A program made the translations under genes and the position numbers. Shown here one piece after another: positions 1-64,000 of a stretch of 64,000 nucleotides of DNA; within the stretch, counting starts at the first letter, position 1, and every line of letters starts with the position of its first letter. This stretch comes from Candidatus Latescibacterota bacterium (lineage in GTDB: Bacteria; Latescibacterota; UBA2968). The stretch covers positions 1,536,001-1,600,000 of the forward strand of contig OZ242010.1 of NCBI GenBank assembly GCA_965204745.1, given 5' to 3'. The notes below the pieces were generated by a model. It made no database searches. It saw only the letters and a list, made by a program, of their open reading frames with translations, and was not told the DNA's origin.

Positions 1-631
1 CATGTCGCCCACCCCAATCCCCGAAGACACCCAACGCATCTGTTCTGCCATCTACGCACAAACCAAAATGCACCAAGAAGACCTGGTGCTCAACATTGGC
101 CGTGCGTACAAAATCCCATCTATCGCCCTGCGCTACTTCAACATCCATGGCCCGCGACAATCGCTTTCCAATCCCTACACCGGCGTCAGCGCGATATTCA
201 TGAGCCGCCTCAAAAACGGCAACCGCCCCGTGCTCTACGAAGACGGCAAACAATTGCGCGATTGGAGCTCGGTTCACGACATCGTGCAGGCCAACATGCT
301 CGCCATGGAAAAATCCGATGGCGATTACCGCGCTTTCAATGTGGGCACCGGGATTGGCATCTCTATCGAACGCGTCGCCCTGACCCTGTCCAAAATCCTC
401 GGCCTCGAACACCTCACGCCCGACATCAACGGCACCTATCGCCACGGCGACACCCGCCACATCATTGCGGATATTTCAAAAATAAAAAAAACACTGGGCT
501 TTCAACCCAGTGTCAATTTTCAACGCGGCCTGGAAGAACTCGTCGCATGGGGCCGAAGCCGCACGGCCGCCGATGGCTTTGCAAAAGCACACCGCGAATT
601 GCAACAAAAAGGACTCATCGCCAGCAGATGA
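1..631 (+). CDS. NAD-dependent epimerase/dehydratase (extended SDR), 5' truncated by the window edge
   Basis: YxxxK motif (YAQTK), LRYFNIHGP, DGKQLRDW, FNVGTG, GDTRH. Confidence 0.85.
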   Translation, partial: MSPTPIPEDTQRICSAIYAQTKMHQEDLVLNIGRAYKIPSIALRYFNIHGPRQSLSNPYTGVSAIFMSRLKNGNRPVLYEDGKQLRDWSSVHDIVQANMLAMEKSDGDYRAFNVGTGIGISIERVALTLSKILGLEHLTPDINGTYRHGDTRHIIADISKIKKTLGFQPSVNFQRGLEELVAWGRSRTAADGFAKAHRELQQKGLIASR

Positions 632-659
632 AACTCCCTGGCCCGCGGCTGTATCTCCT

Positions 660-830
660 TTACAACGCCGGCGCGAATTGACGAGTGACAACCGGAACTC
701 GCTCTCGCGTCGTCATAACCCGGCGCAAGGTTGCGCGGATCTTTTCAGATCGGTCAACATCGCCGCGGATGGCGTAATACAGAGCCAAATAAGCCATCTG
801 GTGGCGTTTTTCCAGATCGATGCGCGTCAT
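660..830 (-). CDS. Small 56-aa hypothetical protein (MTRIDLEKRHQMAYLALYYAIRGDVDRSEKIRATLRRVMTTRERVPVVTRQFAPAL), below the ORF-track cutoff
   Basis: Manual translation; strong GAGGAGG RBS upstream of the ATG at 830; fills the gap before serS. Confidence 0.5.
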   Translation of the reverse strand: MTRIDLEKRHQMAYLALYYAIRGDVDRSEKIRATLRRVMTTRERVPVVTRQFAPAL

Positions 831-1124
831 CGTGATATCCCCTCCTCATGTGGGTTAGCGTTTCACTGTCGCCATCTGTATAAGCAAACCAAATGCCACT
901 TCTGTTGTCTGTTTATTGTTTCGCGCTTAATGACTGATTTCACGAGGGTTATTGCAAAATACGCATCCCGCATTTCCAAAACGCCTGTGGCGCGCTTGAA
1001 AATTTTGGTCAAAATAACGCCATCGCCTCCGACACATTGGCACATTTTTTTACTTTCGCGCCATCGTCTCACCCTCGCCCCTGCGGGTAGCCAATCTGAC
1101 ACACCTTTTTTTGGAGTACGGATT

Positions 1125-2408
1125 ATGCTCGACATCAACCTCATTCGCCAAAACCCCGGCCGCGTCGCCCGCGCCTTAAAAAAACGCCTGGACCACATAG
1201 ACTTTGCGGACCTGCTCGCCTGGGACGCAACGCGCCGCGCCCACATCGCAGAAGCCGGGCACCTGCGCGAAAAACGCAACAAAGTCTCCGCACAAATTCC
1301 CACCCTCAAAAAAGCCGGCGACGACATCGCCCCAGTGCAACGGGAAATGCGCGCCGTCTCGGCCCGCATCAAAACCCTCGAAACCGACTTGGCGGAAATC
1401 GAGCACCGCATCCACGCATTTCTCGAAGGGCTTCCCAATATCCCGGCCGACGACGTGCCGCGCGGAGGCAAGGAAAACAACCGTCCGATCCGCACTTGGG
1501 GCGAAAAACCCGCATCTGACTTCAACCCCAAAGATCACGTCGACCTCGTCACGGACCTCCGCCTGATCGACTACGAGCGCGGCGTCAAAATGGGGGGCAC
1601 CGGTTTCTGGCTCTACATCGGCGATGGCGCGCGCCTCGAATGGGCATTGCTCAACTACTTTATCGACAGCCACATCAGCGACGGCTACGAATTTGTCTTG
1701 CCCCCCCACATTCTCAACGAAGCCTGCGGGTTTGCCGCCGGGCAATTCCCCAAATTTGCCGACGATGTGTTTCACCTCAAAACAGACGCCGACAAAGTGC
1801 AATTCCTCTTGCCCACCTCTGAAACCGCGCTGATCAATTTTTACCGAGACGAGATCCTTTTGGAAGCGGACTTGCCCAAAAAATTCTTTGCGTACACGCC
1901 CTGCTATCGCAAGGAAGCGGGCAGTTACCGCACGCAGGAGCGGGGCATGATTCGCGGCCACCAGTTCAACAAAATCGAAATGTTCCAATTCACCCGTCCC
2001 GAAAATTCCGAAGCCGCGCTCGAAGAACTCATCGCCAAAGCCGAAAAACTCGTGCAGGGTCTCGGCTTGCACCACCGCGTCTCTCTGCTCGCCGCCCGAG
2101 ACGTCAGCGCGTCCATGGCCAAAACCTACGACATCGAAGTTTGGATTCCGAGCATGGGCGAATACAAGGAAGTCAGTTCCGCCTCCAATGCGGGCGACTA
2201 TCAGGCCAGACGCGGCCGCGTCCGGTTCAAACGCACGGAAACCGGCAAAAACGAGTTCGTCCACACCCTCAACGCCTCGGGCCTTGCCACCAGCCGCATC
2301 ATCCCCGCAATCGTCGAACAATGCCAAAACAGCGATGGCAGCGTCACCATCCCCCAAGTCTTGCGACCCTATATGGGCGGCAAAGAGGTGCTCGAACCGG
2401 TGAATTAG
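1125..2408 (+). CDS. serS: Serine--tRNA ligase
   Basis: MLDINLIR start with GGAG RBS; N-terminal coiled coil; PTSET, YRKEAGSY, RGHQFNKIE, EVSSAS, HTLNASGLA. Confidence 0.97.
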   Translation: MLDINLIRQNPGRVARALKKRLDHIDFADLLAWDATRRAHIAEAGHLREKRNKVSAQIPTLKKAGDDIAPVQREMRAVSARIKTLETDLAEIEHRIHAFLEGLPNIPADDVPRGGKENNRPIRTWGEKPASDFNPKDHVDLVTDLRLIDYERGVKMGGTGFWLYIGDGARLEWALLNYFIDSHISDGYEFVLPPHILNEACGFAAGQFPKFADDVFHLKTDADKVQFLLPTSETALINFYRDEILLEADLPKKFFAYTPCYRKEAGSYRTQERGMIRGHQFNKIEMFQFTRPENSEAALEELIAKAEKLVQGLGLHHRVSLLAARDVSASMAKTYDIEVWIPSMGEYKEVSSASNAGDYQARRGRVRFKRTETGKNEFVHTLNASGLATSRIIPAIVEQCQNSDGSVTIPQVLRPYMGGKEVLEPVN

Positions 2409-2463
2409 CCTCGCGCCGGAGGGGCGTCTCATTGTCGAAGAACCCAAATGAAAGGGGAACAGG

Positions 2464-2658
2464 ATGGTCGAAACAAAGACAGAAGAACGACTGACGCGGC
2501 TCGAAACCCAAATGGAAATGGTGATTTCGGAACTGCGGGAACTGCGGGCAGACATGCGAGGGATTCGGAGCGGGCAACGCTGGATCATAGGTACGCAAAT
2601 CACGATGTTCGTCGTGCTCGGAGGATTGATTTTTCAGGCGATTGCAAAAATGCAATGA
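2464..2658 (+). CDS. Small coiled-coil protein with C-terminal transmembrane helix (64 aa)
   Basis: ERLTRLETQMEMV coiled coil followed by WIIGTQITMFVVLGGLIF; purine-rich RBS. Confidence 0.6.
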   Translation: MVETKTEERLTRLETQMEMVISELRELRADMRGIRSGQRWIIGTQITMFVVLGGLIFQAIAKMQ

Positions 2659-2663
2659 GAAGC

Positions 2664-2702
2664 AAAAAAAAAGCCCGCCAGTTTTCTCGGCGGGCTTTTT
2701 TG
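2664..2702. terminator. Bidirectional intrinsic terminator
   Basis: A-tract, GCCCGCC...GGCGGGC stem, T-tract between convergent genes. Confidence 0.85.
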
Positions 2703-2716
2703 TGGACCATATCGAC

Positions 2717-2974
2717 CTACGACACCATCGCCAACTTTGGGCGATAACCAAGGGATTGCAACATCGCCTTGGCATCTTCCCACGTCAAGCCAAACGCCGC
2801 GACATCCGACACGCCCAGCCTTGCGACAATATCGCGCATCAACGCCAAATCATCGCCCACAAACTCGCCCTCCATCATCGCATCCTCGGCCCAAGACACG
2901 AGCGATTCAAGCGAGATTTGTCTATCGAGATAACGTTTCAGACGGTCCGCCAACACATCGTGCGTAATTTTCAT
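2717..2974 (-). CDS. Hypothetical 85-aa acidic helical protein (possible antitoxin or immunity partner)
   Basis: ATGA overlap with the upstream gene; GGAGG RBS. Confidence 0.65.
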   Translation of the reverse strand: MKITHDVLADRLKRYLDRQISLESLVSWAEDAMMEGEFVGDDLALMRDIVARLGVSDVAAFGLTWEDAKAMLQSLGYRPKLAMVS

Positions 2975-3228
2975 GATCGATCCTCCAAACGTCGGTGTCC
3001 CATATCCTCTAAAAATTTTAGATGAAATTCAACCATTTTTCCCTGTTCATCATAAATTTCTTGCCAAAAACGCACGGTTTCCTCCTCCTCATTCACCTCT
3101 TTGATATATCGAGCTTTCCAACCGCTTCGCCGACCCAACACATCATAAAAATAACGCCGACCACCATTTGGTAACGATTCCCACTGACCGAACTTGCGTT
3201 CATTTTCTCGTCTCTTTCGTTCATTCAT
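2971..3228 (-). CDS. Hypothetical 85-aa protein (possible toxin-like domain)
   Basis: MNERKRRENERKFGQW...; AT-richer than flanks; translationally coupled to 2717-2974. Confidence 0.65.
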   Translation of the reverse strand: MNERKRRENERKFGQWESLPNGGRRYFYDVLGRRSGWKARYIKEVNEEEETVRFWQEIYDEQGKMVEFHLKFLEDMGHRRLEDRS

Positions 3229-3309
3229 CAAAAGAATATGGCCTAAAAACACCAGTGAAGCAAGTTAGAAAGTAAAAGCCTTTTTGTTCCACAACCGCTT
3301 TGTGAATGC

Positions 3310-3338
3310 TTGACACCAAAAGCGTTTTCCCGTATTAT
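3310..3338 (+). promoter_or_regulatory. Sigma70-type promoter of tRNA-Met
   Basis: TTGACA-17 bp-TATTAT. Confidence 0.75.
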
Positions 3339-3358
3339 TGTTCACGCGGACATCAAGT

Positions 3359-3434
3359 GGCGGCATAGCTCAGTTGGGAGAGCAGTGGAATCATAATCCA
3401 TGGGTCGGGGGTTCGAGTCCCTCTGCCGCTACCA
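3359..3434 (+). tRNA. tRNA with CAT anticodon, probably elongator tRNA-Met
   Basis: Cloverleaf GGCGGCA...TGCCGCT-ACCA, GTTCGAGTC T-loop; G1-U72 pair and no three G-C pairs in the anticodon stem, so not initiator. Confidence 0.93.
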
Positions 3435-3441
3435 AAACGTG

Positions 3442-3482
3442 AAAAAGCACTTGCGACATTGCGATTTGTCACAGGTGCTTTT
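3442..3482 (+). terminator. Terminator after tRNA-Met
   Basis: AAAAGCAC...GTGCTTTT hairpin. Confidence 0.7.
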
Positions 3483-3579
3483 CGTTTTCCGTCTAAAAAT
3501 ATTTGCCAGCGGGTATCAAAATGATTGACAACCGCCCCGATATAAGGTACATAAAAATACGCACATGGGAGACTCGATC

Positions 3580-4914
3580 ATGAAATCCGCATTCACACTC
3601 ATCGCCCTCATCCTCGCACTCGGCTCGGCCGCTCGGGCAACGGAAGTCCACGTCGCCAAAATCAACGGCACAATCGAAGGCGGCGTCGCCGCTTTTGTCA
3701 CCCGCGTGATGAACGAAGCAGAAGCCGCAGGCACTGCCGCAGTCATCTTTGAAATCGACACCCCCGGCGGCGCCCTCGACGCGGCCCTCGACATTCGAGA
3801 CGCCATCCTTTACAGCGACGTCAAAACCGTCGCCTTTATCAACCCCCGCGCAATATCCGCAGGCGCGCTCATCTCGTTGGCGACCGACCACATCATCATG
3901 GCCGAAGGCGGCACCATCGGCGCGGCCACCGCCGTTGACATGCAGGGCAACAAAGCCAGCGAAAAAATCATCTCGTACTTCCGCAATGAAATGAAAGCCA
4001 CAGCCGAAAAAACCGGGCGATCCCCCAAATTGGCCGAGGCCATGGTCGACGAAGACGTCGATATCGAAGACCTAGCCCCCAAGGGCAAGTTGCTCACCCT
4101 CACCACGGAAGAAGCCGTGGAACACGGCATTGCGGACCACAAAATCGCCGAGAAAAACGAATCGGAAAAGCTCATCGCCGTGCTCAAACACTACGACCTC
4201 TTACATGCCAGCATCGTCCACCAATCGGTCACCTGGGCCGAACAAGCCGTGCGCTACCTCACCCACCCCTATCTCGCGTCGTTGCTCATGACCCTGGGCT
4301 TCCTCGGCCTGATCTTTGAAATCCAAAGCCCGGGCTGGGGCGTGGGCGGCACCGTCGGCTTGATCTGTCTGAGCTTGTTCTTCGGTAGCCACCTGCTCGT
4401 CAACCTGGCCAATTGGACGGAAATCCTCCTCTTTCTCCTCGGCATCGCGCTCATCTTCATCGACCTGTTCTTCATCCTGGGCTTTGGGTTGCTCGCCATA
4501 CCCGGCGCGCTCCTGATCCTGACCAGCTTATTCCTGAGCCTGATGGGCCGCTTTGAACTCTGGACTTGGGACGACATCAACGCCGTGCTCACCCCCATGG
4601 TCTTGTCCCTCGTCCTCACCAGCATCCTCGCCTTCTTCATCTTGCGCTCCCTGCCCGACTCCAGAATGTGGCGCCGCCTGGTGCTCGACACCGAAGAAAA
4701 AGCCTCTGAAGGATACGTCGCCTCCCCTTATGACGACCTCTTGGGCGCGTCTGGAACGGCATTCACGGACCTGCGTCCCGGGGGCACGGGCTTGTTCAAA
4801 AACCGCCGCATCAGCGTCTCCACCGAAGGCAATTTCTTGGACAAAGACACCCCCATCACCGTCGTGGAAGTCGAAGGTAGCCGCGTCATCGTGCGACAGG
4901 CCAAAGACGCATAA
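3580..4914 (+). CDS. nfeD: NfeD-family membrane-bound ClpP-class serine protease (YqeZ-like)
   Basis: Signal peptide, IDTPGG, AISAGA, TM region, C-terminal OB domain (LRPGG...VEGSRVIVR). Confidence 0.92.
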
Positions 4915-4958
4915 CGCCCAAGGCTGTCGGACCACGCCCTTTTCACAAGGAGATTTTT

Positions 4959-5915
4959 ATGGAAGTCATTTTCGTTCTCTTCGCCGCTGTTGCCATTATT
5001 ATTCTGTTCTCGTTATTCTTGTATTTCATCCCAGTCGGGCTGTGGATTTCCGCCCTTGCCGCGCGCGTGCGGATCGGCATCGGCGAACTCATCGGCATGC
5101 GCTTGCGTCGCGTGCCCCCGCGCATCATCTTAGGCTCGCAGATCAACGCGACCAAAGCCGGCCTCGACATTCCCACCGCATTTCTCGAAGCCCACTACTT
5201 GGCCGGCGGCCACGTTGAAAACGTCGTCAACGCCCTCATCGCCGCCGACAAAGCGGGCATCGGCCTTACGCGCGAACGCGCCGCCGCCATCGACTTGGCC
5301 GGCCGAGACGTGCTCGAAGCCGTGCAAGTCAGCGTCAATCCCAAAGTCATCTCCACCCCGATGGTCACCGCGGTTGCCAAAGACGGCATCCAGGTCAAAG
5401 CCACGTCCCGCGTCACCGTGCGCGCCAACATCGAACGCTTGGTCGGCGGCGCGGGCGAAGAAACCATCATGGCGCGCGTGGGCGAGGGCATCGTCACCAC
5501 TATCGGCTCGTCAGAAACCCACAAAGACGTGCTCGAAAATCCCGACCTGATTTCCAAAACCGTGCTCGACAAGGGCCTCGACTCCGGCACGGCCTACGAA
5601 ATCCTCTCTATCGACATCGCGGACGTGGATGTGGGCGACAACATCGGCGCGAAACTCCAAACCGATCAGGCCGAAGCGGACAAAAACATCGCCCAAGCAC
5701 GCGCCGAAGAACGCCGCGCCATGGCCGTCGCACGCGAGCAAGAAATGCGCGCCACAGTGGTCGAAGCCGAAGCCGAAGTGCCCCGCGCCATGGCCGAAGC
5801 CTTCCGCAGCGGCAACCTCGGCATTATGGACTACTACCGCATGCGAAACATCGAAGCCGACACCCAAATGCGCGAAGGCATTGCCGGAGAAACCGAAGAC
5901 GAGGAGAACACCTAA
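4959..5915 (+). CDS. floA: Flotillin-like protein FloA (YqfA/UPF0365)
   Basis: [41 protein letters not shown]; follows nfeD. Confidence 0.95.
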
Positions 5916-5918
5916 TCC

Positions 5919-6476
5919 ATGGATAAAGAAATCATCGCCATCATCATCGCCCTCTTCGCCCTTTTGTCCTCCCTGTTCAAAAAGTTGCGCGGCGAACGCG
6001 ACCCCGACGAATCCAAACTCCAGCGCAAGCGCCCGTCCCGCGCCGACAACGATCCCTTTGAAGACGCGGAGATCAACTTGCCGGACTGGAACACGCTCTT
6101 CGGTTCTCCCGATCCGGAACCCGAACCCGCGCCAAAACCGCCGTCGGAATTTCGAGAAGTGCGGGGCAAACGCCCGGTTTCCGAAGCAGATACAGGGCCT
6201 GAGTTTCGGGACGTGCAGGGCAAACGCCCGGTTGACGAAACCGACACCGGGCCGGAATTTCAGGAGATTCGCGGCAAGCGTCCGGTCTCTGACGCATCGT
6301 CCTACGTCGAGGGCCAAACCCCATTTGTCCGCGCAATCCAAACGCGCAACATCCGCCCCAAACGCAAACGCCGCTTCAAACTCGATTTTGAACCCACCAC
6401 GGTTCGCAAAGCCATCATCTACAATGAAATCATCGGCCCGCCACGCGCCGATACGGATCCCTTGAAAAATCCTTGA
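5919..6476 (+). CDS. YqfB-like protein with three 18-aa internal repeats
   Basis: Third gene of the nfeD-floA operon; N-terminal TM helix; C-terminal RKAIIYNEIIGPP. Confidence 0.7.
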   Translation: MDKEIIAIIIALFALLSSLFKKLRGERDPDESKLQRKRPSRADNDPFEDAEINLPDWNTLFGSPDPEPEPAPKPPSEFREVRGKRPVSEADTGPEFRDVQGKRPVDETDTGPEFQEIRGKRPVSDASSYVEGQTPFVRAIQTRNIRPKRKRRFKLDFEPTTVRKAIIYNEIIGPPRADTDPLKNP

Positions 6477-6501
6477 CACGCGAGGCGGGGTTTGACATAT
6501 T
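6473..6501 (+). promoter_or_regulatory. Probable promoter of tRNA-Leu
   Basis: TTGACA-17 bp-CATATT. Confidence 0.55.
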
Positions 6502-6522
6502 GTCAACCGCGGAACTTCAGGT

Positions 6523-6609
6523 GCCGAAGTGGTGGAATTGGTAGACGCGCTGGACTCAAAATCCAGTGGCCGCGAGGCCGTGTGGGTTCGAGTCCCACCT
6601 TCGGCACCA
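6523..6609 (+). tRNA. tRNA-Leu(CAA)
   Basis: GCCGAAG...CTTCGGC-ACCA; long variable arm; anticodon arm CTGGA-CTCAAAA-TCCAG. Confidence 0.96.
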
Positions 6610-6623
6610 CAAATCAAAAACTC

Positions 6624-6656
6624 AAAGCGGCTTCTTTCTTAGAAAGCCGCTTTTTT
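6624..6656 (+). terminator. Terminator after tRNA-Leu
   Basis: AAAGCGGCTT...AAGCCGCTTTTTT. Confidence 0.8.
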
Positions 6657-6677
6657 GTCATCCAAAGGAGGCTGGTT

Positions 6678-6983
6678 TTGACTTGCACAGTTGGAGACCA
6701 AGGCGAGATCGTCATCGAAAAGGAACTGCGCGACCAACTGGGCATAAGACCCGGTTGGATCGCATTGCAACGCTTGGTGGATAACCGCATAGAAATTCAA
6801 TTCACCCCGCCCGCGCACGACAAATCCCTGAAGGGTAGCCTTGCCGAGTACGCAACTGAAGACAACGCATTTGAAGATAAGGATTGGCAGAACATAAAGG
6901 AGAACGCCTGGGCAAAGGCGATTGAAGAAGAAGCCGATCAATCGAAGGCCGTAGCGTTTCAGAATTATTTTGACGGAGGCTAA
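6678..6983 (+). CDS. AbrB/MazE/SpoVT-family DNA-binding protein (antitoxin-like)
   Basis: TTG start after AAGGAGG; VGDQGEIVIEKELRDQLGIRPG is an AbrB-type signature. Confidence 0.75.
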   Translation: MTCTVGDQGEIVIEKELRDQLGIRPGWIALQRLVDNRIEIQFTPPAHDKSLKGSLAEYATEDNAFEDKDWQNIKENAWAKAIEEEADQSKAVAFQNYFDGG

Positions 6984-6984
6984 T

Positions 6985-8067
6985 ATGGCTCGAGCGACTT
7001 ATCGCATTGAGAAATTGCACGGCAAGCCGATAGTGGATGGGTACGACGTGCGGCGGCTCGGCATTGGCGCCGATCCCAATCGGTCGCGGTTTCGGGGCGA
7101 CGCGATGTTTCCCACCCTGGTTCAAATACCCGACTGGGTGCCCGCAACAGATCGGCCGCATCCGAGGGCGCGGTATTACCTCTACTTTGCATCGCACCAC
7201 GGGGCGAGCATCCACATGGCGTGGTCTGACCGCGTGGATTCACCCGAGTGGACCATTTTCAATGCCGGCAGATTGGATGATCCGCGCTTTCCCGGGCGCG
7301 GTGTCTTCGACCTGCGATTGGGGGTTGCCGAGACGATTGACGTGGTAGATGGCGTCGTATTGACCGGGCATGTCTCATCCCCCGAAGTGATCGTGGATAA
7401 CGAAAATCAGCACTTCGTCATGATCGTTCACGGCAAGAGCAACGCGAGCCAGCGATCCTTTGTGGCGACCTCAAAATCCGGCCTGAACTTCAATCGCCCC
7501 GAAGTGGGCGGCGAACCGGGCTATGGCCTGAAGCGGTTGGTCTTTGCAGATCGAAATTACCTCCGCGTATTTCAATACCGAGGCGCGTGGTACGGCTTTG
7601 GGCAGCGCGGCTATTTTTTGCGCCCCGCCGATCTCGCCCATCCCTGGGAATTGCCCCCGGGTTGGCATCCCCACCATCCCCTGTGGGTGTGCGCGGAAAC
7701 ATCGCCCATCGAAAAGGACCTCGTCTCGGCCGGGCTGGCCGGCGATCACCTGCCCAACGGAGGCTTGGGCATGCGGCACGGTTCTGTGCGGGTGCTGGAA
7801 GATGGCGAGACACTGGAAGCGTTTTACAGCCGCAAATGGGAAGTGCCCGAATACATCGTACGGTCGACAGCGGATTTGAGCGCGGGCAACTGGCAGACTT
7901 GGCAGACGAGTTACCCCCCGGAAGACATCCTCCGCGCCGAGGAAGACTGGGAGGGCGAAGTCGTGCATGACTCCTACTTGTTCCAAGTGGATGGCGCGCT
8001 GTACCTGTTTTACTCCTGCCGCGAAGAGGACGCCATCGCCGCAGCAAAGTTGACCACCGACCATTAA
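6985..8067 (+). CDS. Hypothetical protein, probable beta-propeller glycoside hydrolase-like
   Basis: YYLYFASHHG, HVSSPEV, HDSYLFQVDGALYLFYS blade-like motifs; GGAGG RBS. Confidence 0.6.
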   Translation: MARATYRIEKLHGKPIVDGYDVRRLGIGADPNRSRFRGDAMFPTLVQIPDWVPATDRPHPRARYYLYFASHHGASIHMAWSDRVDSPEWTIFNAGRLDDPRFPGRGVFDLRLGVAETIDVVDGVVLTGHVSSPEVIVDNENQHFVMIVHGKSNASQRSFVATSKSGLNFNRPEVGGEPGYGLKRLVFADRNYLRVFQYRGAWYGFGQRGYFLRPADLAHPWELPPGWHPHHPLWVCAETSPIEKDLVSAGLAGDHLPNGGLGMRHGSVRVLEDGETLEAFYSRKWEVPEYIVRSTADLSAGNWQTWQTSYPPEDILRAEEDWEGEVVHDSYLFQVDGALYLFYSCREEDAIAAAKLTTDH

Positions 8068-8084
8068 CCCACCGGAGGAATCCC

Positions 8085-9461
8085 ATGGCCGACCCACGTC
8101 CCAATATTCTCTACATCATGTCCGACGACCACACCGTGAACGCCATCGGGTCTTACAACGGCTGGCTGAATCGAGTCGTGGAGACGCCGAACATCGACCG
8201 CATTGCGCGCGAGGGCATGCGCTTTGACAACTGCATTTGCAACAATGCGCTGTGTTCCCCGAGCCGGGCGAGCATCATCACCGGGCAATACAGCCACAAA
8301 AACGGCGTGCTGCGCTTGAACCAACCGCTGGCAGACGATCACCCCAATTTCGTGCGGCAGTTGCAAGCCTCGGGGTACCAAACCGGCATTGCGGGCAAGT
8401 GGCATTTGGGATCCGATCCCGAGGGCTTTGACGACTGGGAAGTGTTGCCGGGGCAAGGCGCGTATTTCGACCCGTCATTTACGCGCAACAGCGAACCCAC
8501 GCAGTACCGAGGCTATGCCACGGACATCATTACGGACCTGTCCCTGAACTGGTTGAAAGCACGCGATCCCGACAAGCCCTTTTTGATGCTGTGCCACCAC
8601 AAAGCCCCGCATGGCTTGTGGGAATACGCGCCGCGGCATGCCCATCTGTTCGCCGATGGGGAGTTGCCCGAGCCGTCCAATCTTTACGCGCCCTTCAACA
8701 AAGTGTCCACCGCGTTGCAAAATCACCACCGAACCATGCTCTCACAGGCCGAGCGCATGGACGAGGGCGTGCGCGGCAAAGCCTGGCCCACCGGCCGGTT
8801 GGATACGACCGGGATGAGCGGTCATGAGAAAATCCACGCGGCCTACCAGAAGTACGTGAAGGATTATTTGCGCTGCATCGCGGCGATAGACGAAGGCGTG
8901 GGCCGGCTGTTGGATTATTTGGACGCAGAGGGCTTGACCGAAAATACGATTGTGGTCTATACGTCTGATCAGGGCATGTTCTTGGGCGAGCACAGTTATT
9001 TTGACAAGCGGTTGATCTTGGAAGAGTCGCTTCAAATGCCCTACGTCATGCGTTATCCCAAAGCCATAGCGCCGGGTTCGGTGAACGAGGATATCGTGGT
9101 GAATGTCGATTTCGGCCCGACTTACCTCGATTTCGCGGGATTAGACCCCGATGCGCGCATGCAAGGCCGCAGTTTTCGCCCCCTGTGCGAAGGCACAACG
9201 CCGGGCAACTGGCGGCAGTCGGCCTTCTATGCGTATTGGGACGGCCCGACCAAGCACTACGGCGTCCGCACCCAAAAATACACGCTGGCAGTCCACCGCA
9301 CCGGAGAACGGGATTTGTTCGATCTGGAGAAAGACCCGCAAGAAATGACCAGCGTCTATGACGACCCGGCCTACGCCGATGCGCGATCACGAGTCGAAGC
9401 CGACCTCGCCCGCCTCATCGCAGAAATCGACATCACCCCCGAACAACTGCCACGGGAATGA
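8085..9461 (+). CDS. Sulfatase (Cys-type, N-acetylglucosamine-6-sulfatase-like)
   Basis: PNILYIMSDDH, CSPSR, GKWHLG, HKAPH, SDQG. Confidence 0.93.
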   Translation: MADPRPNILYIMSDDHTVNAIGSYNGWLNRVVETPNIDRIAREGMRFDNCICNNALCSPSRASIITGQYSHKNGVLRLNQPLADDHPNFVRQLQASGYQTGIAGKWHLGSDPEGFDDWEVLPGQGAYFDPSFTRNSEPTQYRGYATDIITDLSLNWLKARDPDKPFLMLCHHKAPHGLWEYAPRHAHLFADGELPEPSNLYAPFNKVSTALQNHHRTMLSQAERMDEGVRGKAWPTGRLDTTGMSGHEKIHAAYQKYVKDYLRCIAAIDEGVGRLLDYLDAEGLTENTIVVYTSDQGMFLGEHSYFDKRLILEESLQMPYVMRYPKAIAPGSVNEDIVVNVDFGPTYLDFAGLDPDARMQGRSFRPLCEGTTPGNWRQSAFYAYWDGPTKHYGVRTQKYTLAVHRTGERDLFDLEKDPQEMTSVYDDPAYADARSRVEADLARLIAEIDITPEQLPRE

Positions 9462-9495
9462 TCCCGCGTTTGTTGTCACAACGAGGAGGCGCGAC

Positions 9496-9942
9496 GTGAA
9501 AAAGCGAGAAACACATGCCAATGGCCCGGTGTCCGATGTGTTGAGATTTATTACGCAGGATGATGTGCAGGTGGAGGAACTGCCGTGGGGGCCGCACGAG
9601 TGGATCAGTCGGGAGGGCTTGACCCAAGCGGAACACCTGTTGCTGGTGCGCGTGACAATGCCGCCGGGCAAAGCGCACAAATTTCATCGCCACCCGCACA
9701 TGGAAGAAATTATTTACGTGATTTCGGGACACGCGGAACAATGGGTACATAAGACCGCGCAATGCCTCGGCCCGGGCGATGCCGCGCATATTCCAATGGA
9801 TGTGGTGCATGGAACGTACAATGCGGGCGACGAAAATCTGGTCTTTCTGGCGATCTTGTCGCCCGCAAAATCCACTGGCCCCACACTGATCGATGTATCA
9901 AACGATGAACCTTGGGTCAATGTGCGTGAGGGCTTTATATGA
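9496..9942 (+). CDS. Cupin domain protein
   Basis: GTG start after GAGGAGG; HRHPHMEEIIYVISG and PGDAAHIPMDVVH. Confidence 0.85.
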   Translation: MKKRETHANGPVSDVLRFITQDDVQVEELPWGPHEWISREGLTQAEHLLLVRVTMPPGKAHKFHRHPHMEEIIYVISGHAEQWVHKTAQCLGPGDAAHIPMDVVHGTYNAGDENLVFLAILSPAKSTGPTLIDVSNDEPWVNVREGFI

Positions 9943-10195
9943 TGGTCTTTTGGGATGGCATTGTTGCAATGGCTTCTGTGAACGACTGCGGAACGTCAAG
10001 GAGATCATTTGCTGTCAGCATATCACATCAGGCCAACAGAAAATCAATTTAGTACAAATCCATTTTGAATGGAGACACAAGAATATGGCGAGGGTATTTT
10101 TTGCCCTTGAAAACCTCAAAATGAGTGCTTATATTCTTCGCGAAAGCAGAGGATTTTGGCTCGTAACACTATTATTTTTTTAAGGCTTAATTTCG

Positions 10196-11080
10196 ATGAA
10201 TGCGTTCGATAAAGATGGGCAAGTGATTATTTGGGGCGATGCGATCAACGCGCTAAAAAAAGAAGTTCCCGATGCGTCTGTCGATTTGATTTTTGCTGAT
10301 CCGCCCTACAATATTGGCAAAAAATTTAATGGGAGAAAAGACGAATGGCAGTCCGATGTGGACTACCTTGAATGGTGCTATAGATGGCTGGATATATGCC
10401 TATCGAAACTAAATGAAACGGGTAGCTTTTATCTGATGGCAGCAACTCAAAATATGCCGTATCTGGATATTTATCTCCGAAATAAAATACATATCCTCTC
10501 TCGCATTATGTGGTACTACGACAGTTCGGGTGTGCAGGCAAAAAAATATTTCGGTTCACTGTATGAGCCGATTATTTTTGCTGTGAAAGACAAACGGCAT
10601 TACACTTTCAATGCGGCTCAAATTCTGGTGGAGGCAAAAACGGGTGCGAAGCGAAAACTAATAGATTACAGAAAATCAGTGCCCGCGCTGTACAACACCA
10701 GAAAAGTTCCCGGCAATGTATGGGAATTTTCCAGAGTTCGCTATCGAATGGATGAATACGAAAATCATCCAACGCAGAAACCAATCGCATTACTTGAACG
10801 CATTGTAAAAGCGAGTTCAAATGCAGGTGACACTGTCCTCGACCCATTTTCAGGCACATTTACAACTTCTTATGTTGCCAAAAAACTGGGGAGAAAATCT
10901 ATCGGCATTGAAATTGATGAAGAGTATGTCAAAATTGGATTGCGACGGCTACAAATCGCCACCCACTATAAGGGCGAAAAATTAGAGCGCACGCCCCGAA
11001 CTTACGAGATGAGAAACGCCAAAAAACAACTGACATTTTTAGAGAACCCCCATGGAACACGCCTTTACACCACGGATTAA
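10196..11080 (+). CDS. Beta-class adenine DNA methyltransferase, YhdJ-like
   Basis: DPPY before HPTQKP and DPFSGTFTT; DSSGVQAKK and RVRYRMDEYENH segments resemble YhdJ. Confidence 0.9.
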   Translation: MNAFDKDGQVIIWGDAINALKKEVPDASVDLIFADPPYNIGKKFNGRKDEWQSDVDYLEWCYRWLDICLSKLNETGSFYLMAATQNMPYLDIYLRNKIHILSRIMWYYDSSGVQAKKYFGSLYEPIIFAVKDKRHYTFNAAQILVEAKTGAKRKLIDYRKSVPALYNTRKVPGNVWEFSRVRYRMDEYENHPTQKPIALLERIVKASSNAGDTVLDPFSGTFTTSYVAKKLGRKSIGIEIDEEYVKIGLRRLQIATHYKGEKLERTPRTYEMRNAKKQLTFLENPHGTRLYTTD

Positions 11081-12152
11081 AGCCATCTGAAAAGAGAAAT
11101 TTGGTGCTTTATCCGAAGCCATCTACGCGAAGAGTCCGTTGCTTCAGTATTTGAATCTCAAAACGGTCTCGGCTACTCGGGGGTCTAAAGCGAGAGGAAA
11201 TTTTGGCAATATCTATGCTGTATATGTTCTCGTTGAGGACTATGTTAAAGGGAATTTTCACGATCAGGGTGACTACGCCAATTATACCGGCGCACAATTT
11301 TCAGTGCTATTGAAGCGACAGCGTTCGCTTCCATTTGGCAGTAAGCTACAAAATCACGCGCTCAACCACAGGATGAATCAAGAATACAGAAAGCTCTTTC
11401 CCCAGTCCGATTTTACACCCATAATGCGCGATGTTGATACAAATCGGTATTGGATAAACGAGAATCTTTTAGAGATCGAAATAAGCGATAAAAAATTCAA
11501 TATTGCAGAGGCTGTCCTTGAAATTGTGAAGCAGTACATCAGAGCCAAACAAAGTGCTTTCGACGATTTCATCGAAACCTGCGAAAATTTGAAGCGCGTC
11601 AATAAAGAGAATGAATGGGAAACAAGAGACTTTATCTCGAGCTTGCTTGAACCAAATGTCGATGCAAGAATTTTTGAGATTGTGAGTTTTTCCATATTGA
11701 AATATTTCTACCGCGAGCAGATCGTTTTTTGGGGATTTGATATGGATACTATTGGAGGGGAAAATCTGAAACTTTACAAAACCGGACGCACCAATGCCAA
11801 TGATGGCGGTATTGACTTTGTAATGCGTCCTTTGGGACGATTTTTTTAGGTCACCGAAACTTTAGATGTGAGAAAGTACTTCCTTGATATTGACAAAATT
11901 GAACATTATCCAATTTCTTTTGTCATAAAATCCGAAGAGTCTGTTGAGAGCTTGACCCAAAAATTAGAAAACGGTGCAAGACGCCAATTTCCCGTCGAAA
12001 CAATCGTAAAAAGATATATGGACTGCATTGAAGAAGTAATCAATATCCCTGCTCTGAAAGAACGATTTGATGAAGCGGCACAAGAAAATCACACCAATAA
12101 TATTTTGGACGAAATTGTGAAGCAGAGCAAAGTTGAATTTAATTACGAATAA
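11052..12152 (+). pseudogene. Type II restriction endonuclease interrupted by two in-frame stops (TGA 11088-11090, TAG 11847-11849)
   Basis: One reading frame from ATG 11052 to TAA 12152 joins track ORFs 11139 and 11868; NDGGIDFV...FF*VTE PD-(D/E)xK-like site; overlaps the MTase 3' end; AT-rich. Confidence 0.8.
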
Positions 12153-12469
12153 ACCAAGCATGAGATTGCGTACTTTCTGAGATATTTGAAAATTTGGATT
12201 GAGCCATAACTGTAAGATGTTATGGCTTTTTTCAATCGTTAGGAGAAAGGAGTATGTGATGACGCAACAAAAGACAAAGCCGCGTTTCGGGAAAAGGGGT
12301 ACGCGATCAAACACAACGCGGTCAGGGCCAAACAAATAGAAGCCGTGTGCAACGTGATTTGGGATCGCCTCGACGCAGATCGCAATGACCCCAAAACATG
12401 AATCTAAGGCGGCAAAGAAGGGTCTCAAGGGATGGATGGACACGCGGCTTTTGACGCGCTGATCTACGA

Positions 12470-13810
12470 ATGGAGGACACCATGAACCAACCACTCAAAA
12501 TTTTCATGACCTATGCCCATGCAGATGCAGCGGCGAAGGACAAATTGAAAAGATGCCTCGCTGGGATGGCGAGACGAGGCGAGATCGCGTTTTGGCGCGA
12601 AAACGAAATGCTTCCGACCAACACTTGGCGGGAAGCCATTGCCAATCATCTCGCGGACGCGGACATCTTGCTCTATCTCGTCTCCCTCAACAGCCTTGGC
12701 GCCGCGCACTGCAACGGGGAATTGTCCGAAGCCCTGAACGCGGACAGCGGCCTGAGCATCCTCCCCATCCTCCTCGAGGCGTGCGATTGGCAACGGTATC
12801 AACTCAACCTCATGCAAGTTCTTCCTGACAGAGGCAGGCCGATTGACAAATGGCGGCCCGAGAGCAAAGGGTGGCAAAACGTAGAGGCCGGAATCCGAAA
12901 AGTCGTAAAAAAACGGGTTGCAGATCGAAAAAAATCCACCTCCGCCCCAAGAGTGTCAGATGATCAGATGGCGAGTTTTGGGCTGCAACTGGGCAACTTC
13001 AAGCTCCTCTTGGAACAAGAGGAAGCCGCCATAGAAGCCTATTCGCATGCCATCGCGCTCAAGCCCAACTTCGCCGAAGCCTACAACAACCGCGGCACGA
13101 TTCTCAACGAAATGGGCAAAGTTGACCTTGCCATACGAGATTTCAACAAGGCCATCGCATTGAGGCCCAATCTCGCCGAAGCCCATTACAATCGCGGCAC
13201 GGCGCATGGCTTCAAAAGCGACCACGACCGCGCGATGCAAGACTACGGTGAGGCCATCAAACTGAAGCCCAATATCATCGAAGCCTATTACAATCTCGGC
13301 GTGGCGCATGCCTTCAAAAACGACCTCAACCGTGCGATACAATACTACAACAAGGCCATCAAACTGAAGTCGGATTTTGTCATCGCCTATAACAATCGCG
13401 GCATTGCGTATCTCGGCAAACGCAAATACGACCTTGCGATCCGAGACTTCAACAAAGCCATAGCCCTCAACCCAATGGATGCCAGTCCATACGTCAATCG
13501 CGGCAGCGCGTACTACGACAAAGGCGACTACGACCGGGCCATCCAAGACCTCGACAAAGCGATGGTCCTCGAACAGAATCCCGCCGATGTCTATCGCAAC
13601 CGCGGCATCGCATATTACGCGCGCGGCATCGCACGGCTAAAGCAGAGCGAATGGGACAAGGCCAAAGAGGACCTGACCGTCGCCAAGGACATGCGCTTCA
13701 ACATTGCCGCAACATTTCGCCGCGAGCAAGGAGGCATCGCGGGCTTCGAGCGAAAATACGACCTTGTCTTGCCAAACGACATCGCAGCCATGTTGTGGTC
13801 TGGGTTTTAA
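12470..13810 (+). CDS. TIR domain plus TPR repeat protein
   Basis: IFMTYAHAD...ADILLYLVS...CNGELSEAL TIR domain, then about seven AYNNRG-type TPRs; start may be 12482. Confidence 0.88.
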   Translation: MEDTMNQPLKIFMTYAHADAAAKDKLKRCLAGMARRGEIAFWRENEMLPTNTWREAIANHLADADILLYLVSLNSLGAAHCNGELSEALNADSGLSILPILLEACDWQRYQLNLMQVLPDRGRPIDKWRPESKGWQNVEAGIRKVVKKRVADRKKSTSAPRVSDDQMASFGLQLGNFKLLLEQEEAAIEAYSHAIALKPNFAEAYNNRGTILNEMGKVDLAIRDFNKAIALRPNLAEAHYNRGTAHGFKSDHDRAMQDYGEAIKLKPNIIEAYYNLGVAHAFKNDLNRAIQYYNKAIKLKSDFVIAYNNRGIAYLGKRKYDLAIRDFNKAIALNPMDASPYVNRGSAYYDKGDYDRAIQDLDKAMVLEQNPADVYRNRGIAYYARGIARLKQSEWDKAKEDLTVAKDMRFNIAATFRREQGGIAGFERKYDLVLPNDIAAMLWSGF

Positions 13811-14000
13811 TCCGCGCAATCCCCAAATCCGCGTAATCCGCGATTCTGACAAGGGGCGGTGGATGTAGCAAATACAGACGCCACAAATAGAGCAGAGGAA
13901 GGGTGCGAGTAACTGTCTGAATCGCGGATTAAACGGATTAAGCAGATGAACGCGGGATTGGGTTGGCAGGTGGGGCGAAGAAAGTGAAAATGTAGAGGGC
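13808..14000. repeat. AATCCGCG/CGCGGATT repeat units (two, opposite orientation)
   Basis: TAATCCGCGCAATCCCCAAATCCGCGTAATCCGCGATTCTGACA and TGTCTGAATCGCGGATTAAACGGATT. Confidence 0.85.
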
Positions 14001-14093
14001 GCGAGTCGTGCAGAGAAAGTGGATGAAAGCAATTTTAGGGGCGTGGTCCCCGTGCCCGCCCAAGGATAATGACACGACAGGGAGTTCTGTAGC

Positions 14094-14378
14094 ATGGATA
14101 TTGGATTTATATGGGACGAAGACAAATATCGAGAAGTCCAAGGAAAGCATAATGTCAAGTTTTACGAGGTGGTTTCCGCATTTGATGATCAGGGCGGATA
14201 CGAAATCTCGGATCCAGCAGGCCATGAGGATCGGTGGATGTTGGTAGGCGCAACCGCCAATGGCCGGGTATTGGCTGTGATCTATTCCGAAGCAGATTTA
14301 CCACTCTATCGTCTTATCACCGCATTTGATGCAGGAGGGAGATTTCTCAATGAGTACTACAACAGAAGTGGAATTTGA
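14094..14378 (+). CDS. BrnT-family ribonuclease toxin
   Basis: FIWDEDK...KHNVKFYEV...EDRWMLVG...LAVIY...RLITAF. Confidence 0.82.
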   Translation: MDIGFIWDEDKYREVQGKHNVKFYEVVSAFDDQGGYEISDPAGHEDRWMLVGATANGRVLAVIYSEADLPLYRLITAFDAGGRFLNEYYNRSGI

Positions 14379-16611
14379 TTACCAAACCTATATGAAGGAA
14401 AATACCCCCGAAATTTATCGTGGGCCAGAGGCACGCCAAAAACGGCGGGAGGCCGCAGAAGCAAGGAAATTGCCTTTGCGGAGGAAAAACAGGGGCGAAA
14501 TTACCATAGCTACTGTTGCCGAGTTTCACGAACAATTGGGAAATCTCGGAACAGAGGACGAGACGAACTTCTTATATCGAGGCCAAGCCGATGTCAAGTG
14601 GTCGGTTGACTGTTCGGCGGCCCGACGCTTGACCAACTACTCTGCTAATCCGATTGATGACCAACTGATAAACTCTCTCCTCGTAGGCTATCTGGAGTTT
14701 CTTATCGCTAAGGCCAGAATGCGCGGTTTTATTTCACCCGGCCTTAGCGAAAATTCCGCTGACTTGGAGTTTTTGGCCCAATTACAACATCAAGGGGCCG
14801 CAACCGGGCTTATCGACTTTACCCGCCAGCCATTGGTTGCTCTATGGTTTGCCTGCAACGCGACCCGTAAAGCGGATGGTGCTGTCTATGTCCTTTCTCG
14901 TTCTGCAACACGGGCGGTAAGCAAACGCGACCTTGAGGATAAGACGATACAAGATTTCTATGAACAAAATAAATTGTGGTTGTGGCAACCTTCGGCAATC
15001 GGCAATCGCATTGTGGCACAAGGCTCCATTTTTGTCTTTGGTGTTCCGCGTATTTATCCAACTAAAATGAAACAACTGATCGTTCAGGCGGACAAAAAAG
15101 ATAACATTCTTAAAGAATTGGAGACCCTGTATGGCATCAACGAGGAAGAATTATTTGCCGATTTCTCGGGGTATGCTATCGCCAACGCATCTAGCAGAAT
15201 CTTTGATGTCAACCGCACTATTGACTACTGGCATGAACAAATTGAATTGGCATCGGATTCGAACGATAAAAAAAAAAAAGTGATGGCTCATTTTAATTGT
15301 GGGGTAGCTTATAGCGCGATTAAAGCCTTCAAGAAAGCTATTGAACAATACGGCAAAGCGATAGAACTCAACCCGAATTTTGCCATAGCCTATTACAACC
15401 GTGGCATTGCTTACGTCAACAAAGACAACTTTAAACAGGCGATACAAGACTTCGATAAGGCCATAGACCTGAAGCCATATTTTGCTGAAGCCTATAACAA
15501 CCGTGGCGTTGCTTACGGCAACAAAGGTGACTTTGACCAAGCGACACAAGACTACAGCAAGGCCATAGACCTGAAGCCAGATTATGCCGATGCCTATTAC
15601 AACCGTGGCGTTGCTTACGGCAACAAAGGTGACTTTGACCAAGCGACACAAGACTACAGCAAGGCCATAGACCTGAAGCCAGATTATGCCGATGCCTATT
15701 ACAACCGTGGCATTACTTACGGCAAAAAAGGCAACTTAAACCAGGCGATACAAGACTTCGATAAGGCCATAGACCTGAAGCCAGATTATGCCAAAGCCTA
15801 TCACAACCGGGGCGTTGCTTACGGCAACAAAGGTGACTTTGACCAAGCGACACAAGACTACAGCAAGGCCATAGACCTGAAGCCAGATTATGCCAAAGCC
15901 TATCACAACCGGGGCGTTGCTTACAGCGACAAAGGCGATTTTGACCAAGCGATACAAGACTACAATAAGGCTATAGACCTGAAGCCAGATTTTGCTGAAG
16001 TCTATAACAGCCGCGGCATTGCTTACAGCGACAAAGACGATTTTGACCAAGCGATACAAGATTACAACAAAGCCGTAGAACTCAATCCGAATAATGCTGA
16101 AGCCTATTACAATCGCGGCAATGCTTACAGCAACAAAGGTGACTTTGACCAAGCGATACAAGACTACAATAAGGCTATAGACCTGAAGCCAGATTTTGCC
16201 GATGCCTATCACAACCGCGGCATTGCTTACAGCGACAAAGACGATTTTGACCAAGCGATACAAGACTACAATGAGGCCATAAAACTGAACCCAAATTATG
16301 CTGAAGCCTATAACAATCGCGGCGTTGCTTACAGGATCAAAGGCAACTTTGAACAGGCGATACAAGACTTTAATGAAGCCATAAAACTGAAGCTGGATTC
16401 TGCCAAAGCCTATTTCAATCGGGGCTACACTTGGTTACATTTGGGCGAATGGGAAAAGGCCAAAACAGACTTGACCACCGTCAAGAACATGGGTGTGGAC
16501 ATCGTCGCCATGTTTCGTCTCCAATACGGAAGCGTTGCGGACTTTGAGCGGGAATACGGCCTTGAGTTGCCGGAAGACATCGCGGCCATGTTGACGCGGG
16601 AAAGTGTCTGA
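14350..16611 (+). CDS. FRG domain plus TPR repeat protein with a short N-terminal extension
   Basis: LYRGQAD, LQHQGAATGLIDFT...LVALWFAC, NRIVAQGSIF FRG motifs; about 12 TPRs encoded by 102-bp repeats. Confidence 0.9.
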   Translation: MSTTTEVEFDYQTYMKENTPEIYRGPEARQKRREAAEARKLPLRRKNRGEITIATVAEFHEQLGNLGTEDETNFLYRGQADVKWSVDCSAARRLTNYSANPIDDQLINSLLVGYLEFLIAKARMRGFISPGLSENSADLEFLAQLQHQGAATGLIDFTRQPLVALWFACNATRKADGAVYVLSRSATRAVSKRDLEDKTIQDFYEQNKLWLWQPSAIGNRIVAQGSIFVFGVPRIYPTKMKQLIVQADKKDNILKELETLYGINEEELFADFSGYAIANASSRIFDVNRTIDYWHEQIELASDSNDKKKKVMAHFNCGVAYSAIKAFKKAIEQYGKAIELNPNFAIAYYNRGIAYVNKDNFKQAIQDFDKAIDLKPYFAEAYNNRGVAYGNKGDFDQATQDYSKAIDLKPDYADAYYNRGVAYGNKGDFDQATQDYSKAIDLKPDYADAYYNRGITYGKKGNLNQAIQDFDKAIDLKPDYAKAYHNRGVAYGNKGDFDQATQDYSKAIDLKPDYAKAYHNRGVAYSDKGDFDQAIQDYNKAIDLKPDFAEVYNSRGIAYSDKDDFDQAIQDYNKAVELNPNNAEAYYNRGNAYSNKGDFDQAIQDYNKAIDLKPDFADAYHNRGIAYSDKDDFDQAIQDYNEAIKLNPNYAEAYNNRGVAYRIKGNFEQAIQDFNEAIKLKLDSAKAYFNRGYTWLHLGEWEKAKTDLTTVKNMGVDIVAMFRLQYGSVADFEREYGLELPEDIAAMLTRESV

Positions 16612-16827
16612 ATCGCGGATTAAACGGATTACGCGGATGAACGCGGATTGGGTTGGCAGGTAGGGCAGAGGGCGCAGATGACACAGACGCCGCAAGTGGG
16701 GCAGAGGACGCGGATTAAGCGGCGCAGGTGGGGCGAAGAATGCAGAAGGCATGAAAGACACAACGGCGGTAGGGCGGTGGGGGTAATCCGTGCAATCCCT
16801 TAATCCGCGTAATCCGCGATCCAGACA
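16605..16827. repeat. 223-bp element with terminal inverted repeats TGTCTGAATCGCGGATT...AATCCGCGATCCAGACA
   Basis: Ends are near-perfect reverse complements; the same units recur at 13808, 13914, 17589, 17853, 41101, 50541 and 58463. Confidence 0.85.
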
Positions 16828-16840
16828 ACTGGAGGTACCA

Positions 16841-17206
16841 ATGCCAGTGCAGGAAAAATTTCAGACAACTCAAGATCTGCTGGACGCCGCGGACCAGGAG
16901 TTCGCTGTTGGCAACGCGCTGCCGGCAACAGAGCGGCTGTGGGATGCTGTCAGGCATACCCTGACCACCATTGCCGAAGAAAAGGGCTGGCCCTGCGCCG
17001 ATGAAGATGACTTGTACCAAGTCGCAGAGCGGCTGAACGAACTCGACAAAGTGGGACTGGATTTTCTGTTGAGCGGATACTCAGCGGCGCAAGGCTATCC
17101 AGACAAAGTCCGCTATGGATTTTTTGATTTCGCCGATGGCGACGCCGACGATGTCCGCAAAGTGGTACACTGCGTTATCAACTTGGCACGAGAACTGGCC
17201 GACTGA
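16841..17206 (+). CDS. PaREP1/HEPN-like helical protein
   Basis: LLDAADQEFAVGNALPATERLWDAV; GGAGGT RBS. Confidence 0.7.
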   Translation: MPVQEKFQTTQDLLDAADQEFAVGNALPATERLWDAVRHTLTTIAEEKGWPCADEDDLYQVAERLNELDKVGLDFLLSGYSAAQGYPDKVRYGFFDFADGDADDVRKVVHCVINLARELAD

Positions 17207-17207
17207 G

Positions 17208-17573
17208 ATGACGACCACGCTACCATCATCAGATCATATCCAAATCGCACGGGAATTTCTAGACGAATCCGACCGAGAATTTGCCGTTGGAAAGGTACTG
17301 AAAGGATCGGAAATGTTGTGGGGAGCCGCCGCCCACGCGCTGATAGCGGTAGCTCTACAAAATGGCTGGCCTCACAACAGCCACGGGGCCATGAAAAATG
17401 TAGCACGGCGATTGCCCGATATTCCCAAGGAGCCTCATTGGCTCTCCGAATTTGCTACGGCGGAACGATTCCACATCAATTTTTATCATGGCAATATGAC
17501 CAGCCAAGCGATAACGCGCAACCGCCCGAAGGTGCGCCGTTTTATCGTCCGCCTACTGGACCTAACCGACTAA
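17208..17573 (+). CDS. PaREP1/HEPN-like protein, paralog of the previous gene
   Basis: FLDESDREFAVGKVLKGSEMLWGAAAHA...SHG...AERFHINFYH. Confidence 0.78.
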   Translation: MTTTLPSSDHIQIAREFLDESDREFAVGKVLKGSEMLWGAAAHALIAVALQNGWPHNSHGAMKNVARRLPDIPKEPHWLSEFATAERFHINFYHGNMTSQAITRNRPKVRRFIVRLLDLTD

Positions 17574-17588
17574 TCAATCATGCTTTTT

Positions 17589-17897
17589 AATCCGCGAAAT
17601 CCCCAAATCCGCGAAAATCCGCGATCCAGACACAGCGGTTGTGGATGGGCGAGGCACGCACACGGCAGGGCGGTGATGGGCCGGGAACGCACGGGTGGTT
17701 GGGCGGCGAGGTGAGGCCGCACGGGCGGATGGGTGGAGAGGACGGGCACGCACGGGAGGGGGTAAGGACACAGCGGAGGCAGGGCGGTGGGGGGATCTCA
17801 CCTCTTACTTTTCGCCTCTTACTTGGGGATAGGGCTTGCGGCAGGGCGGTGGGTAATCCGTGAAATCCCCAAATCCGCGTAATCCGCGATCCAGACA
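17589..17897. repeat. Two direct AATCCGCG...CCAGACA units around a G-rich spacer and CTCTTAC heptamers
   Basis: Units at 17589-17632 and 17853-17897. Confidence 0.8.
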
Positions 17898-17910
17898 ATA
17901 GGAGGTTTTC

Positions 17911-19353
17911 ATGAATGTCATTTTAATCGTGCTGGACACATGGCGGCGCGATCATGTGGGGTGTTATGGCAATGAGTGGATTCACACGCCGAACATCGAC
18001 CGGTTCGCCGAGCGAGCCGCCGTGTTTGACAATGCGTACTTGGCGTCGTATCCCACGTTGCCGTGTCGGCGCGACATTGCGACCGGGCGATACGAATTTC
18101 CGTGGCGGGGCTGGGGCGGGCTGGAGCCTGACGACGTGACCCTGGGCGGCACCGTACACGAGGCGGGCAAAGTGTCCTACTTTTTCACGGACGTGTACCA
18201 CCACTGGACGAGCAACCCGGGCAGTGGCTATTGGCGGCCCTTTTCCGGCTTTGATATCGTGCGCGGGCAGGAGCGCGACCGGTATATCACGGATGCGGAC
18301 GTCGCCTTTGAGAATCGCACCTTGGACTATCCCCCGCACAACAAACCGGATCAACCGCACTTCCGCAACGCGCAGTACATCCGCAGAGAAGAGCGCGACT
18401 GGTTCTCGGCGCAGTTGTTCTCGCGGGCCGCGCGGTGGGTTCAGCACAATGCGGACCGGGAGTTCTTTTTGATGATCGATTCATTTGACCCGCACGAGCC
18501 ATGGGACCCGCCTCGCCATTACGTCACCTTGTACGACGATTCCGACGAGGCGGTCAACGAGTATCCGGTCGCGCCTTACGACTGGGTCAAAGGCAATCTA
18601 ACCGAAGCGGAATTGAAGCGCGTGCAGGCGATTTACGCGGGCGAAATCACGATGGTGGATCGGTGGGTCGGCCACTTTCTCGATCAGGTTGCGACCATGG
18701 GCTTGATGGACGAGACGATGATCATCCTCGCATCCGATCACGGAACGCACAATGGGGACCACGGGCGCACCGGGAAAAACTGGGTGTTGTGGAATGAGAT
18801 CACGCGCATTCCCCTCATCGTTTGGCATCCCGCCTGGGGGCACGGCACGCGCCCCGGGCAATTTGCACAGCCCATAGATTATTTCCCGACGGTGTTGGAC
18901 GCGATGGGCATCGCAGTGCCCAAAGGCGTGCAGTTGCACGGTCAAAGCCTGTTGCCCTATCTCCGGGACGGGCACGCGCCGGGGCGGGACGCGATTTTGT
19001 ACGGGCAATTTGCCGGGACGTGCAACCTCACAGATGGCGAGTACGCGTTGTTGCAAGGTGTGGCTGAATCCAACCCGCCCGCGTACGCGTATTCGAGCAT
19101 CATCGCCAACCGCAATCAATTCGATTGGGATGCGGACGCGCTCAGGTGTAAATTGACGCCTGCGCGCCACCCGGAAAAACACAAAACGCGCTTGTACCAC
19201 CTGCCCTCGGATCCCAAGCAGGAAAACGATCTCGCGGCCAAAGACCCCGATACCTTGGCCCGCATGCAAAAGTTGATGGTCGAAAAATTGCGCGCGATTC
19301 ACGCGCCATCGGAATTGGCGATCCGCTTGGGCCTCGCCAAGGAGCGCACATGA
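17911..19353 (+). CDS. Sulfatase-family hydrolase with Thr at the formylglycine position
   Basis: NVILIVLDTWR, TPNID, TLPCR, FDPHEPWDPP, SDHG. Confidence 0.88.
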   Translation: MNVILIVLDTWRRDHVGCYGNEWIHTPNIDRFAERAAVFDNAYLASYPTLPCRRDIATGRYEFPWRGWGGLEPDDVTLGGTVHEAGKVSYFFTDVYHHWTSNPGSGYWRPFSGFDIVRGQERDRYITDADVAFENRTLDYPPHNKPDQPHFRNAQYIRREERDWFSAQLFSRAARWVQHNADREFFLMIDSFDPHEPWDPPRHYVTLYDDSDEAVNEYPVAPYDWVKGNLTEAELKRVQAIYAGEITMVDRWVGHFLDQVATMGLMDETMIILASDHGTHNGDHGRTGKNWVLWNEITRIPLIVWHPAWGHGTRPGQFAQPIDYFPTVLDAMGIAVPKGVQLHGQSLLPYLRDGHAPGRDAILYGQFAGTCNLTDGEYALLQGVAESNPPAYAYSSIIANRNQFDWDADALRCKLTPARHPEKHKTRLYHLPSDPKQENDLAAKDPDTLARMQKLMVEKLRAIHAPSELAIRLGLAKERT

Positions 19354-20687
19354 AGCCGAATATCCTGATGATGATCGCAGACGATGCGACCTACAACGAC
19401 CTGTCCCTGTACGGCGGGCAAAATGTCGAGACGCCCAACATCGACCGCCTCGCACGCCAAGGGTTGGTCTTCAACCGGGCGTACCTGCCCATGGCCATGT
19501 GCAACCCGTGCCGAACCGCGCTCTACACGGGCTTGCACCCGGCCCGCAATGGCTCGTGCTGGAACCACTCTGCCGCGCGCCCGGGCACCAAAAGCCTGCC
19601 GCACTACCTCGGCGACCTCGGCTATCGGGTGGGCCTGTGCGGCAAAAAGCACGTCGGGCCGCACAATTGTTTTCCATTTGAAAACGTGCCGGGCATCGAG
19701 GGCGGGTGCGTGCATCCCAATCCCGAGTTCGGCGTTGCGGGGATTCGCGCATTTATCGGGCAAAATTCAGACGCGCCCTTCTGTCTCGTGGTCGGGCTTT
19801 TCGAACCGCACGCGCCGTGGACCTTGGGCGATCCCGATCATTTCGATCTCGACGCGCTCAAACTGCCGCCCTACATGGCCGACACGCCCGAAACGCGCAG
19901 TGATTACGCCAAATACCTCGCAGAAATAGAAGTGTTAGACAGGGAAATCGGCGACATTCTCGGCGTGTTGGACCAAAGCGGCCGGGCAGATGATACGATA
20001 GTGATTTTCACATCCGAGCAGGGGTCGCAGTTTCCCGGCTGCAAGTGGACGAACTGGAACACGGGCGTCCACACCGGGTTCGTCGTCCGCTGGCCCGGCA
20101 AGGTCGCGCCGGGCTATACGGATGCGATCATCCAGTACGAAGACGTCACCCCCACGCTGATCGATGCTGCGGCCGGGAATCCGCAGGCGATAGACTTCGA
20201 TGGCTCGAGCTTTTTGCCCGTGCTCTTGGGCGATTCAGACGCGCATCGGGAACACGCCTATTTTATACACAACAACATCCCCGAAGGCCCGCCCTATCCG
20301 ATTCGCGCAGTGACGGATGGCACTTACCACTACATCCGCAATCTCACGCCCGAGGCGATCTACATCGAGAAGCATCTGATGGGGCCGAACAAATGGCACC
20401 AATACTGGCCCACTTGGGTCGCGGATACGACGTTCAATGAACACACGCGCTTTGTCGTGACGCGCTACATGCACCGCCCGGCCGAGCAACTGTACCGCAT
20501 GGACGACGACCCGTGCGAGATGACCAACCTCGTCGACGACCCGACCCACGCGGCGGCAAAAGAACGCCTATCCGCCGAACTCGACCGATGGATGGCCCAA
20601 CAGGGCGACCCCGGCGCCGAGATCGACACCCAAGCCCAATGGCAAGCCGCCAAACAGGGCAGGCATTTTGAACGGCAGTGCGGATAG
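19350..20687 (+). CDS. Sulfatase (sulfamidase/N-sulfoglucosamine sulfohydrolase-like)
   Basis: PNILMMIADD, CNPCR, GKKHVGP, EPHAPW. Confidence 0.9.
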   Translation: MKPNILMMIADDATYNDLSLYGGQNVETPNIDRLARQGLVFNRAYLPMAMCNPCRTALYTGLHPARNGSCWNHSAARPGTKSLPHYLGDLGYRVGLCGKKHVGPHNCFPFENVPGIEGGCVHPNPEFGVAGIRAFIGQNSDAPFCLVVGLFEPHAPWTLGDPDHFDLDALKLPPYMADTPETRSDYAKYLAEIEVLDREIGDILGVLDQSGRADDTIVIFTSEQGSQFPGCKWTNWNTGVHTGFVVRWPGKVAPGYTDAIIQYEDVTPTLIDAAAGNPQAIDFDGSSFLPVLLGDSDAHREHAYFIHNNIPEGPPYPIRAVTDGTYHYIRNLTPEAIYIEKHLMGPNKWHQYWPTWVADTTFNEHTRFVVTRYMHRPAEQLYRMDDDPCEMTNLVDDPTHAAAKERLSAELDRWMAQQGDPGAEIDTQAQWQAAKQGRHFERQCG

Positions 20688-20727
20688 AAGCCCTAAGTGT
20701 GATACACTTGGCGAAGATGGGAATGAC

Positions 20728-22014
20728 ATGAAAATGAACGCGGAAACGACTCGCCCTCAAGAGCAGGGCAACACCGAAGATTTGCCGGCTCTCGATGGGG
20801 AATGGGAAATGAAGCGGTTGGGAGATATCGCGTCATTTTTCAAGGGGTCAGGGCTGTCCAAGGCCGATCTGTCCCCCGATGGAAAAAGACGCTGTATCCT
20901 CTATGGAGAACTTTTTACAACTTATGGAGAACGTATCACAGAAGTTCTACACGGGACTAACCGGGAGGGTGCATTCTTTTACTCTCTTCAAAACGATGTG
21001 CTCATGCCTACCTCGGATGTAACTCCAAATGGTTTAGCGACGGCAAGCTATATCCCATTCTCAGGTATTATCCTTGGTAGCGACATTCTCGTCATTCGCG
21101 CTCCAGAACACCTTATCAACGGAGAGTTTCTCGCTTACACAATCAAGGTACACCGCAACCAAGTGATGCGACTCGTATCCGGCACGACGGTCTTTCATTT
21201 GTATGGGCGTGACATGGCGAACTTTAGATTTTACGCACCCAGTGTAAAAGAGCAACGCGCCATCGCCGAGGTGTTGTCGGATGTGGATGGCCTAATCCAG
21301 TCATTGGACGCGCTGATCGCCAAGAAGCGCGCCATCAAGCAGGCCACCATGCAACAACTTCTCACCGGCAAGACGCGCCTGCCGGGGTTCAGCGGGGCGT
21401 GGGAGACGAAGCGGTTGGGAGAGATTGGAGAAATTTCCGGTGCTGGAGTTGACAAAAAGATCAGACCGAACGAAGTTATGGTCCGACTCGTGAACTACCT
21501 CGACGTCTATCGCAAGACGTTTCTATACTCGAAAGATCTCGTGCAAGAAGTTTCTGCGAAACAGGACCAAGTACGGCGCTGTTCGGTAAATAAAGGCGAC
21601 ATCTTTTTCACTCCAACCTCTGAGGTACGCGATGATATCGGTCGATCCGCAGTCGCCATGGAAAACATTTCAGACGGGGTATATAGCTATCACGTCGTCC
21701 GCTTGCGGTTGAATACAAATTGGGACCTTCGATTTCGAGCTTACGCCTTCGATACAAAAGATTTCTACGATCAAGCGAGCCTGTCATGCGAAGGAAGCGG
21801 AACGCGCTATGTCATCACCCTTCCAAGATTCCGAGCGATCACTATTCGTTTCCCTCCAACGACGGAAGAACAATCTGCTATCGCCGCCATCCTCTTTGAC
21901 ATGGACGCCGAGATCGCCGCGCTGGAGCGACGCCGGGATAAGACCTGTGCCATCAAGCAGGGGATGATGCAACAACTCCTCACGGGACGGATTCGGCTGG
22001 TTAAATCGGAGTAA
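20728..22014 (+). CDS. hsdS: Type I restriction-modification specificity subunit (orphan); start uncertain within 20668-20734
   Basis: Two TRDs, each followed by an EQ(R/S)AIA...IKQxxMQQLLTG conserved helix. Confidence 0.92.
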   Translation: MKMNAETTRPQEQGNTEDLPALDGEWEMKRLGDIASFFKGSGLSKADLSPDGKRRCILYGELFTTYGERITEVLHGTNREGAFFYSLQNDVLMPTSDVTPNGLATASYIPFSGIILGSDILVIRAPEHLINGEFLAYTIKVHRNQVMRLVSGTTVFHLYGRDMANFRFYAPSVKEQRAIAEVLSDVDGLIQSLDALIAKKRAIKQATMQQLLTGKTRLPGFSGAWETKRLGEIGEISGAGVDKKIRPNEVMVRLVNYLDVYRKTFLYSKDLVQEVSAKQDQVRRCSVNKGDIFFTPTSEVRDDIGRSAVAMENISDGVYSYHVVRLRLNTNWDLRFRAYAFDTKDFYDQASLSCEGSGTRYVITLPRFRAITIRFPPTTEEQSAIAAILFDMDAEIAALERRRDKTCAIKQGMMQQLLTGRIRLVKSE

Positions 22015-22034
22015 TCTATGGCAGTTAGGTACTC

Positions 22035-22394
22035 GGACCTATCCCCCCGTTACGTTACTCGCTCCGCTTCGTTGTAGGCTACGCCTGTGCCTGTGAGGAA
22101 GGGGGAACGAGGATCGGTTTTGCGAGGGTATTGATGAGGGATTTTTAATCGCGCCCTATCGGGACCTACCCCCCTAACCCCCGTTACTCGCTCCGCTTCG
22201 TTGTAGGCTACGCCTGTGCCTGTGAGGAAGGGGGGAATGGCGAGAGGGTTTGTGAGGGATTTGCACGAGAGGTTTTTGGGGTTCATGGCGTGCTCCAGTC
22301 GCTCAAAGCCATCAGAACAGCCAGGGATACAAACCTTCAAAAAGCCATGCGCTCCCCCTTTCCTTGTAGGAAAGGGGGCCGGGGGGATAGGTCC
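22035..22394 (+). repeat. MITE-like GGACCTA...TAGGTCC element (core 22162-22394) plus a partial upstream copy
   Basis: Near-identical reverse-complement copy at 34978-35262; related copies at 45175, 50654 and 58211. Confidence 0.85.
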
Positions 22395-22461
22395 TAGGAG
22401 GAAGGGGGAATAACATCTCTGCGTTGCGGGGAAGAACTGGAGGAGGGGGCATCATTTGTTT

Positions 22462-23240
22462 TTAGGTTCTGTTGACATTTTGTTTTAGAGCGATGAGCGT
22501 GGCCGCAAAAGCGAGAAAGCCTCGATAACTCGTGCTGAGTTTCTCAAAGCGAGCGAATATCCTGCGATACTGCTTCATTTTTCCAATCAACCGCTCAATC
22601 AAATTGCGTTGCTTATACCGATGGCGATCATAATCACGCGGGGTCTTGCGATAAGACCGGGGCGGAATCACGGCAACCTGTCCATGGTGAGAAAGGACGT
22701 CCAGAAACGCTTGTGAATCATAGCCCTTATCCGCGATGACAGATCGGCTCTCATACCCAGCGATTAACGCTTCGGCTTGCGTGATATCGTGGGTTTGTCC
22801 CGGTGTGAGTCGAAACCGGAGCGGGAGGCCACGCGCATCTGTGCAGAGATGGATTTTGGTGCTGAACCCGCCTCGGCTCTTGCCGAGGGCTTGCGCGGCT
22901 TGCCCCCCTTTTTTTTTGAGGCACCCGCTGCACAGGCATGAGCACGCACGACAGTGCTGTCAATGATCAGACATGCCAAGTCTGGATCAGACGTAAAATG
23001 CTGGTGCATGCGTTCCCACACGCCATACCGGCACCAGCGAGCAAAGCGTTTATAGACTGTGTTCCACTTCCCGTACTGTGCGGGCAACTGACGCCACTGA
23101 CCACCCGAGCGCATCACCCACAGAACCGCTTCAATGAAGCGTTTGCAACCGGCTTCCTCGCCGACATAGACGCGAGGGCATTCGCGGATGAATGCGAGAA
23201 TTTTAGGCCACTGATTCGGAGAAAGAATAAGGTTTGACAT
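22462..23240 (-). CDS. IS5 transposase, two ORFs joined by a -1 frameshift at A9G6 (22903-22917)
   Basis: OrfA IDSTVVRAH; OrfB translated manually as GKSRGGFSTKIH...ADKGYDS...RNLIER with no stops. Confidence 0.9.
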
Positions 23241-23282
23241 ACACACAGAGTAACTCAAAATATCCCAAATGTCAACAGAACC
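22465..23282 (-). mobile_element. IS5-family insertion sequence (IS427-like group), 818 bp
   Basis: Perfect 16-bp IRs GGTTCTGTTGACATTT / AAATGTCAACAGAACC, flanked by TA on both sides. Confidence 0.93.
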
Positions 23283-23572
23283 TAGACACGTTCTAAGGGG
23301 CGATCCGATACTGGATGACTCGTTGAGGTCTTTGGGCGATTGGTCGAGGCTTGCTTCTTACTCGTTTTCTACTCTTAATTCGCATTGTCAGTTGTCAGTT
23401 GTCAGTTGTCAGTCCCCGCGCCCAACCCCTTCGGTGAGACGTAAGACGGGAGCGGTGAGGCAAACCCTTCGTAGGGACAGGGCCCCGTGCCTGTCCGAAG
23501 AAATACAAAAAGCGAATGAGCCGTTGTGCCCATCCGCCGAATCGCCGGTTCGTAAATTTTTTGGAGAATATC

Positions 23573-25131
23573 ATGATCCGCTATTTATTTTTGGCAATTT
23601 TGATGGTGATAACCGCTTGTAGCCAACAGGCCGAGCGCAAGCGCACGCTCGTTTTTGGGCGCGGGGGGGATTCCGTGGGGTTGGATCCCGCGCTGGAGAC
23701 GGATGGCGAGTCGTTTAAGGTGTGCGATAATATTTACGAGACCCTCGTCACCTTTGTGCCCGAGCGCACGGACTTGGCGCCGGGGTTGGCGACTTCATGG
23801 GAGGCGTCCACAGATGGGTTGACGTGGACGTTTCACCTGCGAGAGGGCGTGGTTTTTCACGATGGCCTGCCCTTCAACGCGGATGCGGTGGTGTTTTCAT
23901 TGGCGCGGCAGTTCAAGGCCGATCACCCGTTTCACAAGGTGGAAGGCGCGTATCAATACTGGTCGAGCATGTCGATGAGCGAGATCGTGAAAGATGTGCG
24001 TGCGATAGACGATGCGACTGTGGCGATTGATTTGAAGCGGCCCAACGCGCCGTTTCTGTCCAATTTGGCGATGAATTTCTGCGCCATTGTCAGTCCGTCT
24101 GCGGTCGAAAAATGGGGAGCTGATTTTGCGCGGCATCCCGTTGGCACGGGCCCGTTTCGGTTTGTCGATTGGATCAAGGACGACCGCGTTGTGCTGGAGC
24201 GCAATCCCGATTACTGGGGGCCGGCGCCCAAAATTGACCACCTCATTTTCAGGAGCATTCCGGAAAATTCCGTGCGCTTGATCGCGCTGACGCAAGGGGC
24301 GATTGACGGCATGGATAACTTGGTGCCCGATTTTTGCCGACCATTGAATCGCACGACCACCTCGCGTTGCTGTCGCAACCCGGAATGAATGTGGGCTATT
24401 TGGCGATGAACATGGACAAAGAGCCGTTTCAAAAACTCGCTGTGCGCCGCGCCATCAACCACGCGATAGACAAGCAGGCGTTGATCGACAATTTGTATCA
24501 GGGCTTGGCGATCCCCGCGGTCAATCCCATTCCGCCCACGCTTTGGAGTTATCGCACGGAGACGCCGGGTTATGAATACGATCCGGAGAAGGCCAAAACC
24601 CTCTTGGCCGAGGCGGGCTTTTCAGATGGGTTCGAGACCACGCTTTGGGCCATGCCCGTTCCCCGGCCGTATATGCCGCAGCCCTTGAAAATTGCCGAGG
24701 CCATTCAAGCCGATTTGCAAGCGGTGGGGATCAAAGCGGAGATCGTCACGTTTGAGTGGGGGACGTATCTGGACAATGTTCAGCGCGGGCAGCACGATAT
24801 GGCCCTGTTGGGATGGACGGGCGACAATGGGGATCCGGACAATTTCCTCTATGTTTTGCTGGACAAGAGCGCGACGCAAAAGCCGGCCAACAACATCGCG
24901 TTTTACCGCAGCGACCCCCTGCACGAGGTTTTGGTGGCCGCGCAAAAGGAGTCGGACAAAGCCAAACGCACGGCCCTGTATCAAAAGGCACAGGAGATTG
25001 TATTTCATGACGCGCCCTGGGTGCCGCTGGTACACGCGACCCAAACCGCGGCCTTTCACACTCGGGTCACCGGGTTCAAGCTACACCCGACCGGAAACAA
25101 GTGGTTTTACGATGTGGCAGTGGGGGAGTGA
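23573..25131 (+). CDS. ABC peptide-binding lipoprotein (DppA-like), frameshifted near 24331-24335
   Basis: Lipobox ITAC, LDP, PVGTGPF; a T5 run where T6 would restore ...PDFLPTIES... Confidence 0.85.
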
Positions 25132-25243
25132 AAGGCGGGAGAGGTGAGACGGGAGAGGTGAGACGGGAGAGGTAAGAGGTGAGAGGCAAGAGGGCCGCCC
25201 AACGCCCAACCGCAGGTGAGACGGAAGATACAAGAGGGTAGGT

Positions 25244-26017
25244 CTAAAAAATAGATGCCATCCATCCGCCATCTACGGGCAGGGCGGTGCCCGTGATCCA
25301 CGCGGCGTCATCAGATGCGAAAAACACCGCGGCCTTGCCGATATCTTCGGGCAGGCCCAAGCGCGGGAGCGGGGTCTTGGCGCGACTGTCTTCTATGTCC
25401 TGCGGCGTGAGATAATCCTGAATGGGCGTTTCGATATAGCCCGGGCAAATCGCATTTACCGTCGCCCCAAAAGGCGCGAGTTCCAAAGCCGTATCGCGCG
25501 TCAGATTCACCACGCCCGCCTTTGACGCGGCATACGCAGGGCCACCACCCCCGCCAAACGCCTGCACAGACGCGATGTGGATGATCCGCCCGGATGGCTT
25601 CTTCAGATGGGGCATGGCAAATTTGCTCGCCACGTACACTGCGCGCAGGTTCACGGCCATCATCGCGTCATAGTCCTCAATGGTCGTCTCTTCAATCCCT
25701 CCCGGAATCGCAATCCCCGCATTGTTGACCAAAATATCCAGCCCCCCAAACGCGGAAACCGCCTGATGGATCGCACGGCTCACGGCTTGATCGTCCGACA
25801 CATCGGTTTGCACAAACAGCCCGTTCGCGCCCAGATTTTCCAATTCCTCAACTGTGGAGGTGGTCAAATCCGTCTCGTGGTACTTGCCCTGTTTGGGCGT
25901 TTCCCGAATATCGGCCACCACCACTTGCGCGCCTTCTCGCGCCAGTGCCAAGGCAATGCCCCGCCCAATGCCGGAACTCGCCCCGGTGACCAATGCCACG
26001 CGCCCGCTGAGTTTCAT
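25244..26017 (-). CDS. Short-chain dehydrogenase/reductase
   Basis: TGASSGIG, NNAG, YAASK, VNAICPG, VDGG. Confidence 0.93.
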   Translation of the reverse strand: MKLSGRVALVTGASSGIGRGIALALAREGAQVVVADIRETPKQGKYHETDLTTSTVEELENLGANGLFVQTDVSDDQAVSRAIHQAVSAFGGLDILVNNAGIAIPGGIEETTIEDYDAMMAVNLRAVYVASKFAMPHLKKPSGRIIHIASVQAFGGGGGPAYAASKAGVVNLTRDTALELAPFGATVNAICPGYIETPIQDYLTPQDIEDSRAKTPLPRLGLPEDIGKAAVFFASDDAAWITGTALPVDGGWMASIF

Positions 26018-26129
26018 AGCCCTCTCCTTGTATCTTTAGGCGAGCACGGAAGCATCGCCCCTACATACTGCTCATCTTTGAACTGGCTATCGCCAGTTGT
26101 ACCCCGCTCGTGGCTAAAATCCCATCTTT

Positions 26130-27326
26130 CTATTTTCCCAACACCTGGGCAATCGCCTCGCACAATGGCCCCACATTATCCCGCGTGATGCCCGCCACAT
26201 TGATCCGCCCCGAACCGACCATGTAGATCGAAAACCGCTCGCGCAGGGCATCCACTTGTTGCGGGGTCAGCCCGGTGAGCGAAAACATGCCCCGTTGCTG
26301 TGCGATGAACGAAAAATCGCGCCGCACCCGGTTGGTCTCGAGCGCATCCACAAACAGGCGGCGCATGCCATTGATGCGGTCGCGCATGGCCTTGACTTCG
26401 TTCTCCCACTGTGCGCGCAATTCCGGATCCATAAGCACGGTTCGCACGACTTGCGCCCCGTGCGATGGCGGGTTGGAATACCCGGTGCGAATGCAAATTT
26501 TGATGTGGCTCATCGCCTTTTCAACGGCCCCTGCATTTTCCGACACAATGGTCAACGCGCCCACCCGCTCGCGGTACAGGCCAAAATTTTTGGAAAACGA
26601 ACTCGCCACCAACAACTCGCCACCGGGCCGGCTCAATGCCCGAAGCCCAACCGCATCTTCCGCAAACCCATTGCCCAAGCCGCGATAGGCAAAATCCACG
26701 AGGGGAATGATGCCGCGCTCTGCGATCACGTCGGCAATGCGCGTCCACTGCTCGGCAGAGGGATCGACCCCGGTCGGATTGTGACAACACCCGTGCAACA
26801 CCACCACGTCACCCGCGGGAATTTGCCCGAGATCGTGGATGAAGGCGTCAAAATTGAGACCGTGAGACGCGGGGGCGTAATACCGGTAGGTGGATGTCGG
26901 CACGACCGCAGAGTCAAAAATTTTCGGGTGATTCGCCCAGGTGGGATCGCTGATCCACACGCGGGCCTGGGGAAAGTGCTGGTGGATAAAATCGCCCGCA
27001 ATCCGCAACGCGCCGGTGCCGCCCGGGGTTTGCGCCGTGCGTACCCGCCCGCGGGTCACAATCTCGTGATCCTCGCCCCACAACAGGGCCTGCACGGCTC
27101 GGTTATACGCCTCATCGCCATCGATGCCCAAATAGTTCTTGGTGTCTTCCTGCGCGAGCAGGCGTTCTTCCACTGTTTTGACGCATTCCAAAATGGGCGT
27201 CTTTCCATCGCCATCTCGGTACACGCCAATGCCGAGGTTTATCTTGTTGGGGTTCGCGTCCTTTTCGTACGCGTCGGTCAACCCCATAATGGGATCCGCA
27301 GGTGCCATTGCCAACGCTTCAAACAT
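26130..27326 (-). CDS. aspC: Aspartate/aromatic amino acid aminotransferase
   Basis: APADPIMGL, TPGGTGAL, HNPTG, SFSKNFGLYRERVG, GRINVAG. Confidence 0.93.
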   Translation of the reverse strand: MFEALAMAPADPIMGLTDAYEKDANPNKINLGIGVYRDGDGKTPILECVKTVEERLLAQEDTKNYLGIDGDEAYNRAVQALLWGEDHEIVTRGRVRTAQTPGGTGALRIAGDFIHQHFPQARVWISDPTWANHPKIFDSAVVPTSTYRYYAPASHGLNFDAFIHDLGQIPAGDVVVLHGCCHNPTGVDPSAEQWTRIADVIAERGIIPLVDFAYRGLGNGFAEDAVGLRALSRPGGELLVASSFSKNFGLYRERVGALTIVSENAGAVEKAMSHIKICIRTGYSNPPSHGAQVVRTVLMDPELRAQWENEVKAMRDRINGMRRLFVDALETNRVRRDFSFIAQQRGMFSLTGLTPQQVDALRERFSIYMVGSGRINVAGITRDNVGPLCEAIAQVLGK

Positions 27327-27474
27327 AATGCCTCCGTAGAGATCGGGATTTCGGAATTTCGGGATTCGCAGCCGAAGATACACACGCACGCGATAAAATG
27401 CAAACATGCCTTAGGCGATCTGCGGTTGGGTGGTCAGGTGGCCCTCTTGCCTCTTACCTCTTGCGTCTTACCTC

Positions 27475-30357
27475 TTACGCCTCAAAAGAAATATGTCGTT
27501 CCGTGTGTTGGCAAGAGCCTTCGTTTTTGCCGCGGTAATTTTTGCACCCCCAGAATTGACCGTAAGGCCCTCGGCGTTGCACCATGTCTGCGCCGCAGGC
27601 CGGGCACAGGGGTAGCCATGAGTCGCAGGCCGGATCGAGACAGACCTTGAAGCGGTCGACGCGCTGCATGGGGTTGTCGCACTGTTGGCATCCGTTTTCG
27701 GCGTGTTTGCACAAGGGGTAATGGCTGCATCCGTAAAACACCCCGGATTTTCCCTGTCTGGCGACGAGTGTGCCGGTCTCGCATTTCACGCAAGAAATGA
27801 GATTGGCGGATGTTTGCGTCAAAGGCGTTTCAAACTCGTCGCGTTCCAAGGGATAGCGGTTGTCCAACAACTCGGTCACGAACTCGGACGCCGATGCCAT
27901 ATCGACAATCAAGTACACGCGCTGTTTGGCGCGGGTCAGGGCGACGTAAAACAACCGGCGTTCTTCTGCCTGGGGAAATTCATCGGCCTCGGGCAACAGG
28001 ACTTCGAGCAAGGGATGGGACATTTTCTGCGAGGGAAACCCGTATTGACCGCGTTCAAGCCCCAAGACGACCACGTAATCCGCTTCCAACCCCTTCGCGC
28101 CGTGAACCGTGTTCGACTCGATAGACAGGCCGGGGTATTGCCTTTGCAATGCGGTCAATTCGACCGGGGCCGGCAAGTTGAAATGAAACCGGCTGAGCAA
28201 ATAGACCGAACTGCCTTCTTCGGCCTGCGCGGCGATGTTCGTCAGCACGAGGTGCAGGCGATCATCTTCGGTGCGCGGCTTTTCCCGACGCAACAGGGAG
28301 ACCGCGGGGCGTTTGACGGTGGCATACGTGGTCAGGGTTTTTTTGACCTGCGCCGGGTTTTCGAGTACGAACCGAGAGGCGATGTCGCAGATGCTGTTGT
28401 TGAACCGAAAGGTCTTGTTTAGAACGGTGGTTTTGGTCGGCCCGAATTTTGCCTCGAATGCCGTGGTGAACCGAATGTCGCTGCCCGTAAAGCGATAAAT
28501 GGATTGCCAATCGTCGCCCACGCAAAACAGGGAACACGCATCAGCGGATTTTTTTACGGCGTTGACGAGGCGCGCCCGCGGCTCCGAGATGTCCTGAAAC
28601 TCATCTACGAGAATATATCGCCAGGGCGAGACAAAGCGGTCGTTTTCCACGTACTCGAGTGCTTTGCCGATCATGTCGTCAAAGTCGATGTGCTCGTTTT
28701 TTGCGAGGAAGGCTTCGTACGTCTCGCACAAGGGCAACAGAATTTTTAGGGCGTGCTGAAGCTGATCGGAGTCGATGGTCCGAAGTTGATCCGGACCGAG
28801 CAAACTGTTTTTGTAGCGGCGCAGCAAATCCGCGAGCAGTTGGGTCAACTCGCCAACCGCGCCAAATTCTCGCAGGGTGTCCAGCATCTCGTCTGGGGGT
28901 ACGGGATCAAAGGTCACGCCGGCCCGTGTCAATTTTTCTTTTAATCCCGTGAGCAAGGTGCCCTCGGTCCGTTCGTAAGAATGGGTTTCGATGAGGCGCG
29001 TGCCGTGCTTTTTGTGGAGGTCGCGTTTCCACGCCATATCGCGGTGGTATTTCCGCTTATCGACATAAGACGCGGTGTTGCCATTGCGGTCAATGCCGAA
29101 GTGCTCGATGTAGATACCGCACTCGGGCAGATAAAAATCGGGCTGGTATTGCCGAAAGTTTAGCCCCCGCGTCTCGTGTTCATAAGCGGCTTCGTATTGA
29201 TAGTCGATGCCGAGTGCGAACAGGTGATTGGCGATCAAACACTCTTCGAGGCTTTTGACTCGTTCCCCCTTGAGGGTGCGGATCTCATTTGCAAGAATCT
29301 GCTCGAAGTACTCGCCTTCGGTTTCAAAGTCAAAGGGGTTGACCGCTGGATACAGGTAATAACCGAAATAATCGAGAACCAATTGTTTGTAGCTCGGCTT
29401 CGCCAGCATCTCCTCTAACCACTGCTCGACATGCTTTCTCAATAACGCGCCGTCTTCTGCCAGCGGCGAGATCGAGGGCCGTGCGTTTTCGACTGACGCG
29501 ATGATGTCCATGCCCAGTTTGTGGAAGGTGCTGGCGACAATGCCTTTTGCACCCACGCGCTCGTCCAAGCGTTCCTGCATTTCTCGCGCCGCCTTGTTTG
29601 CAAATGCCAACATGAGAATTTGATCGGGTCTGGCCTGCCCGCTGTGAATCAAAAATCCCGCACGCCCGACCATGGTGCTGGTTTTGCCCGTGCCCGCGCC
29701 GGCCAGCACCAGATTGTTGTCTTCGTCTATCACACACGCATCGCGCTGGCTCTCGGTTAGGGGGTTGTTTTCCACCTGATCGAAATAGGCTGAAAATTGT
29801 GCTTTGAGGCGGTTGACATATTGGGCACGAAACGCTTCCACATCCGGCTCTGTCCAGTGCGCGATCTGTTGGATGAGCAAAAAATCCGAATGGACAGCGG
29901 GATCCAAGCAATGCGCGGCTGGCACGGCGCGAAATTGATGGAGCATGTCCCGCGCCAATGCTTTGGCTTTCCGATAGCGAGACTGCCGCAGATAACCCGC
30001 ATTCAGCAATTTGTCGATCTCTTCAGCGCATCGCCGCACCGCAGGCGCGAGTTTTTGATCGTCTTGCAACCAATGCCGGCAATCCCGCAACCAGTCGAAA
30101 AACCCCTCCACTTCTGAGGCGCGCAATCCTTTGAGCCGCTGTGCCCCGCGATCCGTTTGCAATGCCAATTCCGAGAACAGCCGCCCGCGATGCCATGCGG
30201 TTTCTCGCGTCAGGTTTTCAATGGGCACTTTGCGGGATTCGGCGTTTCTCCGCTTCAATATCAGGCCAGCGGACGATATTGCAAGGGTCGCCTTTTTCGC
30301 GCCTAAGAGACGCGGCAGCCAGTGGGGGGTTAGGATTTTATCGTAAATTGTGTTCAT
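27475..30357 (-). CDS. helD: DNA helicase IV (UvrD superfamily) with an internal nuclease-like segment and C-terminal zinc ribbons
   Basis: AGAGTGKT, VDEFQD, VGDDWQSIY, EERRLFYVALTRA; YQPDFYL...IEHFG; CxxC/FxGC ribbons. Confidence 0.88.
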   Translation of the reverse strand: MNTIYDKILTPHWLPRLLGAKKATLAISSAGLILKRRNAESRKVPIENLTRETAWHRGRLFSELALQTDRGAQRLKGLRASEVEGFFDWLRDCRHWLQDDQKLAPAVRRCAEEIDKLLNAGYLRQSRYRKAKALARDMLHQFRAVPAAHCLDPAVHSDFLLIQQIAHWTEPDVEAFRAQYVNRLKAQFSAYFDQVENNPLTESQRDACVIDEDNNLVLAGAGTGKTSTMVGRAGFLIHSGQARPDQILMLAFANKAAREMQERLDERVGAKGIVASTFHKLGMDIIASVENARPSISPLAEDGALLRKHVEQWLEEMLAKPSYKQLVLDYFGYYLYPAVNPFDFETEGEYFEQILANEIRTLKGERVKSLEECLIANHLFALGIDYQYEAAYEHETRGLNFRQYQPDFYLPECGIYIEHFGIDRNGNTASYVDKRKYHRDMAWKRDLHKKHGTRLIETHSYERTEGTLLTGLKEKLTRAGVTFDPVPPDEMLDTLREFGAVGELTQLLADLLRRYKNSLLGPDQLRTIDSDQLQHALKILLPLCETYEAFLAKNEHIDFDDMIGKALEYVENDRFVSPWRYILVDEFQDISEPRARLVNAVKKSADACSLFCVGDDWQSIYRFTGSDIRFTTAFEAKFGPTKTTVLNKTFRFNNSICDIASRFVLENPAQVKKTLTTYATVKRPAVSLLRREKPRTEDDRLHLVLTNIAAQAEEGSSVYLLSRFHFNLPAPVELTALQRQYPGLSIESNTVHGAKGLEADYVVVLGLERGQYGFPSQKMSHPLLEVLLPEADEFPQAEERRLFYVALTRAKQRVYLIVDMASASEFVTELLDNRYPLERDEFETPLTQTSANLISCVKCETGTLVARQGKSGVFYGCSHYPLCKHAENGCQQCDNPMQRVDRFKVCLDPACDSWLPLCPACGADMVQRRGPYGQFWGCKNYRGKNEGSCQHTERHISFEA

Positions 30358-30778
30358 GGCACAATGGATTTTTAATGTGTTGCTTGCTCATTTAATGCGT
30401 TTGGTCCTACAGCATCGTTGGTTGCCTCCGATGCCTTCGGCGACCTACTTTTTTTCAACAGCAAAAAAAAGTAGGCGAGCGGGGTACAACTGCCCCAGCA
30501 GTTCAAAAATGCCGCTCTCAAACGCCGAGAGGCTTGCACAGCGCAAATCGCTTTTGTAGCAGAACGACATGAGCCAGCCTGCAAAGTGGGTTGCAAGATG
30601 GACGTTGGTTGCGAGACGGACTTGCGCGCTGTGCGTGATGGCTTGATCGGAGGGTGTTTTGCGAGGGCATTTGTTGTGATGGCTTCTCTGGATACTGCGT
30701 AACAGGAGCTAAAGAAAAAAAGAAAAAGCCCCCTACTTCGGGGACTTTTCTCGGGCGACAGTGTGAATCGATGACGGG

Positions 30779-31387
30779 TTAGGCATCGATCTCGTCAAAC
30801 TCATTGATGACCCTGCCGATCAAGCCATACGATACGGCCTCATCCGGACTCATCCAGTAATCTCTGTCCGTGTCTTCCTGCACTTTTTCGAGCGGTTGAC
30901 CGGTTTCTCGGGCGTACATCTCGTTGATCTTTTGCTTGATCTTCAGCACTTCCTCTGCCGTGCGCCGAATGTCTTCGGCCACGCCTTGAAATTGCATGGA
31001 GGGCTGGTGGATCATGATGCGCGAATTTGGCAGGGCGAGTCGGTCTTCTTTTTTTGCGGCCAGCATGATCACCGTTGCGGCACTGGCTGACAGGCCCGCG
31101 CTGATCATTTTGACTGCGGGGCGGATAAACCGAATCAGGTCGTAAATCGCAAACCCGTCGTACACGCTGCCCCCGGGCGAGTTGATGAAAATTTTGATCG
31201 GCTGTTCCGGGGCTTGGTGATCCAAGAACAACAACTGCGCCGTTACTTTGGCGGTCAGTTTGTGATCCACGGGATCGGAAATTAAAATCGTGCGGGCGTC
31301 CATCAATCCCTTGCCCAGGAACTCAGTACCGGTTTGAGACGCTTCTTCGCCTCCTTCTTTGAGGATCACCTCGGCCTCACAAATCAT
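30779..31387 (-). CDS. clpP: ATP-dependent Clp protease proteolytic subunit
   Basis: INSPGGSV, SASAA, MIHQP, DRDYWM. Confidence 0.93.
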   Translation of the reverse strand: MICEAEVILKEGGEEASQTGTEFLGKGLMDARTILISDPVDHKLTAKVTAQLLFLDHQAPEQPIKIFINSPGGSVYDGFAIYDLIRFIRPAVKMISAGLSASAATVIMLAAKKEDRLALPNSRIMIHQPSMQFQGVAEDIRRTAEEVLKIKQKINEMYARETGQPLEKVQEDTDRDYWMSPDEAVSYGLIGRVINEFDEIDA

Positions 31388-31461
31388 CTGTTCCTCCAAA
31401 ATAAATGCGACCACAGCACCGTAAAACGAACGCTTGAATTTATCCCATCTCCCCATTCAAG

Positions 31462-32721
31462 TCAAGGGCTTTGCCGTTGGGCCGGCGCGTCTTCGGGTTT
31501 GGGGATGTTCACGAACCACGCGGCGAGGGCGACGAGCAACACGGCCGGCGCCAGCGCGTAAAACGCAGGCGCGTACGTGCCCGCAGAACGAAACACGCTT
31601 TCGAGAAACCAGGGGCCGATTGCCGACGCCAAAACCGCAAACACCTGGGCAACCCCCTGAATTTTGCCCAGATGGAGGCGACCAAAAATATCTGCCCAAG
31701 CCGCAAAAAAAATCACCGAGACCACGCCGCCCGAAAACCCGAGCAGCGCGGCGTGCCCCAGGGCTTGCCCTGTGGTCAAGAGGTGTGGAAACGCGAGCAA
31801 ATAAACGCCGACCGCCAGCATCGCAACGGTCATCAGCCTGCCCAAGGACCAATGGCGCGCGGCCCAACCGGCCAGAAAATTGCCCAATAATCCGGTCGCC
31901 ATGAACGCGGCCATCGCGTATTGAAACACGGTTTCGCCAAACCCGAGTTCGCCCAAGATCGACTGGTTGAGCAACAATACTCCTGAGATGATCAAATTGT
32001 AGAGCGCGCTGCCGACGGCAAAGACCCAAAAGGCCGGCGTCCCAAGTGCTCGGCAAAGGGTGAAGCCGATCATCGGGACATCCTCTGCCGCGCCTTCGGT
32101 AGTGAGGCCGAGGGATTCGGGATCGCGCCTGACAAAGAGCAGGGACAGGCCCGCGACGATCATCAATATCCAGCCGAGGCCCGACCACATCACGCGCCAA
32201 CCGCTGTTGAGCACCACATCGCCCGCGCCGACGATGGCGATGGAAAATCCTATGCTCATCAGGACCGCAAAGATGCCCATGGCAATGCTCAACCGCCGCA
32301 CGAACCACTTGCCGACAAGGGTCAGGCTCGCGACAGACAACGCGCTTTGCCCGATGCCGCGCATCAAAATGAGGAGAACGAGCAACACACCCGCGCTCGC
32401 CACGCGGCTAAATTGCAAGACCACCGCGCTCAACGCACCGAGTACGGCGGTCAGCACCGCGCGCACTCCAAAGCGGTCGATGGCGATGCCGCAGATCGCG
32501 CTGAACAAGGCCCCGATGATGGGCGCCCAGAAATTCATCTCTGCAAAATGGAGGCGGGAGATGCCCAAATCCGCGATCAACGGCTCGGTGATCAAGCCGA
32601 TGCCAACGGTTCTGCCCGGTAGCGTTGCCACCATCGCAATCGCCGCAAAAACCAAAATCACCCAGCCGTAATAAAAGGGCATGCGCGCAGGCCATGGATT
32701 GCCGAAAATATTTTTGAACAT
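31462..32721 (-). CDS. MFS transporter
   Basis: About 12 hydrophobic helices; FYYGW, DRFGVR, WFVRRL. Confidence 0.9.
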   Translation of the reverse strand: MFKNIFGNPWPARMPFYYGWVILVFAAIAMVATLPGRTVGIGLITEPLIADLGISRLHFAEMNFWAPIIGALFSAICGIAIDRFGVRAVLTAVLGALSAVVLQFSRVASAGVLLVLLILMRGIGQSALSVASLTLVGKWFVRRLSIAMGIFAVLMSIGFSIAIVGAGDVVLNSGWRVMWSGLGWILMIVAGLSLLFVRRDPESLGLTTEGAAEDVPMIGFTLCRALGTPAFWVFAVGSALYNLIISGVLLLNQSILGELGFGETVFQYAMAAFMATGLLGNFLAGWAARHWSLGRLMTVAMLAVGVYLLAFPHLLTTGQALGHAALLGFSGGVVSVIFFAAWADIFGRLHLGKIQGVAQVFAVLASAIGPWFLESVFRSAGTYAPAFYALAPAVLLVALAAWFVNIPKPEDAPAQRQSP

Positions 32722-33560
32722 CAATGCTCTGCTCTTTCCAAATTGACACACGCCTTGAGTTTTGCCAGTCCTTCTTCTGCGGCGGCGATGGCGCCCTGTG
32801 CCCAGTAGGTCGGGTTGAAAAGCTCTAAGGACAGCCTGCCGTCGTAGCCCGCGTTTTGAAGCCCGGCCGCGATTTTTGGCCAAGGTGCCAGGCCATCCCC
32901 CGGATAGACCCGATCCGCGTCTGTGAGGGCGTCTCGTTTGGGCGAGGCGGGGTAATCGTTCACATGTACCAAGCCCAATTTGCCCGGCCCGAGGTGTTCC
33001 AAGCCGTGAAAATGCCCGCTACCCTTGAACATGTGATAGATGTCGGCCAGCAACACGGTGTCGGGGCGTCCGCATTCGGCGGCGACGAACAAGGCTTCGC
33101 CCAAGGTGCCCAGGGTTTGTGCAATGCCCCAAAACTCCAGCAGGGGGACGGCTTGAAAGTCGGCGACCGCGTCTATCAGTTCGGCATATCGTTGCGCCAC
33201 GGGAAACAGATCGACTTTGCGATGCTGAATCCCATAAGGCGGCGCGGCCACATAATCGCAGTGGAGCGCGTCTGCCATTTCAAAGCAGCGACGGGCTTCT
33301 TCAATCCCCTTTGCACGCGGCGCATCTTCGGGCACGGCCCACTCGAAAAACGCAATCAGGTTGACGAGTTGAATCCCCCTGTCCGCGGCTTTGTCGCGTA
33401 GATCAATCAGCGACCCGCCCGCGGAAACCCAGTCGTCGATTTCCCTCACCCACAGTTCAATGCCCTCGTACCCCGCATTGGCCGCAATGTCGATGGCATC
33501 GAGGGCGGAGACCCCTGGGTTGCGAATCGTGCTGGTGTTCAAACAATAGGAAAAGCCCAT
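32721..33560 (-). CDS. Sugar phosphate isomerase/epimerase (xylose isomerase-like TIM barrel)
   Basis: AGYEGIELW, LEFWG, DIYH, HVND, PGDG, SLELF. Confidence 0.88.
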   Translation of the reverse strand: MGFSYCLNTSTIRNPGVSALDAIDIAANAGYEGIELWVREIDDWVSAGGSLIDLRDKAADRGIQLVNLIAFFEWAVPEDAPRAKGIEEARRCFEMADALHCDYVAAPPYGIQHRKVDLFPVAQRYAELIDAVADFQAVPLLEFWGIAQTLGTLGEALFVAAECGRPDTVLLADIYHMFKGSGHFHGLEHLGPGKLGLVHVNDYPASPKRDALTDADRVYPGDGLAPWPKIAAGLQNAGYDGRLSLELFNPTYWAQGAIAAAEEGLAKLKACVNLERAEH

Positions 33561-33570
33561 GATATACTCC

Positions 33571-34959
33571 TCATACACTCGGCAATGGCGCGGTGTCGCC
33601 GGTTTCGCGTTGCCATGTGCGAATCATCGCCGCCATGGCGCGAACGCGATCTCGGTGTTCGGTCGCGTCAAACAGGTTGGTTTCTTCAAACGGATCGGCA
33701 TTCAGGTCGAACAACTCGCATTGATCGCCGGCGCACAAATTCAGCTTCCAACGGTCGCCCGTCACCACGCAACGCCACGGTAGCGTGGCGATCAGATTGA
33801 TGTCGGGAGTGCCCAAATTGCGGTCCCCAATTCCGTTCCATTCCATAAATGCGCGGTGATCTTTCAAATCGCGGTCCCCGGTCAAAACAGCGGTCACACT
33901 CTCGCCCTGACATGCGTCTGGGATCGGCACATCGGCCAAATCCAAGAGGGTGGGAATCAAATCCGCATGCCCAAATACGCCATCTACATGCGTTTGCTCG
34001 GCCCCTAGCCACGGCACGGACAGCAGGAGGGGAACGCGGGCGGACTCGTCGTAAAATGCCCGTTTTTCCCACAGGCGATGATCCCCTGCCATTTCGCCGT
34101 GGTCGCTCGTGAACGCAAAGATCGTGTTCTCCATCTGCCCGGTTTCTCGGAGTGCGCGAACCATCTCGCCGATGGCGTCATCCACAATTTTCACATTGCC
34201 CAGATACTGCGCCCGAAGTTTTCGCCAGTTCTCGTCCCGCGTCATGTCGGTGGCGACGACGCGCGCGTCTGTGGTGTTGCGATAAAACGTTGCGCGCGTG
34301 CGGTTGAACAGGGAATGCCCTTCGGGGTGTTGCAAAAATGTGGGGCCGACCGGGAGGTCTTCCGGGTCGTACAAGCCATCATAAGGCCCGCGATACGGCG
34401 GGTGCGGCTCGAATGTGCTGGCGACGAGTAGCCACGGGCGGTCGTCGTTTTCCCGAATGAACCGCGCTGATTCCCGACCTACATAAGCGCCGATTTGGGC
34501 GGACGCGGGCATGGTCGCGCGTTGTTGCGGGGTGAATCTGCCGGGGACTTCTGGCGAGAAGCCCTGACCGAGTAGCCACTGGTGATAGCCGCATCCATCG
34601 GCGATGCTACACCACTCGTCAAATCCATGCTGGCAATTTCCCTCATCGCCCAAATGCCACTTGCCCACATAGCCCTTGCGGTAGGTATCGGGCATCATTT
34701 CGGCGAGGGATGGGGTCTCTCGTCTCAGCGGAATGCCATTGACCACGCATCCGTGCGCGTGCGGATAAAGCCCGGTCAGCAGGGACCCACGCGACGGCGT
34801 GCAGACCGCCTGCGTGACGTAGGCATTTTCAAAGACAAAGCTGCGCGCTGCCAGTGCGTTTTGATGCGGCGATTGAATCCACGCATTGCCATAACACGCC
34901 ATCGTATCCGCGCGCTGCTGGTCAGTGATGACAACGACGATATTGGGTTGACGCGACAT
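33571..34959 (-). CDS. Sulfatase (choline-sulfatase-like)
   Basis: PNIVVVITDQQR, CTPSR, GKWHLG, SDHGEM. Confidence 0.92.
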   Translation of the reverse strand: MSRQPNIVVVITDQQRADTMACYGNAWIQSPHQNALAARSFVFENAYVTQAVCTPSRGSLLTGLYPHAHGCVVNGIPLRRETPSLAEMMPDTYRKGYVGKWHLGDEGNCQHGFDEWCSIADGCGYHQWLLGQGFSPEVPGRFTPQQRATMPASAQIGAYVGRESARFIRENDDRPWLLVASTFEPHPPYRGPYDGLYDPEDLPVGPTFLQHPEGHSLFNRTRATFYRNTTDARVVATDMTRDENWRKLRAQYLGNVKIVDDAIGEMVRALRETGQMENTIFAFTSDHGEMAGDHRLWEKRAFYDESARVPLLLSVPWLGAEQTHVDGVFGHADLIPTLLDLADVPIPDACQGESVTAVLTGDRDLKDHRAFMEWNGIGDRNLGTPDINLIATLPWRCVVTGDRWKLNLCAGDQCELFDLNADPFEETNLFDATEHRDRVRAMAAMIRTWQRETGDTAPLPSV

Positions 34960-34977
34960 TGTGTTCTCCTAAGAAGA

Positions 34978-35262
34978 GGGGACCTATCCCCCCGGCCCCC
35001 TTTCCTACAAGGAAAGGGGGAGCGTAGGGCTTTCTGAAAGGTTTGTATCCCTGGCTGTTCTGATGGCTTTGAGCGACTGGAGCACGCCATAGAAACCCAA
35101 ACCCCCTTCGGGCAACCCCCTCACAAAACCTCTTGCTATTCCCCCCTTCCTCGCAGGCACAGACATAGCCTACAACGAAGCGGAGCGAGTAACGAGGGTT
35201 AGAGGGTAGGTCCCGATAGGGCGCGATTAAAAATCCCTCATCAATACCCTCGCAAAACCGCT
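34978..35262 (-). repeat. MITE-like GGACCTA element, inverted copy of ~22115-22394
   Basis: Direct sequence comparison. Confidence 0.85.
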
Positions 35263-35342
35263 CACAGTTCCCTCTCCCGTCTCACCGAAGGGTGTGGGGC
35301 AGGGCGGGAACTGACCACTGACTACTCTCGCCTTTTCCGTTG

Positions 35343-36104
35343 TTATTCGCGCAGGCCGCGCAGCATTTGACGGCAGCCATGGAGGTAGATGCCCGTATCC
35401 ACAGAGAGCGAAATGTACCCCACGCCCGCGTCTATCCAACGCTTCGCCGCGTCTGGGGAATCGGCAAATGTGCCGACCGTCAGCCCGGCATGGGTGATCA
35501 ATTTCGCGGCTCCGCGCATGCGATCCACCACGCGCGGATCGTGGACTTGGCCGGGAATGCCCAGGGATTGCGACAGATCATAAGGGCCCAAGAAGATCAC
35601 ATCGAGCCCTGGCACAGAGATGATCGCTTCGAGATTTTCGAGACCTTCCACGCCCTCGATGTGGACGAGCACCATCGACGCGGCATTGAGGCGTTCAAAA
35701 ATCGCCGCGCCATCGGCGAAATAGCGAGCCGCGCGCGTATAGGGCGAAACGCCCCGCATGCCCAGCGGCGAATACTTGGCCGCGCGCACCACGGCTTCGG
35801 CATCGGCTTTTGTGCAAATTTGCGGCACTTGCACCCCGGCCGCGCCGATATCCAACGCACGCAGGATTTGCGCGGGATCGTTTTCCCGCACCCGCACGAT
35901 AGGCGTGATCTCGACCCCGTGTGCGACTCGGCAGAGATCCTCGCAGGTGGGAATGTCGAGCGGCCCGTGTTCCGTATCGAGAATGACAAAATCAAATCCG
36001 CTGTACGCCGCGATCTCGATGAGCGCGCCAGAACTGAGATTGACGAAAGGCCCAATGGCGACTTCGCCGTTGGCAAATTTGTCTTTGAGCAGATTATCGG
36101 CCAT
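35343..36104 (-). CDS. HpcH/HpaI aldolase family protein
   Basis: DTEHG, PIVRV, LDIGA, FLGPYDLS. Confidence 0.9.
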   Translation of the reverse strand: MADNLLKDKFANGEVAIGPFVNLSSGALIEIAAYSGFDFVILDTEHGPLDIPTCEDLCRVAHGVEITPIVRVRENDPAQILRALDIGAAGVQVPQICTKADAEAVVRAAKYSPLGMRGVSPYTRAARYFADGAAIFERLNAASMVLVHIEGVEGLENLEAIISVPGLDVIFLGPYDLSQSLGIPGQVHDPRVVDRMRGAAKLITHAGLTVGTFADSPDAAKRWIDAGVGYISLSVDTGIYLHGCRQMLRGLRE

Positions 36105-36288
36105 GTCAAAGCTCCTCTAAAAGTTAAAAACGCGAAGTGGTATTCGGAATACGATACAAGGGGTGATTAGGAGGTCAGTCCCTGCAACCACCCACAAAAT
36201 GCGCGTAACAAATTGCGCCGTGAACGTGTCTAGACAGCGACGCGTTAAAACCCGTTGCGCGTCTTTCGCTGTGGTTCGGCAAAGCCCG

Positions 36289-37581
36289 TCACGCGCACAA
36301 TTTCAAAAATTCATCCCCTGTTTTCTCGCACCAGGCACGCAGGCGGCGGCGATGGTCGTCGAGTTCGTTTTTGAACCGCGCATTGACCGCGAGATTGACC
36401 ATTTCCCCGGGGTCGTTTTGGAGATCGACGAGTTGCTCGCGGTAGCGGCCCATGGGAAACGCGCTGTACTTGTAGCGATCCGTCAACACAGCGCGCGACG
36501 CACCCCCTCCGCCCGGGCCAGAGCCGATGTCGATGATGGTTTCAACCACGAGCTCATCGCGCCATTCGGTCAGCGCATTGCCCTCTGCGAGTGACCGCAA
36601 GCTCAAGCCCTCAAGCCCGTCCGGAACATGCGCGCCGCCGACCTCGCAAAGTGTGGGCAAAAGATCGAGGCCCAACGAGACGAGGTGCGTATCGTCAACG
36701 TGACCGCCCTTGGTGACGCCCGCGTGGCTGATGATAAAGGGGATGTTGATGACTTCTTCGTAGAGGCTGGTTTTTTGGTTCCAATTGTGCGCGCCGTGCC
36801 CGTCGCCGTGGTCGGAAGTGAAGACGATATAGGTGTTTTCTTCCATGCCGAGATCGCGCAAGCCGTCGAGCAGAACGCCGATTTCCGCATCCACTTTTTC
36901 GCACAGGCGATAGTAGAGGAAGCGCAGGCGGCGCCAGTCGTCGTCGGTGTATTCGATAGTGGGATAGACGCGGCGGTTGACCCGTCGCAACATTTGCAAA
37001 ATGTCGGGCGAATACGGTGGGATGGCGAAATTCGCGGGCAGACTCGGGCATTCTTCAATCGCGCTCGGGTCTGGCACAGGGCCTTGGGGCAAGGGCTGGC
37101 TGCGGGCCACTTGGCAGACGTCGTGCGGATTGAGAAAGGACGCGAACAGGAAAAAGGGATTGTCCCGGTCGCGTTTCATAAATTCAATGGCGCGCACCGG
37201 CACTTCGTCGTCCCGGCTACCGCAGATCACTTCGAAACCGCTTTCCTCGGGCGTGGTGCCGGGCACATGCCATTTGCCCGAAAGGGCGCAATCATAGCCC
37301 GCATCCGCGAGGAAATTGCCGAGGGTTTGGCCCTTGTATTCCGGCTTGATCGGCGTGCCATTGCTCGTCGCGCCGTTTTGATGCGGGTACACGCCCGTCA
37401 TCAAACTCGCCCGCTGTGGCCCGCACAGGGGATGCGTGCAATAAGCGCGGGTAAAGCGCGTGCCGGTTTGCGCGAGGCGGTCCATATTGGGGGTATGAAC
37501 ATCGGGATTCCCCGCACAAGACATCGCACCCGCGTATTGCTGGTCCGTGATGATAAAGAGAATATTGGGACGATCTGGCAT
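36289..37581 (-). CDS. Sulfatase
   Basis: PNILFIITDQ, CGPQR, GKWHV, SDHG. Confidence 0.92.
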   Translation of the reverse strand: MPDRPNILFIITDQQYAGAMSCAGNPDVHTPNMDRLAQTGTRFTRAYCTHPLCGPQRASLMTGVYPHQNGATSNGTPIKPEYKGQTLGNFLADAGYDCALSGKWHVPGTTPEESGFEVICGSRDDEVPVRAIEFMKRDRDNPFFLFASFLNPHDVCQVARSQPLPQGPVPDPSAIEECPSLPANFAIPPYSPDILQMLRRVNRRVYPTIEYTDDDWRRLRFLYYRLCEKVDAEIGVLLDGLRDLGMEENTYIVFTSDHGDGHGAHNWNQKTSLYEEVINIPFIISHAGVTKGGHVDDTHLVSLGLDLLPTLCEVGGAHVPDGLEGLSLRSLAEGNALTEWRDELVVETIIDIGSGPGGGGASRAVLTDRYKYSAFPMGRYREQLVDLQNDPGEMVNLAVNARFKNELDDHRRRLRAWCEKTGDEFLKLCA

Positions 37582-37804
37582 GGTGAAACTCCTTTCAGGT
37601 CAGTTTCCGCTCCGCCCAACCCCCTTCGGTGAGAGGTGAGACGGGAGAGGTGAGTTTATTAGCCACAAAAGGCACAAAAACACAAAAGGGGTACAACTGG
37701 CGATAGCCAGTTCAAAGGTGAGCGATGCGTGTAGGGGCGATGCCCTGTGCTCGCCCGAAGATAAGTAGTCAGCGGTCAGTTCCCGCCCATCTCGGAGAGG
37801 GGGC

Positions 37805-40345
37805 CTACAGCCGCGGATCCACGGGTTCGCTTTCGAGCGCGAGGACGCCGAATACGCATTCGTGGATGCGGCGTAGGGGGTCGTTTTGCACAAAGCGATT
37901 GAGGGCTTCGAGGCCCAAGGCAAATTCGCGCAGGGCCAGGGATTGCTTGGTTTTGACATTGCGCCACCGCAATTTTTCGAGATTTCCCGGAGTCGTGTAT
38001 TCCGGGCCGTAGATGATGCGGAGGTACTCGCGCCCTCGGCACTTGATGGCGGGCTGAATCAGCCGGCCTTTTTTGTTGCGTGCGATGAACGGGATGGGTT
38101 TGACGACCATGCCCTCGCGGCCCTGCGCCGTGATTCGTTCCCACCATGCAACGGCGTCGCCACAACTCTGCGCGTCATTGAGATCGACGATGCGATAGGG
38201 CGTGGCGTGGAGAAGATCCGCATCCGCACGACAGAGTGTTGCGAGGGTCTCCATGTGCCATGGGTGCGCCCGTGTGTGGTGAACCGCGCCTTCTGTGCCG
38301 AGGATGTGAAAGGGCGCGAGTTTGAGATCGTCCAAGCCGTGAACGGGCCAGCAATACGCCCGATACGCTTCGATATACCGGTCGACGCGCCGAGAACGCG
38401 CCCGGTACTCGGCGAGGCTATCGGCGACGTCAATGCCGTTGGCAGCGGCGGCGTTGAGCGCGTCCAAAGCAGCGTCGAGTGACGCACGGGCAGCCGCGCC
38501 CACCGCAGCGTATTGCTCCTGCAAGAGTTGTTGTGCGCGTGCGGACCAGGGCATCATTTCGCAGTCTAGCGCGATCCAATCCGTGTCGAGTCCCTTCCAG
38601 AGATCGGCTTTGGAGACCGCGTCTTGCAGGCGGGCGAGGCACGCGGATTCGAGACGCGCATCGTCGAAAAACGGCCGCCCGGTTCGCGTATAACACGCGC
38701 CCAATACCGGCTCGGACAGGCCAAAGCGGTCGCGGGCAACCTCGCCATTCTCGCAGAGGACGACCACGGCGCGAGACCCCATGTGCTTTTCCTCGCAGAT
38801 CACCTGCGCGAGCTCGTTCTCCCGGTAATAAGCCAACGCTTCGTCCGGGTGTTCGAGGACATCGGGGCGCGAACTCGTTTTTGACGGGGACATGGTCGGC
38901 GGCAAATAGATCAGCCATTTTGGATCGATGGCATAGCGGCTCATCACCTCTAACGCGGCGGTGGCGTGTTCCTCGCGGATGGTGATGCGCGGGATGAGGA
39001 AGGTATCCACCGCCCGCTTGCCGATCACATCGTCAATATCGAGCATATCGTCGTGCGTTTGTTGCGCCGAGCGATGCGTTTCGGGAATGAGGGGCCGCGC
39101 GGGTTTGGCATACACCTTGAGCGAGGGCACGGAAACGCATTCTTTTTCCGGATAGCGCAGGGCCGTGAGCGCGCCGCCATAGACGCAACCCGTGTCGATG
39201 TTGATGGTGTTGTTGAGCCATTCGGCCCGCGGCACCGGCGTATGTCCATAAACCACTGTGGCCGCGCCGCGATACCCGGCGGCCCAATTCAGGCGAACCG
39301 GCAAGCCAAATTCGTCTGTCTCGCCTGTGGGCTCGCCATAGAGGGCAAACGAGCGCACCGCGCCCGATGTGCGCCCGACCAATTCTTCCGTCATCCCCGC
39401 ATGTGCCACGACGAGATTGCCGCTATCGAGCGCGTAGTGGCTGACCAACGCATCGAGAAAATCCGCATAGCGTTTGCGGTCGCGTGCGTCGATCTGCGCC
39501 AACGAATCGGAAAGCCCATACGTGGGCCTGACCCGCCTGCCCCGAAGGGCGCGCACCAAGCGGACATCGTGATTCCCGGGGATACACAGGGCCGCGCCGG
39601 CCTCGACCATGTGCATGACCAGATCGAGCACATGGGGGATTTTTGGACCGCGATCCACCAAGTCCCCCAAAAAGATGGCCTTGCGCCCCGGCGGCGGCGT
39701 GATCAGATCCGGGCGGATATCGTAACCGAGTTTGTCCAACAGGGTGATCAATTCGTCATAACACCCGTGAACGTCGCCGATAATGTCAAATGGCCCGCAC
39801 TCGTCCTTGCGGTTCGACCAAACCTTCTCGCGGGTGACGCGCACGCGCCGGACTTCGGCTTCCGAGCGCAAAGTGTAAATCCGCCGAAACCCCTCGCGCT
39901 TGAGGCGTTTGAATGAGCGGCGCAACTGGTGGCATTGATGCCCGATCACATGCCCGCCAAAATTCCGGTCCGGGCGATGCGCGTTGCGCTGGCGGCACAG
40001 GGCTTCGGGCATGTCCAATACAATCGCTATCGGAAAAACGTGGTGCTGTTTTGCCAATGCGACGAGGGGCTTGCGCGCGCTTTCCTGAACACTCGTGGCG
40101 TCGATCACCGTGAGCTTGTAATTGCCGAGGCGTTTGCCCGCGACGTAGTGCAGGGTCTCAAATGCCTCTTTGGTGATGGTCTGGTCCGTTTCGTCGTCGC
40201 TGAGCATCCCGCGAAAGAAATCCGAGGACAGGACTTCGGTGCGTTTGAAGTGGGTCTTCGCAAACGTGGATTTGCCAGCCCCAGACGCGCCGATGAGGAC
40301 GACGAGGGCGATTTCCGGGATTGTGATGTGAATGGATTTGGACAT
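37805..40345 (-). CDS. pnkp: Bacterial polynucleotide kinase-phosphatase-ligase Pnkp (RNA repair)
   Basis: P-loop GASGAGKS; metallophosphoesterase GDVHG, GDLVDRG, GNHD; ligase EEKHMGSR, EGMVVKP; C-terminal ESEPVDPRL. Confidence 0.93.
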   Translation of the reverse strand: MSKSIHITIPEIALVVLIGASGAGKSTFAKTHFKRTEVLSSDFFRGMLSDDETDQTITKEAFETLHYVAGKRLGNYKLTVIDATSVQESARKPLVALAKQHHVFPIAIVLDMPEALCRQRNAHRPDRNFGGHVIGHQCHQLRRSFKRLKREGFRRIYTLRSEAEVRRVRVTREKVWSNRKDECGPFDIIGDVHGCYDELITLLDKLGYDIRPDLITPPPGRKAIFLGDLVDRGPKIPHVLDLVMHMVEAGAALCIPGNHDVRLVRALRGRRVRPTYGLSDSLAQIDARDRKRYADFLDALVSHYALDSGNLVVAHAGMTEELVGRTSGAVRSFALYGEPTGETDEFGLPVRLNWAAGYRGAATVVYGHTPVPRAEWLNNTINIDTGCVYGGALTALRYPEKECVSVPSLKVYAKPARPLIPETHRSAQQTHDDMLDIDDVIGKRAVDTFLIPRITIREEHATAALEVMSRYAIDPKWLIYLPPTMSPSKTSSRPDVLEHPDEALAYYRENELAQVICEEKHMGSRAVVVLCENGEVARDRFGLSEPVLGACYTRTGRPFFDDARLESACLARLQDAVSKADLWKGLDTDWIALDCEMMPWSARAQQLLQEQYAAVGAAARASLDAALDALNAAAANGIDVADSLAEYRARSRRVDRYIEAYRAYCWPVHGLDDLKLAPFHILGTEGAVHHTRAHPWHMETLATLCRADADLLHATPYRIVDLNDAQSCGDAVAWWERITAQGREGMVVKPIPFIARNKKGRLIQPAIKCRGREYLRIIYGPEYTTPGNLEKLRWRNVKTKQSLALREFALGLEALNRFVQNDPLRRIHECVFGVLALESEPVDPRL

Positions 40346-40450
40346 AGATCGGTGAGAGGTAAGAGGTAAGAGGTAAGACGGGAGAAGACCTACACACGGC
40401 TCGCCTTTGAACGGGTACTTGAAGCCCCGTCAATTCATTTCGGGGGGCTA

Positions 40451-41014
40451 TCACGCAATCACAATCGCGTGTGCGACCTCCGGCCCATGTACCCCCAGCG
40501 TCAGCCGCATTTCGATATCGGCGGTTCGGCTCGGCCCGGAAATAAATGTGGCCGTTGCATTGTGGGAATGATCCACGAAAAATTGGCGCAACGGGGCGGC
40601 GGCATCCGTCAAATTTGCCAGCAACATAGCCGCCTTAAAAATGCCGATATGCACGCGGGGCAAGGTCGAAACGAGGCGCGCGGCATCGTCCAAGGCAAAC
40701 TCGACGAGACTGCCCGACTCGGCCACGGCAAATGCGGCCCATGACACCCCCACCTCGGTCGCGTCAATCGCGTGGGGCAATGCGCGATTGTCAAAGGGCG
40801 GCGCGAGCACCTCAACCCCCGCATCCACGCACGCGCTTTGGATCGCAACGTCCAACCCATCGGGCAATTCGGCGAGCGCGACCCGCTTGCAATCAACATC
40901 ACGGAGCACTTGCACCACGATGGGCGCGACCGCATCCGCGCCCTCGGCCACATGCGCGATGCCAGACAATGACGCATACTTTTTCACGAATACATCGATC
41001 AATTCAGCATTCAT
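40451..41014 (-). CDS. LUD domain protein (LutC/YkgG-like)
   Basis: AVAESGSLV, FISGPSRTADIEMRLTLGVHGP. Confidence 0.88.
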   Translation of the reverse strand: MNAELIDVFVKKYASLSGIAHVAEGADAVAPIVVQVLRDVDCKRVALAELPDGLDVAIQSACVDAGVEVLAPPFDNRALPHAIDATEVGVSWAAFAVAESGSLVEFALDDAARLVSTLPRVHIGIFKAAMLLANLTDAAAPLRQFFVDHSHNATATFISGPSRTADIEMRLTLGVHGPEVAHAIVIA

Positions 41015-41248
41015 AGCACACCCATCCATAGAAGTTTCAAAGCGCGCCCAAAGTAATGCGAAACCCCGTTTGACGCAAGTTTTTCGGGCGAGAAAACACC
41101 TGTCTGAATCGCAGATTCAACGGATTACGCAGATTACGCGGATTGGGCAACGCAGGTTGGGCAGAGGGCGCAGAAAGGCAACAGGCAAAGAGAAAGCCCG
41201 AGTTCCTTGCGAACCCGGGCTTGGTTTGTTGCGTGCATTGTTTTGCCG

Positions 41249-41512
41249 CTATCCGGCATTGACTTTCTCGGACAGCCAGACCTCAATCAGCGATTGATAA
41301 GGGATATCCCTCTCGTTGGCCGCCACCTCAATGCGCTCGAGCAACTCGACGGGCAATCGCAGTGAAATCGCCTTAGTCCCTTTGAGATTGGGGAAACAGA
41401 CGCTTTCTGCCGCGCTCCAATCCACATAGTCGGTCGAGTCATGACGCTCCCAAAAAGCCCGCTCTTCCGCCTCGGTCTCAAAGGCGGGAATGGGTTTGAG
41501 TTCCTTCTTCAT
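41249..41512 (-). CDS. BrnA/CopG-type antitoxin (orphan)
   Basis: IPAFETEAEERAFWERHDS...ISLRLP...IPYQSLI. Confidence 0.88.
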   Translation of the reverse strand: MKKELKPIPAFETEAEERAFWERHDSTDYVDWSAAESVCFPNLKGTKAISLRLPVELLERIEVAANERDIPYQSLIEVWLSEKVNAG

Positions 41513-41693
41513 AACGAGTTCGCTCCTTGCGGCTCATAATATATATATGCGTAAGAGCCGCGTCAATCAACCCTGTAATCCCTGAAGGGGTTGGTGCGGG
41601 GGCATGCGCTGTACTTTGCGCTTTGCACTTTGTGCTTTATCCATTATCTTAAATCCATCTTCGCATTCCCACTCACCATTTAGGTCATCTCCC

Positions 41694-42665
41694 ATGTCAT
41701 CTCCAATACGCATCGCGCAGGTTGGGCTTGGGCCGCTCGGCCTTATGCTCACGCCGTATTTGCTCGGGCGGTCGGGCATTGAAATCGTCAGTGCAATCGA
41801 CATTGACCCAGCCAAATCCGGGCGTGACTTGGGCGAGGTCAGCGCGGTCGGGCAACCCATCGGCATTGCGATCAGCGGCGATCTCGACCGGGGCTTGGCA
41901 GGCGTGGATCTCACGGTGGTGACGACCGTATCAGAACTCCAACGCATCGCGCCCACCTTGGAAAACATCCTCAATCGCGGCGTCCATGTGGTTTCCACTT
42001 GCGAAGAACTGTCCTATCCGTGGGCCACGCAACCCGATCTGTCCGCAACCATCGACGCATGGGCAACAGCACATGGTGTCTCGGTTCTCGGCACCGGCAT
42101 CAACCCCGGCTTTCTCATGGACTTCTTGCCCACCGCGGCCACGGGCATCTGTCACGACGTGCGGGCCATCCGCGTTGAACGCATCCAAGACGCCTCGGCG
42201 CGCCGCCTGCCCTTTCAGCAAAAAATAGGGGCCGGCCTGACCGTCGAAGAATTTGAATCCCGCGTATCCGACGGAAAACTCCGCCACGTCGGCCTCGCCG
42301 AATCCATGCACATGATCGCAGCGCGACTGGGCTGGACCCTCGACCACACCGAAGACATTGTGCAACCCGTCATCTCCCCGGATCCGGCGCGCTGTGCCGG
42401 GGTCTTGCAAACCGGGCGGGGGTACCAAAACGGCCGGGAAGTCATCACCTTGGTCTTCAAAGCCGCCGTTGGACAGACGGACCCGCGGGAACGCATCCAA
42501 ATCGCCGGCACGCCCTCATTCGACCTGATCATCCCGGGCGGCATCAACGGCGATCTCGCCACCTGCGCGGTCATTGCCAATGCCATTCCCATTGTCGCTG
42601 CGGCCCCTGCCGGGCTACACACTATGGTCGACCTGCCTCCGCTTTCCTGCGCGCAATCTGAATAG
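41694..42665 (+). CDS. NAD(P)-dependent amine dehydrogenase / 2,4-diaminopentanoate dehydrogenase-like (DapB-type N-terminus)
   Basis: GLGPLG, STCEEL, GTGINPGFLMD, GDLAT. Confidence 0.82.
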   Translation: MSSPIRIAQVGLGPLGLMLTPYLLGRSGIEIVSAIDIDPAKSGRDLGEVSAVGQPIGIAISGDLDRGLAGVDLTVVTTVSELQRIAPTLENILNRGVHVVSTCEELSYPWATQPDLSATIDAWATAHGVSVLGTGINPGFLMDFLPTAATGICHDVRAIRVERIQDASARRLPFQQKIGAGLTVEEFESRVSDGKLRHVGLAESMHMIAARLGWTLDHTEDIVQPVISPDPARCAGVLQTGRGYQNGREVITLVFKAAVGQTDPRERIQIAGTPSFDLIIPGGINGDLATCAVIANAIPIVAAAPAGLHTMVDLPPLSCAQSE

Positions 42666-42844
42666 ACGCTCTCTCCCCCCCCCCCCCCCCCCGCCCCTCG
42701 ACCCCCAAGTGGTCAGTAGTCAGTGGTCAGTGGTCAGTCCCCGCCCCCCAATCCCCCAAAACCCGACGTACTTCGCAATGGGGTATAACGAGTTGCTTCT
42801 CAAGCCGGTTCCGTTGTTTCGCTGAATCAGTTCATGAGGGATCG

Positions 42845-45034
42845 ATGCCGTTCACTGTCTCCAAAAATGAAATCCAGCGCGTCGCCGCGGGCGATCACGC
42901 CGACCCTTTCGCCATCTTGGGCATGCACGTCGTCGCCACGGACAAGGGACGCGCACTCGCGGTACGCACCATGCAACCCGGCGCGGTATCCGTCGCCCTC
43001 GTCGCAGACACAGAACGCGCCATCCTCCAACAATATCGACAGACCGGCTTTTTTGAACTCCTCCTGCCGCAACGCCACGCGCCGTTTCCCTACCGCTTGC
43101 ACATCACCTATCCAGATGGCTATGACATGACCATCGCCGATCCCTATGCCTTCCCGCCCGTGCTCGGCGACTTTGACCTGCACCTGCACCGAGAAGGCAA
43201 GCACCACCGCATCTACGACCGGCTCGGCGCGCACCCGATGGCATTGCACGACCAACCCGGGGTGTGGTTTGCCGTGTGGGTGCCCAATGCGCGGCGCGTC
43301 AGCGTGGTTGGCGATTTCAACGCCTGGAACGGATGCCAGCACCCCATGCGGAACAGGGGCGACTCCGGGATATGGGAGCTTTTCATCCCCGACTTGGAGA
43401 TGGGCAACGTCTATAAATACGAAATCAAGGCCCAAACCGGCGACGTATTTGCCAAGAGCGACCCATATTGTTTTTGGATGGAACACCGCCCGCGCACCGG
43501 GTCTGTTGTGTACCGCCCAGACGACGCCCTGTGGAATGACGCGGATTGGCTATATGCACGCCAGCAGAGCAATCCCTACGCGGCCCCAATCGCCATATAC
43601 GAAGTCCACTTGGGATCGTGGCGGCGCAAAAACAACCGCTCGCTCACGTACCGAGAACTCGCCCCCGAGTTGGTCGAATACGCGCTCGACATGGGGTACA
43701 CGCACGTCGAGTTGCTCCCCATCATGGAACATCCCTTGGACGAATCGTGGGGCTATCAGGTCGCGGGCTACTACGCGCCCACCAGCCGCTTTGGCACGCC
43801 GGACGATTTCATCTATTTCGTCGACCATTGCCACGCGCACGGCCTTGGCGTGATCCTCGATTGGGTGCCCGCGCACTTTCCCACAGACGCACACGGCCTC
43901 GCCCAGTTCGACGGGTCCGCAGTGTACGAACACGCGGACCCCCGGCAAGGCGCGCATCCGGATTGGGGCACGTTGATTTTTAATTACGGCCGCGCCGAGG
44001 TTCGCAATTTTCTGATCGCCAATGCCCTGTTCTGGATCGAGAAATACCACATCGACGGGTTGCGCGTCGATGCGGTTTCGTCCATGCTCTACCTCGATTA
44101 TTCGCGCAAAGAGGGCGAGTGGATCCCCAACCCCGAGGGCGGGCGAGAAAATTTGGACGCCATTGCTTTGATGCGCGAACTCAACACCGCGATCCACGAC
44201 AAATTTCCGGGGGTGTTGATGATCGCCGAGGAATCGACCGCATGGCCCGGGGTCTCCCGGCCCGTGCATCTCGGCGGCTTGGGCTTTGGGTTCAAGTGGA
44301 ACATGGGCTGGATGAACGACGCGTTGTCCTACATGTCTAAAGAACCGATCCACCGCAAGTACCACCACGACAACCTCACCTTTGGCTTGGTCTATGCCTT
44401 CCACGAAAATTTTATCCTCGCCTTGTCCCACGACGAAGTCGTCCACGGCAAGGGCGCGCTTTTGAACAAAATGCCCGGCGACCGCTGGCAGAAATTCGCC
44501 AATCTGCGCGCTTTTTACGCTTTTCAATACGCGCATCCCGGGAAAAAATTGCTCTTCATGGGCGGCGAATTTGGGCAGTGGCGCGAATGGGACGCGCGGG
44601 AAAGCCTGCACTGGCACTTGCTCGCAGAACCCGACCACGCGGGCCTCCAACGCTTTGTGCGAGACCTCAACGCGCTCTATCGTTCAGAACCCGCGCTTTG
44701 CGAACGCGATTTTGACCCGACGGGCTTTGAATGGATCGCACGCCACGACGCCGCGAACAGCGTCCTCGCCTTCCTCCGCCGCGCCCACTCATCCGATGCT
44801 CCCCTGATCTTCGCGTGTAATTTTACTCCTATCCCGCGCAGAAATTACCGCATCGGCGTGCCCGCGCCAGGCATGTATCGAGAACTCATCAACAGCGACG
44901 CGCAGTGCTATGGCGGCAGCAACCTGGGCAACTTCGGCGCGGTTCACACCGAGCAAATAGAAAGCCACGGCCACCCGCACTCCCTCCAACTCACCCTCCC
45001 CCCGCTCGCCGCGGTCATGTTCAAGCGCGAGTAA
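42845..45034 (+). CDS. glgB: 1,4-alpha-glucan branching enzyme
   Basis: IYEVHLGSW, DWVPAHF, GLRVDAV, AEESTAW, LSHDEVV. Confidence 0.97.
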   Translation: MPFTVSKNEIQRVAAGDHADPFAILGMHVVATDKGRALAVRTMQPGAVSVALVADTERAILQQYRQTGFFELLLPQRHAPFPYRLHITYPDGYDMTIADPYAFPPVLGDFDLHLHREGKHHRIYDRLGAHPMALHDQPGVWFAVWVPNARRVSVVGDFNAWNGCQHPMRNRGDSGIWELFIPDLEMGNVYKYEIKAQTGDVFAKSDPYCFWMEHRPRTGSVVYRPDDALWNDADWLYARQQSNPYAAPIAIYEVHLGSWRRKNNRSLTYRELAPELVEYALDMGYTHVELLPIMEHPLDESWGYQVAGYYAPTSRFGTPDDFIYFVDHCHAHGLGVILDWVPAHFPTDAHGLAQFDGSAVYEHADPRQGAHPDWGTLIFNYGRAEVRNFLIANALFWIEKYHIDGLRVDAVSSMLYLDYSRKEGEWIPNPEGGRENLDAIALMRELNTAIHDKFPGVLMIAEESTAWPGVSRPVHLGGLGFGFKWNMGWMNDALSYMSKEPIHRKYHHDNLTFGLVYAFHENFILALSHDEVVHGKGALLNKMPGDRWQKFANLRAFYAFQYAHPGKKLLFMGGEFGQWREWDARESLHWHLLAEPDHAGLQRFVRDLNALYRSEPALCERDFDPTGFEWIARHDAANSVLAFLRRAHSSDAPLIFACNFTPIPRRNYRIGVPAPGMYRELINSDAQCYGGSNLGNFGAVHTEQIESHGHPHSLQLTLPPLAAVMFKRE

Positions 45035-45174
45035 GCCTCTAAAAAAAATTGGACTCAATCCTCGAGGATTAAGTCCAAAAAATTTCATTAGGTCATGTTG
45101 ACATTTTATTTTTTGACGTTACGCACAGATTAGCAAATGTGTTGCTTGCTCATTTAAGGCGTTTGGTCCTTTGG

Positions 45175-45440
45175 GGGACCTATCCCCCGGCCCCGTTATT
45201 CGCTTCGCTCATTGTAGGCTACGCCTGTGCCTACGAGGAAAGGGGAGTAAAGTGCCTTTGATGGCTTCTCGCTCTGGTTGCTCTAATGGCATTGCGCGAG
45301 GGGACCTATCCCCCGGCCCCTTTCCTACGAGGAAAGGGGAGTAAAGTGCCTTTGATGGCTTCTCGCTCTAGTTGCTCTGATGGCGTTGACCGAGGGCATA
45401 AAGCGATTAAATATCCCTCATCAATCCCCTCGCAAAACCG
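45175..45440. repeat. Tandem ~100-125 bp variants of the GGACCTA hairpin element
   Basis: Units start near 45175 and 45301 and share AGGAAAGGGGAGTAAAGTGCCTTTGATGGCTTCTCGCTCT. Confidence 0.8.
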
Positions 45441-45466
45441 CATTTTCGTATCCGTCGTACCCCGCA

Positions 45467-46558
45467 TCAGGAAAAGAGATCGCAGAGATCGTCTTGTTGG
45501 AGATGGTCGATGAGCGTGCGGCTCGTGCGGGAAAAGGCATACGTATTGAGACCTTTGAGCGCGACCCACGCGAGATCATCGCAGGCAAGGGGGCGCGCTT
45601 TGCCTTTGACATAGCGACACTGAAACGCGTGCAGGGTGATGCTGAAGTGCGTAAAAGCGTGTTTGACCGTGCGATAGCGACCGTCAATTGCGACTTGGAT
45701 GCCCGCGGTTTCCCAAAGGCCGCGCGTGCAGGTGTTTTGCAGGGACTCCCCGTCCCGTCGCGTGCCCGCGGGAAATTCCCAAAGCCCGCCGAGCAAGCCG
45801 TTTCGAGGGCGTTTTGTAATGAGCACTTTGTCGTCGTGCCACGCGATTCCCGCGCAAAGGGTGTGATGGGGGCGCGGTTTCTTTTTTGCTTTGACGGGCA
45901 GGCTTTGCGGGTCCCCTGCTTTGTGGGCCGCGCAGTATTTTTGCACGGGGCATTGATCGCACGCTGGTTTTTTGGGGGTGCAGACCGTCGCGCCGAGTTC
46001 CATGATCGCCTGATTGTAGTCGCCTGCCGCGCCTTTGGGCAGCAGGGATTCGGCGAGTTCCCAAAGTCGATTTTTGACCGCGGTTTGCGTCGTGTCGTCT
46101 CGAATGTCGAACAGGCGCGTGAGCACGCGAATAACATTGCCGTCGAGCACTGCGTGGTCGCGGTCATACGCAATGCTCAAAACCGCGGCAGTGGTATAAG
46201 GGCCGAACCCGGGCAGGGATTTGAGGTCGTCATAAGTACTGGGCACAGTGCCGGCAAAATCCGTAGCGATGGCGTGGGCCGCCTTGTGCAAATTGCGCGC
46301 GCGGGCGTAATACCCCAGTCCCTCCCACGCCTTGAGCACGTCGTCTTGAGACGCATTGGCGAGGTCGCCAACCGTGGGAAACCGGTCGAGAAACCGATGG
46401 TAATAGGGAATGACCGTATCTACCTGCGTTTGCTGGAGCATGAACTCGGCGAGCAAAATGCGATAGGGGTCATCCGTGTGCCGCCACGGCAAGTCGCGTT
46501 TGTGCTTGCGATACCACGCCAAGAGGCGGGTGGCGATCTGTGATGAGATAGGGGGCAT
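45467..46558 (-). CDS. mutY: A/G-specific adenine glycosylase
   Basis: RDLPWR, EFMLQQT, GLGYYARARN, HhH, DGNV, 4Fe-4S Cys motif, NUDIX-like C-terminus. Confidence 0.96.
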   Translation of the reverse strand: MPPISSQIATRLLAWYRKHKRDLPWRHTDDPYRILLAEFMLQQTQVDTVIPYYHRFLDRFPTVGDLANASQDDVLKAWEGLGYYARARNLHKAAHAIATDFAGTVPSTYDDLKSLPGFGPYTTAAVLSIAYDRDHAVLDGNVIRVLTRLFDIRDDTTQTAVKNRLWELAESLLPKGAAGDYNQAIMELGATVCTPKKPACDQCPVQKYCAAHKAGDPQSLPVKAKKKPRPHHTLCAGIAWHDDKVLITKRPRNGLLGGLWEFPAGTRRDGESLQNTCTRGLWETAGIQVAIDGRYRTVKHAFTHFSITLHAFQCRYVKGKARPLACDDLAWVALKGLNTYAFSRTSRTLIDHLQQDDLCDLFS

Positions 46559-46561
46559 AGC

Positions 46562-46879
46562 TCACGTTTTCTCCGCGATATTGCGGGCGTGTTCGCGTAC
46601 GACCTCCGGCGGACTGGCGGCGATCAGGTTGCGAATGGCGAGGATGTTGAGCGCGATGTCTTCCCCAAAGCCGAGGTGGGGAAGGATGATTTCCGGGATA
46701 AAATCAAAGGGCGAAAGGCCGTAGAGCACCGCCAGTACCACGAACACTTTGGGCAACATCGGAACGCGGGCATCCCAAAAGAGCCGCCACGCAAGGCGCA
46801 GGTATTGCGGGAGGCGCGTGATGATCGAGAAAATTCCGCGGACGCGGATCAGACGCAACAGAGCAAAAAGGCCACGCAT
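46562..46879 (-). CDS. DUF1232/YkvA-family membrane protein
   Basis: D-x-RVP...YGLSPFDFIPE...GFGED. Confidence 0.8.
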   Translation of the reverse strand: MRGLFALLRLIRVRGIFSIITRLPQYLRLAWRLFWDARVPMLPKVFVVLAVLYGLSPFDFIPEIILPHLGFGEDIALNILAIRNLIAASPPEVVREHARNIAEKT

Positions 46880-46966
46880 GATGATCACCCGGGAAATGAG
46901 GCGCGAGACGGGAGACGGGAGACGGGAGACGGGAGAGGCGAGAAGGCCACCCAACCCCCGGCCCCA

Positions 46967-47087
46967 AGTTGTCAGTTGTCAGTTGTCAGTTGTCAGTTGT
47001 CAGTTGTCAGTTGTCAGTTGTCAGTTGTCAGTTGTCAGTTGTCAGTTGTCAGTTGTCAGTTGTCAGTTGTCAGTTGTCAGTTGTCAG
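46967..47087. repeat. Perfect heptamer array (AGTTGTC)x17
   Basis: 119 bp counted plus AG; shorter arrays of the same or a related unit at 23387 and 42708. Confidence 0.95.
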
Positions 47088-47508
47088 CCCGCCCCGCCCA
47101 ACCCCCTTCGGTAAGAGGGGAGACGGGAGACGTAAGATGGGGTTAGCCACGAGCGGGGTACAACTGGCGATAGCCAGTTCAAAGGCACAAAAAGGGTACA
47201 TGGCAACAGCCCATTCAAAGGCGAGTAGCGAGTGTAGGTCTTCTCCCGTCTTGCCTCTCACCTCTCACCTTTTAAGGATACAAGAAGCAATTTTTCGTCA
47301 CTCCGGCGCACGCACAGGCGTAGCCAACGCCGGAATCCAGTGACTATTGCTTTTTTAATATACCGCGGATCACATCACTTGACAACGCGAATTGAGAATA
47401 GAAAGCAAGCGGTAGCCAATCGGACATGACAGGGTGGGACGGGCACGCACGGGCGGAGAGGCGGCGAGGCACGCACGGATTGACTACTCATTCCTCGAAA
47501 GTTATCCC

Positions 47509-50505
47509 ATGACTCCCGTGATACGTTGCGCTTGTCTTTTGGCTCTTTGGGGTGTGGTACACGCGCAAGTGCCCATGCCCGAGCAAATCACCTTGTTCGA
47601 CCGGGAACGGGTGTTTCAAGCCGATGGCAGCCGCGGGCCTTTTGCCATTTCCGACCGCGCCATTGAAAAGGCGACCGAGCGCGTTTGGGCAGGTGGCGCG
47701 TTGCTCGTGCGCGACCGCGATTACGTGGTGGATGCACGCCGCGCATTGCTGACGCTCTTGCGGGATGTGGCACGCGGCACGGTGATCGTGGTGCGTTTCA
47801 AACAGGGGCCACAGGTGACGACTCCCATTGTTCGGCGGCGCGTGCTCCAGCCCCGAGAACCGACGGACGACAAACCGATTGTGCCTGTGGTGCCCGCCGT
47901 GCGCGACGCAGAGGAAGAACAGAAATTGACTATTGGCGGGCACAAAAGCATTTCCGTTACCGCGGGGTCCCAACACGCGGTTCAGCAGGCTTTGCAGGTG
48001 CGGATTTCGGGCGAGGTCGCCGAGGGCGTGGCGTTGTTGGCCGTGTTGTCCGACCGCAATTTGCCCATTGGCGAGCGCGGGGGATCGCAGCGGTTGCGAG
48101 AATTGGACCGCGTGTTTTTTCAGGTCGATGCCAACCGCATATCCGCCACTTTGGGCGACCTCGACGTGGCGTTTGACGAGACGGTATTTGGACGCTATCG
48201 CCGGCAGTTGCAGGGCGCGCGCGTGTTTGCCCATCGGGAAAAAGGCCAGATCGCGGCGGTTGGGGCCATCTCCCGCGGACGGTGGGAAACGCGGCGGTTG
48301 GCGACCATTGAGGGGTACCAAGGGCCGTATCAAATCAGTGGCACAGCGAGGCAAATCGTGCCCGAATCCGAGCGCGTGTACCTCAACGGGCGGTTGCTCA
48401 ACCGCGGGGATGGCGTGGATTATACCATCGACTACGAGCGCGGGCACATCTCATTCGCGCCGGAAATACCGATTGGGGTCGAAAGCCGCCTGACTGTGGA
48501 GTATCAGGTCATCGACGCCGGCGGGCACAACCGGTTGATGGGCCTGGAATCCCAACTGTCCCTCGGCCGGGGCCTGTCGTTGGGCACAACGCTACTTCGA
48601 GAAACAGCGTCATCCGACCACCCCGCAATCGCGCCATCAGTGGGCCTTGCCCGACGACAGTTGGGGGTGGTCTCTGCGAAGTACGCGCCGTGGGCTGGAG
48701 CGCAGGTGTCGGGGGAAGTCGCCCTCAGTGATCGGGATGCCGGAAAAGGCCGCGCATTTCGCTTGGGCGGGGCATGGGCATCGCGCAATTTTGAAGTCGC
48801 GGGGCGGTTTCGCCATGTCGGTTCCCAGTTTGAAGCCTTTGAACGCCTGGACCGAGGGCGCGCTGCCGGGCGATGGGGTTGGCAGGCCGATACGACCCGC
48901 ACGACCCAGCGCGAGGGCGATGTGTCTGCGCGCTACAACTGGGGCGAGGCAGTTGCCATTTCTGGAGAATACGGACGGCGGTTGGGCGCGCGCCGAACAG
49001 ATCGCAAAAGCGTGGATATTCGCGTGCCCGTGGGGATGTACCGCTACGAATCCCTCGCGCATACCGAGGGCAACACGAGCCGCCACGAGGGGCAACTCGG
49101 CGTGTCGCTGGGCATGGTCAGGCCGGGGTTTCGCTTTTCGCTGGAAAATGGCGATGGCGATGGCGTGGGTAGCACGTCGCTCTTTTATGCCGCACGCCCG
49201 CATGTCTTGCCGCAGGGGATTGCCAACCGCGAGTTGATTTGGCAGATGGACATTGGGGAAGGCCGCAGGTGGACGTGGACATCGGAATTGAAATATCGGC
49301 ATTTTAGGCAGCGGGAAACGACGTGGCGCGACAGTTTGCGCGGGTGGTTACACACGCACAGGGCGCAGGTGACAAATTGGAAGGGGTGGATTTTTTCAGG
49401 ATCGTACACGCGGGGAACGACGCGAATGGGTCACAGCCGCCAACAGGCGATGCACTTGGGCCGCGTGCGGTTGGGGCATGCGCGCCCGGGCCTGTCGCAT
49501 CAAATTACCTATCGCGTTTCGAGCATTGGGGTGCATGCGCGCCGGCCCGTTTTTATCGAAGTCGCGCCCGGGCACGGGGAATATCTATGGGAAGACGCCG
49601 ATGGCGATGGGTTGCGCGATGCAGAAGAGTTCGCGCCCGATAGAGATGGCAATTACGTCCAGGTATCCGATATCGGTCAATACACCCCCGCCCGCGATGG
49701 CGCGCTCGGCATGCGCGTGGAACTCGATTTTCGCCGCCTGATCGGCCCCGACCACCTCTTGTCTGCCCTCGCGTTAGATGCGTCTTTGCGCGCAGAGCAG
49801 CAGATCGCCGCGGGGACAGCGCGGGCGATGCCATGGGATCTGTTGGGATTTGCGTCCGGCGATGGGGTTTTGGGCGCGCACAGGGACGCGCTGGTGCGTC
49901 TCTACTTATTTCGGTATCACAAGCGCGGGTCCCTGCGCCTGACCGCACGCACGCGCCATCGGGTCAACCGAGGGTTTTACGACGGCGCCGCCGAAGTTTT
50001 CACCGAGGGAAACGCGCTGGGCAAATGGCGACCTGCCTATCGCCTCGAGTTGGAAACCGAGGTTGCTTTTGGACGGCGCGTGCGCGAAGGCGCGGGTGCA
50101 TTTGCCTATCGCATTGACAGCGCGAGCAATGCGTTTCGTTGCGCGTTTCGCCCCTCGCGTTACTGGCACTCGCGCTTGGGCGTTTTGATCGGACGAGACC
50201 GCGAACGCATGCGCGCCCTGCGCGTGTTTTACGTTGCGGTTCAGCCCGAGATCATTCGCGCTTTGCCAGGGCGCGGGCGATTGCGCGGCCGCGTGGATTG
50301 GACGATGGTTCGATCAACAGCCCCGATGCCCCTGTTTTTGGGCTTGGCAAACGGCAATCGGCACGGGCAGAACTGGACATGGCGATTGGGCATCGACCGC
50401 CGATTCGGCAAGTACGTCACCGCACAAGTCATGTACGATGGCCGCATCCGCCCCGACCGCCAAGCCATACATCTGGCGCGCGTGGAAATGCGGGCGGTGT
50501 TTTAA
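47509..50505 (+). CDS. Large secreted / outer-membrane beta-barrel-like protein
   Basis: Signal peptide; DYTIDYERG; amphipathic beta strands; terminal Phe. Confidence 0.7.
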   Translation: MTPVIRCACLLALWGVVHAQVPMPEQITLFDRERVFQADGSRGPFAISDRAIEKATERVWAGGALLVRDRDYVVDARRALLTLLRDVARGTVIVVRFKQGPQVTTPIVRRRVLQPREPTDDKPIVPVVPAVRDAEEEQKLTIGGHKSISVTAGSQHAVQQALQVRISGEVAEGVALLAVLSDRNLPIGERGGSQRLRELDRVFFQVDANRISATLGDLDVAFDETVFGRYRRQLQGARVFAHREKGQIAAVGAISRGRWETRRLATIEGYQGPYQISGTARQIVPESERVYLNGRLLNRGDGVDYTIDYERGHISFAPEIPIGVESRLTVEYQVIDAGGHNRLMGLESQLSLGRGLSLGTTLLRETASSDHPAIAPSVGLARRQLGVVSAKYAPWAGAQVSGEVALSDRDAGKGRAFRLGGAWASRNFEVAGRFRHVGSQFEAFERLDRGRAAGRWGWQADTTRTTQREGDVSARYNWGEAVAISGEYGRRLGARRTDRKSVDIRVPVGMYRYESLAHTEGNTSRHEGQLGVSLGMVRPGFRFSLENGDGDGVGSTSLFYAARPHVLPQGIANRELIWQMDIGEGRRWTWTSELKYRHFRQRETTWRDSLRGWLHTHRAQVTNWKGWIFSGSYTRGTTRMGHSRQQAMHLGRVRLGHARPGLSHQITYRVSSIGVHARRPVFIEVAPGHGEYLWEDADGDGLRDAEEFAPDRDGNYVQVSDIGQYTPARDGALGMRVELDFRRLIGPDHLLSALALDASLRAEQQIAAGTARAMPWDLLGFASGDGVLGAHRDALVRLYLFRYHKRGSLRLTARTRHRVNRGFYDGAAEVFTEGNALGKWRPAYRLELETEVAFGRRVREGAGAFAYRIDSASNAFRCAFRPSRYWHSRLGVLIGRDRERMRALRVFYVAVQPEIIRALPGRGRLRGRVDWTMVRSTAPMPLFLGLANGNRHGQNWTWRLGIDRRFGKYVTAQVMYDGRIRPDRQAIHLARVEMRAVF

Positions 50506-50528
50506 GGCGAACGAGGGCCTCTCCCTCC

Positions 50529-50859
50529 GCCACCCCGCCGTGTCTAAATCGCGGATTAAACGGATTAGGGGATTGCGCGGATTACCCCACACATCCCTAC
50601 CGCCGCTTCATCGTTCCCACTCCGCTATGTCCTTCGCATGCCTTGTCGCCATAGACCTATCCCCCCGGGCCCCGTTATTCGCTTCGCTCCTTGTAGGCTA
50701 CGCCTGTGCCTACAAGGAAAGGGGGAGCGCATGGCTTTTTGAAGGTTTGTATCCCTGGCTATTCTGATGGCTTTGAGCGAATGGATCACGCCATGAACCC
50801 CAAAAAACCTATCGCCATTTCCCCCTTCCTCGTAGGAAGGGGGCCAGGGGGTAGGTCCC
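50529..50859 (-). repeat. Composite repeat (CGCGGATT unit plus GGACCTA element), inverted relative to 58211-58520
   Basis: Direct sequence comparison. Confidence 0.82.
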
Positions 50860-50919
50860 AAAAAGTAAAGCCCGAGTTCACTAAGAACCCGGGCTTTACT
50901 TTTTTTCGTTTTTCGTCGT

Positions 50920-51120
50920 TCAGCCTGTCGATCCAAAGTCGGCGGCGAAGATGAAGCAATCGGCAGAGTCAATTTGACCATCGCCATTGAGATCGCACCG
51001 GGGGTCATATCGCTCCTGGCCGGGCCGCGAGCCGAACTTGCTGGCAAAGGTCAAGAAGTCGGCGAAATTCGCATTGCCATCGCCATTTTCATCTGTGGCG
51101 GTCAGGGAACAGGCTTTCAT
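50920..51120 (-). pseudogene. Isolated EF-hand/dockerin-like double Ca-binding module, probably a remnant C-terminal domain
   Basis: DENGDGNANFADFLTFASKFG...DLNGDGQIDSADCFIFAADFG. Confidence 0.6.
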
Positions 51121-54100
51121 TGGAAGTGGGAGTCGGGATAGAGGCTTCGAATGTAGGGTTCAATGGCTTGAGCGGTCGTGCGCGTAGCAGTTGGCTCGAT
51201 GACGTTCCCTCTGACGAGGGCCTCGTTCCGGAAGAAGAGGACGTATCGAATGATCAGGATTATATCCGAGAACAGCCTCACATCGCCATCGCCATCCACA
51301 TCGAGAATGTTCTGACCGACCAAAGTGTCGAGGTAGGGTTCAATTTCTTGAGCGGTCTTGCGCGTGGCAGTTGGCTCGATGACGTTCCCTCTGAGGAGGG
51401 CCTCTTCCCGGAAGAAGAGGACGTATCGAATGACCAGGATTATATCCGAGAACAATCTCACCCGGCCATCGCCATCCACATCCAAGTTGGCACTCGGTGT
51501 TTCGTCATCGGTCAGGGTCAGGGTCACGGGCGAAGGATCGGTGATGCCTTGGGCGTTGTTTGCGGTTGCAGACACCCTGACCATCTTCTCGTCTGCCTGG
51601 TCGTTGTTGTCCTCTGCGGTGATCGTCACGGTGCCCGTGCTCGTTGTGGTCGTCGCCGCGATGATCAGCGTGTCTGCACTCGATAGCGTGAAGTCGCTCG
51701 CAGTCGCAGGGGACACAGGCGTAGCAGAGACCGTGATCGTCGTGATCGCGCTCGATGGGTGCGATAGGGTCGCCGTGATCGTGGAAACCTCGCCGTTTTC
51801 CGAGATGGACGAGGGCATCAGCACCAACGTCACGGTCGGCGCATCTTCATCGTCGGTCGTCGTCACTGGAACATCCTCGTCCGAAAGGGTGTTGTAGTTG
51901 GCATCGCCGCTTGACGAGGCGAGTCGCACCGTCCAGGTGACGTTCCCGTCGTCGATGATGTCGTCTTGCCCGGTCACGGTCACGGTTTGTGCCGTGTTAT
52001 AGCCTGACGTCGTGAAGGTCAGCATCGCAGGCTCAACCCGCCCCTCGCTCGGGTCTTGGCTCGTCACCGAAATCGTCACCGCCGCCGTGGGTTGCGTCAG
52101 CAGGGCCACCGTGAAGGTCGCCGAGGCACCGGCCTCTGTCGCCTGCCCGGTCAGCGCGCTGATGTCCAAGCCGAAATCGTTATCGCGGTTGACCATGTAC
52201 ACGCTGATCGCGGTGAGCGCGTCGTAGTTGGTGTCCTGCGTATCCGTCTGGTTCACCGAAAGGGTGACCGTATAGTTCTGGTTGCCATCGACGTTGTTGG
52301 CGGGGGCATCGTCCTGTCCGGTCACGGTCACGGTTTGCGCCGTGCTCCATGTTGTCGATGAGAAGGTCAGCACCGAGGGCGATACAGTGCCTTCCGTCGT
52401 GTCTGAACTGACCACCGAGAGGGCCACGTTCCCGGTTGGCTCGGAGGCGAGCGTGACCGTGAAGGTCTCTGCCCTGCCCGACTCTGTCGTGTGGAGCCTG
52501 ACCGTCGTCGTGGTCATCGCCGACACCTCAATCGCCGCCTCGTCGTCATCGGTGATCGTCAGCGACGTAGCCTGCACGTTGCCCGCGCCGTGGTCGTTCT
52601 CCACAGCGGCGGTCTGCACCATCACCGCGTTGTCTGATGCGTCTATGTCGTTGTCCACGGCGGTGAGTGCCACCGTGTCCGTCGCGTTCGCCGTGCTCCC
52701 GGCCGCGATGGTGATCGTCGAATCCGACCCCACCGTGTAGGCATTCGCCACCGGGCGTACCGTGATCGTTGTCGCCGCGCTCGATGGGTGTGTCAGCGTC
52801 GCGCTCACCGTGCTCACGCCGCCGGCCTCCGAGATGGACGCGGGCGACAGCATTAGTGTCACGTCCGGCGCGGCGTCATCGTCTGTGATTGTCAAAGCCG
52901 TGCCGGTCACACTGCCTGCGCCTTGGGCGTTGTTCGCCACAACGGACACGGTCACGTCGCGATTAGGCGCGTCTTGGGTGTTGTTCACCGCTGTAATGAC
53001 CACGGTATCCGTCGCGTTCGCCGTGCTCCCAGCCGCGATGGTGATCGTCGAATCCATCCCCACCGTGTAAGCACCGGTCACAGGGCGCACTGTGATCGTC
53101 GTCGCCGCGCTCGACGCATGCGACAGCGTCGCCGTGATCGTCGAAACACCGCCGGTCTCTGCAATCGACGCGGGCGACAGCGTCAGTGCCACATCCGGCG
53201 CGGCCTCATCGTCTGTGATCGTCAGGATCACGGCAGACGATAGCGACGCCCCATTGCCACCTGCCACCGTTGCAGACACGGTCACGCGCTTGTCCGGCGC
53301 ATCGGTCGTGTCGTTCACCGAGGTGATCGTCACGGCGCCCGTGCTCGTCGTCACATTCGCCGCGAAGGTCAGCGTGGTCGTGGTCGATAGCGTAAAATCG
53401 CCCGCAACCGCAGGCGACACCTCGGTCGCTGAAACCGTGACCGTCGTCGCCACGGTTGCAACGCGATCTAGCGTCGCCGTGATCGTGGAAATCTGGGCAT
53501 TCTCCGTAATTGACGCAGGAGTCAAAACCAACGTCACCTGCGCCACTTCGTCATCGATAATCGTCAGCGTCGCATCAGTGACCGATCCCGTGCCTATGCT
53601 GTTGCCCGCCGTGCTCGACACGGTCACCGTCTTGTTCCCCGAAGATATGCTGTTGTCCACCGTCCTGATCGTCACGGTGCCCGTGCTCATCGTTTGCCCC
53701 GCCGCGACGGTCAGCGTGGCCGGCGTACTCAGCATGTAGTCGCCCGGAACCGCAGGCGACACAGCCGACGCTGAAACCGTGATCGTCGTCGCCGCGCTCG
53801 ACGTGTGAGACAGGGTCGCGGTCACCGTCGAAATCGCGCCGTTCTCTGAAATCGACGCAGGAGACAAAACCATCGTCACGTCCGGCGCAACGTCGTCGTC
53901 CGTCAGCGTCAAAGCCGCACCGGTCACACTGCCCGCGCCTTGGGTGTTGCTCATCACACCTAGCACGGTCACGTCGCGATTAGGCGCGTCTTGGGTATTG
54001 TTCACCGCTGTGATGACCACCGTGTCCGACGCGTTAATCGTGTCCCCGGCCGCGATGGTGATCGTCGTATCCGACCCCACCGTGTAAGCACCCGCCACCG

Positions 54101-57100
54101 GGCGCACCGTGATCGTCGTCGCCGCGCTCGATGGACGCGATAGCGACGCCGTGACCGTCGAAACCGCGCCGTTCTCCGAAATCGACGCCGGTGACGCCGC
54201 CAACGTCGCTGTCGGTGCAGGGTCGTCGTCCTCCAGCGTCAAAGTCGCACCAGTTACACTGCCCGCGACTTGGGCGTTGCCCGCCACACCGGACACGGTC
54301 ACGTTGCGATTAGGCTCGTCTCGGGTGTTGTTCACCGCTGTGATGACCACCGTGTCCGACGCGTTCGCAGTGCTCCCGGCCGCGATGGTGATCGTCGAAT
54401 CCGCCGCCACCGTGTAAGCACCCGCCACCGGGCGCACCGTGATCGTCGTCGCCGCGCTCAACGGGTGTGCCAGCGTCGCGGTCACAGTGCTCATCCCGCC
54501 GTTTTCCGAGATCGACGAGGGCATCAGGGTCAACGTCACTCTCGCGGGTTGAAGCTGAAATTGCGCGGTGGTGTCCATGCCGGCATACTTCAAGGCCGGA
54601 TACTGATCCATCGCGCCAAAGGTCCACGGATCATCGTTGCCGGGTTGTCCGTCGAGGTTGGCGTTCCAGTTGTAGTAGGTGTCGTTGGCGGTGGCACCGT
54701 AGGTAGTAGGGCTTTGGAGCTCGCTGGTCGTCTTGCCCGCCGCGCCGCTACCGCCGAAGCTCGTTGTGCGCCCGCTGGTTGTGGTGTCCCAGTAGCTATC
54801 GGTAACCGTGCCCGTGCCGGCATTCGACTCGCCCAACAGCCCGCCGATAGATGTCATCGACCCGCTGGAGAGGCTGACCGCGCCGGTGGAGTAGGAGTTT
54901 GTTATGGAGCCGGTGGTCGCTTTTGAGCCTACCAGCCCACCGAGGTTCTGAGTCGCGCTGACGGATGCGAGGGAGTAGCTTGTGGAAATGGAGCCTCCGG
55001 TCCAGCCGACCAGACCGCCGACGACATTGTCGCCCGTCATGCGACCGGTGGTGTAGCAGGCGACGATTTCGCCGCGATTGGCGCCGACCAGAATGCCACT
55101 AAAGTCGTCTGCCGTAACATCGGCGTCGGTTACGCCCAGCGACTCGATGCGGGAGTTGGTGCCGGTGCCGCCGAACAGTGCTTGGTAGCTAACGGTGTTG
55201 CGGCTGATGAACAGGTTTTGGACGGTGTAGCCGTTGCCTTTGAAATCGCCTGTGTATCGAAACGCTGGGCTGGCGTCGGAGCCGATGGGCATCCAGCCTT
55301 GGCCGCTATTCCAGTAGGTGGTGTCTGCTTGGGTGATTGCGCCGTCGTTGTTCTCGTCAAAATCCAAGTTGTTGAGCAGTTCGTAGCCAGTGCAACCGCT
55401 GGAAGGGCAACCCTTTCCGACTGAGGCGTTGGGAAAGACGGCGTTGTAGGCGGTCGTATCGCTGGTCGAGGCACTGGCGTCTATGAAACCATTGCCATCC
55501 AAATCCCAGCGCATGGCATGCAGTTGCGCCAAGGTCGAGACCTCAAGGAGGCCATCGCTATCCGTGTCATAATGCACGGGTTGGGCAGCGTACTGCACCG
55601 TGGTGTCCATGTCGGCAAACTTCAAGACCGGATACTGCTTTGTCGTGCCAAAGGTCCAGGGATCATCATCGTTGGCCCCCGAAGCATCTATGGTCAGATC
55701 GTCCCAAGCGGCATAGATATCACGCGCAGACGTGACCGATTGTAAGTCGGCAGTCAACTTGCCCTCCGGCGCAACAGTATCGCCATCGTCGGCAATGCCG
55801 CTTTCTTGCGTGTCCCAATAGCTATCGGTCACTGTGCCAGCCGAACTGCCCACCAAACCGCCTTTCGTACCGGTACCCGTGACCCGGCCTATCGCGTAAC
55901 TGGCGGTCACGCCACCGCTACTCGCGATTTGACCCACCAAACCGCCACCCACCGCGCTGCTGTGTCCCACGAACACCGAGCCCAGCGCGTAAGACGCCAC
56001 CACCTCGGTCTGATCGGTCAGCCAACCCACCAAACCGCCGGCCATCCCGCCACTCGTCACATGTGCAGGAACCCGCACAGAGACGAGCGCATAGCTGCTC
56101 ACAATGCGGTTGGTGCCCGAAGTGCGATAAGACCGACCAACCAAACCACCCACACCCCACTTCGCCCCCTCAACGCGACCCGTCACATAACACGACGAGA
56201 TGGTGCTTCCACCACCTTGATTACCGGCCAGACCACCCACGCGGTCAGCGCCGGTCACATTCACATTCAACAACCCCAACCCCGAAACATCGCCATCAAC
56301 CGCATGGAACAATCCTACATTATGCCGAGACCGGTTGATGAACAGGTGGGAGATCGTCTTGTTGTTGCCTTTGAACGTGCCGCCGTAAGGCCCCACAGGG
56401 TTCCAGCCGGCGCCGCTATTCCAGTAGGTGGTGTCTGCTTGGGTGATTGCGCCGTCGTTGTTCTCGTCAAAATCCAAATTGTTGAGCAGTTCGTAGCCGA
56501 TGCAGGTACCGGACGGGCAACCCATCCGGCCGGTATTGCTGGTGTTGCGGAGGGGAAAGGCGGCGCCATAATCGGCGTGGGTAGCGTCGCCATTGCCGTT
56601 GAGGTCGTGGCGAATGGCGTTGAGTTGCGCCAAGGTGGTGATGTCAATCAGGCGGTCATTGTCCATGTCGTAGTCGGTGGCCGGTCGGCCCTGGGCAACC
56701 AGGGAATGACCGCCGTACTTCAGCACCGGATACTGCGATGACGTTCCGAAGTCCCAGGGGTCGTCGTTGCCGGTCTGTCCGTCAATGTTGATGTTCCAGG
56801 TGGCGTAGATGCCGGTGTAGCCGGTGGGAGTTTGGAGAGTGCTGGTGGTCTGACCCGTGCCGCCTGCGCTGGTGGTCTGACCGCTGGTTTCGGTGTCCCA
56901 GTAGCTACTGACCACGCTAGCTGCGCCAAAACCCTGTGCTGTGAAGAAACTTGCTACTAAACCGCCGATGGTTGATGCTGTTCCGCTGGACAGGCTGACC
57001 CGGCCGATAGAGTAGGAGTTTGTTATATTTCTTCCTTGGCCTAACAGACCGCCGACTTGGCTTGTTCCGCTGACAGAAGCAATCGAGTAACTGGTCGAGA

Positions 57101-57764
57101 AAGTCCGATTAGTCCAGCCGACTAATCCACCAACATAATTGGTGCCTTGTACCCTGCCGGTGGTGTAACAGGCGACAACGTCGCCGCTGGTACCGGCTAG
57201 AATGCCGCTGAATTCCCTTCCCGTGACATTGGCGTTGGTCACGCCCAGGGATTCGATTTGACTACTTGAGCCGCCGAACAGCCCAATGTAATCATCTCCG
57301 CTACGGTTGATGAACAGGTTGTTGATGGTATAGCCGTTGCCCTTGAAAGGGGCACTGTAACTCTGTGTACCATCGGGATCGCCCACGGGTCTCCAACCTG
57401 CACCGCTGTTCCAGTAGTTGCCGCTGTGGTCATTGGCGTCCACGTCGCCGTCGCCGTCGCTGTCGAAGTCCAGGTTGTTCATCAGTTCGTAGCCGTTACA
57501 GCCGGGGGACGGGCAACCCATACCCGAGGCGGCGTTGGGGAAGGCGGTGTTGTAAAGTGTCCATTCGCCGGCTGTCGCGTAGCCTTGCACGGCATTGCCG
57601 TCGAGGTCGTAGTTTATGGCTTGGAGTTGTGCCAAAGTGGTGATGTCAATCAGGCGGTCGTTGTCCATGTCGTAGTCAACGGTGGTTTGGGCAAAAGCCT
57701 GCCCCGATGCCACCAGCATGCCCAACGCGACCAGGGCCAACAAGTGAGCGTAGCGGGACATCAT
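51117..57764 (-). CDS. 2215-aa secreted surface protein: three GLUG-motif modules, about ten Ig/Calx-beta-like repeats, and a duplicated dockerin-like C-terminus
   Basis: Signal peptide; 3x TLAQL...GCP...GYEL...FKGN; GGLVG repeats; SISENG...LTITDDD repeats; 2x LDVDGDG. Confidence 0.88.
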   Translation of the reverse strand: MMSRYAHLLALVALGMLVASGQAFAQTTVDYDMDNDRLIDITTLAQLQAINYDLDGNAVQGYATAGEWTLYNTAFPNAASGMGCPSPGCNGYELMNNLDFDSDGDGDVDANDHSGNYWNSGAGWRPVGDPDGTQSYSAPFKGNGYTINNLFINRSGDDYIGLFGGSSSQIESLGVTNANVTGREFSGILAGTSGDVVACYTTGRVQGTNYVGGLVGWTNRTFSTSYSIASVSGTSQVGGLLGQGRNITNSYSIGRVSLSSGTASTIGGLVASFFTAQGFGAASVVSSYWDTETSGQTTSAGGTGQTTSTLQTPTGYTGIYATWNINIDGQTGNDDPWDFGTSSQYPVLKYGGHSLVAQGRPATDYDMDNDRLIDITTLAQLNAIRHDLNGNGDATHADYGAAFPLRNTSNTGRMGCPSGTCIGYELLNNLDFDENNDGAITQADTTYWNSGAGWNPVGPYGGTFKGNNKTISHLFINRSRHNVGLFHAVDGDVSGLGLLNVNVTGADRVGGLAGNQGGGSTISSCYVTGRVEGAKWGVGGLVGRSYRTSGTNRIVSSYALVSVRVPAHVTSGGMAGGLVGWLTDQTEVVASYALGSVFVGHSSAVGGGLVGQIASSGGVTASYAIGRVTGTGTKGGLVGSSAGTVTDSYWDTQESGIADDGDTVAPEGKLTADLQSVTSARDIYAAWDDLTIDASGANDDDPWTFGTTKQYPVLKFADMDTTVQYAAQPVHYDTDSDGLLEVSTLAQLHAMRWDLDGNGFIDASASTSDTTAYNAVFPNASVGKGCPSSGCTGYELLNNLDFDENNDGAITQADTTYWNSGQGWMPIGSDASPAFRYTGDFKGNGYTVQNLFISRNTVSYQALFGGTGTNSRIESLGVTDADVTADDFSGILVGANRGEIVACYTTGRMTGDNVVGGLVGWTGGSISTSYSLASVSATQNLGGLVGSKATTGSITNSYSTGAVSLSSGSMTSIGGLLGESNAGTGTVTDSYWDTTTSGRTTSFGGSGAAGKTTSELQSPTTYGATANDTYYNWNANLDGQPGNDDPWTFGAMDQYPALKYAGMDTTAQFQLQPARVTLTLMPSSISENGGMSTVTATLAHPLSAATTITVRPVAGAYTVAADSTITIAAGSTANASDTVVITAVNNTRDEPNRNVTVSGVAGNAQVAGSVTGATLTLEDDDPAPTATLAASPASISENGAVSTVTASLSRPSSAATTITVRPVAGAYTVGSDTTITIAAGDTINASDTVVITAVNNTQDAPNRDVTVLGVMSNTQGAGSVTGAALTLTDDDVAPDVTMVLSPASISENGAISTVTATLSHTSSAATTITVSASAVSPAVPGDYMLSTPATLTVAAGQTMSTGTVTIRTVDNSISSGNKTVTVSSTAGNSIGTGSVTDATLTIIDDEVAQVTLVLTPASITENAQISTITATLDRVATVATTVTVSATEVSPAVAGDFTLSTTTTLTFAANVTTSTGAVTITSVNDTTDAPDKRVTVSATVAGGNGASLSSAVILTITDDEAAPDVALTLSPASIAETGGVSTITATLSHASSAATTITVRPVTGAYTVGMDSTITIAAGSTANATDTVVITAVNNTQDAPNRDVTVSVVANNAQGAGSVTGTALTITDDDAAPDVTLMLSPASISEAGGVSTVSATLTHPSSAATTITVRPVANAYTVGSDSTITIAAGSTANATDTVALTAVDNDIDASDNAVMVQTAAVENDHGAGNVQATSLTITDDDEAAIEVSAMTTTTVRLHTTESGRAETFTVTLASEPTGNVALSVVSSDTTEGTVSPSVLTFSSTTWSTAQTVTVTGQDDAPANNVDGNQNYTVTLSVNQTDTQDTNYDALTAISVYMVNRDNDFGLDISALTGQATEAGASATFTVALLTQPTAAVTISVTSQDPSEGRVEPAMLTFTTSGYNTAQTVTVTGQDDIIDDGNVTWTVRLASSSGDANYNTLSDEDVPVTTTDDEDAPTVTLVLMPSSISENGEVSTITATLSHPSSAITTITVSATPVSPATASDFTLSSADTLIIAATTTTSTGTVTITAEDNNDQADEKMVRVSATANNAQGITDPSPVTLTLTDDETPSANLDVDGDGRVRLFSDIILVIRYVLFFREEALLRGNVIEPTATRKTAQEIEPYLDTLVGQNILDVDGDGDVRLFSDIILIIRYVLFFRNEALVRGNVIEPTATRTTAQAIEPYIRSLYPDSHFQ

Positions 57765-58210
57765 TTTGTCCCCCTCTCCGAGGGGGGGGGGGGGGGGTAC
57801 ACTGTACTGATCATCCTAACAGACTGTTTTGCAATGAAATAGAAGCATGCCTCAAGACGAGAATGGGCACCATGAACGCCCGTTTTCGCAGGAGAACGGT
57901 GGCCTCCAAACAGGTTTGAACAACGTCGAAAAATGGCGGGAATCATCTGAAGTCTCCTTTGCAAAAGCTGTCGCACAGACCGGGCGCGGCCTTTCCTCCG
58001 CGCTCAAAATCGCAATGGTGAACGAAAAAAACTAAAAAATCGCGCTATTATTTGTCAAGCGAAAAAATGACGATGGGATCGGTGGTCAGTCAAGCGAGAA
58101 GGACAGGCGCAGGGGCCTGTGCCTGCGACGGATGGCGGCAGGATGTGCGATTAGCCACAAAAGGCACAAAAACACAAAAGGGCGATGGGTCTTCCGAGGG
58201 ATTGTGCGAG

Positions 58211-58520
58211 GGGGACCTACCCCCTGGCCCCCTTCCTGCGAGGAAGGGGGAACTGTGAGCGGTTTTGCGAGGGGAATGGCGTAGAGGTTTTTTGGGGTTC
58301 ATAGCGTGATCTATTCGCGCAAAGCCATCAAAACAGCCAGGGATACAAACCTTCAAGAAAGCCATGCGCTCCCCCTTTCCTTGTAGGCACAGGCGTAGCC
58401 TACAATGAGCGAAGCGAATAACGGGGGCCGGGGGGATAGGGCTTGCGGTAGGGCGGTGTGGGGTAATCCGCGCAATCCGCGTAATCCGTTTAATCCGCGA
58501 TTCAGACACGGTGGGGTGGG
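58211..58520 (+). repeat. Composite repeat (GGACCTA element plus AATCCGCG unit)
   Basis: Reverse complement of 50529-50859. Confidence 0.82.
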
Positions 58521-58554
58521 GACGGGGACGCACGGGTGGAGAGGCGGCGCGGAT

Positions 58555-58615
58555 CGAGGCTTTCTCTGTTTTGCGGGCACGCTTATCGCTCTAAAACAAA
58601 ATGTCAACAGAACCT
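58555..58615 (+). mobile_element. Isolated end of the IS5 element (transposase 3' end plus IR)
   Basis: ...ATCGCTCTAAAACAAAATGTCAACAGAACC matches the reverse complement of 22465-22524. Confidence 0.8.
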
Positions 58616-58780
58616 CGTTCATGTCTTTGGATGATGGGGTGCGGCTTGCTTCTTACTCGCTTTCTACTCTCAATTCGCATTGTCAGTTGACTAATTCTAA
58701 CGAACATAGCGGTGGGGCACGGGCGGGGCGGAAAGGTGAGGCCGCACGGGCGGCAGGGTCGTGGGTAATGCAAAATCGCG

Positions 58781-59095
58781 TCACGCCTCCGCATCCAATG
58801 CGCGCTGAAATTCACCCAGATCAGCGACTTGCACTGCCGAGCGATGCAACTGCTTGAGGCGTTGCAAATCTTCGATGGTCCGAAGGCGACCTGCGACCTG
58901 ATCGGCCACGGCAGGATCAAAGCGAATCTCCAACACGTCGAGAATCGCGTCCATGGTATGTTCCCTACCCCCTCGCTCGATGCCCTGCTCGATGCCCTGC
59001 TCGATGCCCTGCTCAATGCCCTGCTCAATAAACTGTTCCTTGAAGTGCTCCTTGAGGTATTGGGCAAACGATGATTCACGCATAATCGCGTCCAT
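58781..59095 (-). CDS. Predicted internally initiated small Rpn protein (RpnS-like antitoxin, 104 aa)
   Basis: In-frame ATG at 59095 preceded by AGGAGG-GTTTT. Confidence 0.6.
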   Translation of the reverse strand: MDAIMRESSFAQYLKEHFKEQFIEQGIEQGIEQGIEQGIERGGREHTMDAILDVLEIRFDPAVADQVAGRLRTIEDLQRLKQLHRSAVQVADLGEFQRALDAEA

Positions 59096-59734
59096 AAAAC
59101 CCTCCTGAGAAAGAATTCGGTTGATGGTGGTCGGCTCATAAGCCAAACCACTCATGACCGCCAAGCCACCCAAAAAGTCGATCTTGCTTGAATGATCCAA
59201 GGGCATCACATCGGTCTTGCGGATACACTGACGCAACCAAGTCTCTGAATCCACCCCCACAGGAGGTTTCATCAACGGCGCGAAAGGAAGCAAGCCCGCC
59301 TGACCCCCTTCAAGAATGCTTTGCCCATCCATCTCACTCAGCCGAATCACCTTGTATTCCACATAGATGAAATGGCCGGGAAGTTCTTGCGTGTAGCATC
59401 CTGGATCGTGCCGCCCGGCATTGCGCCGCAAGTAGATCACACAGGAATAGACCGGCAGGCCATACTGCGCGATAATGTAACCCATGTAATTGATCATGCG
59501 GCGATTCATCGGGGTGCCCGTGCTGTCGGTGGTTTGAAATTCCGTGTGAACCAAGGCATCCTGACCGTCAATCCGCACGCGAATCAGATTATCGCTTCGG
59601 CGCATTTCAACGGTGGGTTGTTCGGTTTCGAGCAGACCGTCAACTTCCACGTCAACTCGTCCGAGAATGAATTGGACAAGGTCGTCTGGATAGTTTTGAA
59701 TCAGGTGTTTGGAAATTGTATCGTACTCGGCCAT
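58781..59734 (-). CDS. Rpn/YhgA-like PD-(D/E)xK nuclease family protein
   Basis: YDTISK, RSDNL, HTEFQT, MNRRMINY, VIYL, LLPFAPL, (EQGI)n, C-terminal helical tail. Confidence 0.85.
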   Translation of the reverse strand: MAEYDTISKHLIQNYPDDLVQFILGRVDVEVDGLLETEQPTVEMRRSDNLIRVRIDGQDALVHTEFQTTDSTGTPMNRRMINYMGYIIAQYGLPVYSCVIYLRRNAGRHDPGCYTQELPGHFIYVEYKVIRLSEMDGQSILEGGQAGLLPFAPLMKPPVGVDSETWLRQCIRKTDVMPLDHSSKIDFLGGLAVMSGLAYEPTTINRILSQEGFMDAIMRESSFAQYLKEHFKEQFIEQGIEQGIEQGIEQGIERGGREHTMDAILDVLEIRFDPAVADQVAGRLRTIEDLQRLKQLHRSAVQVADLGEFQRALDAEA

Positions 59735-60022
59735 GTGAATCCCCTTCAATAAAGTCATCCCCATTCGATTTCAAAGCGAATGAAAAAAATAAAGAATCAC
59801 GCTATTGTTTGTCAAGGGGTAAAATGACGATGGGATCGGTGGTCAAGCGAGAAGGACAGGCACGGGGCCCTATCCCTACGGATGATGAGGCGGGGGATGC
59901 GAAGGAGATAGCGGAGTGGGAACGATGAAGCGGCGGTAGGGCGGTGGGTGGATCTCACCTCTTACTTCTTGCCTCTTACTTGGGGGTAGGGCTTGCGGTG
60001 GGGCGGCGAGGATGCGTACGCC

Positions 60023-60310
60023 CTATTCTTCTGCCTTGGCTTTGACGACGCGCTCGAGTTTGTGGATGTCGCGCCAGAGTACGCGAATCCTGCCTTGCGT
60101 CTCTGTGGTGACGACGATTTCTCCTGCGGTTGACCGCAATGCGATGCCTTGAAATGTCGCGCCGTCTTTGGTCTCTATACGCACGGAATCGCCAGTGGTG
60201 ATTTGTTCGGGGGAATGCACCACTTCGTAAAAAAAATAAGAAGAGGGCGAGGTGGTCTCGCAACCACACAGACACAGGCTCAAGACCGCGAATGCGAGCA
60301 ATTGGTTCAT
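60023..60310 (-). CDS. Small lipoprotein
   Basis: Lipobox LCGC after a hydrophobic stretch; GAGG RBS. Confidence 0.7.
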   Translation of the reverse strand: MNQLLAFAVLSLCLCGCETTSPSSYFFYEVVHSPEQITTGDSVRIETKDGATFQGIALRSTAGEIVVTTETQGRIRVLWRDIHKLERVVKAKAEE

Positions 60311-61194
60311 GGCATCCTCACCGGTTCTGCGGAAAAAACCCGCCACTGCTCCACAGGTCGAAATTTTTGTTTGAACTGACGCAGGCCCGAGAGGCCCAAG
60401 TCGCCGGCGTCATTGACGCGGCGATACGCAGACAACGCGCCATAGACCCGCCAGCGCAAAAAATACGAGAGGTCGGGCAAATCGGGATTGGCTTTGGCGA
60501 CGAAAAAGTGCGCCAGATCGGGTTGCATAGCGCCCGTTAGTGCGAACGCTTGAACCCGGCCATCGAGTTCCACGCACCATCCCCGCAACATCTCTTTTGA
60601 CCAATGGTGAAACTGATCGAGGGCGGCTTGCGTATATCCCCAGTCCAACAAAAAGGGGTGCCGCCTGCCTTGCCGTCGCCGCCAGTATTTTAGGAGGGCG
60701 ATGCAATGCGGTATATCGCGGGCATTGAGGGCGCGAAAGCGCGATAGATGGTTGCGTTCAAACCGGCGCACGCGCTTGCGAACATCTCGAAACGGGCGGC
60801 CTTTGACCGAAGCGATTTGAGACGGGTCGTAAATATATTCGGCGTCTTTGTCGCGCAGTGCAAAGCATTGGGGGTCCAACAACTGGGCGTCGCGGGCATC
60901 TAGCCACAAAATTCTCGGCAGGCGGCCCCGTTGCTGCGCTGCCAATTTTTGTACGACCCGATTCAACCCATCGGCATCAAAGGGAATGGGCGGCGCGAGC
61001 AAGTCGGTCCCGGTTGGACGTTGCACGAACAACCACGCACATCCCGCCATTTCACCGACGCGCACGATCCGGTTGGGCGCGAGGCTAAACGCACAGAGAA
61101 AGGGCGGGAAATAGCACCACGCCCGTTTGTCGGCGTGCAAAAACACATCGCGCAAGTACCCGCCGTGCGCTGGCTCAATAGGTTGTCCGATCAC
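60307..61194 (-). CDS. DUF2156 / aminoacyl-transferase GNAT-like protein
   Basis: EYIYD...KG...KR, KAN, VNDAGDLGLSGLRQFKQKFRP. Confidence 0.75.
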   Translation of the reverse strand: MIGQPIEPAHGGYLRDVFLHADKRAWCYFPPFLCAFSLAPNRIVRVGEMAGCAWLFVQRPTGTDLLAPPIPFDADGLNRVVQKLAAQQRGRLPRILWLDARDAQLLDPQCFALRDKDAEYIYDPSQIASVKGRPFRDVRKRVRRFERNHLSRFRALNARDIPHCIALLKYWRRRQGRRHPFLLDWGYTQAALDQFHHWSKEMLRGWCVELDGRVQAFALTGAMQPDLAHFFVAKANPDLPDLSYFLRWRVYGALSAYRRVNDAGDLGLSGLRQFKQKFRPVEQWRVFSAEPVRMP

Positions 61195-62239
61195 TTTGTC
61201 GCTGCCTTTTGCAATCCGCTGTGTACAGGGCGCCGTGGTACGGGCCGGTCACGAGCGGCTGTGGCTTCCCGGTGGCGATGAGGTGGATCATCTGACTGAC
61301 CCCGCCCAACACTTGCGCGCCCACGTATTCGTTAAATTCCGGTACGATTTCCACGGGCGCGAAGCCCATCTGGATCAACGAGGCCATGGCCTGGGCGGTT
61401 TCAGCGGGCGAGCGGCGGCCAAAGCTGACAAACCCCTGTTTGCCCACTTCGGGCGCGAGTGCGGTGGCCCCGCGCGAGACGAACAATGCCAGACCGGGCA
61501 AGGTATAGGGCGGGTCCGTAACGAACCCGTCCATTTGCCCGCACAAGGTCGCTGGCAGGTCTTCGCGCAAATCGCGTGCGATCACCGTGATGGGCAACCC
61601 CTCGCGTTTCTCGACCGCATTGAGAAACGCGATGAGCCGCTGGTCGCATTCTAGCACCACCACTTGCCCGAGTGCGATTTCCAAATGTTGCGCGAGCAAG
61701 CCCACGCCCACCGAGGTCAGGTCGTCGTCGCCGAGGATGAGCAGGTTTCGGCCTTCGAGGGCGTCGTGTTCGTACAAGTACACGGCGCGTTTGAGGACCG
61801 TTTCGGGCGTTGCGTGGGACTGATCCAGTTTGACGTTGACCTTGGGGCGGCTCGCGGCGATCTCTGCGAGGCGTTCGCGCACGTCGTCCAAAATTGCGGG
61901 CGTGGGGGGCGCGCTTGGCCGCGCAAAGCGTTTGCGGCACGAAATCCCCAGTGCGGATTGGACGACGCCGAGGCCCTCGTCGCTGAGGGAGACCCCGCCG
62001 CGGCGCGTCAAAATCCCTCGTTTTTCCAGTTCGCCCCGCACGGCAGCGACCACGGGAACGGGCAGGCCCACCTGCTGCGCGATGTTGCGAATGGGAATTT
62101 GTTGGGCCACGAAGACCGTTCGCAAAATGCGGCGCACGCCCTCGGCGCCTTCGGCCAAGCGCGCGTGGGTTGCCACGTCGCGCAGCAACGCGCTGCTGTC
62201 GATAGAAGCAGTTGGCTTACGCCGTTTCGGAATCCGCAT
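61175..62239 (-). CDS. bpsA: Branched-chain polyamine synthase-like protein (N4-bis(aminopropyl)spermidine synthase) with N-terminal wHTH
   Basis: LDQSHATPET, LGDDDLTS, DLRE, TDPPYT, FVSRG, FNEY. Confidence 0.8.
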   Translation of the reverse strand: MRIPKRRKPTASIDSSALLRDVATHARLAEGAEGVRRILRTVFVAQQIPIRNIAQQVGLPVPVVAAVRGELEKRGILTRRGGVSLSDEGLGVVQSALGISCRKRFARPSAPPTPAILDDVRERLAEIAASRPKVNVKLDQSHATPETVLKRAVYLYEHDALEGRNLLILGDDDLTSVGVGLLAQHLEIALGQVVVLECDQRLIAFLNAVEKREGLPITVIARDLREDLPATLCGQMDGFVTDPPYTLPGLALFVSRGATALAPEVGKQGFVSFGRRSPAETAQAMASLIQMGFAPVEIVPEFNEYVGAQVLGGVSQMIHLIATGKPQPLVTGPYHGALYTADCKRQRQSDRTTY

Positions 62240-63311
62240 GATGGCCGGCCTCCTCTTCTTCGGGTTCTTCTTCATCGTTCCATTCGAGCAGATTTGCATT
62301 GTCTTTGCGATGCCGCAACGCCACGTACATCAAACACAATCCCGAAGCGTAAGTCGCTTGCACATAAGATATGACGATCCCGGTCACCAAGACGAGCATC
62401 ACCCCCAAAATACCCCCACTCCAGACCTCTGCGCCCGACGGCGTGCCCAGCGCGGGCAAACTGGCGAGCCACAGATCCCATTTTGCGGGTTGGAACAAGA
62501 GATAGTGCGATGCCTCGGAAAAGAGATGGGTCAATTTGACGCCCATAAACAAACCGCACGCCCAAATGATGAGGCCAATCGCGGCCATGGTCAACGCGCC
62601 CATCAGCATCAGGCCAACCCACGCGGAAACAACTGTCCACACCAAGTACAAAACCAATCGCCACGGTTGCGACCACGTCAGGGAAAAGGACTGGATCACG
62701 ACCTCTAAGGTGTCATCCTCCACCGTGCCCACCATCGCTGGGGACAGGATGGACGCGACGACGAAGACCACGCCTGTGAACACGGTCAACAAGGCCGCGA
62801 AGAAGATGGGGATGAAGCACAGCGCGAAGGCCAGTTCCCCCAACGCGGGAATCCACCCGGCGATCCATCCGATGACCATGCCGCCAATGACGACCATGGC
62901 AAAGAGGAAAAGCAGGGTTAGCGGGCCAAACAGCACGGCTTTCCAGTTCGCTTTTGCGAATTGCCATGCATCGCTGCCCGAATAAAAGTCGTCTCCGCGC
63001 AGGTGCTGAAAAGTGATTTTGCACATCATGCTGGTCGTGACAAAGACCACGCCCAAGGCGAACAGCAGGCCCGCGATGTGCAACACTGCGCCCAACAGGT
63101 CAAAGTCGCCGGCTGTCGCGCCGGGAAACAAGCCGTAGCGTTGCCACACCGCGCCGATAGATGCGCCCGTGCGGAGATGCGCGATGAGCAGCAAGACAGC
63201 GTACCCCGCCCAAGCCGCGATCAGTCCCAGCAGTCCAATCCAGATTTTCTTTCCAGACCACCCCAGTCGCACGCAGCGAAACAGGTCTCGAATGTCGAAA
63301 TGTAGAGTCAT
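62217..63311 (-). CDS. Multi-pass membrane protein of unknown function
   Basis: About seven hydrophobic segments; acidic tail; AAGGAG RBS. Confidence 0.75.
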   Translation of the reverse strand: MTLHFDIRDLFRCVRLGWSGKKIWIGLLGLIAAWAGYAVLLLIAHLRTGASIGAVWQRYGLFPGATAGDFDLLGAVLHIAGLLFALGVVFVTTSMMCKITFQHLRGDDFYSGSDAWQFAKANWKAVLFGPLTLLFLFAMVVIGGMVIGWIAGWIPALGELAFALCFIPIFFAALLTVFTGVVFVVASILSPAMVGTVEDDTLEVVIQSFSLTWSQPWRLVLYLVWTVVSAWVGLMLMGALTMAAIGLIIWACGLFMGVKLTHLFSEASHYLLFQPAKWDLWLASLPALGTPSGAEVWSGGILGVMLVLVTGIVISYVQATYASGLCLMYVALRHRKDNANLLEWNDEEEPEEEEAGHHADSETA

Positions 63312-63326
63312 GAGATGCTCCTTTTT

Positions 63327-63368
63327 AGGTAAGAGGTGAGACGTAAGAGGTAAGAGGTAAGAGGTAAG
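63327..63368. repeat. Heptamer array (AGGTAAG/CTTACCT)n
   Basis: About six units; same family at 25140, 27450, 40352, 46905 and 59955. Confidence 0.85.
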
Positions 63369-64000
63369 ATACTCTCTTAAAAGGTCAAGGGGTTTTCGGG
63401 GTGATTCGATAGAATTTTTCGCCCTCAAAATCTTGGTCATGGCGCAACATGCCCCAGATCGAATGGAGCAACTTTCGCATCACCGCAACGATAGCCTGCA
63501 AAGGTTTCTTGCCGCGGGCGATGAGTTGGTCATAGAAGGCTTTGACATGGCCTTCGTGTCTGATGGCCACCCAGGCAGGCATATAGAGGGCATGGCGGAG
63601 GTACTTATTCCCGGTTTTCGAGATGCGTCTTTGTGGATTGGCGGTTCCGGATTGTTTGGGTTTGGGATCCAGGCCTGCATGTGCGACCCACTGGGGCGGT
63701 TGCATCTCCTCTGGCAAAAGGGTCAACTCGGCCAAGAGCCGCAAGGCACTCGTTTGCGCGATGCCAGGCGTCGAGCAGAGGCGTTGGTAGGCACGCTTGA
63801 GGGGCTCATCGTGCAAAACGAGATCGAGGGCTTGGCTTTCCAAGTATGCAATCCGGCGTTTGAAGTGTCGAATATTCACCTGAATATCGCGTGCGATGAG
63901 ACGTGTGCTGCGGATGTGGTAGCTCTGCGCGTGGTTGCGGCTCTGTTCGCGGATGATCTCCTGCTTGAGTTGGTCAATGCGTCTGGTGAGGGCTTGCAGT
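63367..64000 (-). mobile_element. IS110-family element, right end and 3' part of the transposase (CDS 63385..>64000)
   Basis: STPGIA, AGLDPKPKQSGT, ISKTGNKYLRHALYMPA, AVMRKL; end sequence TTGACC...GAGAGTATCT. Confidence 0.9.

Follow-up and report, generated by a model that had tools for sequence, protein, structure and literature searches.

A REP/MITE-like hairpin repeat family at gene boundaries as a putative source of recombination points for defence genes in a Latescibacterota genome

Short extragenic repeats of the REP/BIME and REPIN-RAYT type, described in Enterobacteria and Pseudomonas, reach about a hundred or more copies and occur as singles, as inverted hairpin-forming doublets and in mosaic clusters. 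They generally form part of transcripts, at the 3' ends of genes, and family-specific repeats flank a single-copy nuclease gene. In Escherichia coli, REPs are known to lie close to stop codons. In integron arrays with VCR-type attC sites, the genes all point the same way, mostly lack promoters of their own and are each delimited by an imperfect inverted repeat. Their open reading frames begin a few bases past the repeat and often end inside it, defence and toxin–antitoxin genes are enriched, and gene content varies between relatives. MITEs, exemplified by Correia/CREE of Neisseria, ERIC and RUP, are small non-coding elements with terminal inverted repeats that lie beside or between genes, are co-transcribed, fold into hairpins and exist in full and half forms. 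Finally, in the pdif modules of Acinetobacter plasmids, toxin–antitoxin or resistance genes lie between short inverted XerC/XerD sites in varied contexts.

The repeats described here, from the genome of a Candidatus Latescibacterota bacterium, share these traits, transcription probably included, with REPs (at 123–156 copies, and with GxxExxY as the possible nuclease counterpart), integron arrays and MITEs, and they resemble pdif in bounding discrete gene modules with inverted sites. Nevertheless, they differ from each. Unlike REPINs, they have no Y1/RAYT gene beside them (PF01797 had no match in this genome, which is 97.65% complete, while a control search found the family in 6 of 14 named genomes); the module is not a palindrome but consists of successive 9-nt units finished by a fixed GATTCAGACA, the ends fall exactly at stop codon and ribosome site, and one and the same terminal 18-mer recurs across phyla. 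Unlike integrons, the genome encodes no integron integrase: its only two PF00589 tyrosine recombinases, at 0.677 and 2.803 Mb and far from the arrays, are named XerD (360 bits, above cut-off) and XerC-like by NCBIfam, and their TIGR02249 scores of 146 and 103 bits, the best found, compare with a cut-off of 265. The element, at about 220 bp (190–550 nt), is longer than attC, which spans 57–141 nt and is built from R''/L''...L'/R' boxes; RYYYAAC/GTTRRRY core sites are absent from its ends, with no GTTRRRY at the right end (ends read directly; Rfam), neither an attI site nor a common promoter was found, and several arrays coexist in one genome with roughly 130 dispersed solo copies. Unlike MITEs, they show no target-site duplication, the sequences on either side of 10 full copies having no direct repeat in common, and no parent insertion sequence with the same ends was found among the genome's IS110, IS5/IS4-type and TnpB elements. 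Unlike pdif sites, the ends bear no likeness to dif, and the elements lie on the chromosome and greatly exceed pdif sites in length and number. The system is best read as integron-like by outcome, not by membership.

The window (the whole 64,000-nt stretch analysed) contains between a cupin and a sulfatase gene a defence island, recognised as such, of type II restriction–modification, ThsB-like TIR-TPR, BrnT, PDC-S15 FRG-TPR and PaREP1 genes (Table 1). The original prediction had proposed, from the letters alone, that defence and toxin–antitoxin modules are delimited here by repeats at precise gene boundaries. All of its coordinates hold, and its gene names are borne out by Pfam and PADLOC. 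The TIR-TPR stop codon TAA (13808–13810) is the first triplet of a repeat module, and the FRG-TPR stop codon TGA (16609–16611) lies inside TGTCTGA (16605–16611). CAGACA ends at 16827 and at 17897, and each time an ATG follows exactly 13 nt on (ACTGGAGGTACCA, ATG at 16841; ATAGGAGGTTTTC, ATG at 17911). The unit at 16605–16827 does have inverted termini, and its computed fold is a long terminal stem. Both endonuclease ORFs match PADLOC PDLC03455 REase_II, at profile positions 33–268 and 277–368. Direct repeats of the right-type module bracket the PaREP1 pair, in which only the second ORF matches the family, the first being its paralogue (37% identity, E 5e-13).

Table 1. Features of the window, with positions counted from its first letter
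Feature	Position	Strand	Evidence
Type II DNA methyltransferase, start of inserted defence island	10196..11080	+	PF01555 E 6e-58; PADLOC MTase_II E 2e-133
Type II restriction endonuclease, split (ORFs 11139-11849 and 11868-12152)	11139..12152	+	PADLOC
Remnant, 5' part of ancestral 259-aa PhyH-like gene	12273..12469	+	68-74% identity to intact gene
TIR-TPR gene (ThsB-like), TIR_2 and TPR	12470..13810	+	PF13676 and TPR families; PADLOC ThsB E 2e-20
Right-type module TAATCCGCGCAATCCCCAAATCCGCGTAATCCGCGATTCTGACA	13808..13851	+	9-nt TAATCCGCG units, end ATTCTGACA; first TAA is TIR-TPR stop
Left-type half element (TGTCTGAATCGCGGATT...)	13914..13982	+	90% identical to 16596-16646
BrnT-family toxin gene (BrnT_toxin)	14094..14378	+	PF04365 E 8e-14
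FRG-TPR gene (PADLOC PDC-S15)	14350..16611	+	PF08867 and TPR families; PDC-S15 E 6e-31
Full 223-bp element, inverted termini	16605..16827	+	arms 39 nt, 79% complementary
Two paralogous PaREP1-like genes (16841-17206 and 17208-17573)	16841..17573	+	PF05942 E 4e-8
Right-type module	17588..17632	+	direct-repeat comparison
G-rich mosaic repeats (GGGCACGCACGGG units and CTCTTAC tract)	17633..17853	+	kind trailing class A copies genome-wide
Right-type module, right end of island	17854..17897	+	relatives' homology begins at 17900 (10/11 loci)
Sulfatase, conserved flanking gene	17911..19353	+	PF00884 E 2e-35
Further terminal-motif copy, 1 mismatch	41101..41117	-	window motif search
Further copy, class A, 1 mismatch	50541..50557	-	window motif search
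Further copy, class A, exact	58492..58508	+	window motif search

The TGTCTGAATCGCGGATT...AATCCGCGATTCAGACA units belong to a non-coding repeat family that is dispersed through the genome. The 17-nt end of these repeats, AATCCGCGATYCWGACA, occurs about 150 times in the 5.48-Mb genome (123 exact copies; 156 with up to two mismatches), and 148 of the 156 are intergenic by the calls of a crude, home-made gene caller that rewards ribosome-site motifs. The 12-mer AATCCGCGATYC, with at most one mismatch, is found 10 times in the window against 1.81 expected, a count reached by none of 100 shuffles. Three or four 9-nt TAATCCGCG-like units closed by GATTCAGACA make up a module, and two inverted modules flanking a G-rich core make up the hairpin element of about 220 bp, whose terminal inverted repeats have arms of 39–45 nt and whose ends read (G)CGCGGGWAAC/TGTCTGA on the left and TCAGACA/A(N)GG on the right. 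The full form with inverted ends (190–550 bp) is confined to four arrays of co-directional defence and toxin–antitoxin genes, at 1.343–1.354, 1.389–1.400 and 5.428–5.433 Mb and in the window, with none elsewhere in the genome; full-length copies of the element at 16605..16827 occupy six other places in the present genome (G000; 79–86% identity) and are also present in the sister-species genome G018 (72–83%). By their surroundings, the copies of the 17-nt end fall into 79 terminal ones (class T) and 77 that run on into G-rich mosaic repeats (class A); the latter, about half of all, lie in ordinary mosaic repeats beside housekeeping genes and show no boundary precision. The family is abundant solely in the present species and two sister species, and in other phyla it is present as 120–230-bp hairpin elements. 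The genome is also rich in other repeats and insertion sequences.

Class T copies abut gene boundaries genome-wide, and their distances to gene ends are not random. The outer ends of the repeats touch or overlap the stop codon of the gene upstream and come immediately ahead of the ribosome-binding site of the gene downstream. Fourteen of 41 start-facing copies (34%) lie 11–16 nt ahead of a start codon, where uniform placement in intergenic DNA predicts 2.2% (binomial P ~1e-13), the genes counted including paralogues (three Eco57I-like, two AF2212-like, two PhyH). Solo modules, in which a hairpin is impossible, keep the same spacing. Co-directional genes in this genome are most often 10–19 nt apart, equal to the distance from CAGACA to ATG, with a median gap of 66 nt. 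At the other end, the gene's TGA forms positions 5–7 of TGTCTGA in 11 of 38 stop-facing class T copies, and no called gene in the genome ends in either of the other two frames of this motif; in one further copy the TGA has become TGG and the ORF continues through. The ROK kinase, which ends in ...EVFG before its stop codon in all eight repeat-less relatives, keeps its TAA in G018, followed by AAACTCGTCTGG..., and in G000 reads on to the element's TGA; likewise, the last 3–5 codons of an M81 peptidase and of a methyltransferase are element-encoded. Some boundary-abutting copies are found at housekeeping genes as well (such as hisD, a leuD-like gene, the ROK kinase and a peptidase), so the repeat is not confined to defence genes; nor, with about half of its copies in ordinary mosaic repeats, is it peculiar to the array that the original prediction described.

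That repeats delimit defence and toxin–antitoxin modules is seen in the four arrays here and at many loci of a sister species. The genes enclosed by full elements encode three Eco57I-like type IIG enzymes, a PLD-SNF2 helicase, TIR-TPR, FRG-TPR and PIN proteins, two BrnT proteins, each with a partner, two AF2212-like proteins and the PaREP1 pair, and the outer flanks of the arrays are housekeeping genes. Direct repeats of a module also bracket the BrnT/FRG-TPR unit and several GxxExxY genes. At the window site, 10 more distant congeners lack the motif and have three ordinary genes between cupin and sulfatases, in the order cupin, about 490 aa, 259-aa PhyH-like, 225 aa, sulfatase pair. Their homology picks up at window 17900, 3 nt past the last CAGACA, and the sulfatase is 77–91% identical in 20 of 20 relatives. 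The intact counterpart of the PhyH-like remnant is present at 10 of 11 relatives' loci; homology to it stops at 12469, one base ahead of the TIR-TPR ATG, and the left breakpoint of the segment from TIR-TPR to PaREP1 falls at ~12460. The methyltransferase at the start of the island is missing from the orthologous site of the relatives examined and has an 87% identical copy elsewhere in genome G001. At the sulfatase-side site, four species carry four different repeat forms, those of G001, G016 and G018 differing from the window's, and G010 and G017 have a different hairpin there; at the M81 site, G000 has family 1 and G018 has CACAAAAGG-type repeats.

The same cassettes recur in other orders and at different loci, even though segments shared by G000 and G018 are 84–92% identical. 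The FRG-TPR homologue of G018 (84% DNA identity over the FRG part) lies at another locus, after a methyltransferase that in G000 is followed by an Eco57I-like gene. The TIR-TPR homologue of G016 (77% DNA identity) again shows the motif, 13 nt and ATG; the segment 13911–14456 is 91% identical to G000 1347095–1347638, and a BrnT paralogue lies downstream of a half element at a further locus (L001). An island of G018 runs repeat, GxxExxY gene, repeats, type III restriction–modification, repeats; the genes flanking it lie about 390 kb apart in G000, and homology ends 22 nt past one stop codon and begins 14 nt past the last CAGACA. When a filled site is set against its empty counterpart, the entire intergenic region has been exchanged; ancestral genes are likewise replaced whole rather than interrupted, and relatives' intrinsic terminators are gone where the repeat sits. 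Around one metagenome element (L111), flanks of about 30 nt are similar. In every locus examined, the rearrangement breakpoints between species coincide with repeats; gene content between repeats, as predicted, differs across species with homology breaking at repeat ends.

We consider it probable that these hairpin repeats form a REP/MITE-like family whose copies offer defence genes points at which to recombine, with mobility and any enzyme putative. The repeats would serve as portable homology, and recombination among them, general or nuclease-assisted, may allow 'gene plus repeat' segments to be gained, lost and moved, so that defence islands resembling cassette arrays could build up with no integron involved. 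Co-transcription of the element is probable, given that the arrays are co-directional, and the long stem of the element would then bring a stop codon and the next ribosome site as near as at an ordinary tight operon junction, and we propose that this closeness explains why only exact-boundary insertions persist. The predicted role of the repeats as recombination or capture junctions stands as far as boundaries and content differences go, and the predicted integron likeness as far as co-directional, repeat-bounded cassettes that vary between relatives; however, neither integron integrase nor attC was found. Since neither a site-specific recombinase nor a circle nor an attC-like site was found, a dedicated capture mechanism is conjectural; the same observations are accounted for by recombination among repeats scattered through the genome. 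Cassette movement could also be mimicked if an ancestor had held all paralogues and its descendants had lost different ones.

Tentatively, the element may instead be chiefly an expression element, an explanation that we think possible but on the whole unlikely. Selection would here favour the transcribed hairpin as a signal in the RNA between cistrons, for example as a processing site of the RNase III type, a stabiliser of the mRNA, a terminator substitute or a keeper of translational coupling across the insertion, and the hairpin would travel with genes for that reason. This would fit arrays that are all co-directional with the element in one orientation, a stop codon in the stem base with the ribosome site 4–5 nt past the stem, an ATG at the usual operon spacing, and the absence of relatives' terminators where the repeat sits. 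Across 17 aligned copies, 91% of the cells over 40 counted pairs are standard pairs, and among 38 within-element pairs G-U cells, which pair on the sense strand only, outnumber A-C cells by 44 to 12. Compensatory changes, however, do not exceed chance: both sides change in 3 pairs against a shuffled mean of 3.5, and 91.0% of the stem is paired against 90.3% in shuffles, so that the structure is conserved because the sequence is. The sense-strand fold reaches a z-score of only −2.1, sigma-70-like promoters number 10 against 10.2 expected, no Rfam family matches the element, and the hairpin-less solo modules show the same 11–16-nt spacing.

It is unlikely that the copies are passive, selfish MITE- or REP-like repeats filling tolerated gaps, with no role in gene gain or loss and with boundaries set by purifying selection against damage to stop codons and ribosome sites. 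On that account, defence islands, low in constraint and often horizontally acquired, would simply have collected more copies. The genome-wide spread of the family, with half of it in ordinary mosaic repeats, the abutted housekeeping genes, the colonisation of the same gene ends by other families elsewhere (the M81 site; the sulfatase site of G010 and G017) and the many other repeats and insertion sequences all agree with it. Yet random tolerated insertion predicts neither the 34% of copies at 11–16 nt nor 11 of 11 stop overlaps in one frame, and it does not account for whole regions and genes being replaced or for interspecies breakpoints that coincide with repeats.

As for enzymes that might act on the repeats, inverted motif pairs separated by as much as 6 kb enclose no transposase, and none of the multi-copy gene families (IS110 with 54 copies, IS5/IS4-type DDE transposases, TnpB) is linked to the motif, only 4 of the 54 IS110 copies being within 1.8 kb of one. 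A protein family enclosed by elements, which the original prediction had suggested seeking, did emerge in part: small GxxExxY (PF13366) nuclease genes, which matching repeat families border both here and on unrelated metagenome contigs. Modules of 9-nt periodicity, in four repeat families, flank 17 of the 22 intact GxxExxY genes of the genus (10 of 10 read by eye), and in G018 such a gene starts 16 nt past CAGACA within an array. Of 48 metagenome loci with scanned neighbourhoods, all picked up by the 18-mer alone, 5 have a PF13366 gene no more than 4 kb away, and in one 740-bp unit inverted termini enclose the gene. In the GxxExxY tree, family-1-flanked proteins of the genus cluster with all five proteins encoded on metagenome contigs of 34–45% GC (support 87/80), and repeat-family labels require 8 changes against 16.5 in shuffles, none of 200 being as low. 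In G000, however, with 113 exact family-1 ends, the sole GxxExxY gene is flanked by a different family; G016, with 32 such ends, has only a broken gene, and genomes lacking the gene still hold a few family-2 ends. The gene is often lodged between hsdR and hsdM and may be just another cassette.

It is a doubtful conjecture that GxxExxY proteins (PF13366/TIGR04256) are partner nucleases of a cross-phylum superfamily of hairpin repeats, defined by a fixed terminus on a series of 9-nt units (families ATCCGCG, ATCCTG, CACGAAG and CGCAGATGA). The gene would move between phyla jointly with its cognate repeats. These would increase in number within the host, settle exactly between stop codon and ribosome site and act as structure-specific recombination sites that assemble defence and toxin–antitoxin genes into cassette arrays. 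If so, GxxExxY and hairpin repeats would be a third solution beside integrons (IntI/attC) and REPIN/RAYT. Least probable of all is a true site-specific cassette system, in which modules would be attC-like sites for a dedicated enzyme (the GxxExxY PD-(D/E)XK nuclease or host XerC/XerD) and resident modules would take up circles that each consist of a gene and a module: junctions precise at CAGACA/A, a single stop-codon register, direct module repeats flanking cassettes and the GxxExxY associations above favour it, but left junctions seem inexact and show microhomology at GCGCGG, the genome's two tyrosine recombinases are distant from the arrays, PD-(D/E)XK enzymes are nucleases and are not known to act as strand-transfer recombinases, and the GxxExxY mismatches count against it.

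The contigs of four metagenome runs hold the same genes with breaks at repeats. They contain no circular junction, which the original prediction had suggested seeking in reads, and no movement of a repeat or cassette was observed in them; apparent joints are accounted for by other repeat copies in the genome. One real strain-level variant, seen in two runs, has 274 other letters in place of 12322–12470, at a gene start.

Re-reading of the window by open reading frames and profile matches bore out the gene order, boundaries and coordinates of the original prediction. The repeats consist of modules, runs of 9-nt units with a fixed end, two of which in inverted orientation form a full hairpin element. 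As had been read, the TIR-TPR stop codon opens such a module, the FRG-TPR stop falls inside a TGTCTGA that supplies the opening bases of a 223-bp element, the termini of that element are inverted, and two unrelated genes, PaREP1-like and sulfatase, begin 13 nt past a CAGACA. Copies of the 12-mer core number 10 in the window where 1.8 are expected, and 0 of 100 shuffles reach 10. The island starts earlier than the array first outlined, with a type II methyltransferase. The two neighboring restriction-enzyme ORFs correspond to successive parts of a single PADLOC profile, and the adjacent methyltransferase is intact; window 11139-12152 is probably an inactivated nuclease next to a surviving methylase.

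Genes and repeat units of the island, in window positions (right-type denotes one of the two ends of an element)
Feature	Position	Remark
Type II methyltransferase	10196-11080	PADLOC match
Type II restriction enzyme, two ORFs	11139-11849 and 11868-12152	PADLOC match
TIR-TPR ORF	12470-13810	TAA is the first triplet of the 44-nt module
44-nt module	13808-13851	TAATCCGCG CAATCCCC AAATCCGCG TAATCCGCG ATTCTGACA
Inverted half element	13914-13982	
BrnT	14094-14378	overlaps the FRG-TPR gene
FRG-TPR gene	14350-16611	TGA stop within TGTCTGA (16605-16611)
Full 223-bp element	16605-16827	inverted 39-nt arms
Two paralogous PaREP1-like genes	16841-17206 and 17208-17573	37% identity, E 5e-13
Two right-type modules	17588-17632 and 17854-17897	G-rich mosaic repeats in between
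Sulfatase gene	17911 (start)	13 bases after the final CAGACA

The source genome (G000), a single contig of 5.48 Mb with 56.5% G+C, carries the end motif AATCCGCGAT[TC]C[AT]GACA in 123 exact copies, 146 with at most one mismatch and 156 with at most two, 5-7 of the two-mismatch matches being chance hits within genes. By the calls of a crude home-made caller (4284 genes, 85% coding), 148 of the 156 are intergenic. In 77 copies (class A), located in ordinary spacers, the motif continues into G-rich mosaic repeats (CGG..GGGCACGCACGGG); in the other 79 (class T) the repeat ends at the motif. Full elements with both inverted ends, 190-550 bp long (seven of ~190-225 bp, three longer), are found at only four places: 1.343-1.354 Mb, 1.389-1.400 Mb, the window and 5.428-5.433 Mb. 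The arrays at these places are all co-directional and enclose three Eco57I-like type IIG enzymes, a PLD-SNF2 helicase, the TIR-TPR and FRG-TPR genes, BrnT with a large partner (twice), PIN_3 and PIN genes, two AF2212-like genes, the PaREP1 pair and a few small unknowns. Their outer flanks are ordinary genes (a methyltransferase with SBP and TPR neighbors, GlnD, sulfatases, a GH32 enzyme and a PhyH gene). Elsewhere in the genome, a toxin-antitoxin-like pair with an HTH antitoxin lies between inverted motifs 1080 bp apart. Solo copies also abut the boundaries of housekeeping genes (hisD, a leuD-like gene, a nucleoside hydrolase); thus, the repeat is not restricted to defence genes.

Several features of individual genes were noted in passing. 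The 1311-aa protein following the BrnT paralogue (locus L001 10532-14467; G000 1347532-1351467) has no Pfam, PADLOC or NCBIfam match. A shared DNA segment of 91% identity extends ~100 nt into its gene and into the FRG-TPR gene of the window, and hence encodes the N-terminal ~35 residues of both proteins. Between the FRG domain and the TPR repeats of the latter, a run of 12 A (window 15268-15279) could be a slippage-prone tract; its bin is without contig cover in one metagenome run. Parts of an HsdS gene (window 20728-22014) share 88-99% identity with short stretches at 2.697-2.709 Mb, which suggests that several hsdS genes of this genome have common recombining segments.

The placement of the repeats relative to genes is a real and statistically strong pattern. 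Genome-wide, distances to gene ends are non-random for class T, as the original prediction implied, and class A has neither a start-spacing nor a stop-overlap peak. Facing start codons, 14 of 41 class T copies lie 11-16 nt ahead of the codon, where uniform intergenic placement would put 2.2% (binomial P ~1e-13, or ~1e-9 with 36 class A copies added), a statistic somewhat inflated by paralogues, as the 14 include three Eco57I-like, two AF2212-like and two PhyH genes. This distance matches the operon spacing mode of the genome (10-19 nt). Facing stop codons, 11 of 38 class T copies provide the gene's TGA as positions 5-7 of TGTCTGA, and the other two frames hold the stop of no called gene; the ORF reads on in the one copy whose TGA is changed to TGG. 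Unrelated families are represented among the 11: a type I S subunit, a sulfatase, a methyltransferase, two type IIG enzymes, a helicase, two TPR proteins, an M81 peptidase and a ROK kinase. A count of open frames in G000 free of gene calls (13/20/11 for frames a/b/c) is uninformative, because the G-rich repeats are open by chance.

Orthologues show how the gene ends were altered. The ROK kinase terminates in ...EVFG* in all eight relatives lacking the repeat; in the sister species G018 the native TAA is followed directly by AAACTCGTCTGGATCGCGG, and in G000 this codon reads GAA, so that four extra codons lead to the element's TGA. The final 3-5 codons of the M81 peptidase and of the methyltransferase are likewise encoded by the element, the latter ending in ...GFCAVKTV* in G000 versus ...GFCAEKR* in G018, with the break at GCGCGG. 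Compared with orthologues without the repeat, the ancestral spacer with its intrinsic terminator is gone where the repeat sits. The native ends in repeat-free orthologues thus put one side of the repeat at, or across, the native stop and its other side just ahead of the ribosome site. No target-site duplication was readable at the M81 peptidase and sulfatase sites, where the entire spacer had been replaced.

The exact 16-mer end is abundant in three species of the genus, with 113 copies in G000, 94 in G018 and 32 in a second sister species, G016; among the other 18 congeners, four have one copy each and 14 have none. In 10 of 11 relatives' loci, the site of the window is motif-free and reads sulfatase, cupin, a gene of about 490 aa, a 259-aa PhyH-like gene, a 225-aa gene and a sulfatase pair. 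Homology to these loci resumes on the right at window 17900, 3 nt past CAGACA; on the left, a remnant of the PhyH-like gene occupies window 12273-12469, and homology stops one base before the TIR-TPR ATG. Three genes have thus been replaced in G000 by two defence-gene blocks whose right end is a repeat terminus. The spot upstream of the sulfatase holds four repeat forms in four species: the array in G000, two tandem units in G018, a 170-bp inverted element in G016 and, in the relative G001 (L026, about 2650-2850), eleven tandem 17-mers (TAATCCGCGAAATCTCT), which take the place of the 3' end of the upstream 225-aa gene. In two further relatives, G010 (L020) and G017 (L033), the same stop-to-ribosome-site gap before the sulfatase orthologue is filled by another short hairpin, GTAGGGGCGACCC...GGTCGCCC; sequences related to this hairpin occur next to motif copies in G000.

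Between G000 and G018, shared segments are 84-92% identical, and the cassettes lie at different places. G018 has FRG-TPR after the methyltransferase where G000 has an Eco57I-like gene, whose best match (86% identical, full length) is in the helicase array of G018; the PIN_3 and PIN cassettes are relocated as well. In every relocated cassette, flank homology stops at the repeat, so that the anticipated difference in gene content with breakpoints at repeats was found at the species level. An island of G018 follows the order repeat, GxxExxY gene, repeats, a pentapeptide/MTase/ResIII type III system, repeats. It sits between desaturase and cytochrome genes that are ~390 kb apart in G000, homology stopping 22 nt past the desaturase stop and resuming 14 nt past the last CAGACA. 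In G016, the motif stands 13 nt ahead of the ATG of a TIR-TPR homologue (77% DNA identity). At the strain level, metagenome contigs from four studies represent the same organism, carry the same genes and break at the repeats. In two runs (X2 and X5), 274 other letters replace window 12322-12470, with the right edge at the TIR-TPR start. The sequencing runs listed for this organism come from sponge metagenomes of 8 studies and include no RNA run. Orthologous copies at the ROK site diverge at about the rate of other non-coding DNA, and many copies within one genome are identical to each other; this identity suggests that the repeat spread recently, or evolved in concert, within each lineage.

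Both strands of the element fold to a long terminal stem. Of 25 full copies, 17 were aligned (6 of G000 and 11 of G018), after exclusion of the G016 copy, of copies above ~270 nt and of those whose orientation was unclear. In this alignment, standard pairs fill 91% of cells over 40 counted pairs versus 90.3% in shuffles, and three pairs changed on both sides versus a shuffled mean of 3.5. As pairing is no better than in shuffles, conservation of the sequence accounts for that of the stem, for which covariation gives no proof. Over 38 pairs inside the element, 44 G-U cells versus 12 A-C cells give a weak hint that pairing may matter in the sense strand. Sigma-70-like promoter sites numbered 10 versus 10.2 expected, and terminator-like sites 19 versus 11.6, none of them within modules. 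An Rfam scan of window 11000-20000 (E up to 1) returned a sole sub-threshold match, msiK, outside the repeats, and literature searches with the motif strings, the concept and intervening-sequence proteins yielded nothing on the repeat.

The repeat is a member of a REP/MITE-like hairpin family and not an integron site; of the roles proposed earlier, that of recombination junctions accords with the differing content at repeats between species. The most likely reading, which we favor with some reserve, is that the repeats serve as portable recombination points for the exchange of defence genes. They would persist only where the stop codon and ribosome site stay intact, probably because the stem, once transcribed, loops out the inserted stretch. 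No movement of repeats or cassettes was observed here. Contigs of the metagenome runs X2, X4, X5 and X11 are fragmented at repeats; the joints 16716->13993, 16716->17851, 16774->17854, 13947->17683 and 10004->17710, with short sides of 27-42 nt, fit other repeat copies and are thus not counted as the circular junctions suggested earlier or as deletions.

An alternative, a dedicated enzyme-driven cassette system, would be new, and its candidate enzyme is the GxxExxY protein (PF13366/TIGR04256; PDDEXK_3), of a small nuclease family to which neither a table row in PMC3424549 nor a sentence in a bioRxiv preprint assigns a function. Exact matches to the 18-mer TGTCTGAATCGCGGATTA lie in 100 stretches of metagenomes and in at least 119 of species-representative genomes; the matches listed are mostly from Candidatus Poribacteria and otherwise, by record title, from Bacteroidota, Saprospiraceae, Pseudanabaena and Patescibacteria, a few (e.g., Phycisphaerales) looking like chance. 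Further 9-nt units follow in most cases, and all five non-Poribacteria genome records with such units have hairpin elements of ~120-230 bp with the same inverted termini. Among 48 metagenome loci (scan of 75 of the 132 ORFs located up to 4 kb inward of the motif), ~15 have restriction-modification or other defence-type genes (HsdR/M, type III, AAA_15/21-DUF3696, SNF2, Uma2, PIN_3, TIR-TPR) and five have a small PF13366 gene, enclosed at one locus by a 740-bp unit with inverted termini.

GxxExxY genes are present in 16 of 21 genus genomes; one in G018, for example, lies at L035 8264-8662. At least five family-specific k-mers lie within 300 nt of 17 of the 22 intact genes, and 9-nt-periodic modules flank all 10 inspected by eye. 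Four flanking families were distinguished: F1 (ATCCGCG...GATTCAGACA), F2 (ATCCTG...GATTCAGACA), F3 (CACGAAG / CACAAAAGG, typically with the gene lodged between hsdR and hsdM) and F4 (CGCAGATGA). In a tree of 27 proteins, three F1-flanked genus proteins group with all five metagenome proteins (support 87/80), which come from contigs of 34-45% G+C, and this clade is nested in a 95/95 clade common to F2. Flank labels change 8 times on the tree versus 16.5 in shuffles (0 of 200 as low); as related genomes share labels by descent, only the cross-phylum grouping is independent evidence. Against a strict partnership, the sole GxxExxY gene of G000 (1178517-1178855) is F3-flanked despite 113 F1 ends in the genome, and F2 counts do not follow the presence of the gene. 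We regard an enzyme-driven system as unlikely. F3 in G000 is a hairpin repeat (GCCACAAAAGGCACAGAAACACAAAAAGGGG...) of ~19 copies, including window 37671-37690 and 58163-58182; six tandem copies flank the GxxExxY gene (1178049-1179009), itself between hsdR and hsdM.

Searches of G000 found no RAYT (PF01797), no transposase between inverted motif pairs and no parent insertion sequence with the same ends; an integron integrase was rejected, the only tyrosine recombinases being XerD and a XerC-like protein, both distant from the arrays; and the multi-copy genes, IS110 (54 copies), IS5/IS4-type DDE transposases and TnpB, are not linked to the motif. IS110 was weighed as a driver, since one copy borders the 1.388 Mb array in G000 and G018, but just 4 of the 54 lie within 1.8 kb of a motif. 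That copy (1387697-1388704; L002 697-1704), found at 53 more places at 80% identity or above, adjoins the PLD-SNF2/Eco57I array in both genomes, and its downstream end runs into CTCTTAC-type heptamers also present inside some repeat elements.

These results bear on how defence islands form outside prophages, integrons and known transposons. A non-coding repeat in the genome of this uncultured bacterium, which is associated with sponges, sits at the exact seams between defence genes, and related species differ at those seams. If the repeats drive exchange, with or without the GxxExxY nuclease, modular defence islands in integron-free lineages would be explained, the widespread GxxExxY family would gain its first function, and 9-nt units plus GATTCAGACA abutting a stop codon and ribosome site would be a signature with which to search metagenomes for new defence genes. 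Even if the repeats are passive, their strict placement is a clean case of compact operons limiting repeat locations. One further multi-copy gene was seen near the motif: a 524-aa AAA_22 ATPase is present in 10 copies in G000 (22220-23794, 2329139-2334126 and others; three in tandem), and a copy in G016 (L027 7044-8615) lies immediately upstream of the motif and TIR-TPR gene.
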